Shown here: one piece after another, positions 1-64,000 of the stretch | Layout of the letters: every line of letters begins with the position of its first letter | Numbering within the stretch: the first letter of the stretch is position 1 | NCBI GenBank assembly: GCA_963793865.1 | Contig: CAWCBP010000014.1 | Coordinates: 224,001 to 288,000 of the forward strand | DNA: 64,000 nt | Direction: 5' to 3' | DNA from: an uncultured delta proteobacterium | GTDB lineage: Bacteria > Desulfobacterota > WTBG01 | Notes under the pieces: generated by a model | Database searches by the model: none | Told to the model about the DNA's origin: nothing | Seen by the model: the letters and a program-made list of their open reading frames with translations, nothing else | Made by a program: the position numbers and the translations under genes

Positions 1-987
1 CCGCGTGGAGTCATCCGCTTCTCTGGGGTGTGACCCGGGTGGTAATGGAAGAAAAGATGGACATCAGAACTCGTCCGGTTATCATGGCCACATCACCAAA
101 GGGATCAATTGATTTCAAACCGGGCAGTTTTTTTGCCTATCAGCCCGGCAGCATAGCGGCATTTCAAGCCACTAACGATTTTCTCGCGCAGGGGATCACC
201 GTATTCCGTGCCACTGAATCGTTTGACTGATCAGTACCATACAGTGAGTGCTGGTACTTTCATTGTCCCTCAAGATTGGGCGCTGGCGTGGGAATTAGTA
301 AATAAGTATAAGCTGGATATTTTTACTGTCAAAGAATTACCACAAACTGTTATGCAACTGACAAATCGGAGAATTGCAGTATATGCCGATGAAGGAACCA
401 CATACTGCTTGCGGGAGCTGGGATTTGCTTATGAAGAGCTGACCACCTCCAATCTCAATTCGGGAATTGATCTTTCCCAATACGATGTCTTAATCCACAG
501 CAAAAAGGGCTGGCTTAATCTTCTCAACGGTACAGGGCAATCGACTTTGAAGAATTTCATTGAGGCCGGTGGTGATTTTATCGGTGCCGGCTCAGGTGGC
601 GTAACATTTGCGGAAAGCACAGGACTTTTTGAGATCACTTTTCTGAGTGCAGTGGGAAACGGCATTGTAAACATACAATACGACCGCTTCGACCCGGTAG
701 CTGCCGGATTTCTTGAAGATAGCTATGCCTTTGTTTACGATCCCGTCTGGTTTTCAGACCTGGCAGCTGGCTTTAACATTGTTGCCACGCTCGAGGATGG
801 TGACTTCTTTGTCTCCGGATACTGGCCTGATTGGAAGAACAGTAATGCCAACGGTAAACCAATAATTGTTCGAGCTGAAGAGAATGGGCAGGACATCATG
901 CTCATCGGGAGTGATCCCACCTTCCGTGGACATCCCAGAAATGACTTCAGGGTTATAGGCAATGCAATCTATAGTGGATTGGAATAG
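1..987 (+). CDS. C-terminal part of an M14-like zinc carboxypeptidase-family protein with a class I glutamine-amidotransferase-like domain (5' truncated; apparent 1-nt frameshift near 225)
   Basis: ORFs 30..230 and 208..987 join (…VFRATESF/TDQYHTVSAGTFIVP). They contain LKNFIEAGGDFIGAGSG and the GSDPTFRGHP tail typical of these proteins. Confidence 0.55.
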
Positions 988-1088
988 CCTGAGGTACAGG
1001 ATCTTTTTAACAACCTCTGACGGAAGCTCACCGTGAGGTAAAGACGTGGCATCTGCGACGTGGGCATTGTAATGATAAGGGAGTGAGC

Positions 1089-2309
1089 ATGAGAAAAAGT
1101 AAAATGGTTTTACTGGCGCTAACCGTTTCTCTTGGTGTGCTTGTTTCGTGTGTAGCACTGTTCTTCAGGAGTTCCGGTTGCGGACCCGGCAGCGGATTTG
1201 CCACCGGTGAGAGAACAATCATGTCAAACGGCATTGAAAGGGTGTTCTATTTAAAGCTTCCCGAACATTACAATGCTCACATTTCTTACCCCCTCGTGTT
1301 TGCCTTCCATGGACTTGGCGGGGACTACACGCGGTGGACAGATGGTTATTACGACCTGCAAGAGGTGGTGGGTGACGAGGCCATTTTAGTATACCCCAAT
1401 GCGCTTTTAAAAAATAATCAGCCCCAGTGGGATTATGACACCGACCTGCTTTTTTTTGATGACCTTTACGCAGAGCTCGAAGCCAACCTTTGTTTTGACA
1501 TCAGAAAGGTATTCGCGGTGGGTCACAGCAATGGCGCGGGCATGGCCCATGCTCTTGGCTGTAAAAGGGGGAACATATTGAGGGCTATTGGCCCTGTGGC
1601 CGGCACCCTTACGGACTATGAAGGGCTCATCGGTCAGGTTGCGGTAATACAGATACACGGAAGTAATGATACTATAATGCCGGTGGAATCGGTCAAGCCC
1701 ACGCGCGACTACTGGATAGCAATAAACGGCTGCAACAAGGGAGAAACGGAAGAGGGGATGGATCCTGATTGCAAGGCATATAGCACCTGCGATCCCGGCT
1801 TTCCCGTGCAGTATTGTGAACATAGTGGCGGGCATGACTGGCCTGACTTTGCATCTGAGGCAATCTGGAGCTTCTTTCAAAACCTCCCGCCGGTAACCCC
1901 CTCTGACCAAACCGGGAGCGGGGATACTGAGGACCTGGGTAAGGGTACAATCAGTTTTAAAGTGCTCTACCCATCCGATTTTACGGGTACTCCCTATAAA
2001 GTGGCATTAGCCCTCTACCCGTATGACAGCGTTCAGCCCTTTGCCGGATCACCGTTATATTTATTGAATCTTGATATTCCGGTTGGAGATTACACCTTTG
2101 GTGAAGTTACAGACTACGGCACTGTGGAGATTAACCTGCTGGGTGTGGAATATGGCGACTATACGTTGGCAGTCGTCGTTTTTATTGAAGGCAGCAGCTA
2201 TCCCATGCCAAGCGATGGAATAGATTATATAGGTTTGCAGAATATTACTCTGGAGAGCGACACGCTTGAAGTTACCACACCTTTTGAATTAGAATTAGTG
2301 GAGTGGTAA
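1089..2309 (+). CDS. Secreted or membrane-anchored alpha/beta-hydrolase (PHB depolymerase/LpqC/feruloyl-esterase-like) with a C-terminal beta-rich domain
   Basis: N-terminal hydrophobic segment, YPLVFAFHG, nucleophile GHSNG, IHGSND, GGHDWP. Confidence 0.75.
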   Translation: MRKSKMVLLALTVSLGVLVSCVALFFRSSGCGPGSGFATGERTIMSNGIERVFYLKLPEHYNAHISYPLVFAFHGLGGDYTRWTDGYYDLQEVVGDEAILVYPNALLKNNQPQWDYDTDLLFFDDLYAELEANLCFDIRKVFAVGHSNGAGMAHALGCKRGNILRAIGPVAGTLTDYEGLIGQVAVIQIHGSNDTIMPVESVKPTRDYWIAINGCNKGETEEGMDPDCKAYSTCDPGFPVQYCEHSGGHDWPDFASEAIWSFFQNLPPVTPSDQTGSGDTEDLGKGTISFKVLYPSDFTGTPYKVALALYPYDSVQPFAGSPLYLLNLDIPVGDYTFGEVTDYGTVEINLLGVEYGDYTLAVVVFIEGSSYPMPSDGIDYIGLQNITLESDTLEVTTPFELELVEW

Positions 2310-2424
2310 TAAAACAACCCAACACTACTGCATGCAGCCGTTTGCCACTACTTATCCCACCATATTTGCAGTAATGTTAAAAATTTATCATTTCTTCGAT
2401 ATTACTAAATCTGGTATCTGTCTT

Positions 2425-2466
2425 AAAAAGAAAAGCCCCCACAGCCTCTGAGCTGCGAGGGCTTTG
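2425..2466 (-). terminator. Rho-independent terminator between convergent genes
   Basis: Minus strand AAAGCCCTCGCAGC-TCAGAG-GCTGTGGGGGCTTT followed by a U-rich tract. Confidence 0.7.
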
Positions 2467-2483
2467 ATTTTCGAATTTAGTGA

Positions 2484-3947
2484 TTAGGGATACACGCACC
2501 ACGGATCCGTCGGACAGATGGGGCATGGGTTGCCGGTAATCTTGCTTCTGCCGAAATCTGTTTTGAACAGTGACGCATTAGTTCCGTCCACATCGGTATC
2601 ACACTCAAAGTCGCCATTGCAGGGAAGCGCGTTGGTACAGGGATTACCACTGATTTTACTTCTGCCAAAATCAGCTTTGAAAGTTGATGCATCGGTGCCG
2701 TCAACGTCTGTGTCACAGTCAAAATCCCCCTTGCACAGAGCAGAGCAGCCTTCCGATGGGCACAGCTTGAAAAGCTCTCCGCCGAGGTCAACGATATAAA
2801 GCTCCCCATTTCCATCTTCTCCGAATGATGCAATACTGTCTATTGTGATGCCGTTGCCGGGATTAAGCTCCGCTGTCCGGTCGGTAAATGAGGTCAGGTT
2901 AAACCCGTCGTAGCGAAAGGACCATATTTGACCACTGCAAAAATCGGCAAAGAAATAGGTGCCCTGAAGACCGGCGATGTCACTGCCCCGGTACACATAT
3001 CCCCCTGTCACGGAGCAGCGGAAGGGGGTTCCTCCATGGGTGTATTCATGGATGGGATAGGTGAGTCCGCCGGGATCGCAGTTGACCGGCGGATTGTAGC
3101 AATGGGCGCCTTCCAAAAGCCTCCAGCCGTAGTTTTCGCCGCCGGTGCTGAGCGTCGGTTGAAAGTCTATTTCCTCATAGGCACTCTGCCCAACGTCCGC
3201 AATGTACAGATCGCCGGTAAGCCTATCGAAACTGAACCGCCAAGGGTTCCTCAAACCCTTTGCCCAAATTTCATCAAGGGGATCCCCTGGTCCTATATAG
3301 GGATTGTCAGGCGGTATGGCGTAGGGCTGCGTGCTATCCACGTCGATCCTGAGCAATTTACCCAGGAGCTCACCGTCATTTTGTGCCCTGTTATCTGGAT
3401 CTCCTGCCGAACCACCGTCGCCCATGCCGATATAGAGGTATCCGTCATTAGGTCCGAAGGCCAGCATTCCGCCGTTGTGGTTTGCATAGGGCTGGGGTAT
3501 GGTCATGAGTATGAGAGCGCTGTCGAGATCGGCAACATCAGGATTCCCCGAGACCGAGTAACGCGCCACAACGGTGTTGCCGGCATTGTCGGTATAGTTT
3601 ACATAAAAATAGCCATTGACCTGGTAGTCGGGATGGAAGGCAAGCCCCAGGAGTCCCCGTTCGCTTCCGCTGTCGATGACCAGGCTGTTGATGTCGAGGA
3701 AAGGTGTCGCCAACGCCACACCTCCCTTTAAGATCTTTATTTGTGCCGTGTATTGTTCCAGCACGAAAAGCCGTATCGCATCGCCGGGGGGCGCAGTAAC
3801 GAAAACTGGACGTGTTAATCCGGAGGCAATCCTCTCTGTTTGAAGCGCAAGAGCGTTGCAGTAAAAGAAACATGTGAAGAAAAAGACAAGGAACATCGCA
3901 ATACACATAACCATTTTTCTAACCGGAGCTGTGCTTTTTATGTTCAT
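2484..3947 (-). CDS. Secreted PQQ-dependent sugar dehydrogenase (glucose/sorbosone dehydrogenase family) with a Cys-rich dockerin-like C-terminal module
   Basis: ERGLLGLAFHP, NHNGGMLAFGP, GDGG, GLRNPWRFSFD, YGW motifs; signal peptide; duplicated GDFxCDxDVDGxxAxxFKxDFGRS tail. Confidence 0.85.
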   Translation of the reverse strand: MNIKSTAPVRKMVMCIAMFLVFFFTCFFYCNALALQTERIASGLTRPVFVTAPPGDAIRLFVLEQYTAQIKILKGGVALATPFLDINSLVIDSGSERGLLGLAFHPDYQVNGYFYVNYTDNAGNTVVARYSVSGNPDVADLDSALILMTIPQPYANHNGGMLAFGPNDGYLYIGMGDGGSAGDPDNRAQNDGELLGKLLRIDVDSTQPYAIPPDNPYIGPGDPLDEIWAKGLRNPWRFSFDRLTGDLYIADVGQSAYEEIDFQPTLSTGGENYGWRLLEGAHCYNPPVNCDPGGLTYPIHEYTHGGTPFRCSVTGGYVYRGSDIAGLQGTYFFADFCSGQIWSFRYDGFNLTSFTDRTAELNPGNGITIDSIASFGEDGNGELYIVDLGGELFKLCPSEGCSALCKGDFDCDTDVDGTDASTFKADFGRSKISGNPCTNALPCNGDFECDTDVDGTNASLFKTDFGRSKITGNPCPICPTDPWCVYP

Positions 3948-4334
3948 TGCGTCACCCTTTTTGGTATAGATAAGGTTATCCCTTCCGTGCCTAGCCATTA
4001 TGCCCTTCATTATCCCATTCACTAATATATCACAAAAGAAAGCACGATTCCAGCTGGCCTACAATCGGCGGAGAGGCTATTTCGCAGGATTTCAGTACTA
4101 AAACACTCAGTAACTGGTGGCAGATGAAAATTTACACTATAAGCTCTAACATGCAGTCCTCGTTTATGTAGTCAACATTGATCTTTTTGCAAGTAAGGTT
4201 AAATACTCCGATACCGCAGATTACATATCGTAGTAGACACTATTCTTGTATTGAGATATTCACCCTTCTTGCCAGTTCTCTTGTAAATTTCCTTCAATCA
4301 TAGCACCGCTACATTTTGTGCATGGTATGTATAG

Positions 4335-4368
4335 AAAAAGCCCCTCAGAATTGTTCCCGAGAGGCTTT
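4335..4368 (-). terminator. Rho-independent terminator
   Basis: Minus strand AAAGCCTCTCGGGAA-CAA-TTCTGAGGGGCTTTTT just after the 4391 stop. Confidence 0.75.
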
Positions 4369-4390
4369 GTCAGTCTAAAGCATACATTCA

Positions 4391-6193
4391 TTATGGTAAT
4401 GGATAACTACACCACGCTACCCCAGCTATACAAGCAGGACATGGTTTTTGCATTGAACTACGGCCGAAGTCGGATTTGAACAGGGCTGCATCAGAACCAT
4501 CCACATTGCCATTACAGGAAAAATCACCGTTGCATGGACTTTCATTATTACAGGGGTCTAATATTGTGCTTCTCCCGAAAGCTGCCTTGAATAAGGCTGC
4601 ATCGCTACCATCAACATCGCTGTCGGTATCGCAGTTAAAGTTACCCTCGCAATCGCAGGCGTCCCCTATGCCGTTTCCCTGTGGAGGAAATGTATCTTCC
4701 TGATTCATGCTGCAAATTCCATTAGCACCGCATGCCGCATCAGCAATGCAGGTGCTTCCTATCTTGCCAGAAGTGCAAGTGCCTAAGTACGGCCCATTTG
4801 GCATATTAGAACAGTTATCTCCATCAGCCAGGAATGAACTACTTTGTATACTGCCTGCCATTGTCCCACCAGGATTGGACTCGACTCCATCACCATCAAT
4901 GTCACTTGGGTCTTCGTAGTAACATGGAACCGAAGTGTTTATCACAATGTCTTGAGGTATAGTATCTGTATCAAAAATGGTGACTTCTTGGAAATCGGCA
5001 GTAAAATTAATATCCTGACTTGTAATGCCAGCATCGTGTTCAGTTGCATATGTAGTATTTATGATGCCACAATCAGGAATCTCTCCATTGCTGTCGAGTT
5101 TTAGTATCATTAAATCCCCAATGATAGTCCCAAAGGAAGATGTGTTGCCTGCTACGATGATTCCTCCATCCATGGTCTGCCCAAAGTAAACACCAAAATC
5201 ACCATTTGTCCCTCCATAGGATTTTTGCCATATAATATTTCCGCTACTGTTAACATGTAAGATAAAAACATCCCACCCATGTAACGATTTCGAACCAACT
5301 ACATTATAACCTCCATCCGAGGTTTGTTTAATACCAGAAGCTAGACTTGTTCCATATGGATAGCTCCTTTGCCAAATAATACCGCCATCAGCATCCAGTT
5401 TTAAAACCATCGCTGAATCATTAGTTACCCCAGCTACAATGTACCCTCCATCAGCAGTTTGCTGGATTGAAGAAGCACTACTGAAAGATTCGTTTCCATA
5501 GGACTTCTGCCAGATAATATTTCCATCATTATCCAGATTGAGGATACACACGCTGTAATTACTTGTAAGAGCAGCATGCACAGTTAAAATATAACCGCCA
5601 TCACTAGTTTGTACAACAGTATCGGCTCCTTCATAATAGGATAAATTAAATTGCTTAACCCATGTAATATTTCCAGCACTATTTAATTTAAGAATCTCTA
5701 CCACTTCTCCGCCATCGTTATTAAGATAGTCACCAGATGCGATATAGCCCCCATCCGTCGTTTGCTGTATAGACGTGAACTGAACCACTCCATTATAAGC
5801 TTTCTGCCAGCTTATATCACCATTGCCATCAAGCTTTAATATCCAGCCTTTGACAGAGCTTGTTAGGTCAGTCCAACCTGCTAGGACATATCCCCCATCC
5901 GTAGTTTGCTGTATTGATGTAGCAAAATTTGAATTGCCATAGCGATAGGTTTTCTTCCATGAAACATTTCCATTCGTATCAATCTTCAGTACGAGAAGGT
6001 CGATTAACCATCCATCAAACGATTTAGTATACCCAGCAGCAATATATCCTCCATCCATTGTTTGCTGAATACAATACATAACATCTTCATTACTCCCCCC
6101 ATATGTTTTAATCCATTGCTGTGAAACAGGGCTGGCATAAGAAGGAGTAGTCAGAGCCATCAATAATGCAATGATTATAAGTGACTTCTTCAT
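4391..6193 (-). CDS. Secreted beta-propeller repeat protein with TSP3-like Asp/Cys linker and Cys-rich dockerin-like C-terminal module
   Basis: Signal peptide MKKSLIIIALLMALTTPSYA; about 7 repeats of SIQQTxDGGYIxxG…ILKLDxxGNIIWQKSYG; same C-terminal module as 2484 and 43131; visibly AT-rich. Confidence 0.75.
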   Translation of the reverse strand: MKKSLIIIALLMALTTPSYASPVSQQWIKTYGGSNEDVMYCIQQTMDGGYIAAGYTKSFDGWLIDLLVLKIDTNGNVSWKKTYRYGNSNFATSIQQTTDGGYVLAGWTDLTSSVKGWILKLDGNGDISWQKAYNGVVQFTSIQQTTDGGYIASGDYLNNDGGEVVEILKLNSAGNITWVKQFNLSYYEGADTVVQTSDGGYILTVHAALTSNYSVCILNLDNDGNIIWQKSYGNESFSSASSIQQTADGGYIVAGVTNDSAMVLKLDADGGIIWQRSYPYGTSLASGIKQTSDGGYNVVGSKSLHGWDVFILHVNSSGNIIWQKSYGGTNGDFGVYFGQTMDGGIIVAGNTSSFGTIIGDLMILKLDSNGEIPDCGIINTTYATEHDAGITSQDINFTADFQEVTIFDTDTIPQDIVINTSVPCYYEDPSDIDGDGVESNPGGTMAGSIQSSSFLADGDNCSNMPNGPYLGTCTSGKIGSTCIADAACGANGICSMNQEDTFPPQGNGIGDACDCEGNFNCDTDSDVDGSDAALFKAAFGRSTILDPCNNESPCNGDFSCNGNVDGSDAALFKSDFGRSSMQKPCPACIAGVAWCSYPLP

Positions 6194-6653
6194 ACCCTTA
6201 CCCTCCATCAAAATAATTAAACCCCACCTTCTCAGACTTCTCCATCTGAGAAAAAGCGGGGCTATGTCAACAAGTACGTTCATTGGAGCACCTTTAAAGA
6301 GCCTTCGGACATTTAAATTAAAGCATAGAATCCCTCTTTTATCAATGTAATTTATAGACCTGTATTCTTGGACATTAATATTCTATATATGGGGTTTCCC
6401 ATAATGAGCCGTCTTCTGCTACCTTATACCAAAAATCTGAGTTTCAGATAATGCCCAAGATACGCCCTGCAAACATCCGTAGATCGAGGGAGATGATTTA
6501 TGCAGGTTACTACCATTAATGCGTAACAAAAGGCAGCTGAGCAGGTGGTCGCTATTACGTTATGAAATGTCGAATGTGAAGGATGGAGGGCCACGCTCTG
6601 CGTGGTCGAAGATTATGTCGGCAGATGCATGGTTTGTTACTCCAAGAGTTCCT

Positions 6654-6827
6654 GGATCCTGTGATCAAGTCATAGGATGACGACAAGGAAAGTGAAAAGG
6701 AGGGATGCTTCGCGAAGCCAGCCCTGAGTGTAATGATGAGATTCTGCACTGCGCTCAGAATGACAGGTGGAGAGCTCAACATGTCAGGATGCAGTAGGTT
6801 TGTCATCCTGAGTGAAACGAAGGATCT
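6654..6827. repeat. Cluster of short palindromic intergenic repeats
   Basis: GGATCCTGTGATCAAGTCATAGGATGAC; AGATTCTGCACTGCGCTCAGAATGACA (6739-6765) with its inverted partner TGTCATCCTGAGTGAAACGAAGGATCT (6801-6827). Confidence 0.55.
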
Positions 6828-6828
6828 G

Positions 6829-7402
6829 CTAATAATTTTCTGCGAGCACCTCAAAGTGTGCGCGGGGATGTTTGCACACCGGACACAGTTCAGGTGCCTC
6901 CTTTCCTTCAAACACATAGCCGCAGTTCCGGCAGTGCCATTGTACCGGGAGCATCCTTTTTGAATACCTTCCCTTCCTTGACGGCCTTCAGGAGAGCCAC
7001 ATACCGCGATTCGTGATATTTTTCCACCTTTGCGACCTGCGTGAAGGTTGCAGCAGCTTCTGAAAAACCCTCCTTTTGGGCGGTGTCGGCAAAGTTCTGG
7101 TAGAGCGTTGTCCATTCAAGCCTCTCACCGTCGGCTGCGGCCTTCAAGTTTGCTGCCGTATCGCTTATCATACCTGCCGGGTAAGAAGCGACAATTTCCG
7201 TTTCCCCGCCCTGGAGCAGGCTAAAGAAAAGCTTGGCATGCTCTTTCTCGTTGTCGGCCGTTTCGAGAAAGATGGCGGCAATTTGTTCGTAACCCTCTTT
7301 TCTGGCTTTGCCGGCAAAGTAGGTGTAACGGTTCCTGGCCTGGGATTCACCGGCAAAAGCGGCCAAAAGATTTTTTTCTGTCTGACTTCCTTTCAGATTC
7401 AT
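6829..7402 (-). CDS. rbr: Rubrerythrin (1-nt frameshift near 6948)
   Basis: [16 protein letters not shown], ExxH motifs. Removing one base in CCCGG restores WHCRNCGY…[17 protein letters not shown], the rubredoxin-like tail. Confidence 0.9.
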
Positions 7403-7436
7403 GCTTCTTTCCCCCTATATGGTTGTGGCTCATACA

Positions 7437-8336
7437 TTAAACACCATAGTATCCGGCACGCCAGAAGGAGTCGAGAAAATATTTTTCAAATTCCTCCTGG
7501 TCGCCAAAGAGAATGAGACCAAGCCCGACAGCGGTATCTTCCGCAATCAGCACATCCATCACTACCTCCGTACCTTCTTTCGTCCCGTCAATTAAGGCAG
7601 AGTCATCTTCAGCCTCCAAACGGGCAAGGCTGATCAGGTAGGCATCGGTATAGAGCTTGAATGCCGCGAGCGCGGCATCATAATAGGCCTTGCGCTCATT
7701 TTCATCATCGGTTTCAGGTTCTTCAATCTCTATCCGGTAATCTTCCCACTTGTAGGGTACGAGATGCTGGGTATATTTGCCGCGGTCTTCGCCCGTCCGC
7801 TGGTATGGCGCAACCAGGGCATGTCCCTGCTCAAGCTTTTCGATCTGGTCGCCAAAAAATTCTACCCAGTCGATGGAATCCTTGTTCACATTCCAGAAAT
7901 CCATGCTGAAGGAGGTGTCCATACCCGCCATGCCCTTGAGCGCGTCTCCATGCATGAAGGGGGCGCGCAGGTTGGCCTTCGGCCGGACGGTGAATGCCAC
8001 GTCGGTAAAATTTTCCGAATCGGGCGGGACTTCAAACTGGCTGATGGAGGCCACTGCCATGGCATCGCTCTCATACGAATACAGATGAACTTCCAGCTGT
8101 TTCGAACCAAACACCAGCCGGGGGATGAGAGAAAGCTTCAAAATATAGTTGTCATAATACTGGGCAATGTCCTCCCGTTCCGCAATGCCTTCCATCTCAT
8201 TCAGTTTCTCCTGCAGGTAGACGCGCATGTCCTCATAGAGGTTGTAATCCTCTTCAGGCGGTTTGGTGCAGCCATTGAAGACAAACGTCATTGCCAATGC
8301 TATCACGATTACTGAAAATGTTTTGCAGATGTTCAT
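7437..8336 (-). CDS. Lipoprotein with predicted ferredoxin-dependent bilin reductase (PcyA/RCCR)-like fold
   Basis: Lipobox FVFNG-C; FTVRPKANLRAPFMHGD resembles the FDBR (F)PxxxxxxPxFGxD strand; C-terminal YTDAYL…D…LFG pattern. Confidence 0.45.
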   Translation of the reverse strand: MNICKTFSVIVIALAMTFVFNGCTKPPEEDYNLYEDMRVYLQEKLNEMEGIAEREDIAQYYDNYILKLSLIPRLVFGSKQLEVHLYSYESDAMAVASISQFEVPPDSENFTDVAFTVRPKANLRAPFMHGDALKGMAGMDTSFSMDFWNVNKDSIDWVEFFGDQIEKLEQGHALVAPYQRTGEDRGKYTQHLVPYKWEDYRIEIEEPETDDENERKAYYDAALAAFKLYTDAYLISLARLEAEDDSALIDGTKEGTEVVMDVLIAEDTAVGLGLILFGDQEEFEKYFLDSFWRAGYYGV

Positions 8337-8395
8337 AACATGCCTCCTTCCGGTTAAAGGGTATCTGATAATTCCAGCCAAAGATATTTGAAATT

Positions 8396-8440
8396 CCGGT
8401 AGGCGCGATGCATTCGCGGCTGCAAGCCGCTCCTACCGGA
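8396..8440. repeat. GTAG-family REP-like palindrome
   Basis: GGTAGGCGCGATGCATTCGCGGCTGCAAGCCGCTCCTACC; related copies at 15885, 18981, 24921, 26510 and 39326. Confidence 0.75.
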
Positions 8441-8666
8441 TACCAACGCTCTTGAGAAAAAAATTCTCAGATCAGCATATGATTATCTATTAATAGGCTT
8501 CGCGCGCACTGTCAAGGTAAAAATCCTTAACACAGATAGCGCATATCACATGAGTTGTTGTGGGATGTTCTCTCATTAAATCCTGTGAGAATTCCGGCAA
8601 ATGTGCTATAGAGGGATGAAAAAAGTTTGCAGTTTCACTGTCAATCTTTAAGAAAGGTGGTTGTGT

Positions 8667-9227
8667 ATGAGTGAAAAGTCCCCCGTCATCCCAAACGTGC
8701 TGAAGAGAGAGGAGAGCGTTCTTGTCGTTATCGACATACAGGAAAAGCTGATGCCCACAATCGCTGAAAGCAGCAAGGTGATCCATAACACCGTTCGGCT
8801 GCTTCAATATGCAAAGATCATTGGTCTTCCGGTTATTCTGTCAGAGCAGGATAAGCTGGGAGCCACCGTTCCGGAGATCAAGCAGGAGCTTGCAGGTTGT
8901 ACGCCGGCTGTAAAAATAACCTTTGATGCCCTCCTCTGCGATGCCTTCGCCGAACAGCTCCACAAGCTGAACAGGAAGGCGATCATTCTAACCGGGGTCG
9001 AAACACACGTTTGCGTCACCCAAACCGCGCTTCATGCCCTCCCTGATTATTCGGTCCACGTGGTGAGCGATGCCGTTTCCTCGCGCACCCAGGAGAACTG
9101 GAAAGTGGGCCTGGAGAGAATGCGGCAGCATGGCGCCGTTGTTACCTCCACCGAGATGGTAATGTTTGAGCTGCTCAAGCGGGCGGGAACCGATGAGTTC
9201 AAGAAGGTGCTGCCGCTGGTGAGATGA
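8667..9227 (+). CDS. Isochorismatase-family cysteine hydrolase (YcaC-like)
   Basis: LVVIDIQEKL, GVETHVCVTQT, VVSDAVSSR, STEMVMFELL. Confidence 0.9.
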   Translation: MSEKSPVIPNVLKREESVLVVIDIQEKLMPTIAESSKVIHNTVRLLQYAKIIGLPVILSEQDKLGATVPEIKQELAGCTPAVKITFDALLCDAFAEQLHKLNRKAIILTGVETHVCVTQTALHALPDYSVHVVSDAVSSRTQENWKVGLERMRQHGAVVTSTEMVMFELLKRAGTDEFKKVLPLVR

Positions 9228-9228
9228 A

Positions 9229-10149
9229 GTGGACGGCAATCCCGGGAGAAGAAGGATGCTGGTCATCGGTGCCGCGGGCCTGGTGGGCGGAAACCTGCTT
9301 CGTCTCAGTTCCCGCTATCAATGTACTGTCATCCCAACCTTCCATACCTATTCTCCGACCGGATATCCTCAAACCGCGCTGAATCTGGATATAACCAACC
9401 CTGATGCGGTACAAAAAGGATTGGAAGTATCACGTCCCGACTGCGTGGTTAATCTGAGCTGCATGGAAGTAGCTCAATCTGAAGCGGATCCGGCGCGGGC
9501 CCGTGAGGTCCATGCAGCAGGAGCAAGAGAGCTTGCGCGTGCCTGCAGAGACCATGAAATCCGTCTCATTCATCTCTCAACCGACATGGTTTACAGCGGA
9601 AAGAAGGGGATTCCGTACACACTCGAGGATGAACCGAACCCCATTTCCGTTTACGGACGCACCAAGCTTGAAGGTGAAGCGGTTCTTCGGGAAACCGGGG
9701 GCAACTGTGTTATTGTGAGGAGCGCGCTCGTCCTGGGCAGAGACAGATTCAGGAATCGGGGATTCATGGAATGGATGGTTGATAAAGCTACGAAAGGTGA
9801 GCCGCTCCCGCTTTATGCCGACCAGCTCAGGACCCCTATTGTGGTTGATGATCTGGTGGATGTCATTTTCAGGCTGGCGGCATCATCCTTTACCGGCACC
9901 ATTCTTGCCGGCGGTGATGAAGGCCTCAACCGGGTGGAAATAGGCAGGAAGCTCTTATCGGCCATGAGATGTTCCCACGGGTTGATACAACCAATTCTTG
10001 CGACTGAACAAAAATCCCCGGTGCCGCTCCAGCTTGATTTGCGATTGGATAACAGCAGCCTGAAAAAGATACTTGACGGGAAAGAGCTAATGCGGCTGGA
10101 TGATTATTTTGCGGGTTTGTTTAAATCCCCTCACCCCTTTATCCCTTGA
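9229..10149 (+). CDS. dTDP-4-dehydrorhamnose reductase (RmlD)-family SDR
   Basis: GAAGLVG, HLSTDMVY, YGRTKLEGE, DQLRTP. Confidence 0.85.
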   Translation: MDGNPGRRRMLVIGAAGLVGGNLLRLSSRYQCTVIPTFHTYSPTGYPQTALNLDITNPDAVQKGLEVSRPDCVVNLSCMEVAQSEADPARAREVHAAGARELARACRDHEIRLIHLSTDMVYSGKKGIPYTLEDEPNPISVYGRTKLEGEAVLRETGGNCVIVRSALVLGRDRFRNRGFMEWMVDKATKGEPLPLYADQLRTPIVVDDLVDVIFRLAASSFTGTILAGGDEGLNRVEIGRKLLSAMRCSHGLIQPILATEQKSPVPLQLDLRLDNSSLKKILDGKELMRLDDYFAGLFKSPHPFIP

Positions 10150-11576
10150 GCTTTTTCACCAGCATTTCTTTGATTATCTTGGGATTGCCCTTGCCCCCGG
10201 AAGCTTGCATGGCCCGCCCGATGAGAAACCCCATGGCCTTCTCCATGCCGTTGCGGTAATCATTCACTGCCCCGGGGTTGGCCGCCAGCACCTCATCGAC
10301 TATCTTTTCCAGCTGGCTGGTGTCAGAGAACTGCCGGAAGCCGAATTGTTCCACGATCTCGGACGGCGTTTGGTCACTCTCGAAGAGATGGCGCATGACC
10401 TCTTTTGCGGCATTGGCGTTGACCTCATTTTTTTCAAGCATGGTCAGCAATCCGGCGAAGCGGAGAGGCGATAACCCGTGTGTCGGAAATGGTCTGGCTG
10501 CGCTCCCTGAGGGCGGGAAGAAGCTGGGTGGCCACCCAGTGGGACGCCGTCCGGGGAGGAACGCGGCTCTTTACCACTTCTTCAAAATATTCCGATAACA
10601 TCCCTCTCCGCGCTCATCAGGACGGCCTCTTCCCGGGTCAGGCCGTATTGCCTGCTGAAGCGCTCCGCCTTGCTGCCCGGCATTTCCGGAAGCCGCGCCC
10701 GCATCCCGTTTTTCCATTCTTCGGTGACGGCTATCTGCGGAACCGACGGATCTGGGAACGCAGGGCCCTTCGAATTTGCCGCGCATGGGCACGGTGATGC
10801 ACCTTGTCCGGATCCCAGAGGCGGGTGTGGAGCACGATGGCCTCACCCGACCTGATGCATACGCTCTGACGGCCGATCTCATAGGTGATGGCATCGCCCA
10901 GGTGCCGGATGGAATTCATGTTTTTGACTTCGACCTTGGTGTTGAGTACATCGCTTCCCTTCGGCCGCAGCGAGATATTGGCATCAACGCGCATGGTCCC
11001 CGCCTCCATGCTGCATTCGGAGGTGCCGATGTAGCGGATCTGGGTTCGCAGGGCGCGGATAAACTCCATGGCATCGTGAGGGCTGCGCATGTCGGGCTCG
11101 GTCACGATTTCGACCAGCGGCACGCCGGCACGGTTGAAATCAACCAGGCTGATGGGAGTCCGTCCCTTCGATTTCGTGGACGAGCTTGGCCACATCCTCT
11201 TCCATGTGGATCTTGTGAATACGGAGGCGCTTCATCTGTCCGTCAGCGCCGATGATATCAAGGTGGCCGTTTCGTGCCAGCGGCAGGTGGGCCTGGGAAA
11301 GCTGAAATCCCTTGGGAAGGTCCGGGTAGTAGTACACCTTCTGGTCGAAGGCGCTCAGCTCCTGGACGGTAGCAATTGAGTCCCAGAGCCGGTGAACGCT
11401 GCCTTTTCAAGGGCCTCTTCGCTGAACCGGGGGATGGCTCCGGGCAGCCAGAGGCAGATGGGGCAGGTGTTCCGGTTGGGCTCATCCCCGATGCGGTTGG
11501 GGCAATCACAGAACATCTTGGTGGCGCAGTTAAGCTCAGCATGAATTTCCAGACCGATGACCGCTTCGTATTCCAT
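10139..11576 (-). CDS. gatB: Asp-tRNA(Asn)/Glu-tRNA(Gln) amidotransferase subunit B (multiple frameshifts)
   Basis: Fragments [60 protein letters not shown], and a YqeY-like tail. Confidence 0.9.
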
Positions 11577-11580
11577 TGCA

Positions 11581-12814
11581 TCAAGCCCCTTCTTCTGTCG
11601 GCACAGCCGTGCCGGCACGAGAGAGCAGCCGCGCGTCACTGAATCGCGCCCCGACCAGCTGCAAACCGTAATCGGTGTCTCCCTCGAGAACAAAGCCGGG
11701 TATCTGAAGGGCGGGCAGCCCCAGCACATTGGCCGGGAGCGTCAGGTCACAGGCGTCATAAATATCGGCGATGCCGCGTTTCCGCTGCCCTGATGCAATC
11801 CCTGTCGCCGCGTGGGGAAGGCAAGCGCGTCAACTCGCAGCGAACAAACCGTTGCAGCCTTTGGACCAGGCGCGCCCTGATGCGGCATGCGTTCTCGAAG
11901 GCGGCATAATTTTCAAACTGGAAATAGGCGCCCTGGAAAAGATAGGTTTTGAGCGTAAGGCCGAAGCGACTCGGAGCGGGTTTTAAGGTACATCTCATTC
12001 CAGTTTTTGGCTGATGCGGTGCGGTGGCCATAGCGCACCCCGTCGTATTTCCCGCAGCTTGAAGATGCCTCCACCGAACCGGCGACGTGATGCACGGTGC
12101 GGAACAGGTCAAAATCAGGCAGGCTGACTTCCTTGAACCTCGCATCCGCACGCCGCGAGCTTTTTAATGCCGCACCAGAAGAATGCATCCGACTCGTGAT
12201 CAGTGAGGCTTTTGATGCATTCACCCACGATGCCGATTGACCTATCGGACTCATCGGCAGTAGCTTGCATGTCGACAAAGCGCGGCAGGGTACCTTCGCA
12301 GAGTGAGAAGTCGCGGTCGTCACTGCCGGCAATGATCCCCATCACCAGCGGCGATATCGCCGGGCTGATCGGGCCAGAATACCGAAACACTCCATGGAAG
12401 GCACGAGACCGATCAATCCGAAGCGGGAGACGATGCCGTCGGTCGGTTTGAATCCGTAGACGCCGGCGCGGGAGGCGGTGATGCGCGGCTCGCCCATCGT
12501 GTCCGTCATGAGCGCCACGTCAGCCAGGCTCTCGGGAAAACGCAATGCCTGTTGTATCGCCCGTTCAGGCCGAGACCAAATTCGCTCATGCGGGTACTTC
12601 CGACAATGACCGCGCCCGCTTGTTTCAGACGTTGGATCGACCGTAGCGTCTTCGATGGCGATATAATCCTTCAAGGCTACAGACCCGGCGTCAGTCGGCC
12701 AACCGCGAACGGACATGTTGGGCTGGACAATGAAGGATGTTCCTTCCAGGGTACCACCCTTAATCGACTGATGACGGTGAGGGATTGATATGAGTGAAAG
12801 ACATCTGTTTTCAT
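11581..12814 (-). CDS. gatA: GatA-like amidase-signature protein lacking catalytic residues (multiple frameshifts)
   Basis: EDATV…AGAVIVG…MSEFGLG, YGFKPTDGIVSRFGLI, KYDGVRYGHR; position between gatC and gatB; AGGAGG RBS. Confidence 0.75.
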
Positions 12815-12832
12815 GGATATGCCTCCTGATGC

Positions 12833-14954
12833 TTATTCCAAAATGCTGGCCACCTTGAAATACTTTCCTTTCAAGGCGGGGGCGTTTTTGAAGATTTCTT
12901 CTTTTCCCGAATGAGATGCTTTCTGTGCATCACCCGCTTTTCTCATGCGGTTTACCGTGCCGGCATGACGGAAAAGAGGGGCGCTTCGTCCCCGCCCTTT
13001 CATTGACCACCCCGGCAAGACGCTTCGCCTGCATCCAGCGCGGCGGCGATGGCGGTACGTTCATGTTCTCGAGCCGATGCGGGAAACCCAGGAGAGGGAA
13101 TCGATGAGGTCTTGTTTCTGTTCCATGCCCGGATAGTAGTCCGTTCCGCCGAGATTAAGAAGCCCAAGCTCCGCAAGTTGCTCGCGTGCAACCTCCGAGG
13201 GGGCCTGAGTCAGGGGGCAGAAGGCGCTGCGGTTCTTCGGAAAGGCGATAACCTCGCGGATGGATGAGGTTCCGAGAATCATCGAACACGACCCGGTCCA
13301 TACCCAGGGCGATACCGCCGTGGGGAGGGGCGCCGAAATCCAGGGCGCGCAGGAAGAATCCGAACTTTTCCTCGACCTCTCTTTCGGTTAATCCCAGGGC
13401 CTGAAAAATTTTCCATTGCACCTCACGGTCGTTTATCCGTATGCTGCCCCCGCCAAGCTCCTCTCCGTTGACGACGACGTCGTAGGCCCGTGAACGGAGT
13501 GAGAGAAGCCCCTCGCGGTCTGCCGGATCAAAGTCCATCCGGTCGGGCGACGGTAAAGGGATGGTGGCTGGAGGTGATGCCCTTCCTCGGTGGCCGTAAA
13601 AAGGGGGAAATCGGTAACCCAGAGGGGACTGAATGTGTTTTCAGGGATCAGACCGAGACGATCGGCAAGATGGAGGCGGAGCTGACCGAGGGCGGATGTT
13701 ACAACTTCATACGAGGCGTCGGCAATCATGATGATAACGTCGCCGTTTTCCGCCCCGAAACGCTCCATAATCGCCTTTTGCTCATCCGTGCTGAAAAACT
13801 GGACAATGTTCGATTCGAGCCCGCTCTCCAAAACCCGCATCCAGGTCATCCCTTTGGCGCCGAATCCGGGGACGATCTCCTTTGCGTATTCATTCTGGAG
13901 CACATTCTTGCTGAGCTTTTCCGACTGCCGCTTGATATTGATTCCCTTAATGCACCCCCGCGCTGGAGGATCTGCTTGAATATGCCGTAGTGGTATTCCA
14001 TGAAGATATCCGTGGCTTCCACGAACCGCAAGCCGAAGCGCGTGTCCGGCCGGTCGGAACCCATGGTATCCATGGCTTCCTGGTAGGTCATGCGGGGAAA
14101 GGGCGGGGGAGTGTGATGCCGCCCACGGTAAACATCCGCACGATAAGCTCCTCCATGAGATTCATAGATGAATTCCTCATCGATAAAAGACGCTTCCAGA
14201 TCGAGCTGTGTGAACTCGGGCTGGCGGTTGGGGCGAAGGTCCTCGTCGCGGAAACACCGGACTACCTGGAAGTACCGCTCATATCCACCCACCATGAGGA
14301 GCTGTTTAAAAAGCTGGGGGGACTGGGGCAGGGCATAAAAGCGTCCCTGGATGAACCCGGCTGGGGACAAGATAATCCCGCGCGCCTTCCGGCGTACTCT
14401 TTGTCAACATCGGTGTCTCGATCTCGATAAAGCCCCGTTCATCGAGGAAATCCCGCACACGTTTTGATAATCCGATGCCGCTTCATAAGATACTCCTGCA
14501 TGGTGGGGCGCCGCAGGTCCAGGTACCGGTACTGAAGCCGAATATCCTCAGCCACCGAGTCTGCTCCTTTGATACTGGTGCCGGCGACCATCGCCTTTTC
14601 TGAAATAGAAAAAGGCAGAATCTCTGATTTGCTCAGGATTGTAAGATCAGTCGCCATAACCTCAATGAGTCCTGTATCAAGGTTGGGATTTTCTGTGTCC
14701 TCGGAACGTTTGTGAACATGTCCTGTGAGGGCGATACAAAACTCGTTTCTCAGCGAAGCGGCGGCTTTGCAGACCGATTGCGAAGCAAACTCAGGACTGA
14801 AAACTGCTTGAATAATGCCGCTCCGATCCCGCAGGTGGATAAAAAGCACCTCACCGTGATCCCGGAGCGCATCCACCCAGCCGGCGAGCTATACCTCGCG
14901 CCCGACATCTGCAAGCGTGATGCTGCCGCAGTGCACCCGTTCCCGGTAGGTCAT
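12833..14954 (-). CDS. aspS: Aspartyl-tRNA synthetase (likely non-discriminating) apparently fused to a C-terminal GatC domain (frameshifts; one in-frame TAG at 14889-14891)
   Basis: HCG…[61 protein letters not shown], followed by the GatC-type tail [22 protein letters not shown]. Confidence 0.85.
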
Positions 14955-15095
14955 GCCATTAAACAGACCTTATTTAGAATCTGTCTATTTGGTTCCCATG
15001 TTGAGTTGGGTCAGTATAGAAAAGTTCCATTCCCGTGTCAAGATAAACGCCTGAACGCGTCCTGCCCTATGACTGAAGATTCCGTAAAAAAACAG

Positions 15096-15146
15096 TTGAC
15101 AGATATATTTTTATATTCTAGTATTCCGGAATCGAAATATCCGGAA
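15096..15146 (+). promoter_or_regulatory. Sigma70 promoter with overlapping inverted-repeat operator
   Basis: TTGACA (15096-15101), 17-nt spacer, TAGTAT (15119-15124); inverted repeat TTCCGGA-N9-TCCGGAA (15124-15146). Confidence 0.7.
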
Positions 15147-15173
15147 CTGAACTAAAGAGAAAGAGAGGGTATC

Positions 15174-15890
15174 ATGGACAAGAAGGCGGTTGAGCGGGCA
15201 TTGAAAGAGGACCTGGGAGTCAAAAAGGAACTCATTGCGCTGAAGCCCTTAAAAGCGCTGCCGAAGGATATTGACGCATATGAAGGGGTGGCCGCGCCGG
15301 GACTGTGCGCCCAGATCGGCGAGGTGCTTAAGAGCGGGAGCATGTTTTACACCACCCGGGAGAACCACCAGTGCTATGAGGGCTTGATCGCGACCGGGGT
15401 GTGCGAGGTTTCACGCGAGGAATACCGCAAGGCGGTTGAGAGCTTCATTGATGACTTCCCCTACCACAAGGATGTCCCCACTGCCATGAGCTTTTATGAA
15501 ACCTGCATCAACGAGATAAAGCCGCCCAAGGTGGAAAACAGCTGCCTGGTGGTGGGTCCCTTGAGCAAAGTCGATGATCCCGACCTCGTCCTCATATTCT
15601 GCAATCCCAAACAGGCGGATATCCTCATACGCATCCAGGCCTACCTGGGAGACCTGGTTAAAGGATACGGGGGCAGCGGCGGTTGTCTGTTTACCATCCG
15701 TCACGCATTTCAGAGCCGGCAGCCGAGCTTTTCCACCAGCGATCTTTCTTGGAGGATGTTTGTGGGGCTCAATGAGAACGAGCTGACCGTGACCTATCCC
15801 TATGAGCAGCTCGCGCGGATAGCACCCCACATCAAGCAGACCGCGGATTATGTCAACAGCTTTTCCTCCATGTTTGACAACCTCGGGTAG
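15174..15890 (+). CDS. DUF169-family protein
   Basis: LCAQ…ENHQCYEG…GPL…PDLVLIFCNPKQ…C…ELTVTYP pattern typical of DUF169. Confidence 0.7.
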   Translation: MDKKAVERALKEDLGVKKELIALKPLKALPKDIDAYEGVAAPGLCAQIGEVLKSGSMFYTTRENHQCYEGLIATGVCEVSREEYRKAVESFIDDFPYHKDVPTAMSFYETCINEIKPPKVENSCLVVGPLSKVDDPDLVLIFCNPKQADILIRIQAYLGDLVKGYGGSGGCLFTIRHAFQSRQPSFSTSDLSWRMFVGLNENELTVTYPYEQLARIAPHIKQTADYVNSFSSMFDNLG

Positions 15891-15938
15891 GCGCGCAGTA
15901 ATGTGCGATGCATTCGCGGCGTAAGGCCGCTCCTACCG
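15885..15938. repeat. GTAG-family REP-like palindrome
   Basis: GGTAGGCGCG…GCGATGCATTCGCGGCGTAAGGCCGCTCCTACC. Confidence 0.7.
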
Positions 15939-15967
15939 TCAATTAACCTGTCCGGCGGGGAAAACAT

Positions 15968-17221
15968 ATGCCCCTCAAGTGTTACGAGCACTGCTGCTCC
16001 TCATGCATAGCCCTGGCCAATCTGGGTAAGATAGAAGGAGTGATCCCCATACTCCATGGCCCCCAGGCCTGCGCCTTCGGCAACCAGATGGGTTCCATGT
16101 TCTGCAGGCCGTCGCGGCTGCTCACCGTCGGGACCATGCTTAAGAAGAGCGAGGTGATCTTCGGTGGGGAGGAGAACCTCAAACAGCAGATCATCAATGT
16201 CTACCGCCAGTATAAACCCAGGATTATCGTCATCATCAGCACCTGTGTCCCCCAGCTCATCGGGGAGGACGTGAAGGGCGTCATCACCGAGCTGCAGGAG
16301 CAGATTCCTGAATTGAAGGTGACGTACTGCGAGACAGGATTCAATCATCCCCGGTCCACCCCCATGGGGAATGATGTTTCCTGGAAGGCCATCGTTGACG
16401 TTCTCGAGACGCAGGAGATGGTGAAAAACTCGGTAGGGCTGCTGGGGCGCGCGGGACAGGACGCGGACAGCCTGGGAACGCTCACCGCGCCCCTCCGGGA
16501 AGCGGGCATTACCACCTACGCCTTTCCCGCCGGCCACCTTGACGAGATGGCCGGGATCGTTAAGGCTGAATATCTCTGTCCCATTCAGCTGGTTCCCTAT
16601 CTCACCTGCAGGCGCTTGAGCGAGCGGTTCGGTTCGGTGGTAAAGTTTTTTGAGATTCCGGCGGGCATTGAAGGCACATCCCGTTTCCTGCGGGGTGTGG
16701 CGGAGCTCACCGGCAATCAGCAGCTCCCGGGGATCATTGACCGCGAGGAGGCACGGGTGCTTCCCCGCTTGCAAAAGATCCAGGCGCGCTTCAGGGAAGA
16801 GCCGGTCAGGGCCCTGCTGGTTACCGGGCCGTCCAATGAGATGTCCATTGGAAAAATCCTTGCCGAGTTCGGGGCCGAGGTAATCATCGTTCCCGCCATG
16901 CGCAACGCCTTCGCCCGTCAGGAGCAAAATATCCTTCGTGACCGCTACGGGTCCCGCATCACCTTTCATGAAGCTGACTTTGACACGGTGGCACAGCTGA
17001 CCGATGTGTATAAACCGGATGTGGTCTTTGCCGATTTTCAGGGGCGGGTTGAGCTGGTGCACCGGCTTGTCCCCTGCCTCATCAATGAAAATTACTTGAA
17101 TGAGTACGGGTACGACTATGCCATCGACTTTGGCGAGCATTTTTTTGAAAACCTCAAGATGCCGGTTTTCAGGGAGTGGCAGGATTTGATGGATCGCTAC
17201 GGGGAGGGCAACTATGCCTGA
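15968..17221 (+). CDS. Nitrogenase component-1-like reductase, subunit 1 (BchN/BchY-like)
   Basis: Three-Cys cluster-ligand pattern CSSC…HGPQAC…STC, plus EVIFGGEENL, LIGEDV, P-x-GIEGT-x-RFL. Confidence 0.8.
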   Translation: MPLKCYEHCCSSCIALANLGKIEGVIPILHGPQACAFGNQMGSMFCRPSRLLTVGTMLKKSEVIFGGEENLKQQIINVYRQYKPRIIVIISTCVPQLIGEDVKGVITELQEQIPELKVTYCETGFNHPRSTPMGNDVSWKAIVDVLETQEMVKNSVGLLGRAGQDADSLGTLTAPLREAGITTYAFPAGHLDEMAGIVKAEYLCPIQLVPYLTCRRLSERFGSVVKFFEIPAGIEGTSRFLRGVAELTGNQQLPGIIDREEARVLPRLQKIQARFREEPVRALLVTGPSNEMSIGKILAEFGAEVIIVPAMRNAFARQEQNILRDRYGSRITFHEADFDTVAQLTDVYKPDVVFADFQGRVELVHRLVPCLINENYLNEYGYDYAIDFGEHFFENLKMPVFREWQDLMDRYGEGNYA

Positions 17222-18962
17222 TGGTTCAGCGGGCGGTCAGCGGCGCGAGACGTTTTCAGCCGCCTCAAAGATGAAGGTGAAGGAGATTCATAAGCCCTCA
17301 TCTTTTGAGGGAGCGGTATGGGCCATGCAGGGCATAAGGGACATCCGCCTGATTTTTCACGCGCCGCCGGGATGCTACATGATGCAGCACATGTACTCCC
17401 TCTGTAATGAGTGGCATCCAGATTTTTACAGCACGCTTCTCTCGTACGGAAACGTGATGCAGGGGACAGAGGCGCAGCTGGAGAAGATCCTCGAAAAGGC
17501 GGCGGCGGAAAACCCCGCTGCGATTGTGGTGATCACCTCTCCGGTGGTGGAAATTACCGGTGATGATGTGGCGGGCGTTGCGAAAAAAGTGGGTTATGAC
17601 AGGACCGTGGTCATCCGCCCGGCCCTCGGAGGGTCGCTTGCGGAGGGAAAAGAGCAGGCCCTGCTTGTCCTCGCTGAGCTTATGGACCCGGCGGCGGAGA
17701 AGATGGAGAAAACGGTCAACCTTATCGGCCCGACCTACAACACCTTCAACTGGAGGGCTGATGTTTGTGAGCTGCGAAGAATGCTTTCGCATATCGGCGT
17801 GTCCGTCAATGCGGTGTTAAGCGCGGATTGTACGGTCGACCAGATTTGCAGGGCGCCGGGGGCGCAGCTCAACATCTGTGTCTATCCTTATGACTGCGGA
17901 GAGGCGCTTGCCCGGAGCATGCAGGAACGCTTTGGGCTGCCCTATGTTGCAGCTCGCGTTCCCATAGGATACCGGGAGTCGGCAGCCTGGCTGGAGGAGA
18001 TCGCCCGCTTTTTTCATATTGATGCGGGGGCCTATCTTGCCCGGGAGATGAAAAATGGTTTGGACCTGTTTACCTCGCTTCTGGTTTCCAACACCTTCTT
18101 TGAATCGAGCGTGGCGCTCTCCACCGACAACTGCGACAGCTACAGCGTGGGACTGAGCGGCTTCCTGCAGCGGGAGCTGGGCATGCACGTGTGCTTTGCC
18201 GCGGTATCCACTGAGAAGGCGGGGGAGACAGTTGCCGGGGCATGTGAGCGGGTTTTGCTCAATTCAAGTATCGATGAGAAAAAGAACCTGCTGCTCCAAA
18301 CCTCTCCCACCATTATTCTGGGCAATTATTATGATCTCAAACTGTCAACCGACCTGGGCTTTAAAAATTTTCTTTTCGCAGACATCCCCCTCATTGGCTA
18401 TATCTTCTCCGAGACCACCCCTTTCATGGGCTTTATGGGAGCGCAGCACCTTATCCAGGCAATCGGCAATGAGATCTATACCAAGATTTTTATCGAAACC
18501 AAGGGAGAGCTGGAAGGGGCCATCTCATCGGGCGAGGTGCACTGGGAACTGGATGCGGAACAGGCGTTGGGCAGGATGGCCCAGCTGCTTCCCCATTTTG
18601 TCCGCTCGATTGCCATCAAAAAGCTGCACCAGGTAGCTGATGGGATCGCCGTTGAGCGGGGGACAAGCGTGACCCTTGCCATTTTGCGGGAGGTGGCTGA
18701 ACGATATACGCCCACCCGGTTCAAGGCAAAGTTCTCAACTCTTTTTACGGATATGGAAGGCACAACCCGTCAGCCGGCCGGGGTGGATGATCCGGAGTTT
18801 ACCATGGAATGGGACGCGCCGGCACAAGAGATGCTGGAGATGGTACCCGCTGAATTCAGGCAGCAGGCGGTTGCGGGTACAGAGGCGTATGCGCGGGAAC
18901 ATGGCTACGGTGCCGTTTCAGTCCGGGTGGTGGAGGAGTATCGGAAGGAACTGGGCTTTTAG
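17214..18962 (+). CDS. Nitrogenase component-1-like reductase, subunit 2 (BchB/BchZ-like) with two C-terminal PCP_red-like domains
   Basis: HAPPGC, VNLIGPT…ADVCELRRML, PFMGFMGA; tails WELDAEQAL…PHFVRSIAIKKL and WDAPAQEML…VPAEFR…EAYAREHG; overlaps the upstream gene by 8 nt. Confidence 0.8.
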   Translation: MPDGSAGGQRRETFSAASKMKVKEIHKPSSFEGAVWAMQGIRDIRLIFHAPPGCYMMQHMYSLCNEWHPDFYSTLLSYGNVMQGTEAQLEKILEKAAAENPAAIVVITSPVVEITGDDVAGVAKKVGYDRTVVIRPALGGSLAEGKEQALLVLAELMDPAAEKMEKTVNLIGPTYNTFNWRADVCELRRMLSHIGVSVNAVLSADCTVDQICRAPGAQLNICVYPYDCGEALARSMQERFGLPYVAARVPIGYRESAAWLEEIARFFHIDAGAYLAREMKNGLDLFTSLLVSNTFFESSVALSTDNCDSYSVGLSGFLQRELGMHVCFAAVSTEKAGETVAGACERVLLNSSIDEKKNLLLQTSPTIILGNYYDLKLSTDLGFKNFLFADIPLIGYIFSETTPFMGFMGAQHLIQAIGNEIYTKIFIETKGELEGAISSGEVHWELDAEQALGRMAQLLPHFVRSIAIKKLHQVADGIAVERGTSVTLAILREVAERYTPTRFKAKFSTLFTDMEGTTRQPAGVDDPEFTMEWDAPAQEMLEMVPAEFRQQAVAGTEAYAREHGYGAVSVRVVEEYRKELGF

Positions 18963-18980
18963 ATTCGTGCGCGTAGAACC

Positions 18981-19032
18981 GGTAGGAGCGGCTTTCAGCC
19001 GCGAATGCATCGCGCATGAATGCGCTCCTACA
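18981..19032. repeat. GTAG-family REP doublet (REPIN-like)
   Basis: GGTAGGAGCGGCTTTCAGCCGCGAATGCATCGCGCATGAATGCGCTCCTACA. Confidence 0.8.
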
Positions 19033-19085
19033 GAAATTTTACATATCTTTGGCAAACGTTTCAGCGAACCCAGGGAGAGGGGCCA

Positions 19086-19556
19086 ATGACCAGGGCAGGC
19101 AAAGGCGGGAGGGCAACCGGCGAGATTAATGACCGGATGCTGGTGGTGAAGGACTTTATCGATGAGCTTTACAACAAGACCGTTTTTCGGAACGGGAGAG
19201 CCGCCAATTATGATTTAACCCCTGCTCAAATAAAGGCATTCTTTGCTTTCAAAGAGGATGACCGCGCGTATCCCATCGGCGAACTGGGCAGGAATGCCCG
19301 GGTCAAGAGCTCTACCATCACCGACATGATTGACCGGCTGGAAAAAGAGGGCATTGCCGAACGACTGAAAGACCACGGGGACCGGCGGGTGGTAAAAGTG
19401 CGGCTCACCACCAAGGGCAGGGAAATCAAGAATCAGTTTGTCGTAAGGATGCGATCCGGCATGGAGCAGACATTCTCAAAATTGAGCGAAGGGGAGAAAA
19501 AGGCCCTGCTTGATCACCTCAAGGGGGCATACGAGATATTGAAGAGAATAAAGTAG
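19086..19556 (+). CDS. MarR-family transcriptional regulator
   Basis: LTPAQ…IGELG…STITDMIDRLEKEG…DRRVVKVRLTTKG. Confidence 0.9.
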   Translation: MTRAGKGGRATGEINDRMLVVKDFIDELYNKTVFRNGRAANYDLTPAQIKAFFAFKEDDRAYPIGELGRNARVKSSTITDMIDRLEKEGIAERLKDHGDRRVVKVRLTTKGREIKNQFVVRMRSGMEQTFSKLSEGEKKALLDHLKGAYEILKRIK

Positions 19557-19596
19557 GACCGGCAAAAATCCATAATCATCGAGGATAGCATACGCC

Positions 19597-20277
19597 ATGC
19601 ATGACGTTCACCGTGATTCTCTCATCACAGAGAAAAAGAAACGGCAGGTAAAAAAATCCGGATCTGCTCATGCGCATGAAGGGCACGATCATTCCCACGA
19701 CCGTGATCACCCTCACGATCATGAAAAGCATCATGGCGACGATGATCATGGGCACGACCACGGGGCTCCTCACGGGCACGACCATGACCACGCCGAAGAT
19801 GCCTATGAAGAACATGATCAGGACTTCCATGGCCATGAACATGCTCACGGGCAGGGAGAGGATGAGGACCGGGCATTCGCGCACATCCACGAACACGGTC
19901 ATGATTTCTTTCACGCGCACCATCACACCCACCATCCGGAGCATGCGGGCGCGGTGCATAAGATTTTCGGTGATCCGCTGAGGGACTGGTTTGCCGCCTT
20001 GTTAATGCTGCTCCTGATGGGGGCGGGGTATTTCAAGTTGCTTCCCGGATACCTGCCGGAGGGGATGCTGCTCTGCGCCGCAGTTATCGGTGTTTTCCCG
20101 CTGCTTAAAAATGCGCTCTTTGATGCGCTCTATAAAAGGAGGTTCCGTTTTGAATTGCCGGTCGGAATCCTCCTGCTTGCCGGGCTCTTCATGGGGAAGT
20201 TTCTGGAGGTGGCCCTCATTGCCCTGCTGCTGCTGGTGGGAAGTTTTATGAGGCTCAATTTTTCATGGAAGGACTGA
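19597..20277 (+). CDS. His-rich membrane protein resembling a detached P1B-ATPase N-terminal metal-binding/MA-MB segment
   Basis: About 100 aa of His/Asp-rich sequence followed by hydrophobic helices containing GVFPLLKNALF. Confidence 0.65.
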   Translation: MHDVHRDSLITEKKKRQVKKSGSAHAHEGHDHSHDRDHPHDHEKHHGDDDHGHDHGAPHGHDHDHAEDAYEEHDQDFHGHEHAHGQGEDEDRAFAHIHEHGHDFFHAHHHTHHPEHAGAVHKIFGDPLRDWFAALLMLLLMGAGYFKLLPGYLPEGMLLCAAVIGVFPLLKNALFDALYKRRFRFELPVGILLLAGLFMGKFLEVALIALLLLVGSFMRLNFSWKD

Positions 20278-20287
20278 ATAACCATGC

Positions 20288-22222
20288 ATGATGTTGCACG
20301 GGATGCGCTGGTTGTTAAGCAATCGGATGGATGCCGTTCCTGCGGGGAGTCACGTTTTGAACAATGTTACTGAACGGTACTGGGCATTTACCAATCCCCT
20401 GGCGTGTATAATTCTCATCTTAATCGCCTGGCGCCAGGGAGAGACCGCACCCGGCGGCATGTATCTCGCACTTGCTGCTGTCGTGCTTTCCGGCTATCCC
20501 ATCGTCAGAAATTCCGTGGTATCCACCATAACCAACAGGAAGTTGAATGCCGAGGTGCTGGTTACCTGCGCGCTCATTGCCTCCATCTGGGTGGGCGAAT
20601 ATCTGGCAGCGGCCATGGTGGTGCTCATGATGAACATCGGCGAGCTTCTGGAGGATGCCACCATAGCCAGGACCGGCGAGGCGGTTCGTGCGCTGATGGA
20701 GCTGAAATCGGATACTGCCCGGGTTGTAAGAGATGGCCGCGAGATGGAATTGGATATCGGTGCGGTCTGCATCGGTGATGTGGTGCTGGTCAGGGCTGGT
20801 GAAACCATCCCCATAGACGGCAGGATAAAAGAGGGGCGGGGTGAAGTGAATCAGGCTCCCATCACGGGTGAATCTGCCTTGATTGCCAAGGGCCCGGGAG
20901 ATGAAGTTTTCGGCGGAACATTGAACCAGCTGGGGGTATTCAGGATTGAAGTGACCCGGGTTGCTGCGGAAACGGTTCTGTCAAAAATCGTGGATTTGGT
21001 TCGCCGCGCGCAAGCGGCAAAACCACCCATTGAAAGGATAGCTGATCGTTTTGCCGGCTGGTTTACTCCAACCATGCTGGGCCTGGCATTTTTGGTCTGG
21101 TTCGTTACCGGAGAGGTGCTTCGTGCGGTAACCGTCCTGGTGGTTGCGTGTCCCTGCGCGCTGGTAATCGCCACACCGACGGCCGTGGTTGCGGGTATCG
21201 GAAATGCGGCACGCCGGGGTATCCTTATCAAAGGAGGGGCGGTGCTTGAAATCATAGGCAAGCTCACCACATTTGTATTTGATAAAACCGGAACGCTCAC
21301 CTACGGCACCCCGGCAGTGCGCCTTGTGCGCAGTTTCGGAAAGGCGTCCGAGCATGAGGTTCTCAGCCTTGCCGGCACGGCGGAGAAACATTCGGAACAC
21401 CCTCTGGCGGAAGCCATTTTAAGGTACTGCCGCGAAAAAGATGCGGAGCCGTCTGAGCCGGAGGAGACGAATGTGGTGGTGGGAAGGGGTGTTGTAGCCA
21501 GAAAAAACGGCACAGAGATTATCGTCGGCAATGAACGCCTTGTGGAAGAAAAAGGCATGCCTCTGACTGACGAGGCGAAGACCTTTTTGAGTGATATGGC
21601 TGACGCGGGCTCAACCGGCGTGCTGGTGGGGCATGGATCGGTGCTTGTCGGCGGTATCGGCATCGCGGATGCGGTCAGGGCGGATGTCAGGCAGTCTATT
21701 GAAAATATAAGGCGCATGGGCATCAGGAAGGTGCTGATGCTGACAGGGGACACGCGGACCGTTGCCGAGGTGATTGGCGCAGGGGTTGGACTCGATGCAA
21801 TAGTGGCCGATCTTCTTCCCGAAGAGAAGCTCCGCTACATAAAAAAATTGAGGGAGCAGGGCGATGTAGTAGCCATGGTAGGAGATGGAATCAATGATGC
21901 GCCTGCGCTGGTCGAAGCAGACGTGGGTATTGCCATGGGGGTTATGGGTACGGATGCAGCCATCGAAGCGGCAGACATAGCCCTTACCGGCGACGATCTC
22001 ACCAAGGCATCAGAGGCCATCGCCCTCTCCCGGAAAACGGTCAGCATAATCAAGCAGAGCATTTTCATGTCGATTGCAATAAACGGGATTGCCCTCATCC
22101 TTGCCTCAGCCGGTGAGATCGGTCCAGTTGTCGGTGCGATCGTTCACAATGTTGGCTCGGTAGTGGTGGTGGGTAATTCGTCGCGCCTTATAGGATATCG
22201 ATTTGATAAAGCGCTGCATTGA
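20288..22222 (+). CDS. Heavy-metal-translocating P1B-type ATPase
   Basis: TGES, CPC (VACPCAL), DKTGT, SEHPLA, TGD, GDGINDAP. Confidence 0.92.
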   Translation: MMLHGMRWLLSNRMDAVPAGSHVLNNVTERYWAFTNPLACIILILIAWRQGETAPGGMYLALAAVVLSGYPIVRNSVVSTITNRKLNAEVLVTCALIASIWVGEYLAAAMVVLMMNIGELLEDATIARTGEAVRALMELKSDTARVVRDGREMELDIGAVCIGDVVLVRAGETIPIDGRIKEGRGEVNQAPITGESALIAKGPGDEVFGGTLNQLGVFRIEVTRVAAETVLSKIVDLVRRAQAAKPPIERIADRFAGWFTPTMLGLAFLVWFVTGEVLRAVTVLVVACPCALVIATPTAVVAGIGNAARRGILIKGGAVLEIIGKLTTFVFDKTGTLTYGTPAVRLVRSFGKASEHEVLSLAGTAEKHSEHPLAEAILRYCREKDAEPSEPEETNVVVGRGVVARKNGTEIIVGNERLVEEKGMPLTDEAKTFLSDMADAGSTGVLVGHGSVLVGGIGIADAVRADVRQSIENIRRMGIRKVLMLTGDTRTVAEVIGAGVGLDAIVADLLPEEKLRYIKKLREQGDVVAMVGDGINDAPALVEADVGIAMGVMGTDAAIEAADIALTGDDLTKASEAIALSRKTVSIIKQSIFMSIAINGIALILASAGEIGPVVGAIVHNVGSVVVVGNSSRLIGYRFDKALH

Positions 22223-22242
22223 TTGGATAACGGGTTCATTCT

Positions 22243-23202
22243 ATGGAGATTGATTTTTCGCAGGCGGGTTTGTGGACATTGATGGTTGGCACCTTTACGC
22301 TGGCGGCCACCCACACCGTATCGCCGGATCACTGGTTTCCCTTTGTCATGGTGGGCAGGGCAAACAAGTGGAAGGTTTCCTGGGTGCTGGGACTTGCTCT
22401 GCTTGCCGGCATCGGTCACGTGGGAACCTCGGTTTTCATCGGGATGGTGGGGGTGTTTGCGGAAAAGGGTGTCTCAAAAAATATCGCCCTGTTTCTGGAA
22501 AAGGCCACCCCCATGCTGCTCATCGTTTTCGGTTTCGGATATGCCGCGTATGCCCTTTACAAACAACGTGTGGGATCCCTGGGGCACTCCCACGGCATAC
22601 CCATTATCAATAAGTGGCTCGGTATCAATGCCCATGCTTATGATCTGCCGGGACAAACCCACGGCCATGCCCAGGATGTGTGTCTTACAATCGGCGGGAA
22701 GTTTGTTATTTGTCTTCATAAACTGGATATAGTGACGTACGTCGTTCATGATGATCACATGCACGGCTATGACGCCACCGCCGAGGCGGATCATGAACAT
22801 AAGCACTTTCACGACGAGAAACTGCATGAGCACCGGCACAAACACAGCGTCAAAGGGATCGACGGGTTCGTCCACAGCCATGGAGATGAAAACCCCCAGG
22901 AGGGGGTGCGTGACCTGAAGGATAAAAGGGCCGGATGGGGATTGGTGGCGATTCTGGGCTTGACCCCCTGTATTGCCCTGCTGCCCCTGACCTTTGCTGC
23001 GATTAAGTACGGCACCGGGGCAGTGATACTGGTCAATATAGCATTTACCATTGGCACGCTGGGAACCATTGTCCTGTTTACCTGGCTGGGATACCTGGGG
23101 CTTTCCTGGCTTAAACTTGACTTTTTTGAGAAGTACGGTGACGTAATCGCCGGCACCATCATCGGTCTGCTGGGACTTGCCACGAAGGTGTTTGAGCTAT
23201 AG
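22243..23202 (+). CDS. Ni/Co transporter-like membrane protein (NiCoT/RcnA/UreH-like)
   Basis: HTVSPDH (HxxxxDH) motif, GHV, His-rich loop, GLTPC, several TM helices. Confidence 0.7.
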   Translation: MEIDFSQAGLWTLMVGTFTLAATHTVSPDHWFPFVMVGRANKWKVSWVLGLALLAGIGHVGTSVFIGMVGVFAEKGVSKNIALFLEKATPMLLIVFGFGYAAYALYKQRVGSLGHSHGIPIINKWLGINAHAYDLPGQTHGHAQDVCLTIGGKFVICLHKLDIVTYVVHDDHMHGYDATAEADHEHKHFHDEKLHEHRHKHSVKGIDGFVHSHGDENPQEGVRDLKDKRAGWGLVAILGLTPCIALLPLTFAAIKYGTGAVILVNIAFTIGTLGTIVLFTWLGYLGLSWLKLDFFEKYGDVIAGTIIGLLGLATKVFEL

Positions 23203-23232
23203 CATGCATCAATAACCGGAAGGGAGGGTGGT

Positions 23233-23987
23233 ATGAGTGATATCATTACCGACATAGGATTTGATTCCAAAAGTCTATGGCAGGCCAAGGGATTTGAGCC
23301 GCACTCGTTTCCGGAGAGCACCTGGCCGCATTTAAGGGAGCTGCAATTGAAACGGCTCACCAGCGCAGAAGGCGAAGATTTGACCCCGGTGCAGGAGATG
23401 ATCAGGCGTCCCATGTGTGAAGGCACCTTTCGCCACTTTCATAATCAAAAGATAGAAAAGCTGGCCCTGATGTGGGTGCTTATCTCCAAAAGCATTGCAG
23501 GAGGAAGCTGGGTGGGATGGCCCACTGATGACTACGATTTTCCCGCCCTCATCATTGCCTGGGAGGAATCGAAGAAACGGCTGCACATCATCATCGATCT
23601 CATGCCTATAGCGGACTGCGTGGAATACGAGTGGTACCGGGAAAAGTACCTGGATGGCATAGAACCCGTATACAATGAATACAAGGATCTCATCGGGCCG
23701 AACTCGACCTACCGCTGGTTCCGTGCCATGCAGGGTCCCTACCACATCTTTGATGGGCCGGGTGAAAAACGGGACAGGTCGCTGCAGTGTGAAATTGAGT
23801 ATATCAAACAATGGGTCAGGGTGGTACAGGAGGCGGAGCCGGTAAAGGATGAAGAGTATAAACAATACGTGATCCGGCGGAAGAAGATCCTTCAGACACA
23901 GCTGCGGCAGCGGGACCCGCTGGGATCGGTGCTGATGCGCACCCTTGGAGAGGAACTGGGGAAGAAAACCATCTTGGGTACACATAG
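23233..23987 (+). CDS. RCCR/ferredoxin-dependent bilin reductase-like protein (paralogue 1). The ORF track runs to 24069; the real stop is probably TAG at 23985-23987.
   Basis: WPTDDYDFPAL…IIDLMPIADCV…YREKY…WFRAMQGPY…YIKQW…RDP…LG; colinear with 25310..26089. Confidence 0.6.
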
Positions 23988-23993
23988 AGGGGG

Positions 23994-24165
23994 AATTTCA
24001 AAGTCCAAAGATCAAATTTCAAAACAAGTTCAAATGACCAAAATGCAAATGTATACAAATCCTCTTTGAGGCAGTGTGCATATCTTGGGGAGCAGGAGCG
24101 TTTTGACTATTTGATATTTGGACTTTGGATTTGCTTTGGATTTGGTGCTTTGAAATTTGGATTTG
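23994..24165. repeat. Inverted element built of degenerate A-rich/T-rich short repeats
   Basis: Left arm AATTTCAAAGTCCAAAGATCAAATTTCAAAACAAGTTCAAATGACCAAAATGCAAAT; right arm TTTGATATTTGGACTTTGGATTTGCTTTGGATTTGGTGCTTTGAAATTTGGATTTG. Confidence 0.65.
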
Positions 24166-24244
24166 CACCACAATGATTACTGTGCGCGATTTACACTTAG
24201 CTCAAACGCGGATTGAATCTAAAGAACGGGAAAGGAGGAACGCT

Positions 24245-24649
24245 ATGGCTTCGATGCTTGAAATAATGAAACGTGGTGCTGAGCTGGTCAATGCGGATGA
24301 GGAGTTCAAGGCCCAGATGGTTGAGCTTGACGGGGATATCATCTTCTGGCGTTTTGAAGATGACCAGCCCGCGGTTACCACCCGGCTGGACAAAGGAGTG
24401 ATAGTGGTTGAGGGAGGCGAGCATCCCGATTCCCAGATCGGGATGAAGCTCAAGGCCAAGGTGCTCCTGGACGTGATTGACAATTCCCTCGAGGCCAAGA
24501 TGATGTACACCTACACGGAGTTAGTCAAAGGCGACATTGAGCTGGCCCGTCACCATGTGTTTGCACTGGTTCCCTACATCTACGGCATGCAGGACTACTA
24601 TGATTCCGACGCAGCATTCAAGAAGATGGTGGTTGAAAAAAAGGGGTGA
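24245..24649 (+). CDS. SCP2 sterol-carrier-like lipid-binding protein
   Basis: AAGGAGG RBS; GVIVVEGGEHPDSQIGMKL…LVKGDIELA, an SCP2-like pattern. Confidence 0.55.
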   Translation: MASMLEIMKRGAELVNADEEFKAQMVELDGDIIFWRFEDDQPAVTTRLDKGVIVVEGGEHPDSQIGMKLKAKVLLDVIDNSLEAKMMYTYTELVKGDIELARHHVFALVPYIYGMQDYYDSDAAFKKMVVEKKG

Positions 24650-24656
24650 GTAAGCG

Positions 24657-24890
24657 ATGACCGTACATGAGCAGGAACACGCTATCGTAATAGATGAGGA
24701 GAAGTGCATCGGCTGCGGGATATGTGTGGACTTCTGTAATGTTGATGCCATTGCAGTTAACCAGGAGCGGGGGGTGCTGGAAGTCGTTGCCCTGGAAGAC
24801 TGCATTGAATGCCACAGCTGCCAGCAGAACTGCTCCGAGGGCGCCATCATGGTGTTTCCTCAGGTGGAAGATTCCCTGAAAAATCTGTAG
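24657..24890 (+). CDS. 2x[4Fe-4S] ferredoxin
   Basis: CIGCGICVDFC and CIECHSCQQNC. Confidence 0.9.
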   Translation: MTVHEQEHAIVIDEEKCIGCGICVDFCNVDAIAVNQERGVLEVVALEDCIECHSCQQNCSEGAIMVFPQVEDSLKNL

Positions 24891-24920
24891 GGGCACATTT
24901 ATGTGCGATGATGTAACTCT

Positions 24921-24967
24921 GTAGGAGCGCATTCATGCGCGATTAATTAGCGGCTAAAGCCGCTCCG
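24921..24967. repeat. GTAG-family REP-like palindrome
   Basis: GTAGGAGCGCATTCATGCGCGATTAATTAGCGGCTAAAGCCGCTCC. Confidence 0.7.
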
Positions 24968-24988
24968 GCCAGATGCGGGAGGGTTCCG

Positions 24989-25225
24989 GTGAGTGAAATT
25001 CAATTTATTCTGGATCAGGAAAAGTGCATAGGTGCTGACCGATGTGAAGGGGTGTGCGCCCGCATCTGTCCCCCTGATATCATCGAGTATGCCGATGAGG
25101 GCGGCAAAAAAGTGCCCTTCGTTACCGACATGGAGCTCTGCATGAAGGATCACGGCTGCCAGAACAGCTGTCCCGCGGGGGCCATTACCATACTTCCTCC
25201 GCAGGGGGAAGGAAGGGGGTTTTGA
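24989..25225 (+). CDS. Ferredoxin with an atypical second cluster motif
   Basis: CIGADRCEGVCARICP and CMKDHGCQNSCP (Asp in place of the second Cys). Confidence 0.8.
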   Translation: MSEIQFILDQEKCIGADRCEGVCARICPPDIIEYADEGGKKVPFVTDMELCMKDHGCQNSCPAGAITILPPQGEGRGF

Positions 25226-25309
25226 TGAAAGTAGCCGGGACACTCTAATTTATAATGATAGAGCCATTTGATGATCTAATGCTTCATTAACCAGGAAAGG
25301 AGGTACTCC

Positions 25310-26089
25310 ATGCCTGAATATCATCTGGAAAAAGAAGTTGGCTTTAAGTGTGACACCTGGCCGGCCAAGAATGTCCCCAATATCCGGCCATTCCCGGAGG
25401 AGTGCTGGGAAATTCTCCGGACCCTTGATCTCCGGCCATTGAGAGGTGAATACCAGGGCTACAATATGGATCTGCTGCTGGAGAATCTAGATTCTCCCAT
25501 GGCCAAAGGGGCCGTTCGGGTTTTTGAATCAGATAAGATCGAGAAGGTTTGCATCTGGTGGCAGGTGCTCTCAGGCCGGTCGCTTTCTGGGGCTGTCATC
25601 GGTTTCCCGCGGGATGATTATGATTTTCCGGTCATGCTGATTGACTGGGACGAAGGCCGCGGTCCCGGGCATGGGATGGTTGATCACATGCCGCTCTGCG
25701 ATATCGTGCTCAATGAAGAGTACCGCTTGAAATATCTTGATAAACTGGACAACACCTTCCGTGAGTACTATGACATTATCGGGCCTCCCTCCCTGCACGT
25801 CTGGTTTCGGACCCTGTCCGGCCCCTACTACAGTTTCTTCAGAACGCAGGCAGGGGGAACCCCGGAATATCGGCAGCGCATTTTAAATCTTCCGCTCAGG
25901 TATTTGGAGAAGTGGGCTGAAACGGTGAAAGAGGCACAGCCCATCACCGATCCGGCCCACCGGGAGTATTGCATTAAGAGAAAACGGGTCCTCCAGGAGT
26001 GGCTGTTTGTCCGCGATCCGGTGACATCGGTCATGCTGCGTTGCTATGGAAAGGAAATCGGTTCGCTGGTGATGAAGGGACTCTCTTAA
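25310..26089 (+). CDS. RCCR/ferredoxin-dependent bilin reductase-like protein (paralogue 2)
   Basis: FPRDDYDFPVM…VDHMPLCDIVLNEEYRLKY resembles RCCR LDLPxRKDLVLxPDYL; YLEKW…RDP…YG tail. Confidence 0.65.
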   Translation: MPEYHLEKEVGFKCDTWPAKNVPNIRPFPEECWEILRTLDLRPLRGEYQGYNMDLLLENLDSPMAKGAVRVFESDKIEKVCIWWQVLSGRSLSGAVIGFPRDDYDFPVMLIDWDEGRGPGHGMVDHMPLCDIVLNEEYRLKYLDKLDNTFREYYDIIGPPSLHVWFRTLSGPYYSFFRTQAGGTPEYRQRILNLPLRYLEKWAETVKEAQPITDPAHREYCIKRKRVLQEWLFVRDPVTSVMLRCYGKEIGSLVMKGLS

Positions 26090-26125
26090 GCAGAAATATG
26101 TATACCGGAAAAGGAGGTTTATGCA

Positions 26126-26404
26126 ATGCCGAAAATCAGTCAGGATGATATCGTTCAGATTGAAATACGGATTGATGAAGAAAAGTGTGTCGGCTGCGGC
26201 ACCTGCATATCAGTGTGCCCGGTCAATCTGCTTGAACTGAAGGTGGTGGGCAAGAAGAAGAAGAGCTGTGCGCCGGACCAGAGCTTTTGCCTCAAATGCC
26301 ATATGTGCGAATTTCACTGCGGCTACGAGGCGATCAAGGTCTATCCTCCTTTTGAGGGCCAGCAGCCCACCGATCAGGCAAGGGTACCCATGCGCCATCG
26401 ATAG
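26126..26404 (+). CDS. 2x[4Fe-4S] ferredoxin
   Basis: CVGCGTCISVCP and CLKCHMCEFHC. Confidence 0.9.
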   Translation: MPKISQDDIVQIEIRIDEEKCVGCGTCISVCPVNLLELKVVGKKKKSCAPDQSFCLKCHMCEFHCGYEAIKVYPPFEGQQPTDQARVPMRHR

Positions 26405-26431
26405 GGGCAGTAACCGATAAGCATATATTAT

Positions 26432-26545
26432 ATGGAGGGACGCACTCCGTTGCGTCCGCTAATTTATTCGGCCACGACAGAGCGTGGCCCTCCAGAACCT
26501 TATTAAGCAGTAGGAGCGGCTTCAGCTGCGATGTATCGCGCAGGA
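26432..26545. repeat. Two adjacent REP-like palindromes
   Basis: TGGAGGGACGCACTCCGTTGCGTCC…GGCCACGACAGAGCGTGGCCCTCCA, then GTAGGAGCGGCTTCAGCTGCGATGTATCGCG. Confidence 0.6.
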
Positions 26546-26566
26546 AGCGGAATTAAACAAGGGCGT

Positions 26567-28000
26567 ATGAAGGTACTCCTTATCCAGCCACCCATGTATC
26601 ATCAAAAGGTTCAGTTATCCCCCAATTTGGGACTGGCCTCCATTGCCGCCGTTCTTGAGCGGGATGGTGTCCGGGTGGGAGTGCTTGATGCCGCCGCGGA
26701 AGATCTCTCCTATACGGATATTTTGGAACGGGTCCGGGCCTTTAAGCCCCGCGTCGTGGGCGCCGGGGGGCAAACGCCGGTGGCACCCCGATCCATGGCC
26801 ATTTTTAGCCGCATCAAACAGGAGATAAGCCGGGACATTACAACCATTGCCGGCGGTCCGCACTTCAGCTTTACCGACCATGAATCACTTCAGGAGTGCC
26901 GGGAACTTGACATCGTGGTGCGCGGTGAAGGAGAGGCGACCATCAGTCATTTGTGCAAAGCACTCGAAACGGGAGAATCACTCAACAATGTACAAGGCAT
27001 AACCTTCCGTGACCACAATGGATCCATCGTGCGCAATGCCGACCGTGAGCCGATTGCCGATATTGACTCCCTGCCATTCCCTGCCTGGCACCTGTTTCCG
27101 CTGGACAAGTACCACTGGGTGGGAAACCGGCTGCTTGCCGTTTCCTCATCCCGGGGATGCCCGTTCAGATGCCCCTATTGCATAACCTGGAAAGTCCATT
27201 CGGGAGTCCGCCATAGAAGGCCTGCCAAAATAGTTGAAGAAATGGTATGGGTTAAAAAGAATTTTAACCACGATACCTTCTTCTTCCAGGATGATGCCTC
27301 GTTTCTGGTGCGTGAGCAGATGGAGGGGTTTCTGGACGCACTGGAAGCCTGCGGAGAGAAGCTGTACTGGTACTATGAAACCAGGGAGGATGTTTTTCTC
27401 GGTTACCGGGATCTCTGGAAGAGGATGAAGCACAACGGCCTGTTTAAAATTGTCTTCGGGCTTGAGACCCCGGACCCTGCAATGCGGGAGAGGTTCGGCA
27501 AAAAGGCCTTTGACGCGCGGGCGGTTGAGCAGATGATGGATACGCTTGAGCACGAGCTGGACATAATGGTGTCCGTGTATCTCCTGTTCGGGCTGCCTGA
27601 GGATACGGAAGAGTCTTTGAAGGAGATACTTGATTATGGTAAGCATCTCTATCCCGCCCACTGCTCATTTATCGTCGGCTCCATGGCAACCCCCTTTCCC
27701 GGCACTGATATGTATGAGGACCTGAAGCGGCGGGATATGATAACCAGCTATAACTGGAAAGACTACGGGTTCGGCACCTCGGTTATCAGGACCAGCATCG
27801 CGCCGGAAAAACTTCAGGAGGTATTTAAGGGCTTTTGGATAAAAACCTATGTGCGGCCCAGGGCATTTTTACGCCAGATTCAATTCCTGTTATCCGGCAA
27901 CCGCTTTCGCCGGGCAATGGCAAAACAATATGTAAAGATGGCCGTGGAAATGATATCGGATGTCAAGAAGATGAGCGGTGAAAAGGATGAGGGTTTCTAG
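26567..28000 (+). CDS. Cobalamin-binding radical SAM enzyme (class B; BchE-like)
   Basis: N-terminal B12 domain (PNLGLASIAA…GGPH…RGEGE); SRGCPFRCPYCITWK (CxxxCxxC); TPFPGT. Confidence 0.88.
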   Translation: MKVLLIQPPMYHQKVQLSPNLGLASIAAVLERDGVRVGVLDAAAEDLSYTDILERVRAFKPRVVGAGGQTPVAPRSMAIFSRIKQEISRDITTIAGGPHFSFTDHESLQECRELDIVVRGEGEATISHLCKALETGESLNNVQGITFRDHNGSIVRNADREPIADIDSLPFPAWHLFPLDKYHWVGNRLLAVSSSRGCPFRCPYCITWKVHSGVRHRRPAKIVEEMVWVKKNFNHDTFFFQDDASFLVREQMEGFLDALEACGEKLYWYYETREDVFLGYRDLWKRMKHNGLFKIVFGLETPDPAMRERFGKKAFDARAVEQMMDTLEHELDIMVSVYLLFGLPEDTEESLKEILDYGKHLYPAHCSFIVGSMATPFPGTDMYEDLKRRDMITSYNWKDYGFGTSVIRTSIAPEKLQEVFKGFWIKTYVRPRAFLRQIQFLLSGNRFRRAMAKQYVKMAVEMISDVKKMSGEKDEGF

Positions 28001-28020
28001 AGGTGGGGGAGTTTTTTTTC

Positions 28021-28049
28021 TTGCCAACCCAATTATTTGCTGATAGAGT
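28021..28049 (+). promoter_or_regulatory. Putative sigma70 promoter of metK-ahcY
   Basis: TTGCCA-N17-TAGAGT with an extended -10 TG. Confidence 0.5.
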
Positions 28050-28112
28050 AGCGGCCATTTTGTTAAGGATTTAAAGGGGATAGTTTAGTAATCACTCTAA
28101 AGGAGATGTGCC

Positions 28113-29279
28113 ATGTCGATGACCAATTACCTTTTTACCTCTGAATCAGTGACAGAGGGGCATCCGGACAAGGTTGCCGATCAAATATCTGATTCCATTC
28201 TTGACGCCATTCTTGCCAAGGATAAAAAGGCGCACGTTGCCTGTGAAACCATGGTTACAACCGGCATGGCCATTGTTGCCGGTGAAATCACCACCAACTG
28301 CTATGTACACATACCCGATATTGTCAGGCAAACCATAAAGGACATAGGATACAATGATTCAAGCATGGGCTTTGACTGGGAAACCTGCGCGGTTATCACC
28401 TCCATTGATACCCAGTCACCGGATATCGCCATGGGTGTCAATCCCCGGAAAGGTAAAAAGCAGGGTGCCGGGGACCAGGGACTGATGTTCGGCTACTCCT
28501 GCGCGGAGACCCCGGAGCTGATGCCCATGCCCATCAGCTATGCCAATAAGCTGGCGCGACGACTGGCTGAAGTCCGAAAGAAAGGCATCCTTGATTTTTT
28601 GAGGCCCGACGGGAAGTCACAGGTTACCGTGGAGTATCTTGACGGTCATCCCAAGCGGGTTGATACCGTGGTGATCGCGGCCCAGCACAACCCCACGGTC
28701 AAGGACAAGGTTTTGCGCGAAGGCATTATAGAGGAAGTGATAAAGCAGGTGATACCGGCAAAAATGCTGGACGGTAAGACCAAGTACCATATTAATTCTA
28801 CCGGCCGGTTTGTGCAGGGCGGTCCCAAGGCTGACTGCGGCCTGACCGGGAGAAAGCTTATCTGTGATACCTACGGCGGACAGGGGAGTCACGGCGGCGG
28901 TTCCTTTTCCGGGAAAGATCCTTCCAAGGTGGACCGGTCGGCGTCCTATATGGCCCGCTATGTCGCAAAAAATATTATTGCCGCCGGCCTGGCCAGACGG
29001 TGCGAGGTACAGCTTTCCTACAGCATCGGCGTTCCTGAACCGGTTTCGGTGATGATCGACACCTCCAACACCAGCAAGATTCCGCCCGACGAAATTGCGC
29101 GGCTGGTTATAAAATATTTCCGTTTGACCCCGGCGGAGATGATAAGTTACCTTGATCTCCTGCGGCCGATCTACAAAAAGACCGCCACCTACGGGCATTT
29201 CGGAAGAACGGAACCTGAGTTTACCTGGGAGCGGACGGACATGGCTGATAAACTTCGCAGGGCAGCCGGTCTCAAGTAA
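28113..29279 (+). CDS. metK: S-adenosylmethionine synthetase
   Basis: [36 protein letters not shown]. Confidence 0.98.
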
Positions 29280-29304
29280 TGATACGGCTTGAAAGGGGCA
29301 AGGA

Positions 29305-30561
29305 ATGAAATACCACATTAAGGATATGGCTCTGGCAAAGAAAGGTATGCTGCGGATCGAGTGGGCGAACCAGAGCATGCCGGTTTTGAACCTGGTTAAA
29401 GAACGGTTTAAGAAGGAAAAGCCGCTGCGGGGGATAAAGCTTGCCGCCTGCCTGCACGTGACAACTGAAACCGCAAGCCTTATGGAAACATTGCAGGCGG
29501 GAGGCGCGCAACTGGCCCTCTGCGCTTCAAACCCCTTGAGCACACAGGATGACGTGGCTGCGGCCCTGGTCAAGTGCCACAGGATTGCCGTGTTCTCCAT
29601 CAAGGGGGAAAACCGCAAAACCTATTATGATCACATTAACGCGGCGCTTGACAGCAAGCCCCATATTACCATGGATGACGGGGCGGACCTGGTGTCTACC
29701 ATCCACGCGAAGCGTCAGCAACTGGTGCAGGGAATTATCGGCGGAACCGAGGAGACAACCACCGGTGTCATCAGGTTGCGTGATATGGCGCGCAAGAAGG
29801 TGCTGCGTTTCCCCGTCATATCGGTAAACGATGCCTATACCAAGCATCTGTTCGATAACCGCTACGGAACCGGACAGAGCACCATTGACGGCATGATACG
29901 GGCGACAAACAGGCTGGTTGCGGGCAGCACCTTTGTGGTGTGCGGCTACGGATGGTGCGGACGCGGTCTGGCTATGAGGGCCAAGGGGATGGGGGCAAAG
30001 GTTGTCGTAACCGAGGTTGACCATCTCCGCGCGTTGGAGGCAACCATGGATGGATATCAGGTGATGCCCCTGGCCGAGGCATCGAAAATCGGTGATTTTT
30101 TCTGCACGCTCACCGGTGATAAGCACGTCATAGACACAAAACATTTTCTCTCCATGAAGGAAGGGGCCATTGTGGCCAATTCCGGTCATTTTAATGTCGA
30201 GCTGAATCTTGAGGGACTTGCCAAAATAACCAAATGCAGCAGGGCGATCCGGGATTTTGTCCAGGAGCACACCCTGAAGAACGGGAAACGAATCTATGTG
30301 CTCGCGGAGGGAAGACTGGTTAATCTTGCCGCAGCGGAAGGACATCCCTCAAGTGTCATGGATATGAGCTTTGCCAACCAGGCCCTGTCCGCCGAATACC
30401 TGGTGAAAAAGGGGAGGGGTTTGAAGAAAGAGGTGTATCCGGTGCCGGCCGACATAGATGAAATGATTGCCAGACTGAAACTGAAATCGATGGGCATTCG
30501 CATTGACACCCTGACTGCCGAACAAAAGGAGTACCTGGCCTCCTGGGAGGCAGGGACGTAA
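29305..30561 (+). CDS. ahcY: Adenosylhomocysteinase
   Basis: [50 protein letters not shown]. Confidence 0.98.
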
Positions 30562-30595
30562 CGCTTTGCAAATAATAAAATTTCTGCTGTAAGTT

Positions 30596-30627
30596 AAAGA
30601 AAAGGGCCTTCGGGTCCTTTTCTTTTT
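30596..30627 (+). terminator. Rho-independent terminator
   Basis: AAAGAAAAGGGCC-TTCG-GGTCCTTTTCTTTTT. Confidence 0.85.
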
Positions 30628-31158
30628 GATTATATCAGGTAATAAATAATTTTATGGCGCGTATAATATATGAAATTATTTAAAATAAGCCTTAAGAAAA
30701 TTTTTTTTTATCCGAATAATAATGATATACAGTCAAACCGGTATCTGCTACCTGTTATTCCACCCGCAAACACGTTTTCGAGATTATTGACAAAAGGGTC
30801 GGTTTATAATATAAGTTATATGAGGAAATCAATGATGCATTACACTATCATTCTCCATTAATGCTGCGACGAATCATACCCTCGATTCTGACCTCATCAA
30901 TTACTGAATACGATCGAAATAAATTATAAATAACAATTAGTTAGGTATCAACAGGAAGAACAACCTCATTTTTTTATCCTTCCTTCTGTCTTTGTTTCGT
31001 TAGCTTCCATCAGTTTGAAACATCAGACAAATAGCCGGGAGGTAGCAGTTCAAGTGAGCGCATCCTGCGGCGTGAGCCGTTAATACAATGTGCTGTGCAG
31101 GACAGGTAGCGGTAAAATATACGAAAAATGCAATTTGAACGGACGGCAAAAGTTTTCT

Positions 31159-32916
31159 ATGACACATAAAAAGGTTGTTGATCAAATAAATCAGATGATT
31201 GACAAAGGCAGGCAAAGGGGCTTTCTTACCTATGGTGAGGTTGCCGCTTTATTGCCTCCGGAGGCGGCATCTCAAGATCGGCTTGATGATCTGGTGATGA
31301 CGCTTGACGAGCTTAACATCGAGGTGGTTGATGCTGTTTCTTCGCCGCAGGATCAGGCCGATACTGCGGATGATGACCATGACCAGGACCTGCCCGATGA
31401 AAAGGCCGGATTCGAAGAAGCAGCCGATGATCAATCGTACGACCCCATGGGCCGATATCTTAATGAGCTGTCCTCGGAATCACTCCTGACCCGCGCGGAA
31501 GAAGTGGAAACCGCTCAGGAGATGGAAGCGGGTGAGCAAGGTCTCATGGATGCCCTGCTTGGCGCGCCGTATACTATCAGTGAAATTGTGAGCCTGGGGA
31601 AAAAGCTTAAGTCGGGTGAGGTGTCAATACGGGAAGTAATAGAGGACTGCGGAGCGGGCGACGCGGTCAAGGATGTCGACTGGGAAAAGCGATTCCTTTC
31701 CCTGGTGGAGAAGCTGAACAGGAATGAGCAGAAGAAGCGAGCGCTGGAAATGACGCTGGCAAAGGGGCACAACCTGAGCGCGTCCAGAAAAATCGCCCTG
31801 AGGCGCACGCTTGAGCAGTATTCCAATAAGAGGGACGCGATTTTCAGATCGCTGAGGTTGCGCACGGACAGGCTTGAGCGAATAGTCCTGGGGCTCAAGG
31901 ATTGTTTAAGCCGGCTTGAAGAGCAGGAAAGGGTCATTGCTTCCTGCGTGTGCGCCTCCGGTGTTCCCCTTGATGAACTAAAAACGCTCATTCGCCGGGT
32001 GAAAAGGAATCCCCGGGAGGCACGAAAGATCAGGAGGAAATACGGCATAGCTAAAAGGGATTTGCTGGGGTACGGCAGAGTCATCGATCATGCCCGCAAG
32101 GAGCTGAAAAAGATCAGGCGGGAATCAACGCTCGATGCCGGGGCGCTTAAGAGCTGTGTCAGCGCTCTTGAAGAGAGCAAATCCAGGATCAGGAAGGCCA
32201 AAGATAAATTGATTAAGGGCAATTTGCGGCTGGTGATAAGCCTGGCCAAAAAATATAATAACCGGGGCCTGCACTTTCTGGACCTGATCCAGGAGGGAAA
32301 TATCGGGCTTATGAAAGCCGTGGATAAATTCGAGTATGAGCGCGGCCATAAATTCAGCACCTATGCCACCTGGTGGATTCAGCAGGCAATGACTCGGGCC
32401 ATTGCGGATCAGTCCAGAATGATCAGGGTTCCGGTTCATATGCATGACGCGATGAACAGGATTGCTAAAACCTCGTTTTACCTCACCCGCCAGGAAGGAC
32501 GAAAACCTACCACGGAGGAGGTGGCCAAAAAGGCGGGCTTGTCTCCTGACAAAGTTGATAAAATTCTCAACGTGGTCAAAGATCCTCTGTCACTGGATGC
32601 GCCTGTCGGTGAGGATGGTGAATCCCGGATCGATAATTTTATCCGGGATGAAAAGATTGCTTCTCCCTGGCAGGTGATGCTCAAGCGCAGCCTGGATGAA
32701 CAGACCAGGAAGGCCCTGGCCACCTTATCACCCCGTGAGGAAAAGGTTTTAAGAAAAAGATTCGGGGTGGGGGAACCTTCAGATCACACCCTGGAGGAGA
32801 TTGGAAAGGATTTTAAGGTAACGAGGGAAAGGGTCAGGCAGATTGAATCCAAGGCCCTGCGCAAGCTCATGCATCCCGTGAGAGGCAACAAGCTCAGGAC
32901 CTTTAAGGAAAACTGA
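31159..32916 (+). CDS. RpoD-like sigma70 factor with region 1.1 and non-conserved region
   Basis: [67 protein letters not shown]. Confidence 0.93.
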
Positions 32917-32922
32917 TAGCTC

Positions 32923-33747
32923 TTACAGCATCCGGCCCAGGGCGATGAAGAAAGTCCGGGTAATCACGCCGGGGTGTCCCTTTTCTTCAGCCACCCTGTC
33001 GGCAACGTCAATGATCTTTTTTGCAAGCTCTTCACCCCCCGGCCTGTCGATGAGAATGTCCGCAAGGGCATTGACGGTGTGGCCGCACCACATCCTGTCC
33101 CCCACCAGCGACCGTGCCTGAGCGAGGAATTGAAATTCACGCTCCACCTGCTCTTCGCACTGGCGTCCGAACGGTTCGTCACAGAGCATGCACGCCCCGA
33201 AATGGCTCATGTCCGGCTCCTCCATCTCCGGGGGATTTTCAGCCAGCTTTTGGTAGCGGAGGCTTTTTGCCAGGTCGGCACATGATTGGCTGAATATAAC
33301 GGTGGTGACGCCGCGCACCCTGCTTTCCCGGGCCTTTTTTTCCGCATAGCGCTGAACCGCGAGGCCGGACTCGAAGGGAACGGTACCGTCGGAAAGGGCG
33401 GCGCTCAGGCAGAATCGCGCGTGGCAGCACCAGCGGTATTCCTCCGCTTCACCCAGTTTGTCATGATACGCGGCGCTGATCGGAGAATTTTCATGACAGA
33501 CATCGGATAATTTTTTGGGACAGCGCCCGCACATCATAATGTAATCGTTGGCATACCTGGGAACCCATCCTTTCCCTTCCCCCGGCACAAACACATCCCC
33601 GTACTGTCGGAAAAATTTCTTCTGCCCGATGGTTTTAATGTAGCTGTCAAGGCAATGGTTGGAGCAGAAAACCAGGTCCTTGATCTCAATGAATTTCATT
33701 GCCAGCTCTTGGTTACACTGGCTGCAGAAAATAGTGTCCTCGGTCAT
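32923..33747 (-). CDS. Cys-rich hypothetical protein (TRASH-like N-terminus plus two internal repeats)
   Basis: CSQC…FCSNHC; repeated CxxC-x7-C…WCxH units; AAGGAG RBS. Confidence 0.6.
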   Translation of the reverse strand: MTEDTIFCSQCNQELAMKFIEIKDLVFCSNHCLDSYIKTIGQKKFFRQYGDVFVPGEGKGWVPRYANDYIMMCGRCPKKLSDVCHENSPISAAYHDKLGEAEEYRWCCHARFCLSAALSDGTVPFESGLAVQRYAEKKARESRVRGVTTVIFSQSCADLAKSLRYQKLAENPPEMEEPDMSHFGACMLCDEPFGRQCEEQVEREFQFLAQARSLVGDRMWCGHTVNALADILIDRPGGEELAKKIIDVADRVAEEKGHPGVITRTFFIALGRML

Positions 33748-33762
33748 ACAAGACTCCTTTTG

Positions 33763-34701
33763 CTATGCGTTGGCCGCCATGCTTTCTGTATTGAATCGCC
33801 TGGGAATCTTCCAGCGGTTGTGCAGCCATCCGAACCAGCGGGCGGGATCGCTGCGCACCAGGTTTTCAAGGTAATCATTGTATTGCTGGGTATTGGCAAG
33901 CAAATCCTGCTCCCGGTTACCGGTATCTATCAGGGGAAATGGTTTCCCGAATATGATGCGGAACTTCCTCAATTCGCCATCGTTCTGGATATGAGCGTGA
34001 ATAACAGGGCATCCGGTTTGTAAAGCAAGTGCAGCCGGTGTAGGATAGGTCATCGCTGTTTTTCCGAAAAAGGTTGATGGTATCCCTTTTTTGCCGGCAT
34101 TTTGATCAAAAAGTATAACCACGGCCTTGCCCTGTCTGAGCTTGCCCAGTACCGGCCGCAGGGCATTCTTGCTGGAGATAAGCTCAAGATGGACGATTTT
34201 CTCGCGCGTTCTGATAATATAATTGTTAATGTACCGGTTTTTGAGCGGCTTGTATATGGTTGCCGCGTCGGTGATATGAGCGCCAAGGGCATAGCTGGCC
34301 AGTTCCCAGGGACCGAAATGAGGACCGATAATAATCACCCCTTTGTTCAATTGCAGGGCATCGTCAACGTATTCAAGGTTTTCAATGGTAATATTCTCAC
34401 GCACGTTTTGTGGCGTAAAGATAATTGATTCTACAAATACCTCTCCGAGATGGCTGAACAGGTCACGGATTATCTTCAATCGCTCCTGATGGGTTAACCC
34501 GTCTCCAAAGGCGAGCTCAAGATTGCTGTATGCCAGATTTGCCCGTGTTTTCAGAAATCGCGCTGATACAAGTCCCATGCGCCTTCCCACCTTAATTGCA
34601 AATGATGTGGGCAGCGCATTGATAGCACCGCATACGAGCCGGAAAAGGAGATACTCAATCGAGTGTTTGAGCGGGGCCGGTGCCTTAAGCATAATAACCA
34701 T
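33763..34701 (-). CDS. Lipid A late acyltransferase (LpxL/HtrB family)
   Basis: HFGPWE, LFDQNAG, FFG, WFGWLHNRWK. Confidence 0.88.
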   Translation of the reverse strand: MVIMLKAPAPLKHSIEYLLFRLVCGAINALPTSFAIKVGRRMGLVSARFLKTRANLAYSNLELAFGDGLTHQERLKIIRDLFSHLGEVFVESIIFTPQNVRENITIENLEYVDDALQLNKGVIIIGPHFGPWELASYALGAHITDAATIYKPLKNRYINNYIIRTREKIVHLELISSKNALRPVLGKLRQGKAVVILFDQNAGKKGIPSTFFGKTAMTYPTPAALALQTGCPVIHAHIQNDGELRKFRIIFGKPFPLIDTGNREQDLLANTQQYNDYLENLVRSDPARWFGWLHNRWKIPRRFNTESMAANA

Positions 34702-36102
34702 TCATCCGGTAATCAAATTCATAACCGGTGTAAGACAGCATACTATTGTGCACGCGGCATCCTTAATAAGAGGATGGTTCATAAACAGTGCGACTACTTT
34801 TTCACCATTATTATAGTACAGCTCAACCATTTTTCTGCCGGTTTTGCTCCCGGCCAGAACCTGGTCACGAAAGCGCCTTATGGCTGTAACCCTTGGATCA
34901 TTATCCCCGAGCAGATAGGTGACCGGGCATGACCTGCGCTGTCTGAGGTAAAAAACGGGCGGATTAAAGCCGGGGGTTGATCGTGTTTCAACCAGCGAGT
35001 AGTCGCCGCTGCTGTTGGCAGCGCTCACCGGGAAGGTTTCGAAAAAAATATCAAGCAGCCTTATTGCCTCGGGTTGCCCCAGTTCAGTGTTGCCGCCGCT
35101 GTGGGTGAGGAAGGAATTATTTCTGATCCCGTCCTCTTTAGGGCCGTCATACAAATGGTAGTGATAAAAGGTGCCGGTCCTGTCCCCGCAACTGCCCCCA
35201 TCGCAATAGAAAGGCATCCAGGGGTCGTCTGAGAAGTTGAGCACAAAACCGTCTACTACCGGGACGGGGTCGCATTCCGGGTCGACGTCCGGACAGCCGC
35301 TGTTTTCAAGCGTGTATCTCTGAACATGGAGGGCAGGCTTCTCATGCCCCGGTAGGTTGTTAAGAATCTTCATGCTGTCATAGGTATCGATGGTGTTCAG
35401 CTCATAGTAATTTTCAAAATAGGCGGAGAGCAGCCCGATGCGTGCAATTCGCCGATCACGGCAGGCGGATCGCAGGGCAACATAGCCTCCGTACGAATGC
35501 CCTATGACCGTTGTCTGACAGGAATTGAGCAGCCGGTAAGCGGAGAATTTTTCCTCGAGATAGTCAATGGTCAGACTCACCTGCAGCGCGTATATATCGG
35601 ACCGGATGTTAGTGATTGCCGCAAATCCAAGCGGGGGGCCGCTCGTATCCGCTATGAATTGGGGAATGGCCGCCACATAACCCCTCCGGGCATACGCAAT
35701 GGCCAGCCAGTCCATGTACCAGTAGAGGGCGGGACTGCTGCCGGTTGCCCCCTTGCAGATAATAATAACAGGATATGGCCCTCCCTCAGGCGGCAGTTCA
35801 CCGGCTTTATCCCCGGGATGAAAAATTTTGAGATCAAAGGTATAACCCGGTGAAGGGGTATCGGGGTCATCGTAGTCATCTATGAGATTGTTAAAATTCT
35901 CAATTTCATTGCGGATCACTTCTTTCATAAATGTATGGTCAATATTTTCACCATTCATTTCCCGGTAAGGATTGCCGCTGAGTGTCCGGTTATAAGGTAA
36001 AAATTCTTCGATATCACAGGCAGTATAGGTGTGCCCCTTGACGGGACAGAAAGCAAACAATAACCAAATCATGGCAGAAAGCAGGATGGTCCTATTGCTC
36101 AC
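34702..36102 (-). CDS. Secreted alpha/beta-hydrolase with C-terminal CFI-box-CTERM-like domain
   Basis: Signal peptide; GPYPVIII…GYVAAIPQF…GHSYGG; tail CPVTYLLG…AIRRFRDQVL…GRKMVELYY. Confidence 0.7.
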   Translation of the reverse strand: MSNRTILLSAMIWLLFAFCPVKGHTYTACDIEEFLPYNRTLSGNPYREMNGENIDHTFMKEVIRNEIENFNNLIDDYDDPDTPSPGYTFDLKIFHPGDKAGELPPEGGPYPVIIICKGATGSSPALYWYMDWLAIAYARRGYVAAIPQFIADTSGPPLGFAAITNIRSDIYALQVSLTIDYLEEKFSAYRLLNSCQTTVIGHSYGGYVALRSACRDRRIARIGLLSAYFENYYELNTIDTYDSMKILNNLPGHEKPALHVQRYTLENSGCPDVDPECDPVPVVDGFVLNFSDDPWMPFYCDGGSCGDRTGTFYHYHLYDGPKEDGIRNNSFLTHSGGNTELGQPEAIRLLDIFFETFPVSAANSSGDYSLVETRSTPGFNPPVFYLRQRRSCPVTYLLGDNDPRVTAIRRFRDQVLAGSKTGRKMVELYYNNGEKVVALFMNHPLIKDAACTIVCCLTPVMNLITG

Positions 36103-36146
36103 TTTTCTTCCTCCTTCTTCCGGTATGCCGCAGGCGCGCAGAATAT

Positions 36147-37364
36147 TTATTCATAACGCAGGGCATCAATGGGGTTCATGCGCGACGCCTTCCGGGCGGG
36201 ATAGAGACCGAAAAATATGCCGACGCTGCTGGCAAAAAGGAACGCGATGAGGATGGCGTATAACGAGACGGGCGACGGCCAGCCGGTAAAATAACTCACG
36301 GTGGAGGTGATGCCCATCCCGAACAGGATGCCGATACCGCCGCCGATCAGGCTGAGCAGGATCGCCTCAAGCAGAAATTGCAGCAAAATGTCCTGTGAGG
36401 TTGCTCCCACGGAAAGCCGTATCCCGATTTCCTTGGTCCGCTCGGTCACGGAAACCAGCATAATGTTCATGATGCCGATGCCGCCCACGAGCAGCGAGAT
36501 GGAGGCGATGCTGCCCAGCAGCAGCGTCAGGATGCCGGTAATGGTTGAGAAAACGGCGGTAAGATCGGCAAGATTCCTGACGGTAAAATCATCATCATCT
36601 CCCTTCTTTATCTTGTGCCGGTGTCTGAGCAGATTTTTAATCTGCTCCTGGGCCGCGGCCGTGCCTTCCACTGAAACAGCCGAGGCCATGATCATGTTGA
36701 CGTGGGTGATGCCGACCAGGCGCTTTTGCGCGGTTGTGTAGGGCACAATGATGGTGTCATCCTGGTCCTGGCCGAAGGCCGTCTGCCCTTTTGGCGTCAG
36801 CACCCCTACCACCCTGAAGGGTATCCGTTTCACCCTGATTACCTGCCCCACGGGATTCTGCTTCACGAAAAGCTTTTCCGCCACCGTTTCGCCCAGAACG
36901 CAGACTTTGGTCGCCGCCTTCACGTCCTGCGTCGTGAAAAATTCTCCCAGTGCCAGGGGCCAGTTTTTAATCAGCTGGTAGTCGGTGTCAGCGCCCAGGA
37001 TGGAGGTGCTCCAGTTCTGATTTTGAAAAACCACCTGCGCGGCAGAGGTGACTACGGGCGTCACCATCTGAACGTCGGCGCATTCACTCAGTATGGCTTC
37101 GGCATCTTCGGGGATGAGGGTTGTCACCGTTCCATAGCCGGTGCGTATGCCTCCCTGGGTGACGCTGCCCGGGAAGATGACCAGCAAATTGGTCCCCAAA
37201 CCGCTTATGGCCTTTTGGATTGAAATTTGCGCCCCGCTCCCCAGGTTGACCAGGGTGATGACCGCGCAGACGCCGATGACCACCCCGAGAACGGTGAGCA
37301 GGGACCGAAGCTTGTTCTTTCTGAGTGCTTTCAGAGCCACCCATACCGTCATTAAAAAGTTCAT
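36147..37364 (-). CDS. MacB-family ABC permease
   Basis: LRSLLTVLGVVIGV, VGGIGIMNIMLVSVTERTKEIG, PIDALRYE. Confidence 0.93.
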   Translation of the reverse strand: MNFLMTVWVALKALRKNKLRSLLTVLGVVIGVCAVITLVNLGSGAQISIQKAISGLGTNLLVIFPGSVTQGGIRTGYGTVTTLIPEDAEAILSECADVQMVTPVVTSAAQVVFQNQNWSTSILGADTDYQLIKNWPLALGEFFTTQDVKAATKVCVLGETVAEKLFVKQNPVGQVIRVKRIPFRVVGVLTPKGQTAFGQDQDDTIIVPYTTAQKRLVGITHVNMIMASAVSVEGTAAAQEQIKNLLRHRHKIKKGDDDDFTVRNLADLTAVFSTITGILTLLLGSIASISLLVGGIGIMNIMLVSVTERTKEIGIRLSVGATSQDILLQFLLEAILLSLIGGGIGILFGMGITSTVSYFTGWPSPVSLYAILIAFLFASSVGIFFGLYPARKASRMNPIDALRYE

Positions 37365-37371
37365 GATGCCT

Positions 37372-38055
37372 TCACTGATCGCTCACGATGATGCCGTCAC
37401 GAAAGTTCACCCGCCGTTTTGCGTAGTGCGCGATATCCAGTTCATGGGTCACCAGCACAATGGTGATTTTGTCATCTTCATTCAGATTCTTCAAAATCTC
37501 CATGATTTCCCCGCTGGTTTGGGTATCCAGGTTTCCCGTCGGCTCATCGGCCAGGATCAGGGGCGGGGTATTGACCAGGGCGCGCGCAATGGCGACCCGC
37601 TGCTGTTCGCCGCCCGAGAGCTGGTTCGAGAAGTTTCTCATCTTGTCTTTGAGCCCCACCCTTTCCAGCGCTTCTGCCGCGCGGCTGTAACGCGTCGAGG
37701 CATTTTCCTTTGAGTAGAGGACGGGAAGCTCAACATTGTCCAGGGCGCTGGTGCGGGGGAGCAGATTGAAATTCTGGAAGATGAAGCCGATTTTCTTGTT
37801 GCGTATGCCCGCCAGCTGCTTCTGGCTGAGAGAGGAGATTTCAACCCCTTCCAGAAACAGGCTGCCCCGGGTGGGGACGTCCAGGCACCCCAGCAGGTTC
37901 ATGAAGGTGGATTTTCCCGATCCCGAAGGGCCCATGATGGCGACAAAATCACCTGCGGCAACCTCGAGAGAAACTCCCTTGAGGGCGTGAACCTGTATGT
38001 CGCTGGTCACCTGGTAGGTTTTGTAGAGCCGGTCTGCGCGGATAAAAGATGTCAT
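37372..38055 (-). CDS. MacB/LolD-family ABC ATP-binding protein
   Basis: [33 protein letters not shown]. Confidence 0.95.
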
Positions 38056-38058
38056 AGC

Positions 38059-39285
38059 CTATTGCCTGAAGCCGAATTTAAATCCTGAGCCTCCGGATTC
38101 ATGTTTCTGTTTCCACTGATCGCGGTAGCCGATAATCACCCGGTCGTTTTCCTTGAGCTCTCCATTGAGTATCTCGGTATGGCGGCCGTCGGATATCCCT
38201 GTCTTTATCAGCACCGGCTTCGCTCCTCCGCCGGGGGAATCAACCCAGACCCGCTGCTGCAGATCAGAGGGAGTGTCTGCGTTGCCCGGCTTCTGCTGCT
38301 CTGCCGTTTCGTACCGGAGCAAATCCTTGTCTTCCGGATCAGCCTTGAAGCGCAATGCGGCGGTGGGAATCCTGAGGGCGCTCTTTTTTTCGCTGGTGAT
38401 AACTGAAACCGTGGCGGTCATTCCCGGCCGCAGGCCCAGGTCGGGATTGCTCACCGCGACCACCGTTGCATAGGTCACCACATTCTGCTCTTCCTTCGGG
38501 GCGAATCGTATCTGTGCCACCGTGCCTTGGAAAACCCTGTCGGGGAACGCGTCTACCGTGAAGAGCACCTTCTGTCCCAGCTGGACCTTGCCGATATCCG
38601 CTTCATCCACGGAGGCCTCGACCTGCATTTTGGTCAGGTCCTGGGCGATGAGGAAGAGATCCGGTGTTTGAAAAGCGGCAATCACCGTCTGGCCGACATC
38701 GCAATTGCGGGAAATCACGATGCCCTCCACGGGTGAATAAATGGAGGTATGATCCAGATCAACCTGTGCCGCGTTGAGGAGCGCCTGTGCCTGGGCTTCC
38801 CGTGCCCGGGAAGCGTCAAGCGTCGCGCTGGCGGCGTTGAATGTTGTTTCGGCAATTTCCAGTTCCCGTTCCGAGGCCACCAGCCCCTTGCTCAAATTTT
38901 TAATTCTTTTCAGGTTGTTCTTCGCATCCGCGAGGGCAACCCGCGCTTCCTGTGTCTGCGCCTGCGCCAGCTTGTAATTGGCGTCAGCCTGTTCCACCTT
39001 GCTCCGGTAAATGTCTGTTTCCAGCTGGGCGATGAGCTGGCCTTTTGCCACCAGCGAGTTGTAATCCGCGAAGATCTTTTCTATCCTGCCCGAGACCTGG
39101 CTGCCCACCGTGACGGTAATCACGGGATTAATGGTTCCGGTTGCGGCGATCCTTTCCACAAGATCCCCCCGTTCGACTTCCTGGGTTTCATATTTGCTTT
39201 CATTACCGGTATCCCTGACAAGGAAAAACCCCCCGAGGCCGAGAATGAACAAAATACCTATCACGATTACAATCGTTTTCTTCAC
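38059..39285 (-). CDS. MacA-like periplasmic adaptor (membrane fusion protein)
   Basis: VGSQVSG, IYSPVEGIVI, VDEADIG, LRPGMTA. Confidence 0.9.
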   Translation of the reverse strand: MKKTIVIVIGILFILGLGGFFLVRDTGNESKYETQEVERGDLVERIAATGTINPVITVTVGSQVSGRIEKIFADYNSLVAKGQLIAQLETDIYRSKVEQADANYKLAQAQTQEARVALADAKNNLKRIKNLSKGLVASERELEIAETTFNAASATLDASRAREAQAQALLNAAQVDLDHTSIYSPVEGIVISRNCDVGQTVIAAFQTPDLFLIAQDLTKMQVEASVDEADIGKVQLGQKVLFTVDAFPDRVFQGTVAQIRFAPKEEQNVVTYATVVAVSNPDLGLRPGMTATVSVITSEKKSALRIPTAALRFKADPEDKDLLRYETAEQQKPGNADTPSDLQQRVWVDSPGGGAKPVLIKTGISDGRHTEILNGELKENDRVIIGYRDQWKQKHESGGSGFKFGFRQ

Positions 39286-39325
39286 AGGTACACTCCATTA
39301 GTGCTAACGTGCATATCTGGAATTT

Positions 39326-39379
39326 CGGTAGGAGCGCCTTCAGGCGCGATTCATTCGCGGCTTAAAGCCGCTCCTACCG
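39326..39379. repeat. GTAG-family REP doublet
   Basis: CGGTAGGAGCGCCTTCAGGCGCGATTCATTCGCGGCTTAAAGCCGCTCCTACCG. Confidence 0.8.
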
Positions 39380-39495
39380 GTTGATACTATGCTAAAAGAT
39401 TCACCAGCCCAAGGCTGGTAAATGCTCAGATCTGAGGCTGTAGGACTTTAACCTATTTTGACAGAAGAATCAAATGCCTTCACCTGCCGATAGCG

Positions 39496-41670
39496 CTATC
39501 CCAGCCGGCGCCTCAGATTTGTATAGCGCTGCTCTGTCTTGTTGCTCTTAACCCCGATTGCCAGGGCCTTGCTGGTGCCGATGATGACCACCAGTTTCTT
39601 CCCCCGGGTTACCGCCGTGTAGATCAGGTTTTTCTGCAGCAGCACGTAGTGCTGGGTAAGAAGGGGTATCACGACGGCAGGGTATTCCGAGCCCTGGGAT
39701 TTGTGCACCGATATGGCATACGCCATAACGATTTCATCCAGATCGGGATAATCATACACCACGGTGCGCCCGTCAAAGGCAATGGTTACCTCCTGCATTT
39801 CCGCATCAATGCGCACAATCCTTCCGATGTCGCCGTTAAAGACATCCTTATCGTAGTTGTTGCGAACCTGCATAACCTTGTCATTGACCCTGAAGTTCCT
39901 GCCGCCCCTGGTAATGCCGTCTTCCCTGGGATTAAGCGTTTGCTGCAGGACCAGATTGAGGTTTTCCGCGCCAACTACCCCCCGGTGCATGGGCGTGAGC
40001 ACCTGAATGTCGTCAACGGGATGCAGGCCGAAGCGTTTTGGAATCCGCTCGGTTACGAGCTCTACAATAAGCTTCAGCACCTCTTCAGGGTTCTCCTTTT
40101 GGATGAAATAAAAATCCTCGCTTTTTTCGCCCGGGGTCTTCAGGACGGGCATGACCCCATGGTTAATCTTGTGCGCATTCACCACAATCAGGCTTTCCTG
40201 CGCCTGGCGGAATATCTCATGCAACTCCACCACCGGCACGGCCCGGGAATCGATGATGTCCTTGAGAATGTTTCCCGCGCCCACCGAGGGAAGCTGGTTG
40301 ACATCACCGACCAGAATCAAGGTGGCCCTGACCGGAATTGCCCTGAGGAGGTGATGCATGAGCAGGGTGTCTATCATGGAAACTTCGTCGATGATGATAA
40401 GGTCACCGTCTAAAGGATTTGTTTCGTTTTTCTCAAACCCGCCTTCCCGCATGCTGTATTTCAGCATCCGGTGAATGGTCTTTGCTTCATGGCCGGTTAC
40501 TTCGCTCATCCGTTTTGCCGCCCTTCCGGTGGGAGCGGCAAGAAGGATGTGCGCGCCGGCGCGGGAAAAGATTTTTAAAATGGCATTGATGATGGTTGTC
40601 TTCCCCGTGCCCGGTCCGCCGGTAATGACCATCACCTTGTGATCAATGGCGGAACTGACAGCCTCCTGCTGCCTGTCCGCGAGTTTTATGGAAAGCTGTT
40701 GCTGCACCCATTCCACCGCTTTCGGGGCGTCAATAGCCCTTTTTGACAAGGGTGCGCTGATGAGGCTCTTCAGTTTATTGGCAATTCCTGTTTCAGCGAA
40801 ATAATATCTCGCCGGATAAACGGCTTCGGCGCTGACCCCTTCTACGCCGGCGCTGCCGCGCACGTCCTCAATGACAATTCTGCCGTCAGCAGCGAGGGGG
40901 GCAAGCGCTTGAGCGATGATTTCCTGTTCCACCCCGAGTATTTCCTGACACTTCTTAATAAGCAGCTCGCGTGGATAATACACATGTCCTTCTTCCGAAA
41001 TCTGGTTGAGCACGTAAAGAATCCCCGCTTCTGCCCGCTGTGCCGAATTTTTAGCGACTCCAAGCCGTTCCGCGATTCGGTCGGCGGTGATAAAACCGAT
41101 GCCATAAATATCAGCAGCCAGACGGTAGGGATTTGCCTTTACCACCTCAATGGATTTCTCTTTATACTGCTTGAAAATTTTTGTGGCATAGCCTGAGCTG
41201 ACTCCCTGGCTTTGCAGGAAGATCATGACCTCCCGAATTTCCTTTTGGGCAGTCCAGGCATTGCGGATCATCTGAACGCGTACATCGCCGATACCTTCCA
41301 CCTCGGTAAGTTTCTTGCTGTCATGTTCAATCACCGCGAGGGTTTCCTCACCGAAGTGTTTAACGATTCGTTTGGCCATTACCGGTCCGATGCCCCTGAT
41401 CAGGCCGGACCCGAGATATTTTTCGATGCCGCTGACCGAGGCCGGCACAAGCGATGTGTAGTGCATAACTTTAAACTGTGCGCCGTACCGCGGGCTCGTC
41501 ACCCACTCGCCCTGCATGACAATAACCTCTCCCGGGGTTGGAGCAATAATGTTTCCCACGACGGTTACAAGATCACTGCGGTTGGGGATTTTAACCTTGG
41601 CAACCGTGTAACCGTTTTCCTCATTACAGTAGGTTATCCGTTCTATTTGCCCCTGGAGATCGGTGAGCAC
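39496..41670 (-). CDS. recD2: ATP-dependent RecD2-like DNA helicase
   Basis: N-terminal OB and HhH region (GIGPVMA), TGGPGTGKT, APTGRAAKR, DEVSM, VGDVNQLPSVG, HKSQGSEY, YTAVTRGK. Confidence 0.95.
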   Translation of the reverse strand: MLTDLQGQIERITYCNEENGYTVAKVKIPNRSDLVTVVGNIIAPTPGEVIVMQGEWVTSPRYGAQFKVMHYTSLVPASVSGIEKYLGSGLIRGIGPVMAKRIVKHFGEETLAVIEHDSKKLTEVEGIGDVRVQMIRNAWTAQKEIREVMIFLQSQGVSSGYATKIFKQYKEKSIEVVKANPYRLAADIYGIGFITADRIAERLGVAKNSAQRAEAGILYVLNQISEEGHVYYPRELLIKKCQEILGVEQEIIAQALAPLAADGRIVIEDVRGSAGVEGVSAEAVYPARYYFAETGIANKLKSLISAPLSKRAIDAPKAVEWVQQQLSIKLADRQQEAVSSAIDHKVMVITGGPGTGKTTIINAILKIFSRAGAHILLAAPTGRAAKRMSEVTGHEAKTIHRMLKYSMREGGFEKNETNPLDGDLIIIDEVSMIDTLLMHHLLRAIPVRATLILVGDVNQLPSVGAGNILKDIIDSRAVPVVELHEIFRQAQESLIVVNAHKINHGVMPVLKTPGEKSEDFYFIQKENPEEVLKLIVELVTERIPKRFGLHPVDDIQVLTPMHRGVVGAENLNLVLQQTLNPREDGITRGGRNFRVNDKVMQVRNNYDKDVFNGDIGRIVRIDAEMQEVTIAFDGRTVVYDYPDLDEIVMAYAISVHKSQGSEYPAVVIPLLTQHYVLLQKNLIYTAVTRGKKLVVIIGTSKALAIGVKSNKTEQRYTNLRRRLG

Positions 41671-42268
41671 AAAAAACCCCCTGTTCCCGGATCATGAGAC
41701 GCCTTAATCTAATAGGAAACGTAACGGTTTTCAATCTAAATGTTGGGAGGGTTTATCGGAAGTGTTTTTTCGATACGTATGGAAGAGGAGGCTGTTTTTA
41801 CCTGCAAAGACCGTTTTCCCTGTATCTGCTGAAGCATAAAAAACCCTCAAGCGGGCGGGAAACAAATACCTCTTCCTCGCTTGAGGGTTTACAATCACAT
41901 TTTGTCTGCGCGCCTTATCCACAACATCAGGCACACAGACCAAACCCAGGAAATTTGAGAATCATATTAACCTCCTTTCAATAAAAGGCTAATATAATGG
42001 AGACTTTCAAATCACATTCATTATATAGCATATTTTAGCAGAGTAGTCAATGCCGTCCTTAAAAGTCCGTATAACCGCTGTCAGAAGAGATAATAACAGG
42101 GCGAAGCAATAATAAACAGCGTTTTAAATTATCGCTATGGCAGAGATAGCCATCGCTTCAGCTGTATAACGTACCTGCTATCCAGCCGTCCAGCCTTTCC
42201 GGGTTGCTACGGAGCCGCCAGCATTACAGGAAGTACTGCACAGAGATCACAATAATGAGCGGAAAGCG

Positions 42269-42466
42269 TTACAGATGCGGCCAGTTTTTCAAAACATGCG
42301 ATAGCAAGGTAGGCATCGTAATCGCCAAGGCAATCTTTCCCGCCTTGTCCGCAACGTCATACAGTTTTTTTACATGCGATGCCATTACGTGTGCGCTATT
42401 TCTGGTGACAGTTTGATAAAGATGCAGCCTGAAATTTGCATAAGAATGGGTTAATGATTCATTCAT
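42269..42466 (-). CDS. Small hypothetical protein
   Basis: AAAGGAG RBS 7 nt before ATG; co-oriented with the upstream small ORF. Confidence 0.4.
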   Translation of the reverse strand: MNESLTHSYANFRLHLYQTVTRNSAHVMASHVKKLYDVADKAGKIALAITMPTLLSHVLKNWPHL

Positions 42467-42534
42467 AAGAACGCTCCTTTCTGTCTTTACATTCGTCCGG
42501 TGTGCTTGTATGCAACTGGATTTTTGAACTCAGA

Positions 42535-42777
42535 TTAAAAACGGGTTTGAATGTATAGCCCGAGTATCTTCCCGCACTCACTAAATCTTATGTATGATAC
42601 ATAGCTGAGACCGACAAGCAGGACCGTCCACAGGACAACCACTATGTCCTCCGTTTCCGCTGCTGCCTTCATTTTTTGATACAGTGTGGATAGATGTTCC
42701 AGTGCCCTTTCCTTGAGGTGTTCATAGGCAAGATGACTTCTTTCCCACTCCCCATGATGTATTGATATCGTTCTCAT
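42535..42777 (-). CDS. Small membrane protein (one TM)
   Basis: AAAGGAG RBS; IVVVLWTVLLVGLSYVSYI helix. Confidence 0.5.
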   Translation of the reverse strand: MRTISIHHGEWERSHLAYEHLKERALEHLSTLYQKMKAAAETEDIVVVLWTVLLVGLSYVSYIRFSECGKILGLYIQTRF

Positions 42778-43072
42778 GATGGCTTCTCCTTTCAAAACAG
42801 GTTGGAAGTTGTTCTATGGCATTACTTATACCGAATGAACTGCGAAATACAATCGGGGACACCCTGTTTTTTGGCTTCGCAATGCCTGATTCCGAGGGTA
42901 AAAATGCATTAGGCATTTATACGATAGGGAAGCTCTTTTTTTCCTAGTACGGTTTGCGCCGGCAATTAAAAAGTATTAAAAAAACAAGCAATTGAACACA
43001 TTAATTGGATCGGCAACAATAATCAACAGGTACTCCAATTCAACACATAATACGCCGGCGATTACCGGCAAT

Positions 43073-43104
43073 AAAAAGCCTCTCAGGATTCTTCCCGAGA
43101 GGCT
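43073..43104 (-). terminator. Rho-independent terminator, near-identical to 4335-4368
   Basis: Minus strand AGCCTCTCGGGAAGAATCCTGAGAGGCTTTTT. Confidence 0.75.
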
Positions 43105-43130
43105 CGATTAGTCAGCTGGATGATTCGCTT

Positions 43131-44297
43131 TTAGTAAGTGCACCACGGACTTGTTGGACAGGAGGGACAGGGGCTGTTGAGTGAATTTCTGCCGAAATCA
43201 ACCTTGAACCGCGCGGCATCACTTCCATCAACATTGCTGTTGCATGAAAAATCTCCGTTGCAGGGATCTCCGGCATTGCATGGTCTATCCATGGAACTGC
43301 GGCCAAAATCAACTTTGAAGATTGCTGCATCACTCCCGTCACAGTCAGCATCATTACCCTGAAAGTTACCCTCGCACTCACAGGCATTGCCGCAACTATT
43401 GCCGAGAGGTGGATAGGTGTCTTCCTGGCCAGGGTTAGCCCTATAAGCGCAATTATCAACGTTACCGCACACCGTGTCATTATCATAATCGTTGTCGGGG
43501 TCACTGGGACAAAGGCTAAACGTGTCAAGCAAATCAACCGTTGCCTGCACTATTGCATCCTGCTGAGCCTGCCTGGTTATGCCTGCAGTGTTGTCCCCGG
43601 GCTGGACGGGGTCAGGAGACGTGTCATACCAGCCAAACTGTGTATGATTGCCTCCTTCAATTGCTACAAACTGTGTATAGGGCGGAAGATGCTGCTTTGA
43701 AGGCTCAATATCTTCTTCAAGTGTGCAAATACCGTCGTTTGTCCCATAAATAGATACGGCCTTGATTATTTTGTCATCTAATCTGGCAACCTCCGATGGC
43801 CAGCCCGCCCATAATACCACACCGTCAATAGTATCGGTATGTTCTCTGGCATAGGCGCAGCCTCCGAAAGCTCCCATGGAATGGCCACCTATTGCCCATT
43901 CCAGAAGGCCTGGATGGTCACTGATTACTCGGGTTGCACGCTGAGCGGATGCCCCAATGGCCAGATCGTTTATCATTTTTACAATAAAGGTGGCAAACCC
44001 CTGACGGGCGATTTCATGGGCAAAGGGGGCATAGGAACGGGGATCGACATAGGCGCCGGGATAAATGATAAATCCGATGGTCACCCCGGGTGCAGTCGGT
44101 TCGAAGGCAAAGTAAAAGTTTGATCCCGCCTCCCATTCCGGGACGGTAACCTCGGTCACGGTGACCTCCGCGTCTGACGTTAGGGCGGCGATCGCTTCCG
44201 GCAAGGGCGGAAAACTTGCCGCCATCGCTGATGAACCAATGAAGCAGGGGGCAAATATGCTTATCCATATGGTATAGATTAATTGTTTCGCGCTCAT
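43131..44297 (-). CDS. Secreted alpha/beta-hydrolase (Abhydrolase_5-like) with TSP3-like linker and Cys-rich dockerin-like C-terminal module
   Basis: IYPGAYVDPRSYAP, GGHSMG, GTND, EGGNHTQFGWY; tail GNF…DGSDAAIFKVDFGRS…CNGDFSCNSNVDGSDAARFKVDFGR…PCPSC…WCTY. Confidence 0.85.
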   Translation of the reverse strand: MSAKQLIYTIWISIFAPCFIGSSAMAASFPPLPEAIAALTSDAEVTVTEVTVPEWEAGSNFYFAFEPTAPGVTIGFIIYPGAYVDPRSYAPFAHEIARQGFATFIVKMINDLAIGASAQRATRVISDHPGLLEWAIGGHSMGAFGGCAYAREHTDTIDGVVLWAGWPSEVARLDDKIIKAVSIYGTNDGICTLEEDIEPSKQHLPPYTQFVAIEGGNHTQFGWYDTSPDPVQPGDNTAGITRQAQQDAIVQATVDLLDTFSLCPSDPDNDYDNDTVCGNVDNCAYRANPGQEDTYPPLGNSCGNACECEGNFQGNDADCDGSDAAIFKVDFGRSSMDRPCNAGDPCNGDFSCNSNVDGSDAARFKVDFGRNSLNSPCPSCPTSPWCTY

Positions 44298-44506
44298 GCT
44301 CTTATCTCCGCTGGCTGTGAGGGTAGGCTATTCTGCAAATGCCCGTCAGTGAAATGCTACATATCAATTAAGTTAACTGCATATTATATATCACATATTA
44401 TTCCCAAAAACAATCCTTTTCAAAAATATCTTCCCATCAGGTCATGACAAGCGATTTGTCAAACTTCCTCAAATTGGATCATAAATCTTTGAAAACCTTT
44501 TAAAAA

Positions 44507-46444
44507 CTAAGGGGCCTGTTTAATCAATTCTGCCAATTTTTCATCGACCTCATATCCAAGCTGCTGTGCCTTCTCTACATGACTTTTTGCCAGGGCATAA
44601 TTCTTTTTCTCATAATGTGCGAGCCCGAGCCTATAGTGCGCTTGTGCAAGTGAGGGGTTGATTTCCAGTGCTTTTTCATATTGTTCCATGGCTTGGTCAT
44701 ACATCCCTTTGACGTAATACGCCAGCCCCAGATTATAACGTGCCTCGGCGAATGAGGGGTTGATTTCCAGTGCTTTTTCGTATTGTTCCACGGCTTGGTC
44801 ATACATCCCTTTGGTATAGTACGCCAGCCCGAGATTGTTGCGCGCCTCTGTAAGGTTTGGGTTGCCGGCTAATGCCTTTTCATATTCTTTGATGGCCTTG
44901 TCATATGCTCCCTTTCTCTTGTAGGCCACACCCAGATTGCTGTGCGCATCGGCGAAGTCCGGATTGATGGCAATCGCCTTTTCATATTCTGCAAGGGCAT
45001 TATCGTGCCAACCCCTGCCGTCATACAGCACCCCCAGGTTATTGTGCGCGCTGGCCACTCTTCCCGGGAAATGCTTAATGACATGCGTCCACAAGGTTTC
45101 TGAATCCCGCCACTTAGCAATCTGCTTTATGGTCAGTTGACCGAGGGTGACACAGATGAGTGCTCCTATCAGCCCTCCTGCGATTATTCCATATTGCCGG
45201 CGAACCAACACAGCCAACAGCCGTGCGATCCCGATTCCCGCCAATAAAAAAATACTGACGCCGGGGAGATAGGTGTATCGATCCGCTGCCGCCTGACTGC
45301 CAACCTGAATGACGCCCACTACCGGCAAGAGCGTAATCAGGTAGTATGCCCAGGCAATTAAAAAAAGATGTCTCCCCCGCCGCCACTGCCATGTGCACCA
45401 GGCGGTAACACTTACAGTCACAATGGCGGAGATACTGTAGTAGGCAAGATCAAAGAAGCCGATGACCTTGGGGAACGGATAGTAAGGAACCAGTTCCCAG
45501 GGCCAGAGCATCTTGGCCAGGTAGAACACGGGAGAATGAAGCGCATGAACGAGCCTGAAATAGAGGGGCAATCTTTCAAGACTTTCGAACGCCCCTCCGG
45601 CATGCTGCGCAAGGACGGTAAGCATAGCCGAGATACTGCTTAACAGGAGAAAGGGAACTTTTTCCAGCAGGACCCGGAGATTCCGGTCAGCGCCTGCAGA
45701 GAGGCTGATGCGCCTGAAGGGATAGATGTCCAGAAGAAGCAGTATCAGGGGAAGGGTCACGGCCATTGGTTTCGCCATCAGCGCGGCGGCCGCGAGAGCC
45801 AAGCCGGCAGCGAACCAGGCTGCCCGCTTCTGCTTGTCGGCGGCTGAGACAAAAAAGCAATAGCAGACAAGCGTCAGAAGAAAGAAAAAGGCGCAGAGCA
45901 CGTCCTTGCGCTCTGCTGCCCATGCTACCGATTCTACATGCACGGGGTGAACGCCGAACAGCAAGGCGGTCACACACCCGGCAAGCAGGGCAAAGGCCGG
46001 CGCGGGAAAAGGTTCAGAGGATGCCGCTTTATTGTTCGCCTGAGCCTTAAGCAGGAGATGTATTGAGAGAAAAAATACGAGCAGGGCATTGAGCCCATGC
46101 AGGAAAATGCTGGTAAGATGATGTCCGGCGGGATCAAGGCCGAAAAGGGCATAATCCACAGCGTGACTGAGCCATGTCAGGGGATGCCAGTTTGTCGCGT
46201 GAAAGGAGGTCAGCATCCAGCGGATCGCCCCCGGGCTTAACGACCGGATATGGATGTTTTCATAGATATAGATACCATCATCCCAATTGACGAAATTGTT
46301 TCTAAGGGCGGGGATATAGAGCAGAACGGCAATCATAAAAACCATAATGCCGCCGGCAATTACCATCCGGCGTAAAGGTCTTCTGGTACGATTCCTGCCC
46401 CTGATTTCTGCAGATCTTTTCTGCCTGAGGGATCTTTTACCCAT
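44507..46444 (-). CDS. TMTC-like GT-C membrane glycosyltransferase with C-terminal TPR repeats
   Basis: FVNWDD, WHPLTWLSH, HPVHVESVAW…ERKD, LEKVPF, ADRYTYLP, about 5 TPRs. Confidence 0.85.
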   Translation of the reverse strand: MGKRSLRQKRSAEIRGRNRTRRPLRRMVIAGGIMVFMIAVLLYIPALRNNFVNWDDGIYIYENIHIRSLSPGAIRWMLTSFHATNWHPLTWLSHAVDYALFGLDPAGHHLTSIFLHGLNALLVFFLSIHLLLKAQANNKAASSEPFPAPAFALLAGCVTALLFGVHPVHVESVAWAAERKDVLCAFFFLLTLVCYCFFVSAADKQKRAAWFAAGLALAAAALMAKPMAVTLPLILLLLDIYPFRRISLSAGADRNLRVLLEKVPFLLLSSISAMLTVLAQHAGGAFESLERLPLYFRLVHALHSPVFYLAKMLWPWELVPYYPFPKVIGFFDLAYYSISAIVTVSVTAWCTWQWRRGRHLFLIAWAYYLITLLPVVGVIQVGSQAAADRYTYLPGVSIFLLAGIGIARLLAVLVRRQYGIIAGGLIGALICVTLGQLTIKQIAKWRDSETLWTHVIKHFPGRVASAHNNLGVLYDGRGWHDNALAEYEKAIAINPDFADAHSNLGVAYKRKGAYDKAIKEYEKALAGNPNLTEARNNLGLAYYTKGMYDQAVEQYEKALEINPSFAEARYNLGLAYYVKGMYDQAMEQYEKALEINPSLAQAHYRLGLAHYEKKNYALAKSHVEKAQQLGYEVDEKLAELIKQAP

Positions 46445-46844
46445 AAGAAGGCTGTCTGTAAGCGGAGGGTATCAGGAAAATGCTATCTCTCACGTCGTTG
46501 CGAGCGCAGATATGTTTTTACACGACTGCTTTGCAGCCCTAACGGTAACGTCATTATCATTGGCTATTTGATAGCGTGCGTTGACGATTCTCATATGCTT
46601 TTATACCACGGAACATGCCGCGGTGCAAAGAGTTAGCTGATTGAAAGTATCCCATGCGTTGTCTGGGGTATGTGAGTGCGATTTAGCTTTGTTTCCAGCG
46701 GATAAATGTGTTATGAAACATGCTTGCGTGCAGGTTGAATCGTTAACCGTAACGTGTGGTGCCGGCGCATAGCTGTTAATGATGCTTATGTAGCTGTTGC
46801 AGATTGATGCGTTGCACCGCAATCAGGTTGAAGAAGGAGGAACC

Positions 46845-48677
46845 ATGAGGCCGAACAGTTGTGGAACGGTTGATATTGTAAAGACGGATTATGATCCTAA
46901 TATATCAAAGGTACCTGAATTGATCGGCAAACATCCGGGTGTCATCGCGCCGGTGACACTTGCTAAAGTGAACCCGCTGGAATTTGTCAAGCCGGCAAGC
47001 GCGTCGCGGGTAAGCGGCATGATGGAAGTTGAGGTGGTAATTCGCGAAGGCAATGAAGAGCTGCGGAAGAACCTCAAAAAGGTTGTCCTGACCATAGACG
47101 GCAGGCGGTTTGAATGTGATAAACCTCCCTACCGGGTCGATTTTGACACCTCCCATGCCGGGTACCGGGTCATTAAACTAAAAGCAGAGGCCATCGGCAC
47201 CGAGGATGGTCAGGATGACGCTGTTCTGGCTTCCTTTTACACCAATGTCATTGCTGAGAATGGCCGCTGTGACAAAACAAAGCCGCTGCTTCTTTTTGCC
47301 GGCGTGTTTGAGCCAAAGATAGAAAACCGCAGGGGTACATGGACGCCGGAGATGTACCAGAAGGCCTACACCTTTTCTGAAAAGATGATGGGCCATCTCA
47401 TGCACTATGGATTCGTCCCCGATTTTTTGAAGGAGGTTGACCAGTTTGCCGTGCTGATTGATCCGACCCAGCTTGACAAGGGGTATGATGAATATGCACC
47501 CCGGGAGCTGGTTGATGTGCTGGGCAGGAAGAGCGGGCCCGGATGCGATGGTAAAACCTATACCGATATGATCCAGGGGGCGCACTGGATTGAAAAGTCA
47601 AAGACACGGCTGGGCACCATTCTCCGGGGATATCACATCCCCGAAATGGGTCTGCCCAACGACATGCCGGATATATTCGAAGTGTTTGCGGCACGGGTGA
47701 TCAGCTACTACTGGCAGTTCGACACCCAGGGAGGCATGCGGGCATGGGACCAGACGCAGGGTATCTTTAAAGACATCATGGTGGATCTCAAAAAGAGCGG
47801 CCATGACATCCCCTGGGAGGTGCATTCGCTCATCATCGGGAAAAGGCCGGACCACCTCAAAAACATGATTAAGCGGCAGGTGCTGGAAAATAACATAAGC
47901 TGCGTGGTGCTCTGCGATTTCATAACCGACCTTTCAGACTTTGAGGATACCAAGGGGATCTGGGAAGAGGTGCAGGAGGCAATTGACCTGGTGGAAAAGG
48001 AAACCGGAAAGAAGCTGCCGCTCTCCATTGTCTATACCACGGAAGGGGAGTTGCAGGGGGCGCACCCTGACTTTGCCGAGGCTGCATTGCGGATAACTAA
48101 AAATGAGATTGAACGCATCGGCGCTCCGGAAAAGGCAAGGATAGGGCTCATCCTGGGTGAGCATGGATATCCCCCCGGCAACGGCGATGAAGATGTCATC
48201 GGCATCAACCAGGAGCGGGTCCGTCAGAATATGCGGCGCGTCTATGATAAGGCACTGCCCGGCATAAGAAAGGGTACTACCGAATACCGGCTGAGCATGA
48301 ATGAGTTTAACAACCACCCCGATTCATGGCAGCCGTCATCCATGGAGCGGATGATTGACTACCTGCACCGGGGGTTTGATGCCGTCATCTTCCAGCCCTA
48401 CTACTTTACCTACGAAACCATTGACCTGTTTGAGCATTTGCGGCACTGGGCGTTTGAAGTGGACGGCATCGACTATCATCATGAGTTCCATGGCGGCCAT
48501 GAAATCCTGCATGACTACCGGAGCGATTTTGACTTCAGGGGAACGCGCATTATCATCACCGGCTCGCTCCTGGGGCGGTATGAAAAGGAGGGCAGCCGTC
48601 CTTTGGTTCAGGAGGCTTATAAACTCTTTAAGGGCGGCGTCGCGGACACCATAGCCCGGAAACTGGACTCGCTGTGA
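46845..48677 (+). CDS. Ferrochelatase (class II chelatase)-like protein with an N-terminal beta-rich (Ig-like) extension
   Basis: LILGEHGYP…GD…WQPS…RGFDAVIFQPYYFTYETIDLFE matches the HemH C-terminal domain pattern; AAGGAGG RBS. Confidence 0.55.
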   Translation: MRPNSCGTVDIVKTDYDPNISKVPELIGKHPGVIAPVTLAKVNPLEFVKPASASRVSGMMEVEVVIREGNEELRKNLKKVVLTIDGRRFECDKPPYRVDFDTSHAGYRVIKLKAEAIGTEDGQDDAVLASFYTNVIAENGRCDKTKPLLLFAGVFEPKIENRRGTWTPEMYQKAYTFSEKMMGHLMHYGFVPDFLKEVDQFAVLIDPTQLDKGYDEYAPRELVDVLGRKSGPGCDGKTYTDMIQGAHWIEKSKTRLGTILRGYHIPEMGLPNDMPDIFEVFAARVISYYWQFDTQGGMRAWDQTQGIFKDIMVDLKKSGHDIPWEVHSLIIGKRPDHLKNMIKRQVLENNISCVVLCDFITDLSDFEDTKGIWEEVQEAIDLVEKETGKKLPLSIVYTTEGELQGAHPDFAEAALRITKNEIERIGAPEKARIGLILGEHGYPPGNGDEDVIGINQERVRQNMRRVYDKALPGIRKGTTEYRLSMNEFNNHPDSWQPSSMERMIDYLHRGFDAVIFQPYYFTYETIDLFEHLRHWAFEVDGIDYHHEFHGGHEILHDYRSDFDFRGTRIIITGSLLGRYEKEGSRPLVQEAYKLFKGGVADTIARKLDSL

Positions 48678-48719
48678 GGGTTATGTGGGGACGCGTATCG
48701 CTGCCGGATTAAAACGCGA

Positions 48720-49046
48720 GTGACAATGAAGACCACCGCCAATGACCTCCGACAGTTCCGTGAAGTGATTCAAATGTTCATTGAAGGGAAAATGAATTGC
48801 TATGCCACCATCATGGTGAAAGCCGATTGCGGTATGGAAGAAGTCCATATTGAAGAAACCAAATACCGGGCAAGCCTGTTCATGATACACCGCATGCTGA
48901 AAACCATGGATCATGAAGAAATAGCAGCAGCATTGGGAATTTCATGTCCCCTGTTGAACGAGTGGGAAAACGAGAAATGGTTCAGGACGCTGGTGTATTC
49001 CAACTACAAGGAATTCCTGATGCACCTGGGGGAATTGTATACCTAG
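48720..49046 (+). CDS. Small hypothetical protein with HTH-like segment
   Basis: HEEIAAALGISCPLLNEW. Confidence 0.45.
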   Translation: MTMKTTANDLRQFREVIQMFIEGKMNCYATIMVKADCGMEEVHIEETKYRASLFMIHRMLKTMDHEEIAAALGISCPLLNEWENEKWFRTLVYSNYKEFLMHLGELYT

Positions 49047-49229
49047 TGTCGCGTCCCAGATGTTCATTACATAAGTGGTCACGATATACACCGTCGTTGC
49101 GAGCGAAGCGAAGCAATCTCATGCTGTGTAACATGCTGCTTTTATTGGAAGAGATTGCTTCGTCGTCCGCCCCCGCGGGACTCCTCGCAACGACTTTTTA
49201 TGATAAGTTATTTCCGGGACACTACACTG
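49043..49229. mobile_element. MITE-like element enclosing a long hairpin repeat
   Basis: Imperfect terminal IRs TAGTGTCGCGTCCCAGA / TCCGGGACACTACACTG; inner IR GTCGTTGCGAG…GAAGCAATCTC / GAGATTGCTTC…CTCGCAACGAC. Confidence 0.55.
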
Positions 49230-49322
49230 CCGGAGGGTTTTTCACTGCCGTCCCGGAGCAGAGCGTGCATTTCTCCCATTTACGGTTCGGGCGGCCGAAA
49301 CTTTTGTGAGCAGGAGGTGGGG

Positions 49323-50210
49323 GTGAAGATACTGGTTGCCGGATGCAACGGACACGTTGGCAGGGAAATTATAAGAAAGGCTGTTGAGCGGAAGATGCAG
49401 GTGCGGTGTTTTGACCTGGCACCGCCGATGATTGACGGTGTTGATACCGCCCTGCTGGAGGTGGTAACCGGGGATATAACCGATCTTGACACGGTGAAGA
49501 GGGCTACCCGGGATATTGCTGCGGTGATTGATGTCATCGGGATGAGGGGGGAGACCAAAACGCTGACGCATGAGATGGTTGAGCACGGCGGCATGAAGAA
49601 TCTCGTTCAGGCGGGCCGGGAGAATCACCTGCAGCATATTCTCTATACCAGCGTCATGGGGGTTGAACCGGATTCGCCGGCACGCACGCTTGCCGCGAAA
49701 TGGAATACCGAGCAGACCCTGATCCATTCAGGCATCCCCTACACCATATTCAGGCCGTCGGGATATTTCGTTGACTTTGCTGAATACTTTGCCCCGAAAA
49801 TAAGGGACACCGGCAGCTTTACCGTTGTCGGAAACGGCCTTACCCGCATCCAGCCCCTTGACCCTGCGGATGTGGCGGAGGCGTTTCTCCAGTCACTCGG
49901 CAATGAGAAGGCGATGAACAGAATTTTTAAGATAGCCGGTCCGGAAGTGTTTACCCTTGAGGAAGTGATCAGCCTGGTGAGCCGGATGGTGGGCAGACAG
50001 GTAAAAATAAAAAAAATACCCTTCCCGGTCATGAACGCCCTTTTTTCAATTATCGCGCTTCTCACCGGCAGGCGGGGCGGTAAAGACTTTCTCTACCGCA
50101 TGTCCAGGGACAGCGTATGCAGCGATCAGGACATGCAGGAAGTGCGCGGGGCGTTTGCCATAGAGTTCAAGCGGCTGGAGCCGTGGCTGAGGGAGCAATT
50201 GAGCCGCTAG
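49323..50210 (+). CDS. Atypical SDR NAD(P)H-binding oxidoreductase (NDUFA9/Ycf39/BciA-like)
   Basis: VAGCNGHVG, GDITD, AKWNTEQ…YTIFRPS, IAGPEVFT; GGAGG RBS. Confidence 0.8.
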   Translation: MKILVAGCNGHVGREIIRKAVERKMQVRCFDLAPPMIDGVDTALLEVVTGDITDLDTVKRATRDIAAVIDVIGMRGETKTLTHEMVEHGGMKNLVQAGRENHLQHILYTSVMGVEPDSPARTLAAKWNTEQTLIHSGIPYTIFRPSGYFVDFAEYFAPKIRDTGSFTVVGNGLTRIQPLDPADVAEAFLQSLGNEKAMNRIFKIAGPEVFTLEEVISLVSRMVGRQVKIKKIPFPVMNALFSIIALLTGRRGGKDFLYRMSRDSVCSDQDMQEVRGAFAIEFKRLEPWLREQLSR

Positions 50211-50243
50211 CGCCTCACGCAAAAACCATACAACGGTGTTTCC

Positions 50244-52872
<2,629 letters not shown>

Positions 52873-53112
52873 AAGTTGCGAGGCCGTCGAAGGATGCGAA
52901 TATGGAATAATGTAACGTGAGGGTGGGTCATTGTCGGTAGAGGACAGATCATGTATTTTTATATTTTTGATGCTTGCAAAAATATTTATAAACGGTACAA
53001 TCCTCATTTTGTCACTTATGTAAGGCCGGTGTATTCAATGCATGCATCAAGGTTTTCGGTCTCCGGAATTCGCGGCATAGCTGAATAATCTTCCATAACT
53101 CATAATAAGCCT

Positions 53113-54243
53113 ATGAATATGAAGAAATACGTGTTTCTTGCCATCGTGGGTCTTGTTATTATAGCCGGAGCCCTTACCGGAATCAAAGCGCTTCAGTTCA
53201 GCCGGATGGCTGACCAGGGAAAAAAGCCCCAGCCTGAAATCGTGACTACAGCCGTGGCGAATACGCAAGTATGGGAGTCCACACTTACCGCCGTAGGGTC
53301 GCTGGTTGCGGTGCAAGGGGTAATGATGGCCGCCGAAATGACCGGTAAGATGGTCAAGATTACATTTGAGCCGGGTTCAATGGTTAAGGCCGGGGACCTG
53401 CTGGTACAGCAGGACACGGCTGCCGAGGAGGCAGAGCTTCGCTCCGCTGAAGCCACCGTGGGGCTGACCAGGCTTACGTTCGAGCGAGCGCGCAGACTGC
53501 TTGCCGAAGGAACTTTTTCCCAGGCCGAATATGATAAAGCTGACGCTGAGTACAAACAGGCCCTTGCACAGATCGACAATATCCGGGCGGTTATTGCCAA
53601 GAAAACCATCCGGGCGCCGTTTGGCGGACTGCTTGGCATCCGTTTGGTCAATTTAGGCCAGATGTTGAGCCCCGCTGATGAGATCGTTTCGCTCCAGGCG
53701 CTCGATCCGATTTTTGCGAATTTTTCCCTTCCACAGCAGCAGTTCCCGCGCATCCGGCCGGGCCTTGCGGTACGGGTGGAAACGGATGCGCTCCCCGGTG
53801 AGATTATTAAGGGAAAAATCACCGCGATCAATCCCCAGGTGGAAACTGCCACGCGCAATATCATGGTGCAGGCAACAATTCCCAATGGTAATCAGCACCT
53901 CCGGCCCGGCATGTTCGTCAACGTGACCGTGTTGTTACCCGAACATGATACAACGCTGGTCATCCCGGCGACGGCGGTGCTTAATGCGCCTTACAGTGAC
54001 TCGGTGTTTATCGTTGAGAATGATGCAAGCGACAAGAAAAGTCCTCCGGGCACGGTTGTGCGCCAGCAGTTTGTGAAGCTCGGTGAGCGGCGCGGGGACT
54101 TCATTGCCGTCATTGCCGGGCTGAAGGAGGGCGAGACTGTGGTGAGCACCGGTGTGTTTAAGCTGCGCAACAGACAGGCCGTTTCTGTTGATAATACCCT
54201 GGCCCCGGCATTCAATCTTTCTCCCACACCGAAGGACACCTGA
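53113..54243 (+). CDS. RND efflux periplasmic adaptor
   Basis: IRAPFGG, LRPGMFV, GLKEGETVV. Confidence 0.9.
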   Translation: MNMKKYVFLAIVGLVIIAGALTGIKALQFSRMADQGKKPQPEIVTTAVANTQVWESTLTAVGSLVAVQGVMMAAEMTGKMVKITFEPGSMVKAGDLLVQQDTAAEEAELRSAEATVGLTRLTFERARRLLAEGTFSQAEYDKADAEYKQALAQIDNIRAVIAKKTIRAPFGGLLGIRLVNLGQMLSPADEIVSLQALDPIFANFSLPQQQFPRIRPGLAVRVETDALPGEIIKGKITAINPQVETATRNIMVQATIPNGNQHLRPGMFVNVTVLLPEHDTTLVIPATAVLNAPYSDSVFIVENDASDKKSPPGTVVRQQFVKLGERRGDFIAVIAGLKEGETVVSTGVFKLRNRQAVSVDNTLAPAFNLSPTPKDT

Positions 54244-54299
54244 TCAACAGCGTACCTTAACTGATGTGACGTGAGCGTCTGCACCAATATTGACTAAAT

Positions 54300-57200
54300 A
54301 TGAAATTTACCGATCTTTTTATCCGCCGGCCGGTTCTCGCACTGGTCATCAATCTCATCATCATCATTGCCGGATTACAGGCGATCCGCTCGGTCAACGT
54401 CCGCCAGTTTCCCCGCAGCGAGAACTCGTCTGTCACTGTCACACGGTGTATGTGGGCGCAAGTGCGGAACTGGTGCGCGGATTCATCACCACGCCGCTGG
54501 AACGTGCCATTGCCGCCGCCGACGGCATTGACTACATGCAGTCGAAGAGCGCCCAGGGCCTCTCGACCATCACCGTCAGGCTGAAGCTCAATTACGATTC
54601 CATCAAGGCCCTTTCGGAAATAAGCTCCAAGGTCGACCAGGTGCGCCAGGACCTGCCGCCGGAGGCCGAGGTGCCGGTCATCAACGTCGAATCCGCCGAA
54701 AGCCAGTTTGCCGCCGCCTATCTCAGCTTCCAGTCGGACATTCTTGAGCAGAATCAGATCACCGACTATCTCATCCGCATCGTGCAGCCGCGCATTTCCG
54801 CCGTCGAAGGCATACAGCGTGCCGACATTCTCGGCGCCCGGACCTTTGCCATGCGCATCTGGCTGAAGCCCGAGCGCATGGCCGCCTTCAATTCAGCCCA
54901 TCCCAGGTGCGCCAGGCGCTGGCCGCCAACAATTATCTCACCGCCGTGGGGCAGACCAAGGGTTCGCTCGTCCAGGTCAACCTGACCGCAAACTCCGACC
55001 TGCGCTCGGTTGAGGAGTTCAAGCGGCTGGTCATCCGGGAGCAGGACGGCACCATCGTGCGGCTTGAAGACATCGGCGAGATTGCCCTGGGGGCCGAGGA
55101 TTATGATACAGAAGTGCGCATATCAGGTCAGACCGCTGTCTTTATGGGGATTTTTCCGCTGCCCAACGCCAACACCATCGACGTGATCAAGCGCGTGCGC
55201 ACAGAGATGGAGCTGATCGAAAAAGAATCTGCCCGGCGGTCTGGAGGCGCGTTTTGCCTACGATGCCACCGACTACATCAATAATGCCATCAGCGAGGTC
55301 CTGAAGACGCTGATCGACACCCTGATCATCGTCATGGTGGTCATATTTCTGTTTCTCGGCTCGCTGCGATCGGTCTTTATTCCCGTTGTGGCCATACCCC
55401 TGTCGCTGGTCGGTGCGGTGTTTCTGATGCAGCTGTTCGGCTTTACCATCAATCTGCTGACCCTTCTGGCCATTGTGCTCTCGGTGGGACTGGTGGTTGA
55501 TGACGCCATCGTGGTGGTGGAAAACATCGAGCGACATCTGAGCGAGGGGCAGTCCCCGTGCAGGCTGCCCTGCTGGGCGCGCGCGAACTGGTCGGGCCCG
55601 ATAATCGCCATGACCATAACCCTGGCGGCCGTGTATGTCCCCATCGGTTTGCAGGGCGGCCTGACCGGCTCCCTCTTCCGGGAGTTTGCCTTTACCCTGT
55701 CGGGGGCGGTTGCGATCTCCGGGGTTGTGGCGCTGACCCTTTCGCCGATGATGTCGTCCAAAATGCTCAAGCCGGGGATTGAGGAGCACGGGCTGGCCGA
55801 AAAGAATCGCCGATGATTTCAAACGTTTCAGGATGTTCTACGGCCGCCTGCTTGACATCACCCTCAACGCGCGGCCGGCCGTCTACGCGGTGTGGATCGT
55901 TGTGGGCCTGCTCGCCATCCCCATGTTCAGGATGTCTCCGGCGGAACTGGCGCCACTGGAGGATCAGGGGGCGATTTTCAGCATCATTGATGCGCCGGCC
56001 AATTCCTCGCTCGAACTCACCAGCCATTTCAGCCGAGCGGCGGATCAGATATTTCAGAGCGTTCCGGAAAAGGACTTCACCTTTCGAAATCACCTTTCCC
56101 ACCTCCGGATTCGGCGGCATCATCACCAAGCCCTGGGATGAGCGCGAGCGCACACCCTTTGAAATTCTGCCCGAAATGCAGCGAAAACTGCGTGCCATCT
56201 CCGGCATACGGGTGTTGCTGATAGCCCCTCCCGCATTGCCGGGCGGGGGCGAGTTCCCGGTAGAGTTTGTCATCGCGTCAACAGCCGAGCTTGACGAGGT
56301 TCTCTCGTTTGCCGAGCAGATCAAGCTGAAGGCCATGCAGGAGGGGATATTTGCCTTTCCGCCGCTCCTCGATGTCAAGATCGATCAGCCGCAGTCAGAG
56401 ATCGTTATTGACCGGGACAAGGTGGCTGTCCTCGGGCTCAATCTCCAGCAGGTGGGCGCTGACCTCTCATCGATGCTCAGCGGCAATTATGTGAACCGCT
56501 TCAACATTGCCGGGCGCAGCTACAAGGTCATTCCGCAGATCAAGCGGGTGGGCCGGCTTAATCCCGACCAGCTGCAGAATATTTACATTACCGGGCCTGA
56601 CGGCCAACTGGTGCAGCTCAGCACGGTTGCCGAGATCCGCAACTCAACGGTTCCCCGTTCGCTGAACCGTTTTCAGCAGCTCAATGCGGTCAAAATCAGC
56701 GGCGTAGCCATGCGCCCCCTCAACGAGGCACTGCGCTTCCTGGAAGAGGAGGCCGCGAAGATTCTGCCTCAGGGCTATGTGCTGGATTACACGGGCGAGT
56801 CACGCCAGCTCCGGACCGAAGGGTACAAGTTCCTTCCCGCCTTCGGGCTTGCCATGGTGCTCATCTTTCTTGTGCTGTCGGCCCAGTTTAACAGCTTTCG
56901 GGATCCCCTGGTCATTCTGGCCGGTTCGGTGCCGCTGGCGCTCTTCGGTGCGCTCATCTTTATGTTCCTGAAGATGCCCAGCCCGGACATACCCTTCTTT
57001 ACCGACGGCTGGACCACGACACTTAATATCTATTCCCAGGTGGGGCTGGTGACCCTCATCGGTCTGGTTTCAAGAAACGGCATCCTCATCGTTGAGTTCG
57101 CCAACAAGCTGCAGGAGCAGGGTCGCACCAAACGGGATGCCGTGCACGAAGCGGCTCTGAGCCGGCTGCGCCCCATTCTGATGATCAGCGCGGCAACCAT

Positions 57201-57384
57201 CGCCGGCCACTTTCCCCTCACCCTGGTAACCGGCGCCGGCGCGGAAGCCCGTAACTCCATCGGCCTGGTGCTCGTTGGCGGCATGGCCGTCGGCACCCTC
57301 TTTACCCTCTTTGTCATCCCCTCCATCTACATGCTCATCGCCCGCGACCGCTCCAAGGATCGCTCTCAGGAAGCAACCATATAA
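54300..57384 (+). CDS. RND efflux permease (AcrB/MdtB family; frameshifted)
   Basis: MKFTDLFIRRPV, GLVVDDAIVVVENI, VALTLSPMM, NGILIVEFAN, RLRPILM. Confidence 0.9.
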
Positions 57385-57415
57385 ACTGGTTAAAACGAGG
57401 GTTTGAACTCGTTGC

Positions 57416-57448
57416 AAAAAAGCCTCCCGGCAATTCGACCGAGAGGCC
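57416..57448 (-). terminator. Terminator-like hairpin between convergent genes
   Basis: Minus strand GCCTCTCGG…CCGGGAGGC followed by TTTTTT. Confidence 0.55.
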
Positions 57449-57541
57449 AATATCCGCAAAATCCAAAGGAGCCTGCACTTTGAAATAGTGAGGCTCCTCA
57501 TTTTTTAATCCGCATTCCGCACTCCAAAATCCAAAATGGTT

Positions 57542-58333
57542 TTACTTAACCAGCCGCCGCTTCATTTTTGCGATGGCCAGGGGGAAGAAGATGATGCAGA
57601 AAATCAGCAGGAAGATTAAAGGCCAGAGCAGGCTTACATCGATGGATCCGAAGCAGAGGGATCTGGTTAGTGTCACCAGATGGGTGAGCGGTAAAATAGT
57701 AGAAATGATTTGAGCCCATTCCGGCAAATTATCCAGCGGGAAAAAGGTACCGCTGAAAAGAAACATGGGGGTGATGAACAGGAAGATGGGCAGGTTGAAG
57801 GTCTCAATGTTGGGTGTTATCCCGGTGAAAAACATGCCGACGGAGCCGAAGGCAATGCCCCCCAGAAATGCCAGGGGAAGAATGAAAAGTCCCTGGGGGT
57901 AGGAGATGAGCCCGAAAAAACTGATAATGACCATCATCAGCGCCGTCGAAAGCAGAGATTTTGTGGCACCCCAGACGATTTCCCCGGCGATAATCTCTTC
58001 CAGGAAAAGGGGGGTTGCCAGCATGGCGTCAAAGGTTTTCTGATGATACATCCTCACAAATGAGGCATAGGTATTCTCAAAAAAAGCATTGTACATTATG
58101 GTGACCGCTAACAGGGCGGGTGCGATAAAATTGATATAGGGCACGTTGTTTCCGCCATAGGGAATTTCTTCAATAAAGGCGCTCAGCCCATAACCAAAGG
58201 CAAGCAGGTAAAAGAGGGGTTCAAGCATCGGCGGGATGAAGCTTATCTTCCAGGTCTTCTGGTAGACAGTGAAGTTCCGCTGCCATACGCGGATAAAGCG
58301 CCTGGAAATGCGGGTGAATGATAGAGCGCTCAT
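57542..58333 (-). CDS. ABC-2 permease (NodJ-like)
   Basis: RVWQRN, EPLFYLLAFG, TFDAMLATP, PMFLFSGTFFP. Confidence 0.88.
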   Translation of the reverse strand: MSALSFTRISRRFIRVWQRNFTVYQKTWKISFIPPMLEPLFYLLAFGYGLSAFIEEIPYGGNNVPYINFIAPALLAVTIMYNAFFENTYASFVRMYHQKTFDAMLATPLFLEEIIAGEIVWGATKSLLSTALMMVIISFFGLISYPQGLFILPLAFLGGIAFGSVGMFFTGITPNIETFNLPIFLFITPMFLFSGTFFPLDNLPEWAQIISTILPLTHLVTLTRSLCFGSIDVSLLWPLIFLLIFCIIFFPLAIAKMKRRLVK

Positions 58334-59241
58334 TCTCTTAAATCTCTCCCGGTTAATTTCAAGAAAACATCTTCAAGGGTTGCCGGACGCAGGACACAGC
58401 CCTCATTACAGAATTGAGTGCTGATGGTGTGAAACAGGGCCTCGCTCTCTTCATCGTAAATGATCAGACGGTGTTCCAGGACTTCATAGGTTTGAAAGTG
58501 CGACTGGACATAGTCAGTCAATGCTTTGCCGGGATCTGCAACTTCGATTATGTTGCGACCCACATGCTTTTTGATCAGATCCAGGGGTTTCCCCTCGACG
58601 AGTATATGCCCGTGATCCACGATGATCAGTCTGTCGCACAGGCGCGCGGCTTCATCCATGTAATGGGTGGTGAGCAGGATGGAAAGCCCGCTTGCTTTAA
58701 GCCGCTCCAGCCGTTCCCATACCTGGTGCCGCGACTGGGGATCAAGGCCGGTGGTGGGCTCATCCAGAATGAGCAGCTCGGGATCATTGATAAGCGCCCG
58801 GGCAATGACCAGCCGCCTCATCATTCCCCCCGACAGTTCGGTAACCATGGCATCCCGGCGATGGTCGAGGGCGATAAACTTGAGCTGCTTCTCCGTCTTT
58901 TCAGCTGCCATTTTTTTTGGCATGTCAAAATAGCGGGAAAAGACCATCAGGTTTTGTTCTACCGTCAAATCGGGATCGAGGCTGTTCTCCTGCTGGCAGA
59001 CCCCTATGCGGGATTTGATCTCCCGCAGTGACCGGGTTATATCAAGGCCGAAAACCCTGAGGCTGCCGCCGGTCATGGGAGAAAAGCCGTAAATCATGCG
59101 AACCGTTGATGTTTTTCCCGCGCCGTTCGGTCCCAGAATGCCGAAGCACTCTCCGCGCGGGACGTTAAAGGAGATGTCATCAACGGCAATGATGCTGCCG
59201 AACTCCTTCCTTAAATTTTTTGCCTCAATGACGTAATCCAT
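58330..59241 (-). CDS. ABC ATP-binding protein (NodI-like)
   Basis: GPNGAGKT, LSGGMMRR, LDEPTTGLDPQSRH, LEDVFLKLTG. Confidence 0.92.
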   Translation of the reverse strand: MDYVIEAKNLRKEFGSIIAVDDISFNVPRGECFGILGPNGAGKTSTVRMIYGFSPMTGGSLRVFGLDITRSLREIKSRIGVCQQENSLDPDLTVEQNLMVFSRYFDMPKKMAAEKTEKQLKFIALDHRRDAMVTELSGGMMRRLVIARALINDPELLILDEPTTGLDPQSRHQVWERLERLKASGLSILLTTHYMDEAARLCDRLIIVDHGHILVEGKPLDLIKKHVGRNIIEVADPGKALTDYVQSHFQTYEVLEHRLIIYDEESEALFHTISTQFCNEGCVLRPATLEDVFLKLTGRDLRE

Positions 59242-59300
59242 GAGATAGTAGTAGTATTAAAATGCTCGATTAAGGATTGTTGGTTGCACCCGGTTGCCGC

Positions 59301-60729
59301 CTATTTGTTCTCCCACCCGCCCCCGAGCGCTTTATAAAGTGCCACCAGATCTGTGGAAAGGTTTCGGGTGCTCTGCACCAGGGCGTCCTCGGAATCAAAG
59401 AGCAGCCGCTGTGCTATGAGCACATTAAGAAAATCAGTCAGGCCTTCCGCATAGAGTTTGGTTGAAAGCTCAACTGCCCTGCGATTGGCCGTAACCGCAT
59501 CGACAAGTGCCGCCCGGCGCTCCTGCTCCTTGGCGTAGGCGATCAGGGCGTTTTCAACTTCCTGAAACGCGGTCAGGACGGTCTTTTCATAGGCGAGGAC
59601 CGTCTCTTCCTGCAGCCCCTTTTGCAATGCAATATTGGAGCGGATGCGGCCGGCATCGAAGACATTCCAGCTCACCGAGGGGGCGAAGGACCACACGTAA
59701 TTGGAGCGTTTCAGCCATTCGCCGCTTTCATCACCCTCAAAGCCTGCTGAGCCAACAAGGTTAAACTTCGGAAACAGGTCAGCGGTAGCCACCCCGATGC
59801 GGGCGGTGGCAGCTTGGATCTGTGCCTCGGCACGACGGATATCGGGCCGGCGGAGCAGCAAATCAGAGGGCAGCAGCATGGGGATGTCCGGCGGTGCCTC
59901 CGGGAAGAGAGGCGGGCGGGGACAGTTCCTCAAGCAGGGCGGAAGGCTCCAGCGCAAGCAGCACGCCGAGATTATAGATTGCCTGCTGCGCGGAGGTTTC
60001 GAACACGGGGATCTGGGAAGCGGTGGTTGCAACCTGGGCGGTGGCGTTGGCAACATCCAGAGCGCTTACCAGACCGACAGAAAAACGCTTGCGGGTAATC
60101 TCTGCGCTGTGCTGCTGTGCCGCCAGATTTTTTTGGGCTATGAGCACTTCCTGCTGAAATCCCCGAAGCTCAAGATAGTTGAGGGCCACTTCAGCCGCCA
60201 GGGTTACCAGGGTGTTGCGATAGTCCTCGATGGTAAACTGAATATCTGCATCCGCCGCTTCAATCTCACGCCGCACACCGCCAAAGATATCCAATTCCCA
60301 CGCGGCATCGAGGCCGGCAAGAAAAAGGTTGCTGGTGGTTGCGGATGTATCATCGAAAGCACTGCCGACAGAGCGCCGGCGGGTGAAGCTTGCCGTTGTA
60401 TCGGCAGCGGGCGCCAGGCCGGCGGCGACAATGCCGCGGGATGCCCGTGCCTGCCGGATACGCGACGCTGCCGCTTGCAGATCAAGGTTTGACGCGATTG
60501 CACGGTCAACCAGGGAAATCAGTGTTTCGTCGTCAAATGTCGTCCACCAGCGTACCAGCTCCGCCTGGTGTTCGGGTGTGAAGCTCATCTCCGAAGCCCT
60601 GCCAACCCAGCCGGAGGGGGGCTGCAGCTCCGGAGGCCGGTAATCGGGACCCACCGCGCACGCCGATGCCGTGAACAGGCACAGCCATGTCACTAATCGC
60701 CGAACACCACAATACCCCCGGCAGCACAT
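59301..60729 (-). CDS. Outer-membrane efflux lipoprotein (NodT/OprM/TolC family; frameshift near 59920)
   Basis: Lipobox ASA-CAVGPDY, WELDIFG, LPSDLLLRRPDIR, LYKALGGGW. Confidence 0.88.
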
Positions 60730-60766
60730 GATATAAATCTCCTTACGGTCTGGCGGCTTCAAATCA

Positions 60767-62149
60767 TCATTCATAGCGGAGGGCTTCAATCGGGTCAAGC
60801 CGCGATGCCTTCCATGCCGGATAAAAGCCGAAGATGATGCCCACGCTCGCGGAAACGACGACCGATACAAGAATTGCGGCCAGCGAGGTTTCTGTCGGCC
60901 AGCGCAGTATGAGCGTTACCAGGTAAGAGCCGGTGCAGCCAACCAGGATGCCGACGGCCCCGCCTGCCAGGCACAGGGCAATGGCTTCCACCAGAAACTG
61001 AATCAGGATGTCCCGTCCTCTTCCGCCCACGGCCATGCGCAGGCCGATTTCCCTGGTGCGTTCGGTCACCGACACCAGCATGATGTTCATAATGCCCACG
61101 CCCCCGACAACCAGAGAGATCAGGGCCACGCTTAGGAGCAGGTTTGTCATCAAAAGCGACGTGGAGGCGAGCGTCCTGGTCATTTCGGTCATGTCGCGTA
61201 TGTTGAAATCGTCGGGCTGGTTAGGGAGGATCCGGTGCCGCTGCCGGAGCAGCCGGGTGATCTGCTCTATGGCCAGGGGAATTTCAGCATCGGACGCTGC
61301 GGAAACGAGTATAGAATCAACATTGGTGAAGCGCACGGGCAGCGGTGTGTCGGCCGCCTGTATGGCGGAAGGCTCGGGGTAGAGGACGGGCTTATCATTA
61401 GGATACAGCTTGCTCAGGGTGTTCACCGCTGACGATGAGTCCGAAGCTGAAGCGGCGCTGCTCTGATTGACATCAGCCAGCGACGAGCCGGTTACTCGAT
61501 ACTTGATGGTGGTCCAGGGGGCCAGGATAATGTCATCCTGATCCCTGCCCATCATGTTGGCACCCTTGGCGCTGAGCACCCCCAGCACGCGGAAGGACAC
61601 GTTGTTGATGCGCACCTCTTTGCCCACGGGCGACTCGCCGCCGAAGAGCTCCCGCACCACCGTCTGGCCGAGCACGCATACCTTGCTGGCGTTGCGCACG
61701 TCAAGATCGCTGAACATCTCGCCCATGGCCAGCTGGGTCCAGCCCCGCACGTCGAGGTAGGCAGGGGTCGTGCCGCTGATCTGCATGGGGACCCAGTTCC
61801 GGTTGCCGTAGATTACCTGGGTGCGGGCCCGCACCTCCGGGGCGACAGTGCGCACGGAGGTGCATTCCCGCGCTATTGCTTCACAATCTTCCGGTGAAAG
61901 GGTCATTTCGCTGCCGGCGCCGAAGCTTACGCCGCCGCTTGCGGCGGTACCGGGGCGTACCATGAGATTGTTTGCGCCCATATTCAAAATGCTGCGCTGG
62001 ATGGCAGTCGCGGAACCCTTGCCGATTTCGATCATGACAATGACCGAGGCCACGCCGATGATAATGCCCAGGGTTGTAAGGGTTGCGCGCATGGGGTTGC
62101 GGGAGAGAGCCCGAAGAGCGGTGCGCATTGTCTTCTTATGGGTCTTCAT
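60767..62149 (-). CDS. MacB-family ABC permease
   Basis: LTTLGIIIGV, VGGVGIMNIMLVSVTERTREIG, PIEALRYE. Confidence 0.92.
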   Translation of the reverse strand: MKTHKKTMRTALRALSRNPMRATLTTLGIIIGVASVIVMIEIGKGSATAIQRSILNMGANNLMVRPGTAASGGVSFGAGSEMTLSPEDCEAIARECTSVRTVAPEVRARTQVIYGNRNWVPMQISGTTPAYLDVRGWTQLAMGEMFSDLDVRNASKVCVLGQTVVRELFGGESPVGKEVRINNVSFRVLGVLSAKGANMMGRDQDDIILAPWTTIKYRVTGSSLADVNQSSAASASDSSSAVNTLSKLYPNDKPVLYPEPSAIQAADTPLPVRFTNVDSILVSAASDAEIPLAIEQITRLLRQRHRILPNQPDDFNIRDMTEMTRTLASTSLLMTNLLLSVALISLVVGGVGIMNIMLVSVTERTREIGLRMAVGGRGRDILIQFLVEAIALCLAGGAVGILVGCTGSYLVTLILRWPTETSLAAILVSVVVSASVGIIFGFYPAWKASRLDPIEALRYE

Positions 62150-62164
62150 GTTACTGTGCCTCCC

Positions 62165-62896
62165 TTAGACCGGTGCGGTCATGATGCCAGCCGGATTCTG
62201 CATGCCCTGTGTCGGCTCACCGTCGGTAAGCACGCCGTCGCTTATGCCGATCACCCGCCCGGCATAACGGGCCACCTCCGGGTTATGCGTCACAATCAGT
62301 ATGGTAATGCCATCATCCCGGTTCAGCTCCTGGAAAAGGCGCATCATTTCCGCGCTGGTATGGGTGTCAAGATTTCCGGTCGGCTCGTCGGCCAGCAACA
62401 GGGAGGGCATGTTGATGAGTGCCCGCGCGATTGCCACCCGCTGCTGCTGTCCGCCTGACAGCTGGGATGGCTCGTGATGAAAACGGTCGGCCAGGCCGAC
62501 GCGTGTTAGCAGTGACACCGCTCTCTCCCGGGCTTCATGATCGGTGAGATCTTCAGAGGTGTAGCAGAGGGGAATCATCACGTTGTCCAGGGCGTTGGTG
62601 CGCGGCAGGAGGTTGAAATTCTGGAACACAAAGCCGATCTTGCGGTTTCTCAGGAAGGCCCGCTCATCGGCTGTCAGACCCGACACCTCCCTTCCTTCGA
62701 GAAAGTATTGTCCGGAGGTTGGATGGTCGAGACAGCCGAGAATATTCATGAGGGTGCTTTTCCCCGAGCCCGACGCGCCCATGAGCGCGACAAGCTCTCC
62801 CTGTTGGACTGATAGAGATATGCCCTTGAGTACCGGCACTTCCAGTTCCCCCAGGTGATAGCTTTTGTGGATATTCTGCAGTTCAATCAGGTCCAT
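62165..62896 (-). CDS. MacB/LolD-family ABC ATP-binding protein
   Basis: [32 protein letters not shown]. Confidence 0.94.
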   Translation of the reverse strand: MDLIELQNIHKSYHLGELEVPVLKGISLSVQQGELVALMGASGSGKSTLMNILGCLDHPTSGQYFLEGREVSGLTADERAFLRNRKIGFVFQNFNLLPRTNALDNVMIPLCYTSEDLTDHEARERAVSLLTRVGLADRFHHEPSQLSGGQQQRVAIARALINMPSLLLADEPTGNLDTHTSAEMMRLFQELNRDDGITILIVTHNPEVARYAGRVIGISDGVLTDGEPTQGMQNPAGIMTAPV

Positions 62897-62953
62897 GATG
62901 AGGGTTGCCCTCCGCCAATGATAGCTGCTGTTGCAGCATAGCATCGGCTGTTG

Positions 62954-64000
62954 CTATTGGCTCTGGGGGCGATTGCTTCTCATGGTCTGCGGTGTAAATG
63001 GGCTCACCGTCTGGCTGTCAACCTGCTGCTGCTTTTTTCCAACAACGACTTCCAGCCCCTCTTTCAGATCCTCACTCCGCACCTCCGTCATGAAGCCGTC
63101 GGTCAGGCCGGTGCTGACGGTGATGGGATAGACGAGACCGCCATCCCGCACCCACACCGTGTCCTGATGATTTTTGGCCGGGTCCCGGCTTGATGATTGG
63201 CGGGCGTCTCTTTGGCTTGAGGTGCACTGATACCTCATGTGCCGCCGCCTCACGGTATTGCGGAACTACCTCATCAGGCAGGGGAGACCATCGCAGCGCG
63301 GCGTTCGGCACCAGCAGCACATTGGTCCGCCGGCCTATTTCAAACTGTACGTTTGCTGTGAGATACGGCAGAAGCCTGCCGCTGGAGTTGTCTGTGATTA
63401 CTTCCACGGTATAGGTAACCACATTCTGTGTCATGGAGGCATTGAGACGTATTTTCCCCACCTCGCCGTGGAATACCTCCCCGGGATAGGCATCAACGGT
63501 AAATCGTACCGGCTGGCCCGGGTGAATGGCGCCGATATCGGCCTCGTTGACAGATACCCAGACCTGCATGCGCTTGAGGTCCTTCGCGATCAGGAAAAGG
63601 CTCGGCGCGTTAAGGCTGGCAACGACGGTCTGCCCGATGTTCACCCTGCGATCGATGATGACACCGTTGACCGGTGACTTGATGGTGCAGTAGCCAAGGT
63701 TTCTTTGAGTCCGCTGCAGCGTTGCCTCTGCATGCGCGGCAGTTTTCCGGGCCTGCTGAATTGCCGCCTCGCCCACTGCCAGATTGGCTTTTGCCATCTC
63801 ATAAGCCGATCGGTACGCGTCATAACTTGCCTCTGACAGCGCATCAGAAGGTCCCAGCTTTTGGGCTCTTTCCCAGTCCCGTTCCGCCTGGTAGTGCTTG
63901 GCCTTCAGTTGCCCGAGGTCAGCCTCCGCACGCTTAACTCCTGCCTGTGCCTGCTGTAACTGGGCGTTTGCCATTGCCACATCCGCCGCGTATAATGAAT
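62954..64000 (-). CDS. MacA-like periplasmic adaptor (5' truncated; frameshift near 63190)
   Basis: IKSPVNGVII, GQTVVASLNAP, VNEADIG, and tail TGLTDG…EV in another frame. Confidence 0.85.

Follow-up and report, generated by a model that had tools for sequence, protein, structure and literature searches.

The window analyzed here, a 64,000-nucleotide stretch of DNA from an uncultured sulfate-reducer-type bacterium, holds a cluster of genes at positions 15174-28000, all on the + strand. DNA of this organism or its near kin is present in freshwater, sediment and soil metagenomes from 11 studies. An initial annotation of the sequence had listed the families in this cluster and treated them as one block behind a single promoter/operator; HMM family matches bear out the gene content and the shared orientation, but the single promoter/operator stays putative, and the block is a juxtaposition of two modules rather than one fixed operon, as D1/K1 and the MarR-to-radical SAM block lie clearly apart in three relatives with long contigs (G035, G289 and G406). 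The first, module B, begins behind a promoter-like site found by a consensus scan (15096-15124, + strand; TTGACA, 17 nt, TAGTAT), 3' of which we read a TTCCGGAA / ATCCGGAA repeat. It encodes a DUF169 protein (15174-15890; 238 residues, seven Cys; PF02596, 82.7 bits), the nitrogenase-like D-type subunit D1 (15968-17221; 417 residues; PF00148, 189 bits) and the K/B/Z-type subunit K1 (17214-18962; 582 residues; PF00148, 217 bits), which ends in a PCP_red tail (PF08369, 42 bits). L013 and L017, both from the same family as this genome, share the DUF169-D1-K1 order; no DUF169 gene adjoins D1/K1 in G035 or G289, and in G108 a radical SAM gene sits 5' of D1.

Module C opens with a MarR-family regulator (19020-19556; PF01047, 40.3 bits) whose orthologs align only from residue 28-37 onward, so that its true start is likely 19086 or 19137; the spacer between K1 and MarR, 57 nt from the listed open reading frame, would then measure about 120-175 nt. 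Within this spacer lies a REP-like palindromic repeat (18982-19031, from reading the sequence) with 89 similar genomic copies at up to four mismatches. Metagenome contig depth is very high at this site, and contigs end there. Next come three metal-transport genes. A His-rich membrane protein (19597-20277; 36 His in 226 residues, in the N-terminal half; two to three hydrophobic helices) has no family match in an HMM search, and is a separate gene preceding the P1B ATPase in five other genomes. The P1B heavy-metal ATPase itself (20288-22222; TIGR01525, 586.5 bits against a cut-off of 346; TIGR01512, 483.9 bits) carries CPC and DKTGT motifs. The third, a His-rich six-helix membrane protein (22243-23202; 22 His), matches the RcnA type weakly (NF007454, 22 bits against a cut-off of 195) and contains an HTVSPDH motif; we take HX4DH to be a mark of the RcnA/NicO-type family, and the protein is possibly a Ni/Co transporter of this type.

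The remainder of module C encodes two proteins resembling ferredoxin-dependent bilin reductases (FDBRs), an SCP2-fold protein, three 2x[4Fe-4S] ferredoxins and a radical SAM enzyme. FDBR1 (23233-24069) exceeds the PF05996 cut-off of 31 with 34.6 bits, its family profile matches PebB at E 5e-32, and its AF2 model (pLDDT 88.8) has PebB, HY2, PcyA, PebA and RCCR as top Foldseek matches, supporting a bilin reductase fold. For FDBR2 (25310-26089), which at 28.3 bits falls below the cut-off, the same assignment depends on 38% identity to FDBR1. Both retain a C-terminal RDP motif; at the central catalytic Asp column, FDBR1 has Ala and FDBR2 has Asp, and FDBR2 orthologs are 85-93% identical across families. 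The 134-residue SCP2-fold protein (24245-24649, with the ortholog start Met at 24245; listed from 24125) is supported as such by its predicted fold (AF2 pLDDT 88.9; top Foldseek matches UbiJ-SCP2 and SCP2, TM 0.5-0.6) but not by the Pfam SCP2 profile, which scores 24125-24649 at just 15.5 bits (E 0.022). Two ferredoxins precede FDBR2 (24657-24890, Fer4_7, 49.7 bits; 24989-25225, seven Cys, Fer4 27.3 bits and Fer4_7 28 bits) and one follows it (26126-26404; Fer4, 49.2 bits). A partial REP copy, also read from the sequence, lies at 26510-26530, just 5' of the B12-binding radical SAM gene (26531-28000; start likely about 26567; PF02310, 72 bits; PF04055, 66.9 bits). The best family of this enzyme is BchE (TIGR02026), with a nearly full-length alignment at 207.7 bits against a cut-off of 481, and the hopanoid enzymes HpnJ and HpnR are also similar to it, at 156 and 129 bits. 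The + strand array extends past 28000 through the methionine adenosyltransferase gene metK (28113-29279; TIGR01034, 584.8 bits) and the adenosylhomocysteinase gene ahcY (29305-30561; TIGR00936, 630.2 bits), up to a terminator-like hairpin (30596-30625, + strand; 13-bp stem, then a T run).

Of 42 genomes of the class, 13 carry orthologs of module C. Within contig reach, FDBR1, SCP2, Fd, Fd, FDBR2 and Fd follow one another in this order in 13/13 loci, and the block from MarR and a pump to the radical SAM gene is found again in genomes of four families. Among nine loci with the radical SAM gene seen, three have a SAM-cycle gene (metK) directly 3' of it, and a fourth has a PfkB kinase gene. K1 orthologs occur in nine of the 42 genomes, eight of which also hold the FDBR module, yet D1/K1 adjoins that module in only two genomes, of two families and in differing orders. 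Thus, the conserved synteny sought from the initial annotation holds as co-occurrence and only rarely as adjacency. The window encodes no NifH/BchL-type reductase; two NifH-like genes lie on a separate contig in module A, together with D2/K2, which are paralogous to D1/K1. The order MarR, H1, H2, D, K is identical in all seven loci examined.

The nitrogenase-like pair combines familiar and unfamiliar features. D1 has NifE as its best NCBIfam match (91 bits, well under cut-off), and K1 scores 165.8 bits against BchB and 132.5 bits against BchZ, both under cut-off; we considered D1/K1 as BchNB or BchYZ orthologs and ruled this out, as the scores are far under the cut-offs. D1 retains Cys at all three NifD/BchN cluster-ligand columns and K1 carries Cys at the BchB Asp36 column, a pattern that extends to their clades: the D clade keeps the three canonical Cys, and the K clade retains only the Cys at the Asp36 column. 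In a tree with only 11 reference rows, long branches and MarDK sequences left out, the K clade and BchZ form sister groups (support 88/84), while the D clade (100/100) is placed deep and outside NifDK, beside NifDE and three Treponema nitrogenase-like rows at weak support, with no clear affinity for BchN or BchY. No NifB was found in the genome, which is 98.6% complete, so a simple cluster is likely; according to the review PMC13474568 (section 7), NifB accompanies the complex clusters of C-S-cleaving enzymes.

Three families with characterized tetrapyrrole-acting members sit together at this locus, which favors a tetrapyrrole as the probable substrate. New support for this link comes from relatives: in G035, G289 and G419, a third D/K pair has two-domain class II chelatase genes as neighbors (best family CfbA nickelochelatase, 55-80 bits, under the cut-off of 120), and in G108 the NifH-like module is immediately preceded by co-oriented hemL, hemB and cobA/hemD genes. 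UbiJ, the best SCP2 match, carries hydrophobic biosynthetic intermediates. The chelatase and hem neighbors, the SAM-cycle genes and the UbiJ match all point to biosynthesis. The families, folds, ligand residues, synteny and co-occurrence described above are shown, whereas the kind of substrate, the sequence of reactions, the metal and the direction are our inferences. As a tentative first choice, we propose a dispersed, MarR-controlled, ferredoxin- and ATP-driven system for the oxygen-free tailoring of a hydrophobic cyclic tetrapyrrole, with a biosynthetic direction, toward a reduced methylated metallo-tetrapyrrole, favored.

In this proposal, the two NifH-like ATPases encoded with D2/K2 would pass low-potential electrons to D1/K1, which would bind a single all-Cys [4Fe-4S] cluster where the two subunits meet, ligated by three Cys of D and one of K, and would reduce a ring C=C bond. 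The three dedicated ferredoxins would supply electrons directly to the two FDBR-like enzymes, which would sequentially reduce further conjugated double bonds at vinyl, ethylidene or bridge positions, with the SCP2-fold protein binding the hydrophobic intermediate. The B12 radical SAM enzyme may then add a methyl group or close a ring, with MetK and AhcY recycling SAM, and the P1B ATPase and its His-rich partner, together with the RcnA-like protein, may manage a pathway-linked transition metal of the Ni, Co, Zn or Cu class. Several observations argue against this reading: all tetrapyrrole-family scores are far under curated equivalog cut-offs, D is without BchN/BchY affinity in our small, long-branched tree, the central catalytic Asp is replaced by Ala in FDBR1, numerous FDBR-like paralogs, detailed below, have neighbors that do not look tetrapyrrole-related, no chelatase adjoins any module in this genome, the modules are patchy, and D1/K1 is separated from the FDBR module in three genomes. 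A genome search found no Mg-chelatase, in agreement with the initial annotation of the window.

The same enzymes could instead serve catabolism or salvage, a serious but rather unlikely alternative in which an exogenous hydrophobic metallo-tetrapyrrole (a chlorophyll or bacteriochlorophyll breakdown product, haem, a cobamide, F430 or a metal porphyrin) would be taken up from sediment, its macrocycle reduced stepwise by the nitrogenase-like and FDBR-like enzymes, its ring attacked by the B12 radical SAM enzyme, and the freed Ni, Co, Zn or Cu expelled by the pumps. The pumps look exporter-type and share the MarR-headed block in nine of ten loci examined in full, and every module comes with a MarR of its own; such a combination is more usual in inducible catabolism or detoxification than in cofactor synthesis, and so also weighs against our main reading. 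MarR has no Cys and two His, which would make an organic inducer likelier than a metal. Uptake-type DUF1302/DUF1329 genes lie 3' of K2 in G035, G108 and G289 (with MMPL and BNR genes in G108), again contrary to our main reading, and a DUF1329 gene lies directly 3' of the radical SAM gene in G406. RCCR and FDBRs act downstream of tetrapyrrole breakdown, and catabolism would also suit the patchy occurrence of both modules among close relatives in the 42 class genomes, the catabolic-looking neighbors of FDBR-like paralogs, and the recovery of this DNA from freshwater, sediment and soil. However, to our knowledge all characterized tetrapyrrole nitrogenase-like enzymes are biosynthetic, and ATP-driven reduction is costly for a catabolic route. 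The chelatase and hem neighbors in relatives also oppose catabolism, the SAM-recycling genes suggest methyl transfer as a tailoring step, and no known ring-opening enzyme was found, with no haem oxygenase in a genome search and no ChuW/HutW match over cut-off (top score 194.7 bits against 400).

We consider it unlikely that the substrate is not a tetrapyrrole at all, with the FDBR-like pair, SCP2-fold protein, ferredoxins and radical SAM enzyme reducing and methylating another hydrophobic conjugated molecule (a polyene, isoprenoid quinone, aromatic compound or lipid) and the nitrogenase-like enzymes acting on an unrelated substrate. A precedent is given by MAR and ISR, nitrogenase-like enzymes described with non-tetrapyrrole substrates in the review PMC13474568 (sections 2.3-2.4). 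This lineage shows a strong expansion of the FDBR-like family: the genome studied here has at least 14 copies, genomes of relatives reach 27 candidates each, and FDBR1 has matches in 32 of 42 class genomes; the Pfam cut-off is exceeded in 13 of 401 phylum genomes, all within this class. This expansion weakens the tetrapyrrole inference. Most copies adjoin aldehyde:ferredoxin oxidoreductases, old-yellow-enzyme-type or FAD flavoenzymes, flavodoxin or a FadL-type porin, and a second FDBR-FDBR-SCP2-like cassette lies alongside NuoEF-like and FAD-binding proteins; the family may thus act on many non-tetrapyrrole substrates, and FDBR-like identity does not by itself show a bilin substrate. The tetrapyrrole pathway first suggested for this locus gains from the chelatase and hem neighbors and loses from these paralogs. 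Also in keeping with another substrate are the likeness of the radical SAM enzyme to HpnJ and HpnR, the lipids carried by SCP2 proteins and the UbiJ match, a geranylgeranyl-reductase-family gene adjoining D3/K3, and the lack of a haem oxygenase and hence of a classical bilin source. Against it stand the PCP_red tail and BchB/BchZ affinity common to all K subunits, the absence of NifB, the chelatase and hem genes near nitrogenase-like loci, and the metal pumps, which a purely organic substrate hardly explains. That the locus is a mosaic without a common pathway, a chance meeting through REP rearrangement of a metal-resistance operon (MarR, His-rich protein, P1B ATPase, RcnA-like protein), an unrelated redox operon, a nitrogenase-like pair and metK-ahcY, a common housekeeping pair, is highly improbable: REP-like copies fall exactly at two internal junctions, D1/K1 is separate from the FDBR module in three relatives, and transporters differ among loci and are missing in G419, but the recurrence of the MarR-to-radical SAM block in four families, the invariant FDBR-to-third-ferredoxin order, the co-occurrence of K1 with the FDBR module, and D1/K1 adjacency in two families with differing arrangements, which suggests selection for linkage, all oppose it.

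Taken together, results on fold, phylogeny and conservation partly support the interpretation given in the initial annotation, and none clearly refutes it; the cluster points to an undescribed, oxygen-free modification of a tetrapyrrole-type pigment or cofactor. The biosynthetic tailoring system that we tentatively favor would share elements with several known enzymes. The all-Cys cluster proposed for D1/K1 is as put forward for chlorophyllide reductase BchYZ, and the successive reductions by FDBR1 and FDBR2 are proposed on the pattern of PebA and PebB. At one column occupied by Cys in NifD and NifE, D1 has Ile/Val, and the K subunits carry the BchB-type PCP_red tail domain and group with BchZ in the tree.

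The cluster comprises 16 genes, all on the + strand, from 15174 to 30561, and searches against Pfam and NCBIfam bear out the gene list of the initial annotation. A DUF169 gene comes first, followed by genes for two nitrogenase-component-1 proteins, the 417-aa D1 and the 582-aa K1, which ends in a PCP_red domain, and by a MarR regulator whose start we move to 19086 or 19137 by comparison with orthologs. Three putative metal-transport genes come next: a membrane protein rich in His (36 of 226 residues) that matches no family; a P1B heavy-metal ATPase that exceeds its subfamily cut-off (TIGR01525, 586.5 bits against 346.25) and carries both CPC (residue 288) and DKTGT (residue 332) motifs; and a His-rich six-helix protein with a weak RcnA-type match only (RcnA/NicO model NF007454, 22 bits against a cut-off of 195), in which just a His-rich loop and an HX4DH-like motif are present. 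We considered whether the His-rich protein and the ATPase are a single frameshifted gene, and reject this because five other genomes have the identical two-gene layout. The remaining genes encode FDBR1, a 134-aa protein without a Pfam match (start moved to 24245, again from orthologs), two ferredoxins (Fd1 and Fd2), FDBR2, a third ferredoxin (Fd3), a B12-binding radical SAM enzyme closest to the BchE family (start moved to ~26567 on the same basis), MetK and AhcY. All three ferredoxins are of the 2x[4Fe-4S] type, and a terminator-like hairpin with a 13-bp stem (30596-30625) follows AhcY. An Rfam scan of positions 14000-32000 gave nothing above gathering score. Directly upstream of this intact 15-kb cluster, on the minus strand at 10731-14876, gatB, gatA and aspS each lie in several fragments in differing frames; further, diverged matches on contig 4 (39-64% identity) exist for the aspS and gatB fragments, and none was found for the gatA one. 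The fragments may reflect errors of local assembly or a paralogous aspS-gatCAB set in decay. The genome also encodes two RpoD-type sigma factors, one just 3' of the cluster (31090-32916) and one (L012:15015-16772) near the reductase locus on contig 6 described below.

Comparative gene-order data show that this block, annotated as lying behind a putative single promoter/operator, is two joined units: DUF169-D1-K1, and an FDBR module extending from MarR through the radical SAM gene. The core order FDBR1, small protein, Fd1, Fd2, FDBR2, Fd3 is kept in all 13 loci, up to the contig ends. The gene combination of the initial annotation is thus partly conserved: D1K1 adjoins the FDBR module only in the window, where it is upstream, and in one relative (G108), where it is downstream of the radical SAM gene. 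Elsewhere D1K1 lies apart from the module (G035, G289, G406) and is followed by a further MarR gene and a third nitrogenase-like pair, D3K3 (G035, G289, G411), and DUF169 is found 5' of D1 only in the window's own family (3 genomes). Among the ten longer FDBR-module loci, the radical SAM gene adjoins the module in nine, the tenth ending at a contig edge; MarR heads eight, the other two having no visible upstream side; and nine contain at least one pump gene, with none in G419. MetK and AhcY lie 3' of the radical SAM gene in three loci, and a PfkB-family kinase in a fourth.

A promoter-like site is present 5' of DUF169 (15096-15124). The K1-MarR spacer contains a REP-like palindrome (18982-19031) with 89 copies in the genome at ≤4 mismatches, and a partial copy (26510-26530) sits right before the radical SAM gene, giving two such junctions within the cluster. 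Metagenome contigs end at the K1-MarR site, where depth is very high; the repeat itself is very abundant in metagenome contigs from four runs. Two runs labelled RNA-Seq, which are probably DNA or of unclear kind, yielded only short contigs of 90-99% likeness. Comparison of the three MarR-linked promoters revealed no common operator beyond a 7-nt half-site.

K1-like genes occur in 8 of 401 genomes sampled across the phylum, all in the window's class, and 22 of 42 genomes of that class have some K-like gene. K1 orthologs (≥62% identity) are present in 9 of the 42 and FDBR1 orthologs (≥68% identity) in 13. The K1 ortholog and the FDBR module occur together in eight genomes and K1 occurs alone in one (87% complete); five genomes have the module without K1, two of them with another type of K and three with none (59, 87 and 93% complete). 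These counts come from per-genome searches; a scan of genome contigs with K1 gave only 2 loci. The counts are descriptive only because the genomes are kin and not independent.

The closest families of K1 are BchB (TIGR01278, 165.8 bits against a cut-off of 490.35) and BchZ (TIGR02014, 132.5 against 529), and K1 qualifies as neither. It does contain the domain that marks BchB/ChlB, PCP_red (PF08369, 42 bits, residues 533-576), as do most in-family K1 matches, five truncated or shorter ones having PF00148 alone. A suspected second PCP_red copy was not confirmed: the tail halves align at 27 against 24 ± 4.6 for shuffled sequences, and Pfam sees one stretch. D1 best matches NifE (91 bits), NifD types and BchN (TIGR01279, 66.1 bits), all far under their cut-offs, and is likewise far under that of BchY (TIGR02015, 29.4 bits), with its three cluster Cys columns kept. 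Against solved structures, K1 finds BchB first, while D1 finds NifE and MarD ahead of BchN. In a 29-row tree with references from annotated plasmids (BchN/B/Y/Z, NifD/K/E/N and three Treponema nitrogenase-like proteins), the K rows form one clade (100/100) that is sister to the single BchZ row (88/84) and not nested, and the D rows likewise group in one clade (100/100), with a long stem and no supported partner, both placements being subject to long branches and few references.

The D clade has Cys at the three columns common to NifD, NifE, BchN and BchY, and Ile or Val in place of a further Cys shared by NifD and NifE. Only one canonical Cys is present in the K clade, at the column of BchB Asp36, which is the fourth ligand of the NB cluster (PMC13474568). 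All 8 K-clade rows have Cys here (Cys54 in K1), as do BchZ, NifK and NifN, in place of the Asp ligand that distinguishes BchB. This arrangement of residues is consistent with one COR-type [4Fe-4S] cluster between the subunits. Among the hallmarks of the complex-cluster enzymes NifDK and MarDK, namely NifB, six P-cluster Cys and a cofactor Cys in D, only four of the six P-cluster columns are kept, and NifB has no match in the 98.6%-complete genome. A true nitrogenase or MAR-like enzyme is ruled out by the lack of NifB and the differing ligand pattern, and a bacteriochlorophyll pathway by the lack of any CobN/BchH-family gene in the genome and by D1/K1 scores far under the BchNB/YZ cut-offs. Both clades also contain extra invariant Cys (D1 residues 9, 46 and 214; K1 residues 222, 228 and 344) that the BchN/Y/B/Z and NifD/K/E/N rows lack; these may bind a second metal site.

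The window contains no NifH/BchL-type gene. Across its 14 contigs, the host genome has exactly two strong NifH-like genes, H1 and H2, which adjoin on contig 6 (L012:7815-12990) in the order MarR, H1, H2, D2, K2. D2 is 58% identical to D1 and K2 ~50% identical to K1; K2 is split by a frameshift or stop into frames 11298-11807 and 11842-12990, with one TAA. The Walker A motif and the two cluster cysteines are intact in H1 and in H2, whose identity is 43-44% to a rhizobial NifH and 35-40% to BchL and BchX; behind NifH, the second-best family of both is CfbC (294-299 bits). The two form sister orthologous lineages, and the order MarR-H1-H2-D-K is constant in 7 of 7 loci examined, including three (G172, G261, G339) with a single K-like gene each. 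Since both H genes are retained in two genomes whose loci have a single D/K pair (G172 and G339), this conservation suggests that H1 and H2 form a heterodimer, as opposed to one reductase serving each D/K pair.

FDBR1 passes the Pfam gathering score for bilin reductases (PF05996, 34.6 bits against 31), which FDBR2 alone does not (28.3 bits), and 42 of the 46 family members in our alignment match this model. Used as a profile, the 46-row alignment matches PebB (E 5e-32), HY2, PebA, PcyA and RCCR. The FDBR fold proposed for the 23233 protein (FDBR1) is supported by a confident structure prediction (pLDDT 88.8; Foldseek probability 1.00 and TM 0.54-0.75 to the same five proteins). Two columns, one in the central strand and one C-terminal, align with the aspartates that are catalytic in PebS/PcyA-type enzymes. 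Both are Asp in FDBR2 (10 of 10 orthologs); in FDBR1 (10 of 10) the central one is Ala, ahead of Trp-Glu-Glu, and the C-terminal one is the Asp of an RDP motif. FDBR2 is 85-93% identical between families. The genome has no match to haem oxygenase (PF01126) and no ChuW/HutW above cut-off (the best match to the HutW model scores 194.7 bits against 400), and contains no known bilin source.

The family has at least 14 FDBR-like copies in the host genome (for example C1:27221-27889, C1:520223-521528, C1:440019-440675, C8:473111-473734 and C14:217385-218044). FDBR1 finds matches in 32 of the 42 class genomes, 3-13 apiece; the PF05996 cut-off is passed in 13 of the 401 phylum-sample genomes, all from three families of the window's class, and first-look candidates in that sample number up to 27 per genome. 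The bilin-reductase-fold family shows a lineage-specific expansion in a non-phototrophic anaerobe. Its copies neighbour genes for aldehyde:ferredoxin oxidoreductases, PNPOx-like and HemF-like proteins, flavoenzymes, a flavodoxin and a FadL-type porin, and one copy is fused to a ferredoxin domain. A second cassette at C1:520202-522072 (L070:10146-12072) has two FDBR-like genes and a paralog of the small protein of the FDBR module (31% identity), adjoined by NuoE/NuoF-like, Fe-S and FAD-binding proteins. The genome of this apparent anaerobe also encodes a homolog of HemF-type coproporphyrinogen oxidase at C1:437216-438004 (L071:5216-6004; PF01218, 101 bits; NF003727, 106.7 bits and under cut-off), between a PNPOx-like gene and an aldehyde:ferredoxin oxidoreductase gene and adjoining an FDBR-like gene; HemF is oxygen-dependent and has the FDBR fold. 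DUF169 has at least five paralogs in the genome (such as C1:21824-22480, C12:56244-56939 and C13:21044-21748), one of them between two aldehyde:ferredoxin oxidoreductase genes near the FDBR-like copy with the best Pfam score.

The small protein between FDBR1 and Fd1 is modelled with confidence (pLDDT 88.9; three of five models confident) in a fold that matches UbiJ-SCP2 and other SCP2 proteins at TM 0.5-0.6, with a score under the cut-off of the Pfam SCP2 model (PF02036, 15.5 bits against 21.3). We read it, from the predicted fold, as a putative carrier of a hydrophobic substrate. The radical SAM enzyme scores 207.7 bits on the BchE equivalog (TIGR02026, cut-off 481.35), and so is not assigned to it.

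Gene neighbourhoods in relatives bear on the nature of this substrate. Genes for two-domain class II chelatases adjoin D3(K3) in G035, G289 and G419, their best family being the CfbA nickelochelatase (55-80 bits, cut-off 120), with ferrochelatase at 38-66 bits, and a geranylgeranyl-reductase-family gene adjoins them. In G419, one locus (L086, contig C205, 12143-18263) has D3 without K, then two tandem CfbA/ferrochelatase-like genes, feoB and an FDBR-like gene. In G108 the H1-H2 module is immediately preceded, on its own strand, by hemL, hemB and cobA/hemD, and an FrhB-family gene lies 3' of the radical SAM gene in G406. In the host, the hem genes and the sole CbiX-type gene are on contig 8, apart from all modules. 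Together, the chelatase, hem and other neighbours in relatives point towards tetrapyrroles. DUF1302/DUF1329 genes 3' of K2 in three genomes, accompanied by MMPL and BNR genes in G108, point towards possible uptake of hydrophobic material.

The most economical explanation of these gene contents would be a modular pathway, driven by ATP and ferredoxin, that reduces and methylates (or cyclises) a hydrophobic cyclic tetrapyrrole. We propose that the H1-H2-D2K2 module would be its widespread core, and that D1K1 and the FDBR module would extend it. Our tentative preference, held with some reserve, is that this pathway is biosynthetic, because of the chelatases, the hem genes, the SAM recycling enzymes and the precedent of all known tetrapyrrole nitrogenase-like enzymes. 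Catabolism or salvage of such a compound is somewhat unlikely next to that evidence, and draws on exporter-type pumps, a separate MarR for each module, the uptake-type neighbours and the patchy distribution. That the substrate is something other than a tetrapyrrole would accommodate the expansion of the FDBR-like family; beside the chelatase and hem neighbours we judge this improbable. A chance mosaic, to which the REP copies at two junctions and the separation of the modules in three relatives would lend themselves, is very unlikely.

A bolder proposal, one we consider unlikely as a whole, is that non-phototrophic Thermodesulfobacteriota of freshwater sediments build, or completely dismantle, an undescribed tetrapyrrole. 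Its three unusual features would be up to three paralogous BchYZ-like reductases powered by a heterodimeric NifH-like H1 and H2; enzymes of the bilin-reductase fold whose substrate would be a macrocycle, or a ring that the B12 radical SAM enzyme has opened without oxygen, and not a haem-oxygenase product; and the handling of Ni, Co or Zn by proteins dedicated to it within the operon.

Our literature search found no paper on the combination of nitrogenase-like, FDBR-like and radical SAM genes, and the term 'desulfo' is absent from the main text of PMC10151467 and 10.1101/765248. PMC13474568 gives only a handful of known nitrogenase-like functions: DPOR, COR, CfbCD, MAR, ISR and Nfa. A further one would come with this large family of BchZ-like K subunits and tandem NifH-like genes; the K1 family alone comprises 116 sequence clusters at ≥46% identity. 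Bilin-reductase-fold enzymes are regarded as features of phototrophs and a few aerobic heterotrophs. Their presence in a strictly anaerobic lineage that lacks haem oxygenase, at a dozen or more paralogs per genome, would broaden the role of this fold. A new cofactor or pigment, or the anoxic degradation of Ni, Co or Mg tetrapyrroles, would bear on the formation and recycling of the "pigments of life" where sediments are anoxic; if catabolic, the system could be the first route by which macrocycles of the cobamide, F430 or chlorophyll type are broken down anaerobically. Being compact, the genes lend themselves to heterologous reconstitution.

Like BchXYZ and BchLNB, the system has a catalytic core of two subunits with the nitrogenase component 1 fold, a separate NifH-like ATPase in the genome, and predicted D1/K1 cluster ligands of three Cys from D and one from K, the latter as in BchZ. 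Unlike them, D1 and K1 score at most one third of the equivalog cut-offs, D is distant from both BchN and BchY, the reductase genes are on another contig as a conserved tandem, up to three D/K paralog pairs are present with extra invariant Cys in both subunits, the genome has no Mg-chelatase family gene, and no photosynthesis genes were seen. CfbABCDE, which makes coenzyme F430, also uses a NifH-like and NifD-like reductase, on a metallated sirohydrochlorin derivative. Shared with it are the CfbC match of H1 and H2, the CfbA-like chelatase genes beside D3 in relatives, D3 without a K partner in G419 and a possible Ni/Co transporter; in contrast, the CfbD model covers just the first ~100 residues of D1 (51 bits), no CfbB- or CfbE-type genes were noticed near the modules, the enzyme here is a D/K heteromer with a BchB-type tail, and the host is a bacterium in which no methyl-coenzyme M reductase context was seen.

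The FDBR module resembles PebA/PebB pathways in having two diverged paralogs in one operon with dedicated ferredoxins, and FDBR1 shares its fold with these enzymes and RCCR; the central-strand and C-terminal Asp-Pro motifs align with those of FDBRs. It differs in lacking a haem oxygenase in the genome, in the central Ala of FDBR1, and in belonging to a non-phototrophic anaerobe whose family has expanded to a dozen or more paralogs per genome. The small protein is, like UbiJ/UbiT-type SCP2 proteins, a small stand-alone protein, here of predicted SCP2 fold, among soluble enzymes that would share a hydrophobic substrate, yet its structural match is modest, it is under the Pfam cut-off and no ubiquinone genes are nearby. 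The radical SAM enzyme has the B12-binding and radical SAM architecture of BchE and aligns with it over nearly its full length (residues 16-472 of 489), but scores almost as high on the HpnJ and P-methylase families and has ~19 B12-radical SAM paralogs in the host genome.

Rockwell et al. 2023 (PMC10151467) place non-photosynthetic relatives of FDBRs in gene clusters alongside haem oxygenase, V4R and globin genes, partners also found in the pre-PcyA clusters; in comparison with the available portion of that account, none of these partners was seen here and the context differs. A further comparison is with the Group VI nitrogenase-like systems of Elusimicrobia, Gracilibacteria and Myxococcales, likewise uncharacterised in function (10.1101/765248; PMC13474568), a group delimited by NifH phylogeny (Meheust 2020, 10.1101/765248). 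The available portions of these two sources do not mention a link to FDBR-like, SCP2, ferredoxin or metal-pump genes, and no Elusimicrobia-labelled protein appears among 119 K1 matches or the best 120 H1 matches, a weak indication as most matches are nameless. Compared by description only, with the same portions, the two systems share several features: their NifH-like proteins are ~40% identical to NifH there and 43-44% here, both are without NifB, D here has Ile or Val at the presumed FeMo-co Cys position (the Cys column of NifD and NifE), at most four of six P-cluster Cys positions are kept here, and both are associated with B12-radical SAM genes and predicted to reduce a tetrapyrrole.

What the first reader, a model, noticed from the sequence alone, without database searches (positions are those of the whole stretch)
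15968..18962. Nitrogenase-like D/K pair with hybrid BchZ/BchB features, a tandem PCP_red tail and no Fe-protein gene
Seen: subunit 1 has three cluster-ligand Cys. Subunit 2 has HAPPGC, with Cys where BchB has its Asp ligand (BchZ-like), a BchB-like VNLIGP…D…E segment and two successive PCP_red-like domains. No NifH/BchL/BchX ATPase (YGKGGIGKS motif) appears in the 64 kb. Inference: a new subfamily, either served by a remote Fe protein or reduced by the co-encoded ferredoxins or DUF169 protein.
Basis: partly seen in the sequence, partly recalled or inferred. Interest (0 to 1): 0.78.

Follow-up and report, generated by a model that had tools for sequence, protein, structure and literature searches.

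The report
Orphan nitrogenase-like tetrapyrrole reductase pair
These two genes encode the catalytic half of an uncharacterised relative of the dark chlorophyll reductases in a non-photosynthetic sediment bacterium; its ATP-driven electron-donor genes lie elsewhere in the genome, and the neighbouring genes suggest that it reduces a haem- or chlorophyll-like ring molecule.

Summary
ORFs 15968-17221 (417 aa) and 17214-18962 (582 aa) are an intact, overlapping nitrogenase-component-1 pair. Subunit 1 keeps three cluster Cys. Subunit 2 has Cys54 where BchB has its Asp ligand and BchZ a Cys, and it ends in two PCP_red-like modules; the first is below Pfam's cut-off but is supported by profile comparison and a model. 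No NifH-type gene lies in the window.

The pair is neither BchNB nor BchYZ: curated model scores are far below cut-off, and the K subunit falls in its own fully supported clade beside BchB and BchZ.

The genome does hold Fe-protein genes. Two tandem NifH-like genes sit on another contig in a paralogous MarR-H1-H2-D-K locus. In the class, the same 22 of 42 genomes carry the K family and the H genes. In all 9 genomes with a window-type pair, the H genes are on a different contig.

Best reading: an ATP-dependent, four-Cys [4Fe-4S] reductase served in trans by H1/H2. It probably acts on a (metallo)tetrapyrrole, given bilin-reductase-like, BchE-like, ferredoxin, metal-efflux and chelatase-like neighbours.

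Substrate, and catabolic versus biosynthetic role, remain open. Membership of the published "Group VI" could not be tested. This scan met the same family before on other DNA.

The parts
15174..15890 (+). DUF169 protein (238 aa), directly upstream of the pair
   Evidence: PF02596 E 4.1e-23. The orthologue is adjacent to the A-type pair only in G000, G425 and G387; elsewhere it is unlinked or absent. A paralogue in the same genome carries a PCP_red-like tail below Pfam's cut-off.
15887..15938 (.). Weaker copy of a genome-wide REP-like palindromic element in the DUF169/A_D spacer
   Evidence: blastn-short: 86.5% identity over 52 nt to the 18975-19035 copy.
15968..17221 (+). A_D: NifD/NifE/BchN-like subunit (417 aa) with three cluster Cys (Cys10, Cys35, Cys93)
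17214..18962 (+). A_K: BchB/BchZ-like subunit (582 aa); Cys54 (codon 17373-17375) is the fourth cluster ligand
   Evidence: AlphaFold model pLDDT 81.9. Foldseek best match is BchB, TM-score by target length 0.86.
18531..18713 (+). Tail module 1 (aa 440-500): PCP_red-like, with the same two 4-residue insertions as the BchZ tail
   Evidence: PCP_red 20.4 bits, below cut-off. It aligns with the single tail of BchB and BchZ. hhalign against module 2 gives E 6e-5.
18795..18959 (+). Tail module 2 (aa 528-582): PCP_red domain, extra relative to BchB and BchZ
   Evidence: PF08369 42 bits in the whole protein and 34 bits alone. It is missing from the more distant relatives P0122 and P0123.
18975..19035 (.). 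REP-like palindromic element just after the A_K stop codon
   Evidence: 115 blastn-short hits in the genome. Depth 577 against about 12 in metagenome contigs, with many different flanks. No Rfam match.
19020..19556 (+). MarR-family regulator
   Evidence: PF01047 E 3e-10. It is 31-40% identical to the MarR genes that head the B- and C-type loci.
19597..20277 (+). His-rich protein with C-terminal membrane helices; probably the split N-terminal part of the pump that follows
   Evidence: Sequence. The same split arrangement occurs in G108. The link to the pump is inferred.
20288..22222 (+). P1B-type ATPase with a CPC motif
   Evidence: PF00122 and PF00702. The CPC motif is seen in the translation.
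22243..23202 (+). RcnA-like membrane protein with a His-rich loop (weak Ni/Co-efflux match)
   Evidence: NF007454 E 8.1e-5, 22 bits against a cut-off of 195. Sequence.
23233..24069 (+). Bilin-reductase-like protein 1 (FDBR-like)
   Evidence: PF05996 34.6 bits against a cut-off of 31.
24125..24649 (+). Conserved protein of unknown family (the real start is probably nearer 24242)
   Evidence: No Pfam match. 77% identical in G108, in the same position.
25310..26089 (+). Bilin-reductase-like protein 2 (FDBR-like)
   Evidence: PF05996 28.3 bits, below the cut-off of 31. Orthologues are 85-93% identical in 10 other class genomes.
26126..26404 (+). Small ferredoxin with 4Fe-4S binding motifs
   Evidence: PF00037 and related families.
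26531..28000 (+). BchE-like B12-binding radical SAM enzyme
   Evidence: PF02310 and PF04055. TIGR02026 BchE 207.7 bits against a cut-off of 481.
28113..30561 (+). SAM synthetase (MetK) and SAH hydrolase (AhcY)

Best explanation
The two genes encode the catalytic component (by homology an alpha2-beta2 complex) of an ATP-dependent, nitrogenase-like reductase. It belongs to an uncharacterised clade that stands beside BchB/ChlB (DPOR) and BchZ (COR).

By homology it holds one inter-subunit [4Fe-4S] cluster with four Cys ligands, as in COR. Three come from the D-like subunit (Cys10, Cys35, Cys93) and one from the K-like subunit (Cys54).

Its electron donor is not encoded nearby. It is most likely supplied in trans by the two tandem NifH-like ATPases H1 and H2, which lie in a paralogous MarR-H1-H2-D-K locus on another contig. 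The window's pair (type A) is one of up to three paralogous catalytic pairs that share those ATPases.

The substrate is most likely a (metallo)tetrapyrrole, and the chemistry a two-electron reduction of a ring C=C bond. I lean slightly (about 55:45) to breakdown or salvage of environmental pigment rings over synthesis of a new cofactor.

Shown here: gene integrity, the ligand pattern, clade placement, the tandem tail, and the location and co-occurrence of the H genes. Inferred: the cluster type, the use of H1/H2, the substrate class and the direction of the pathway.
For: Family and ligands.
- Both proteins match PF00148.
- Cys ligands align to NifE, BchB and BchZ positions and are invariant in the family.
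- The fold is closest to BchB: Foldseek E 7e-21, TM-score by target length 0.86.

Separate clade.
- BchB model 165.8 bits against a cut-off of 490; BchZ 132.5 against 529; BchN 66 against 420; BchY 29 against 425.
- In the 49-row tree, the A, B and C types plus three representatives form a clade with SH-aLRT 100. It sits in a 95%-supported set with the BchB and BchZ clades.
- Among 1.84 billion representatives, only 17 score E < 1e-30. Identity falls from 51, 42 and 38% to 31% or less.

Fe proteins.
- H1 and H2 lie at C6:8308-10068, followed by a D and a K paralogue.
- Both keep the Walker A motif and both cluster Cys.
- The locus MarR-H1-H2-D-K recurs in 6 of 6 B-type loci examined.
- The same 22 of 42 class genomes hold the K family and the H genes; 20 of the 22 show two H matches.
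- In 9 of 9 A-type genomes, the H genes are on a different contig from the A-type K.
- The segment around the D-subunit cluster Cys is 23 of 26 identical between this genome's A and B types, against 58% overall. This fits a shared docking partner.

Tetrapyrrole context.
- Two FDBR-like genes, a ferredoxin and a BchE-like radical SAM gene lie downstream. They stand in the same order next to the pair in G108.
- A CbiX/ferrochelatase-like gene and an FAD oxidoreductase follow the C-type pair in G035 and G289.
- hemB and a class-III aminotransferase (possibly hemL) adjoin the B locus in G108; an FDBR-like gene and an NmrA-type reductase adjoin it in G172.
- FDBR2 orthologues occur in 7 of 9 A-type genomes against 4 of 33 others.
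- The genome holds 14 FDBR-like hits, 11 above cut-off.

Lean towards catabolism.
- A MarR regulator heads each B- and C-type locus examined, and one follows A_K in the window.
- Metal-efflux genes sit inside the cluster, in the same order in G108.
- The FDBR paralogues lie beside TetR, FadL, MFS and alpha/beta-hydrolase genes.
- The distribution is patchy.
Against: - No experiment and no expression data bear on this.
- The link between A-type pairs and H1/H2 is confounded. Eight of the 9 A-type genomes also hold a B- or C-type pair, and B-type pairs always come with H1/H2. Co-occurrence alone therefore cannot show that the A type uses them.
- Two H genes are present even where there is only one DK pair (G172, G261, G339), so 'one H per DK' is wrong and the division of labour is unknown.
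- The FDBR/BchE-like module is on a different contig from the A-type pair in G035, G289, G411 and G406. It also occurs in two genomes with no nitrogenase-like genes, G423 and G202.
- Kin are not independent, so the counts overstate the association.
- The BchB proton-donor Asp (recalled as Asp274) aligns to Cys in the A type and Asn in the B and C types, so the catalytic detail differs from DPOR (alignment uncertain by 2 residues).
- Other nitrogenase-like enzymes (MAR, ISR) act on small sulfur compounds, so a substrate other than a tetrapyrrole is not excluded (review PMC13474568, passages read).
- All known tetrapyrrole-reducing relatives are biosynthetic. hemB next to one B locus, and MetK/AhcY here, fit biosynthesis equally well.
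Confidence: 0.6

Rival explanations
1. The pair works without a NifH-type Fe protein. It is reduced directly by the co-encoded ferredoxin, or with help from the upstream DUF169 protein.
For: - No H gene lies on the same contig as the A-type K in any of the 9 A-type genomes, and none lies in the window.
- A ferredoxin gene is in the cluster.
- DUF169 is adjacent in G000, G425 and G387.
- A DUF169 paralogue in the same genome carries a PCP_red-like tail at 27.9 bits, below cut-off. This hints that DUF169 and PCP_red-bearing systems meet.
Against: - Every genome with an A-type pair also holds H1/H2 (9 of 9). None of the 20 genomes without H genes has any K of the family.
- The DUF169 orthologue is absent from G108 and G407, which have the pair. 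It is present in G074 and G202, which lack the K family, and unlinked in G035, G289 and G411.
- The ferredoxin sits with the FDBR-like genes, whose family takes ferredoxin as donor by definition.
- By established knowledge of the superfamily, all characterised members need the ATPase.
Confidence: 0.1
2. The pair acts in the biosynthesis of a new reduced tetrapyrrole cofactor, possibly holding Ni, Co or Zn, rather than in breakdown or salvage. This is analogous to DPOR and COR in bacteriochlorophyll synthesis or CfbCD in F430 synthesis.
For: - All characterised tetrapyrrole-reducing relatives are biosynthetic (review PMC13474568).
- hemB and a class-III aminotransferase (possibly hemL) adjoin the B locus in G108.
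- MetK and AhcY follow the BchE-like gene.
- A chelatase-like gene follows the C-type pair.
- The genome can make the tetrapyrrole trunk: hemC, cobA-hemD, hemB, cbiK/X and cbiD.
Against: - MarR regulators accompany the loci, efflux-type metal pumps lie in the cluster, and the distribution is patchy: 22 of 42 class genomes have the family and 9 of 42 the A type.
- There are 14 FDBR-like paralogues with catabolic-looking neighbours such as TetR, FadL, MFS and hydrolases.
- None of these points is decisive.
Confidence: 0.27
3. The pair is simply a member of the published, uncharacterised 'Group VI' nitrogenase paralogues (NflD/NflK), so it is not a separate clade.
For: - Group VI was proposed to reduce a tetrapyrrole and is reported from aquatic 'Myxococcales' (then classed as deltaproteobacteria) as well as Elusimicrobia. 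Some of those genomes hold several H, D and K copies and B12-radical-SAM neighbours (preprint 10.1101/765248, passages read).
- Several unnamed clades lie next to this one in the tree.
Against: - Group VI D and K are described as highly divergent, with variable Cys. Here Cys is invariant, and the K subunit hits the BchB and BchZ models at E 1e-48 and 2e-38 and carries the BchB-type PCP_red tail.
- H1 and H2 score higher on the NifH and CfbC models (about 300 bits) than on BchL (about 212) or BchX (about 178), whereas Group VI NifH is described as sister to Group V.
- None of the best 120 H2 relatives that carry a name is named Elusimicrobia.
- No Group VI reference sequence was available, so this was not tested directly.
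Confidence: 0.15

Closest known systems
DPOR catalytic component BchN/BchB (ChlN/ChlB), Group V nitrogenase-like
   Same: Same fold: the best PDB sequence and structure matches of the K subunit are BchB. Three Cys come from the N/D-type subunit. The K subunit has a PCP_red C-terminal module. The VNLIGP...D..E segment is shared.
   Different: The fourth ligand is Cys, not Asp36. Scores are far below the curated cut-offs. It forms a separate clade. It has a second tail module. The residue aligned to the BchB proton-donor Asp is Cys or Asn. No L-type gene is adjacent. The host lineage looks non-phototrophic: the 22 class genomes with NifH-type matches all show only H1/H2-type ones.
COR catalytic component BchY/BchZ, Group V
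   Same: All four [4Fe-4S] ligands are Cys: three on the Y/D-type subunit and one on the Z/K-type subunit at the same column. The first tail module shares BchZ's two 4-residue insertions relative to BchB.
   Different: BchZ model 132.5 bits against a cut-off of 529; BchY 29.4 against 425. It forms a separate clade. It has an extra PCP_red module. The Fe-protein genes are remote and number two.
Group VI nitrogenase paralogues (NflH/NflD/NflK; Meheust et al. 2020)
   Same: An uncharacterised nitrogenase-like system in non-phototrophs, proposed to reduce a tetrapyrrole. It lacks FeMo-co machinery and sometimes occurs in several copies with B12-radical-SAM neighbours.
   Different: Group VI is described as very divergent with variable Cys and with H genes adjacent. 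Here the Cys pattern is fixed, the tail is BchB-like, and the H proteins score nearer NifH and CfbC. Membership was not tested directly.
[quoted passage not shown]
   Same: An ATP-dependent nitrogenase-like reduction of a metallo-tetrapyrrole. H1 and H2 score about 294-299 bits on the CfbC model. Ni/Co-type efflux genes lie in the cluster.
   Different: CfbD is a homomer. Here there are distinct D and K subunits. The D subunit scores 51 bits on the CfbD model against a cut-off of 268, and H1/H2 stay below the CfbC cut-off of 402.
NifEN (FeMo-co maturase)
   Same: Best PDB sequence match of the D subunit, with the three Cys aligned. It has one [4Fe-4S] cluster at the subunit interface.
   Different: NifE model 91 bits against a cut-off of 505. 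There is no nif context.

Membership tests
Nitrogenase component 1 superfamily (PF00148) | Match above the Pfam gathering score in both subunits | tested here: met
   189.2 and 217.5 bits against a cut-off of 28.6.
DPOR BchB/ChlB (TIGR01278) | Score above the curated equivalog cut-off | tested here: not met
   165.8 bits against 490.35.
DPOR BchB/ChlB | Asp (BchB Asp36) as fourth ligand of the NB cluster | tested here: not met
   Cys54 aligns to that Asp.
DPOR BchB/ChlB | C-terminal PCP_red domain | tested here: met
   PF08369 42 bits at 533-576. A second, weaker copy lies upstream.
DPOR BchB/ChlB | Falls inside the BchB clade | tested here: not met
   Own clade with SH-aLRT 100; the BchB clade is separate, also 100 (quick search, 49 rows).
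DPOR / COR operons | Cognate BchL/BchX-type gene in the same locus | tested here: not met
   None in the window. In 9 of 9 A-type genomes the H genes are on a different contig from the A-type K.
COR BchZ (TIGR02014) | Score above the curated equivalog cut-off | tested here: not met
   132.5 bits against 529.
COR BchZ | Cys as fourth cluster ligand at the BchB-Asp36 column | tested here: met
   Of the four BchZ-type references, one is above the cut-off and three are just below it.
COR BchZ | Falls inside the BchZ clade | tested here: not met
BchN (TIGR01279) / BchY (TIGR02015) for subunit 1 | Score above the curated cut-off | tested here: not met
   66.1 bits against 419.95, and 29.4 against 425.15.
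BchN / BchY / NifE-type subunit | Three Cys ligands to the inter-subunit cluster | tested here: met
   Cys10, Cys35 and Cys93 align to the NifE ligands and are invariant in 9 of 9.
True nitrogenase NifDK | Six-Cys P-cluster (three Cys from each subunit) | tested here: not met
   The K subunit has only one invariant Cys in the cluster region (Cys54). The BchB Cys95-type column holds Pro or Ser.
True nitrogenase NifDK | FeMo-co ligands (Cys275 and His442, A. vinelandii numbering) and nifB/nifEN in the genome | not tested
   Not examined column by column. The genome shows only the two D/K pairs described here in the PF00148 search.
CfbD (TIGR03282) | Score above the curated cut-off; homomeric | tested here: not met
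   51.4 bits against 268.4. Two distinct subunits are present.
Group VI NflD/NflK (Meheust et al. 2020) | Placement with the Group VI reference sequences in a NifH or NifD tree | not testable with these tools
Only indirect contrasts are available.
NifH-type Fe protein (for H1 and H2 on contig C6) | Walker A motif, both [4Fe-4S] Cys, switch regions | tested here: met
   Both keep YGKGGIGKS and both Cys. H1 has Ser where H2 has the switch-I Asp. Scores on the NifH model are 301 and 307 bits against a cut-off of 394, so neither is a true NifH.

The most novel reading that the evidence does not exclude
Non-phototrophic sediment anaerobes use an ATP-driven nitrogenase-like reductase to attack environmental (metallo)tetrapyrroles, such as chlorophyll, haem, or Ni/Co ring compounds. 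This would be the opening, dearomatising step of an oxygen-free breakdown or salvage pathway. One unusual Fe protein, possibly an H1/H2 heterodimer, would serve up to three paralogous catalytic pairs. The released metal would be pumped out, and the products passed to a large set of bilin-reductase-like enzymes.
Probability: 0.2. Interest if true: 0.85.

Novelty: new variant of a known kind. Interest (0 to 1): 0.62.

Why it matters
Nitrogenase-like enzymes with a known tetrapyrrole substrate number only three (DPOR, COR, CfbCD), and all make cofactors. Reviews name the uncharacterised clades as the field's main gap (PMC13474568).

This clade is abundant in freshwater, soil and sediment metagenomes and occurs in bacteria with no photosynthesis genes in view. 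It combines COR's all-Cys cluster with a duplicated BchB-type tail, two distinct Fe proteins encoded in trans, and several catalytic paralogues.

If its substrate is an environmental pigment ring, it would reveal how tetrapyrroles are turned over without oxygen. If it makes a cofactor, that cofactor is unknown. Either way, the loci give a defined set of genes to express and a short list of substrates to try.

Tried and rejected
- BLASTP of the two tail halves found no alignment. Only profile methods detect the repeat.
- The search for related loci in genome contigs gave only two loci.
- H2 homologue names did not settle Group VI membership. No Group VI reference sequences were available, so that test was not done.
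- Literature searches found no paper on this specific clade: 'nitrogenase-like' + 'bilin reductase' + 'radical SAM'; 'nitrogenase paralog'/'tetrapyrrole'/'novel cofactor'; 'nitrogenase-like' + 'DUF169'; 'nitrogenase-like' + 'Desulfobacterota' + 'tetrapyrrole'. Figures and supplements of the review and of the Elusimicrobia paper were not seen and may bear on this.
- Expression: no RNA holder was listed. The one run guessed as RNA is marked 'probably DNA' and covers only parts of the stretch. This gives no evidence either way.
- Rfam over the whole window gave 0 matches.
- I considered complex prediction for DUF169 with the K tail but did not run it. DUF169 is not consistently linked to the pair, and I make no binding claim.
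- I considered H1+H2 as a test of a heterodimer but did not run it. It would pass by likeness to solved NifH homodimers and could not tell hetero- from homodimer.
- I considered whether the broken B-type K on C6 shows that H1/H2 now serve only the A-type pair. This was rejected as evidence. The two +1 insertions may be assembly errors, and relatives G424 and G425 have it open.
- Equal contig lengths suggest that a DUF169 and an A-like K share a contig in three metagenome cases: P0436/P0044, P0478/P0054 and P0412/P0059. This is only an inference from lengths and was not verified.

Full report
**What is there**

ORFs 15968-17221 (P0001, 417 aa) and 17214-18962 (P0002, 582 aa) lie on the + strand, overlap by 8 nt and are uninterrupted. 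Both match the nitrogenase component-1 family PF00148 (E 1.4e-55 and 3.7e-64). P0002 also carries a PCP_red domain at residues 533-576 (42 bits).

Independent metagenome contigs from three DNA runs cover the whole stretch. The only insertion or deletion listed lies at 18995, outside the two genes.

In P0001, Cys10, Cys35 and Cys93 align to the three [4Fe-4S] ligands of NifE. Cys9, 10, 35, 46 and 93 are invariant in 9 of 9 D-type sequences of the family.

In P0002, the Cys of HAPPGC (Cys54) aligns to BchB Asp36. The best PDB sequence hit, 3aet_B, is a BchB chain that has Cys at that position.

Against references labelled by NCBIfam, 4 of 4 BchB sequences have Asp and 4 of 4 BchZ-type sequences have Cys in that column. 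Cys54 is invariant in 13 of 13 family K sequences. Of the four BchZ-type references, one is above the curated cut-off and three are just below it.

The VNLIGP...D..E segment is real, but BchB and BchZ both share it.

The tail is a tandem.
- Module 2 passes Pfam.
- Module 1 (about 444-493) scores 20.4 bits, below the 32.5 cut-off.
- BLASTP of the two halves sees nothing.
- Profile-profile comparison of ten-sequence alignments of the two modules gives E 6e-5 and probability 65% over 45 columns. Module 1 carries two 4-residue insertions.
- The same insertions separate the BchZ tail from the BchB tail.
- The AlphaFold model (35-row alignment, mean pLDDT 81.9) shows strand-helix-helix-strand-helix twice, at 444-498 and 532-579.
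- The model's core is closest to BchB (Foldseek E 7e-21, TM-score by target length 0.86).

No NifH-type gene is in the window. The six-frame PF00142 search found none on contig C14 at E <= 1e-3, and no GKGG[IVLM]GK[ST] motif occurs in any frame.

**Not BchNB, not BchYZ**

| Subunit | Curated model | Score (bits) | Cut-off (bits) |
|---|---|---|---|
| P0002 | BchB | 165.8 | 490 |
| P0002 | BchZ | 132.5 | 529 |
| P0001 | NifE | 91 | 505 |
| P0001 | BchN | 66 | 420 |
| P0001 | BchY | 29 | 425 |
| P0001 | CfbD | 51 | 268 |

HMMER against 1.84 billion cluster representatives found 1349 hits at E <= 1e-3 but only 17 at E <= 1e-30. Full-length relatives fall from 51, 42 and 38% identity to 31% or less.

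I built a 49-row tree (quick IQ-TREE search, SH-aLRT only). It held 10 K proteins read from loci, 8 references labelled BchB or BchZ-type, and 31 other near-full-length representatives from the top. Fragments and lower-ranked hits were left out.

In that tree the window's type (A), two paralogous types (B, C) and three representatives form a clade with support 100. That clade sits in a 95%-supported, unresolved set with the BchB clade (100), the BchZ clade (100) and other unnamed clades. The pair is therefore a separate lineage of about the same rank as BchB and BchZ.

**Where the Fe protein is**

The genome has two strong NifH-family matches, in tandem on contig C6: H1 at 8308-9147 and H2 at 9175-10068. 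A MarR gene precedes them, and a D paralogue (58% identical to P0001) and a K paralogue (about 50% identical to P0002) follow.

Both H proteins keep the Walker A motif and both cluster Cys. H1 has Ser where H2 has the switch-I Asp, and this holds in three genomes. They score about 300 bits on the NifH and CfbC models and about 212 and 178 on BchL and BchX. All of these are below cut-off.

The order MarR-H1-H2-D-K recurs in all 6 B-type loci examined: G000, G289, G035, G108, G172 and G339.

In the 42 genomes of the class:
- 22 have a K of the family at E <= 1e-60, and the same 22 have H1-type matches at E <= 1e-30.
- Of those 22, 20 show two H matches, one shows one, and one shows three broken pieces.
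- A-type K (62% identity or more) occurs in 9 genomes. In all 9 the H genes are on a different contig from the A-type K.
- Eight of the 9 also hold a B- or C-type K. The exception, G406, is in 660 contigs.

Outside the class, 0 of the roughly 360 other phylum genomes sampled had a close match; 8 had only weak ones at E 1e-22 to 1e-29.

The reading 'served by a remote Fe protein' is thus the supported one. There is a caveat: A-type pairs nearly always travel with a B-type locus, so co-occurrence cannot by itself assign H1/H2 to the A type.

The segment around the D-subunit cluster Cys is 23 of 26 identical between this genome's A and B types, against 58% overall. This fits a shared docking partner.

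This genome's B-type K carries two +1 insertions relative to G424 and G425. I cannot tell decay from assembly error.

**Surroundings**

Downstream of the pair lie, in order:
- a MarR gene;
- a His-rich membrane protein and a CPC-type P1B ATPase, which look like a split pump;
- an RcnA-like protein with a His-rich loop (a weak match);
- two bilin-reductase-like (FDBR-like) genes around a conserved unknown;
- a ferredoxin;
- a BchE-like B12 radical SAM gene (207.7 bits against a BchE cut-off of 481);
- MetK and AhcY.

G108 has the same genes in the same order directly upstream of its A-type pair. In G035, G289, G411 and G406 the FDBR/BchE-like module is on a different contig from the A-type pair.

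FDBR2 orthologues (85-93% identical) occur in 7 of 9 A-type genomes and in 4 of 33 others. Two of those four lack any nitrogenase-like gene.

In G035 and G289 the A-type pair is followed by MarR and a third pair (type C), then a CbiX/ferrochelatase-like gene and an FAD oxidoreductase.

B-type loci adjoin:
- DUF1302, DUF1329, BNR and MMPL transport-type genes;
- short-chain dehydrogenases;
- hemB and a class-III aminotransferase in G108;
- an FDBR-like gene and an NmrA-type reductase in G172.

The genome as a whole holds 14 FDBR-family hits, 11 above cut-off. They are scattered beside flavodoxin-like, FAD-dependent, PNPOx-like and HemF-like genes and beside TetR, FadL, MFS and alpha/beta-hydrolase genes.

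The genome also has PCP_red-like modules on a DUF169 paralogue, an MFS transporter, two NIR_SIR/ferredoxin proteins and a CGGC protein. Most of these are below cut-off. The genes for the tetrapyrrole trunk and for corrin synthesis are present.

**DUF169**

The upstream DUF169 gene has an orthologue next to the A-type pair only in G000, G425 and G387. The orthologue is unlinked in G035, G289 and G411, absent at this threshold from G108 and G407, and present in genomes without the K family. It is not an obligate partner.

**How it most likely works**

By homology with DPOR and COR (established knowledge of Group V enzymes), the pair should form a heterotetramer with one [4Fe-4S] cluster per half, here with four Cys ligands as in COR. 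It would receive single electrons from a NifH-type ATPase dimer and reduce a ring C=C bond of a bound tetrapyrrole.

The neighbours fit a (metallo)tetrapyrrole substrate: FDBR-like, BchE-like, ferredoxin, chelatase-like, metal efflux and hem genes.

I lean slightly to breakdown or salvage, on the MarR control, the efflux pumps, the many FDBR paralogues with catabolic-looking neighbours, and the patchy distribution. Biosynthesis of an unknown cofactor is nearly as likely.

The residue aligned to BchB's proton-donor Asp (recalled as Asp274) is Cys in type A and Asn in types B and C. The alignment is uncertain by about 2 residues. The proton chemistry therefore differs from DPOR.

**Literature**

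- I read passages of the Elusimicrobia preprint (10.1101/765248), which defines Group VI.
- I read the outline and passages of the 2026 review (PMC13474568). It lists Groups IV-A to F, V and VI and states that Group VI has no characterised member.
- I read passages of Rockwell et al. 2023 (PMC10151467) on pre-PcyA bilin reductases of non-photosynthetic bacteria. Those passages mention no nitrogenase-like neighbours (0 occurrences of 'nitrogenase').
- Four searches found no paper on this clade.
- Figures and supplements were not seen.

**Earlier notes of this scan**

These notes are unchecked leads.
- The same family, with the duplicated tail, was noted on another genome (e1-757667).
- A MarR operon with two ATPases was noted (e1-4492970).
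- A secreted cytochrome fused to a ferrochelatase-like domain was noted in this same genome (e1-5093265).
- Group VI loci were noted elsewhere in radical-SAM and peptide contexts, which differ from this one.

**Verdict**

The pair is a real member of an uncharacterised, well-populated clade of nitrogenase-like reductases beside BchB and BchZ. Its Fe proteins are encoded in trans. The substrate is unknown but is probably a tetrapyrrole.

Noticed in passing
window 18975-19035; weaker copies at 15887-15938, 8403-8439, 24918-24966 and 39328-39382: A palindromic REP-like element of about 55 nt flanks the D/K pair on both sides. It has 115 blastn-short hits across the genome. In metagenome contigs its depth is about 577 against about 12 for the genes, with many different flanking sequences. 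It has no Rfam match.
   Followed up: partly
G000 genome: 14 places, e.g. C1:27221-27889, C1:871562-872212, C11:151035-151691, C14:217451-218047 (about 6 kb before the window): The genome holds 14 bilin-reductase-family (PF05996) hits, 11 above cut-off, although no photosynthesis genes are in view. Each lies beside different redox, regulator or transport genes.
   Followed up: partly
G000 C14:80625-81599 (DUF169), C14:326975-328525 (MFS), C4:229216-230106, C8:568153-569115, C1:602818-603333: PCP_red-like modules (27-48 bits, mostly below cut-off) are attached to a DUF169 protein, an MFS transporter, two NIR_SIR/ferredoxin proteins and a CGGC-domain protein. The small domain looks like a shared add-on in this organism.
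   Followed up: partly
L012 (G000:C6) 8308-10068: The two tandem NifH-like proteins differ at switch I. H1 has Ser (GCSPKNDST) where H2 has the usual Asp (GCDPKHDST), and this is conserved in three genomes. Both genes are present even in genomes with a single D/K pair, which raises the possibility of a heterodimeric Fe protein.
   Followed up: partly
L012 (G000:C6) about 11783 and about 12959: The B-type K paralogue carries two single-base insertions relative to G424 and G425 and is split into 169-aa and 382-aa ORFs. This may be real decay or an assembly error.
   Followed up: partly
window 19597-22222: A His-rich protein with C-terminal membrane helices is followed 10 nt later by a CPC-type P1B ATPase that has no metal-binding domain of its own. 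It looks like a pump split into two genes, and G108 shows the same split.
   Followed up: no
window 11355-13538, minus strand: Short ORFs of about 124-127 aa match pieces of GatB, amidase (GatA-like) and a class II tRNA synthetase. They may be decayed copies or a frameshifted stretch.
   Followed up: no
G000:C1:21818-22480 and G424:C10:50279-50965: DUF169 paralogue matches contain one in-frame TGA, so they may be selenoproteins.
   Followed up: no
window 25310-26089: FDBR-like protein 2 is 85-93% identical across families of the class, where the A-type K is only 62-85% identical. This suggests unusually strong constraint or recent transfer.
   Followed up: no
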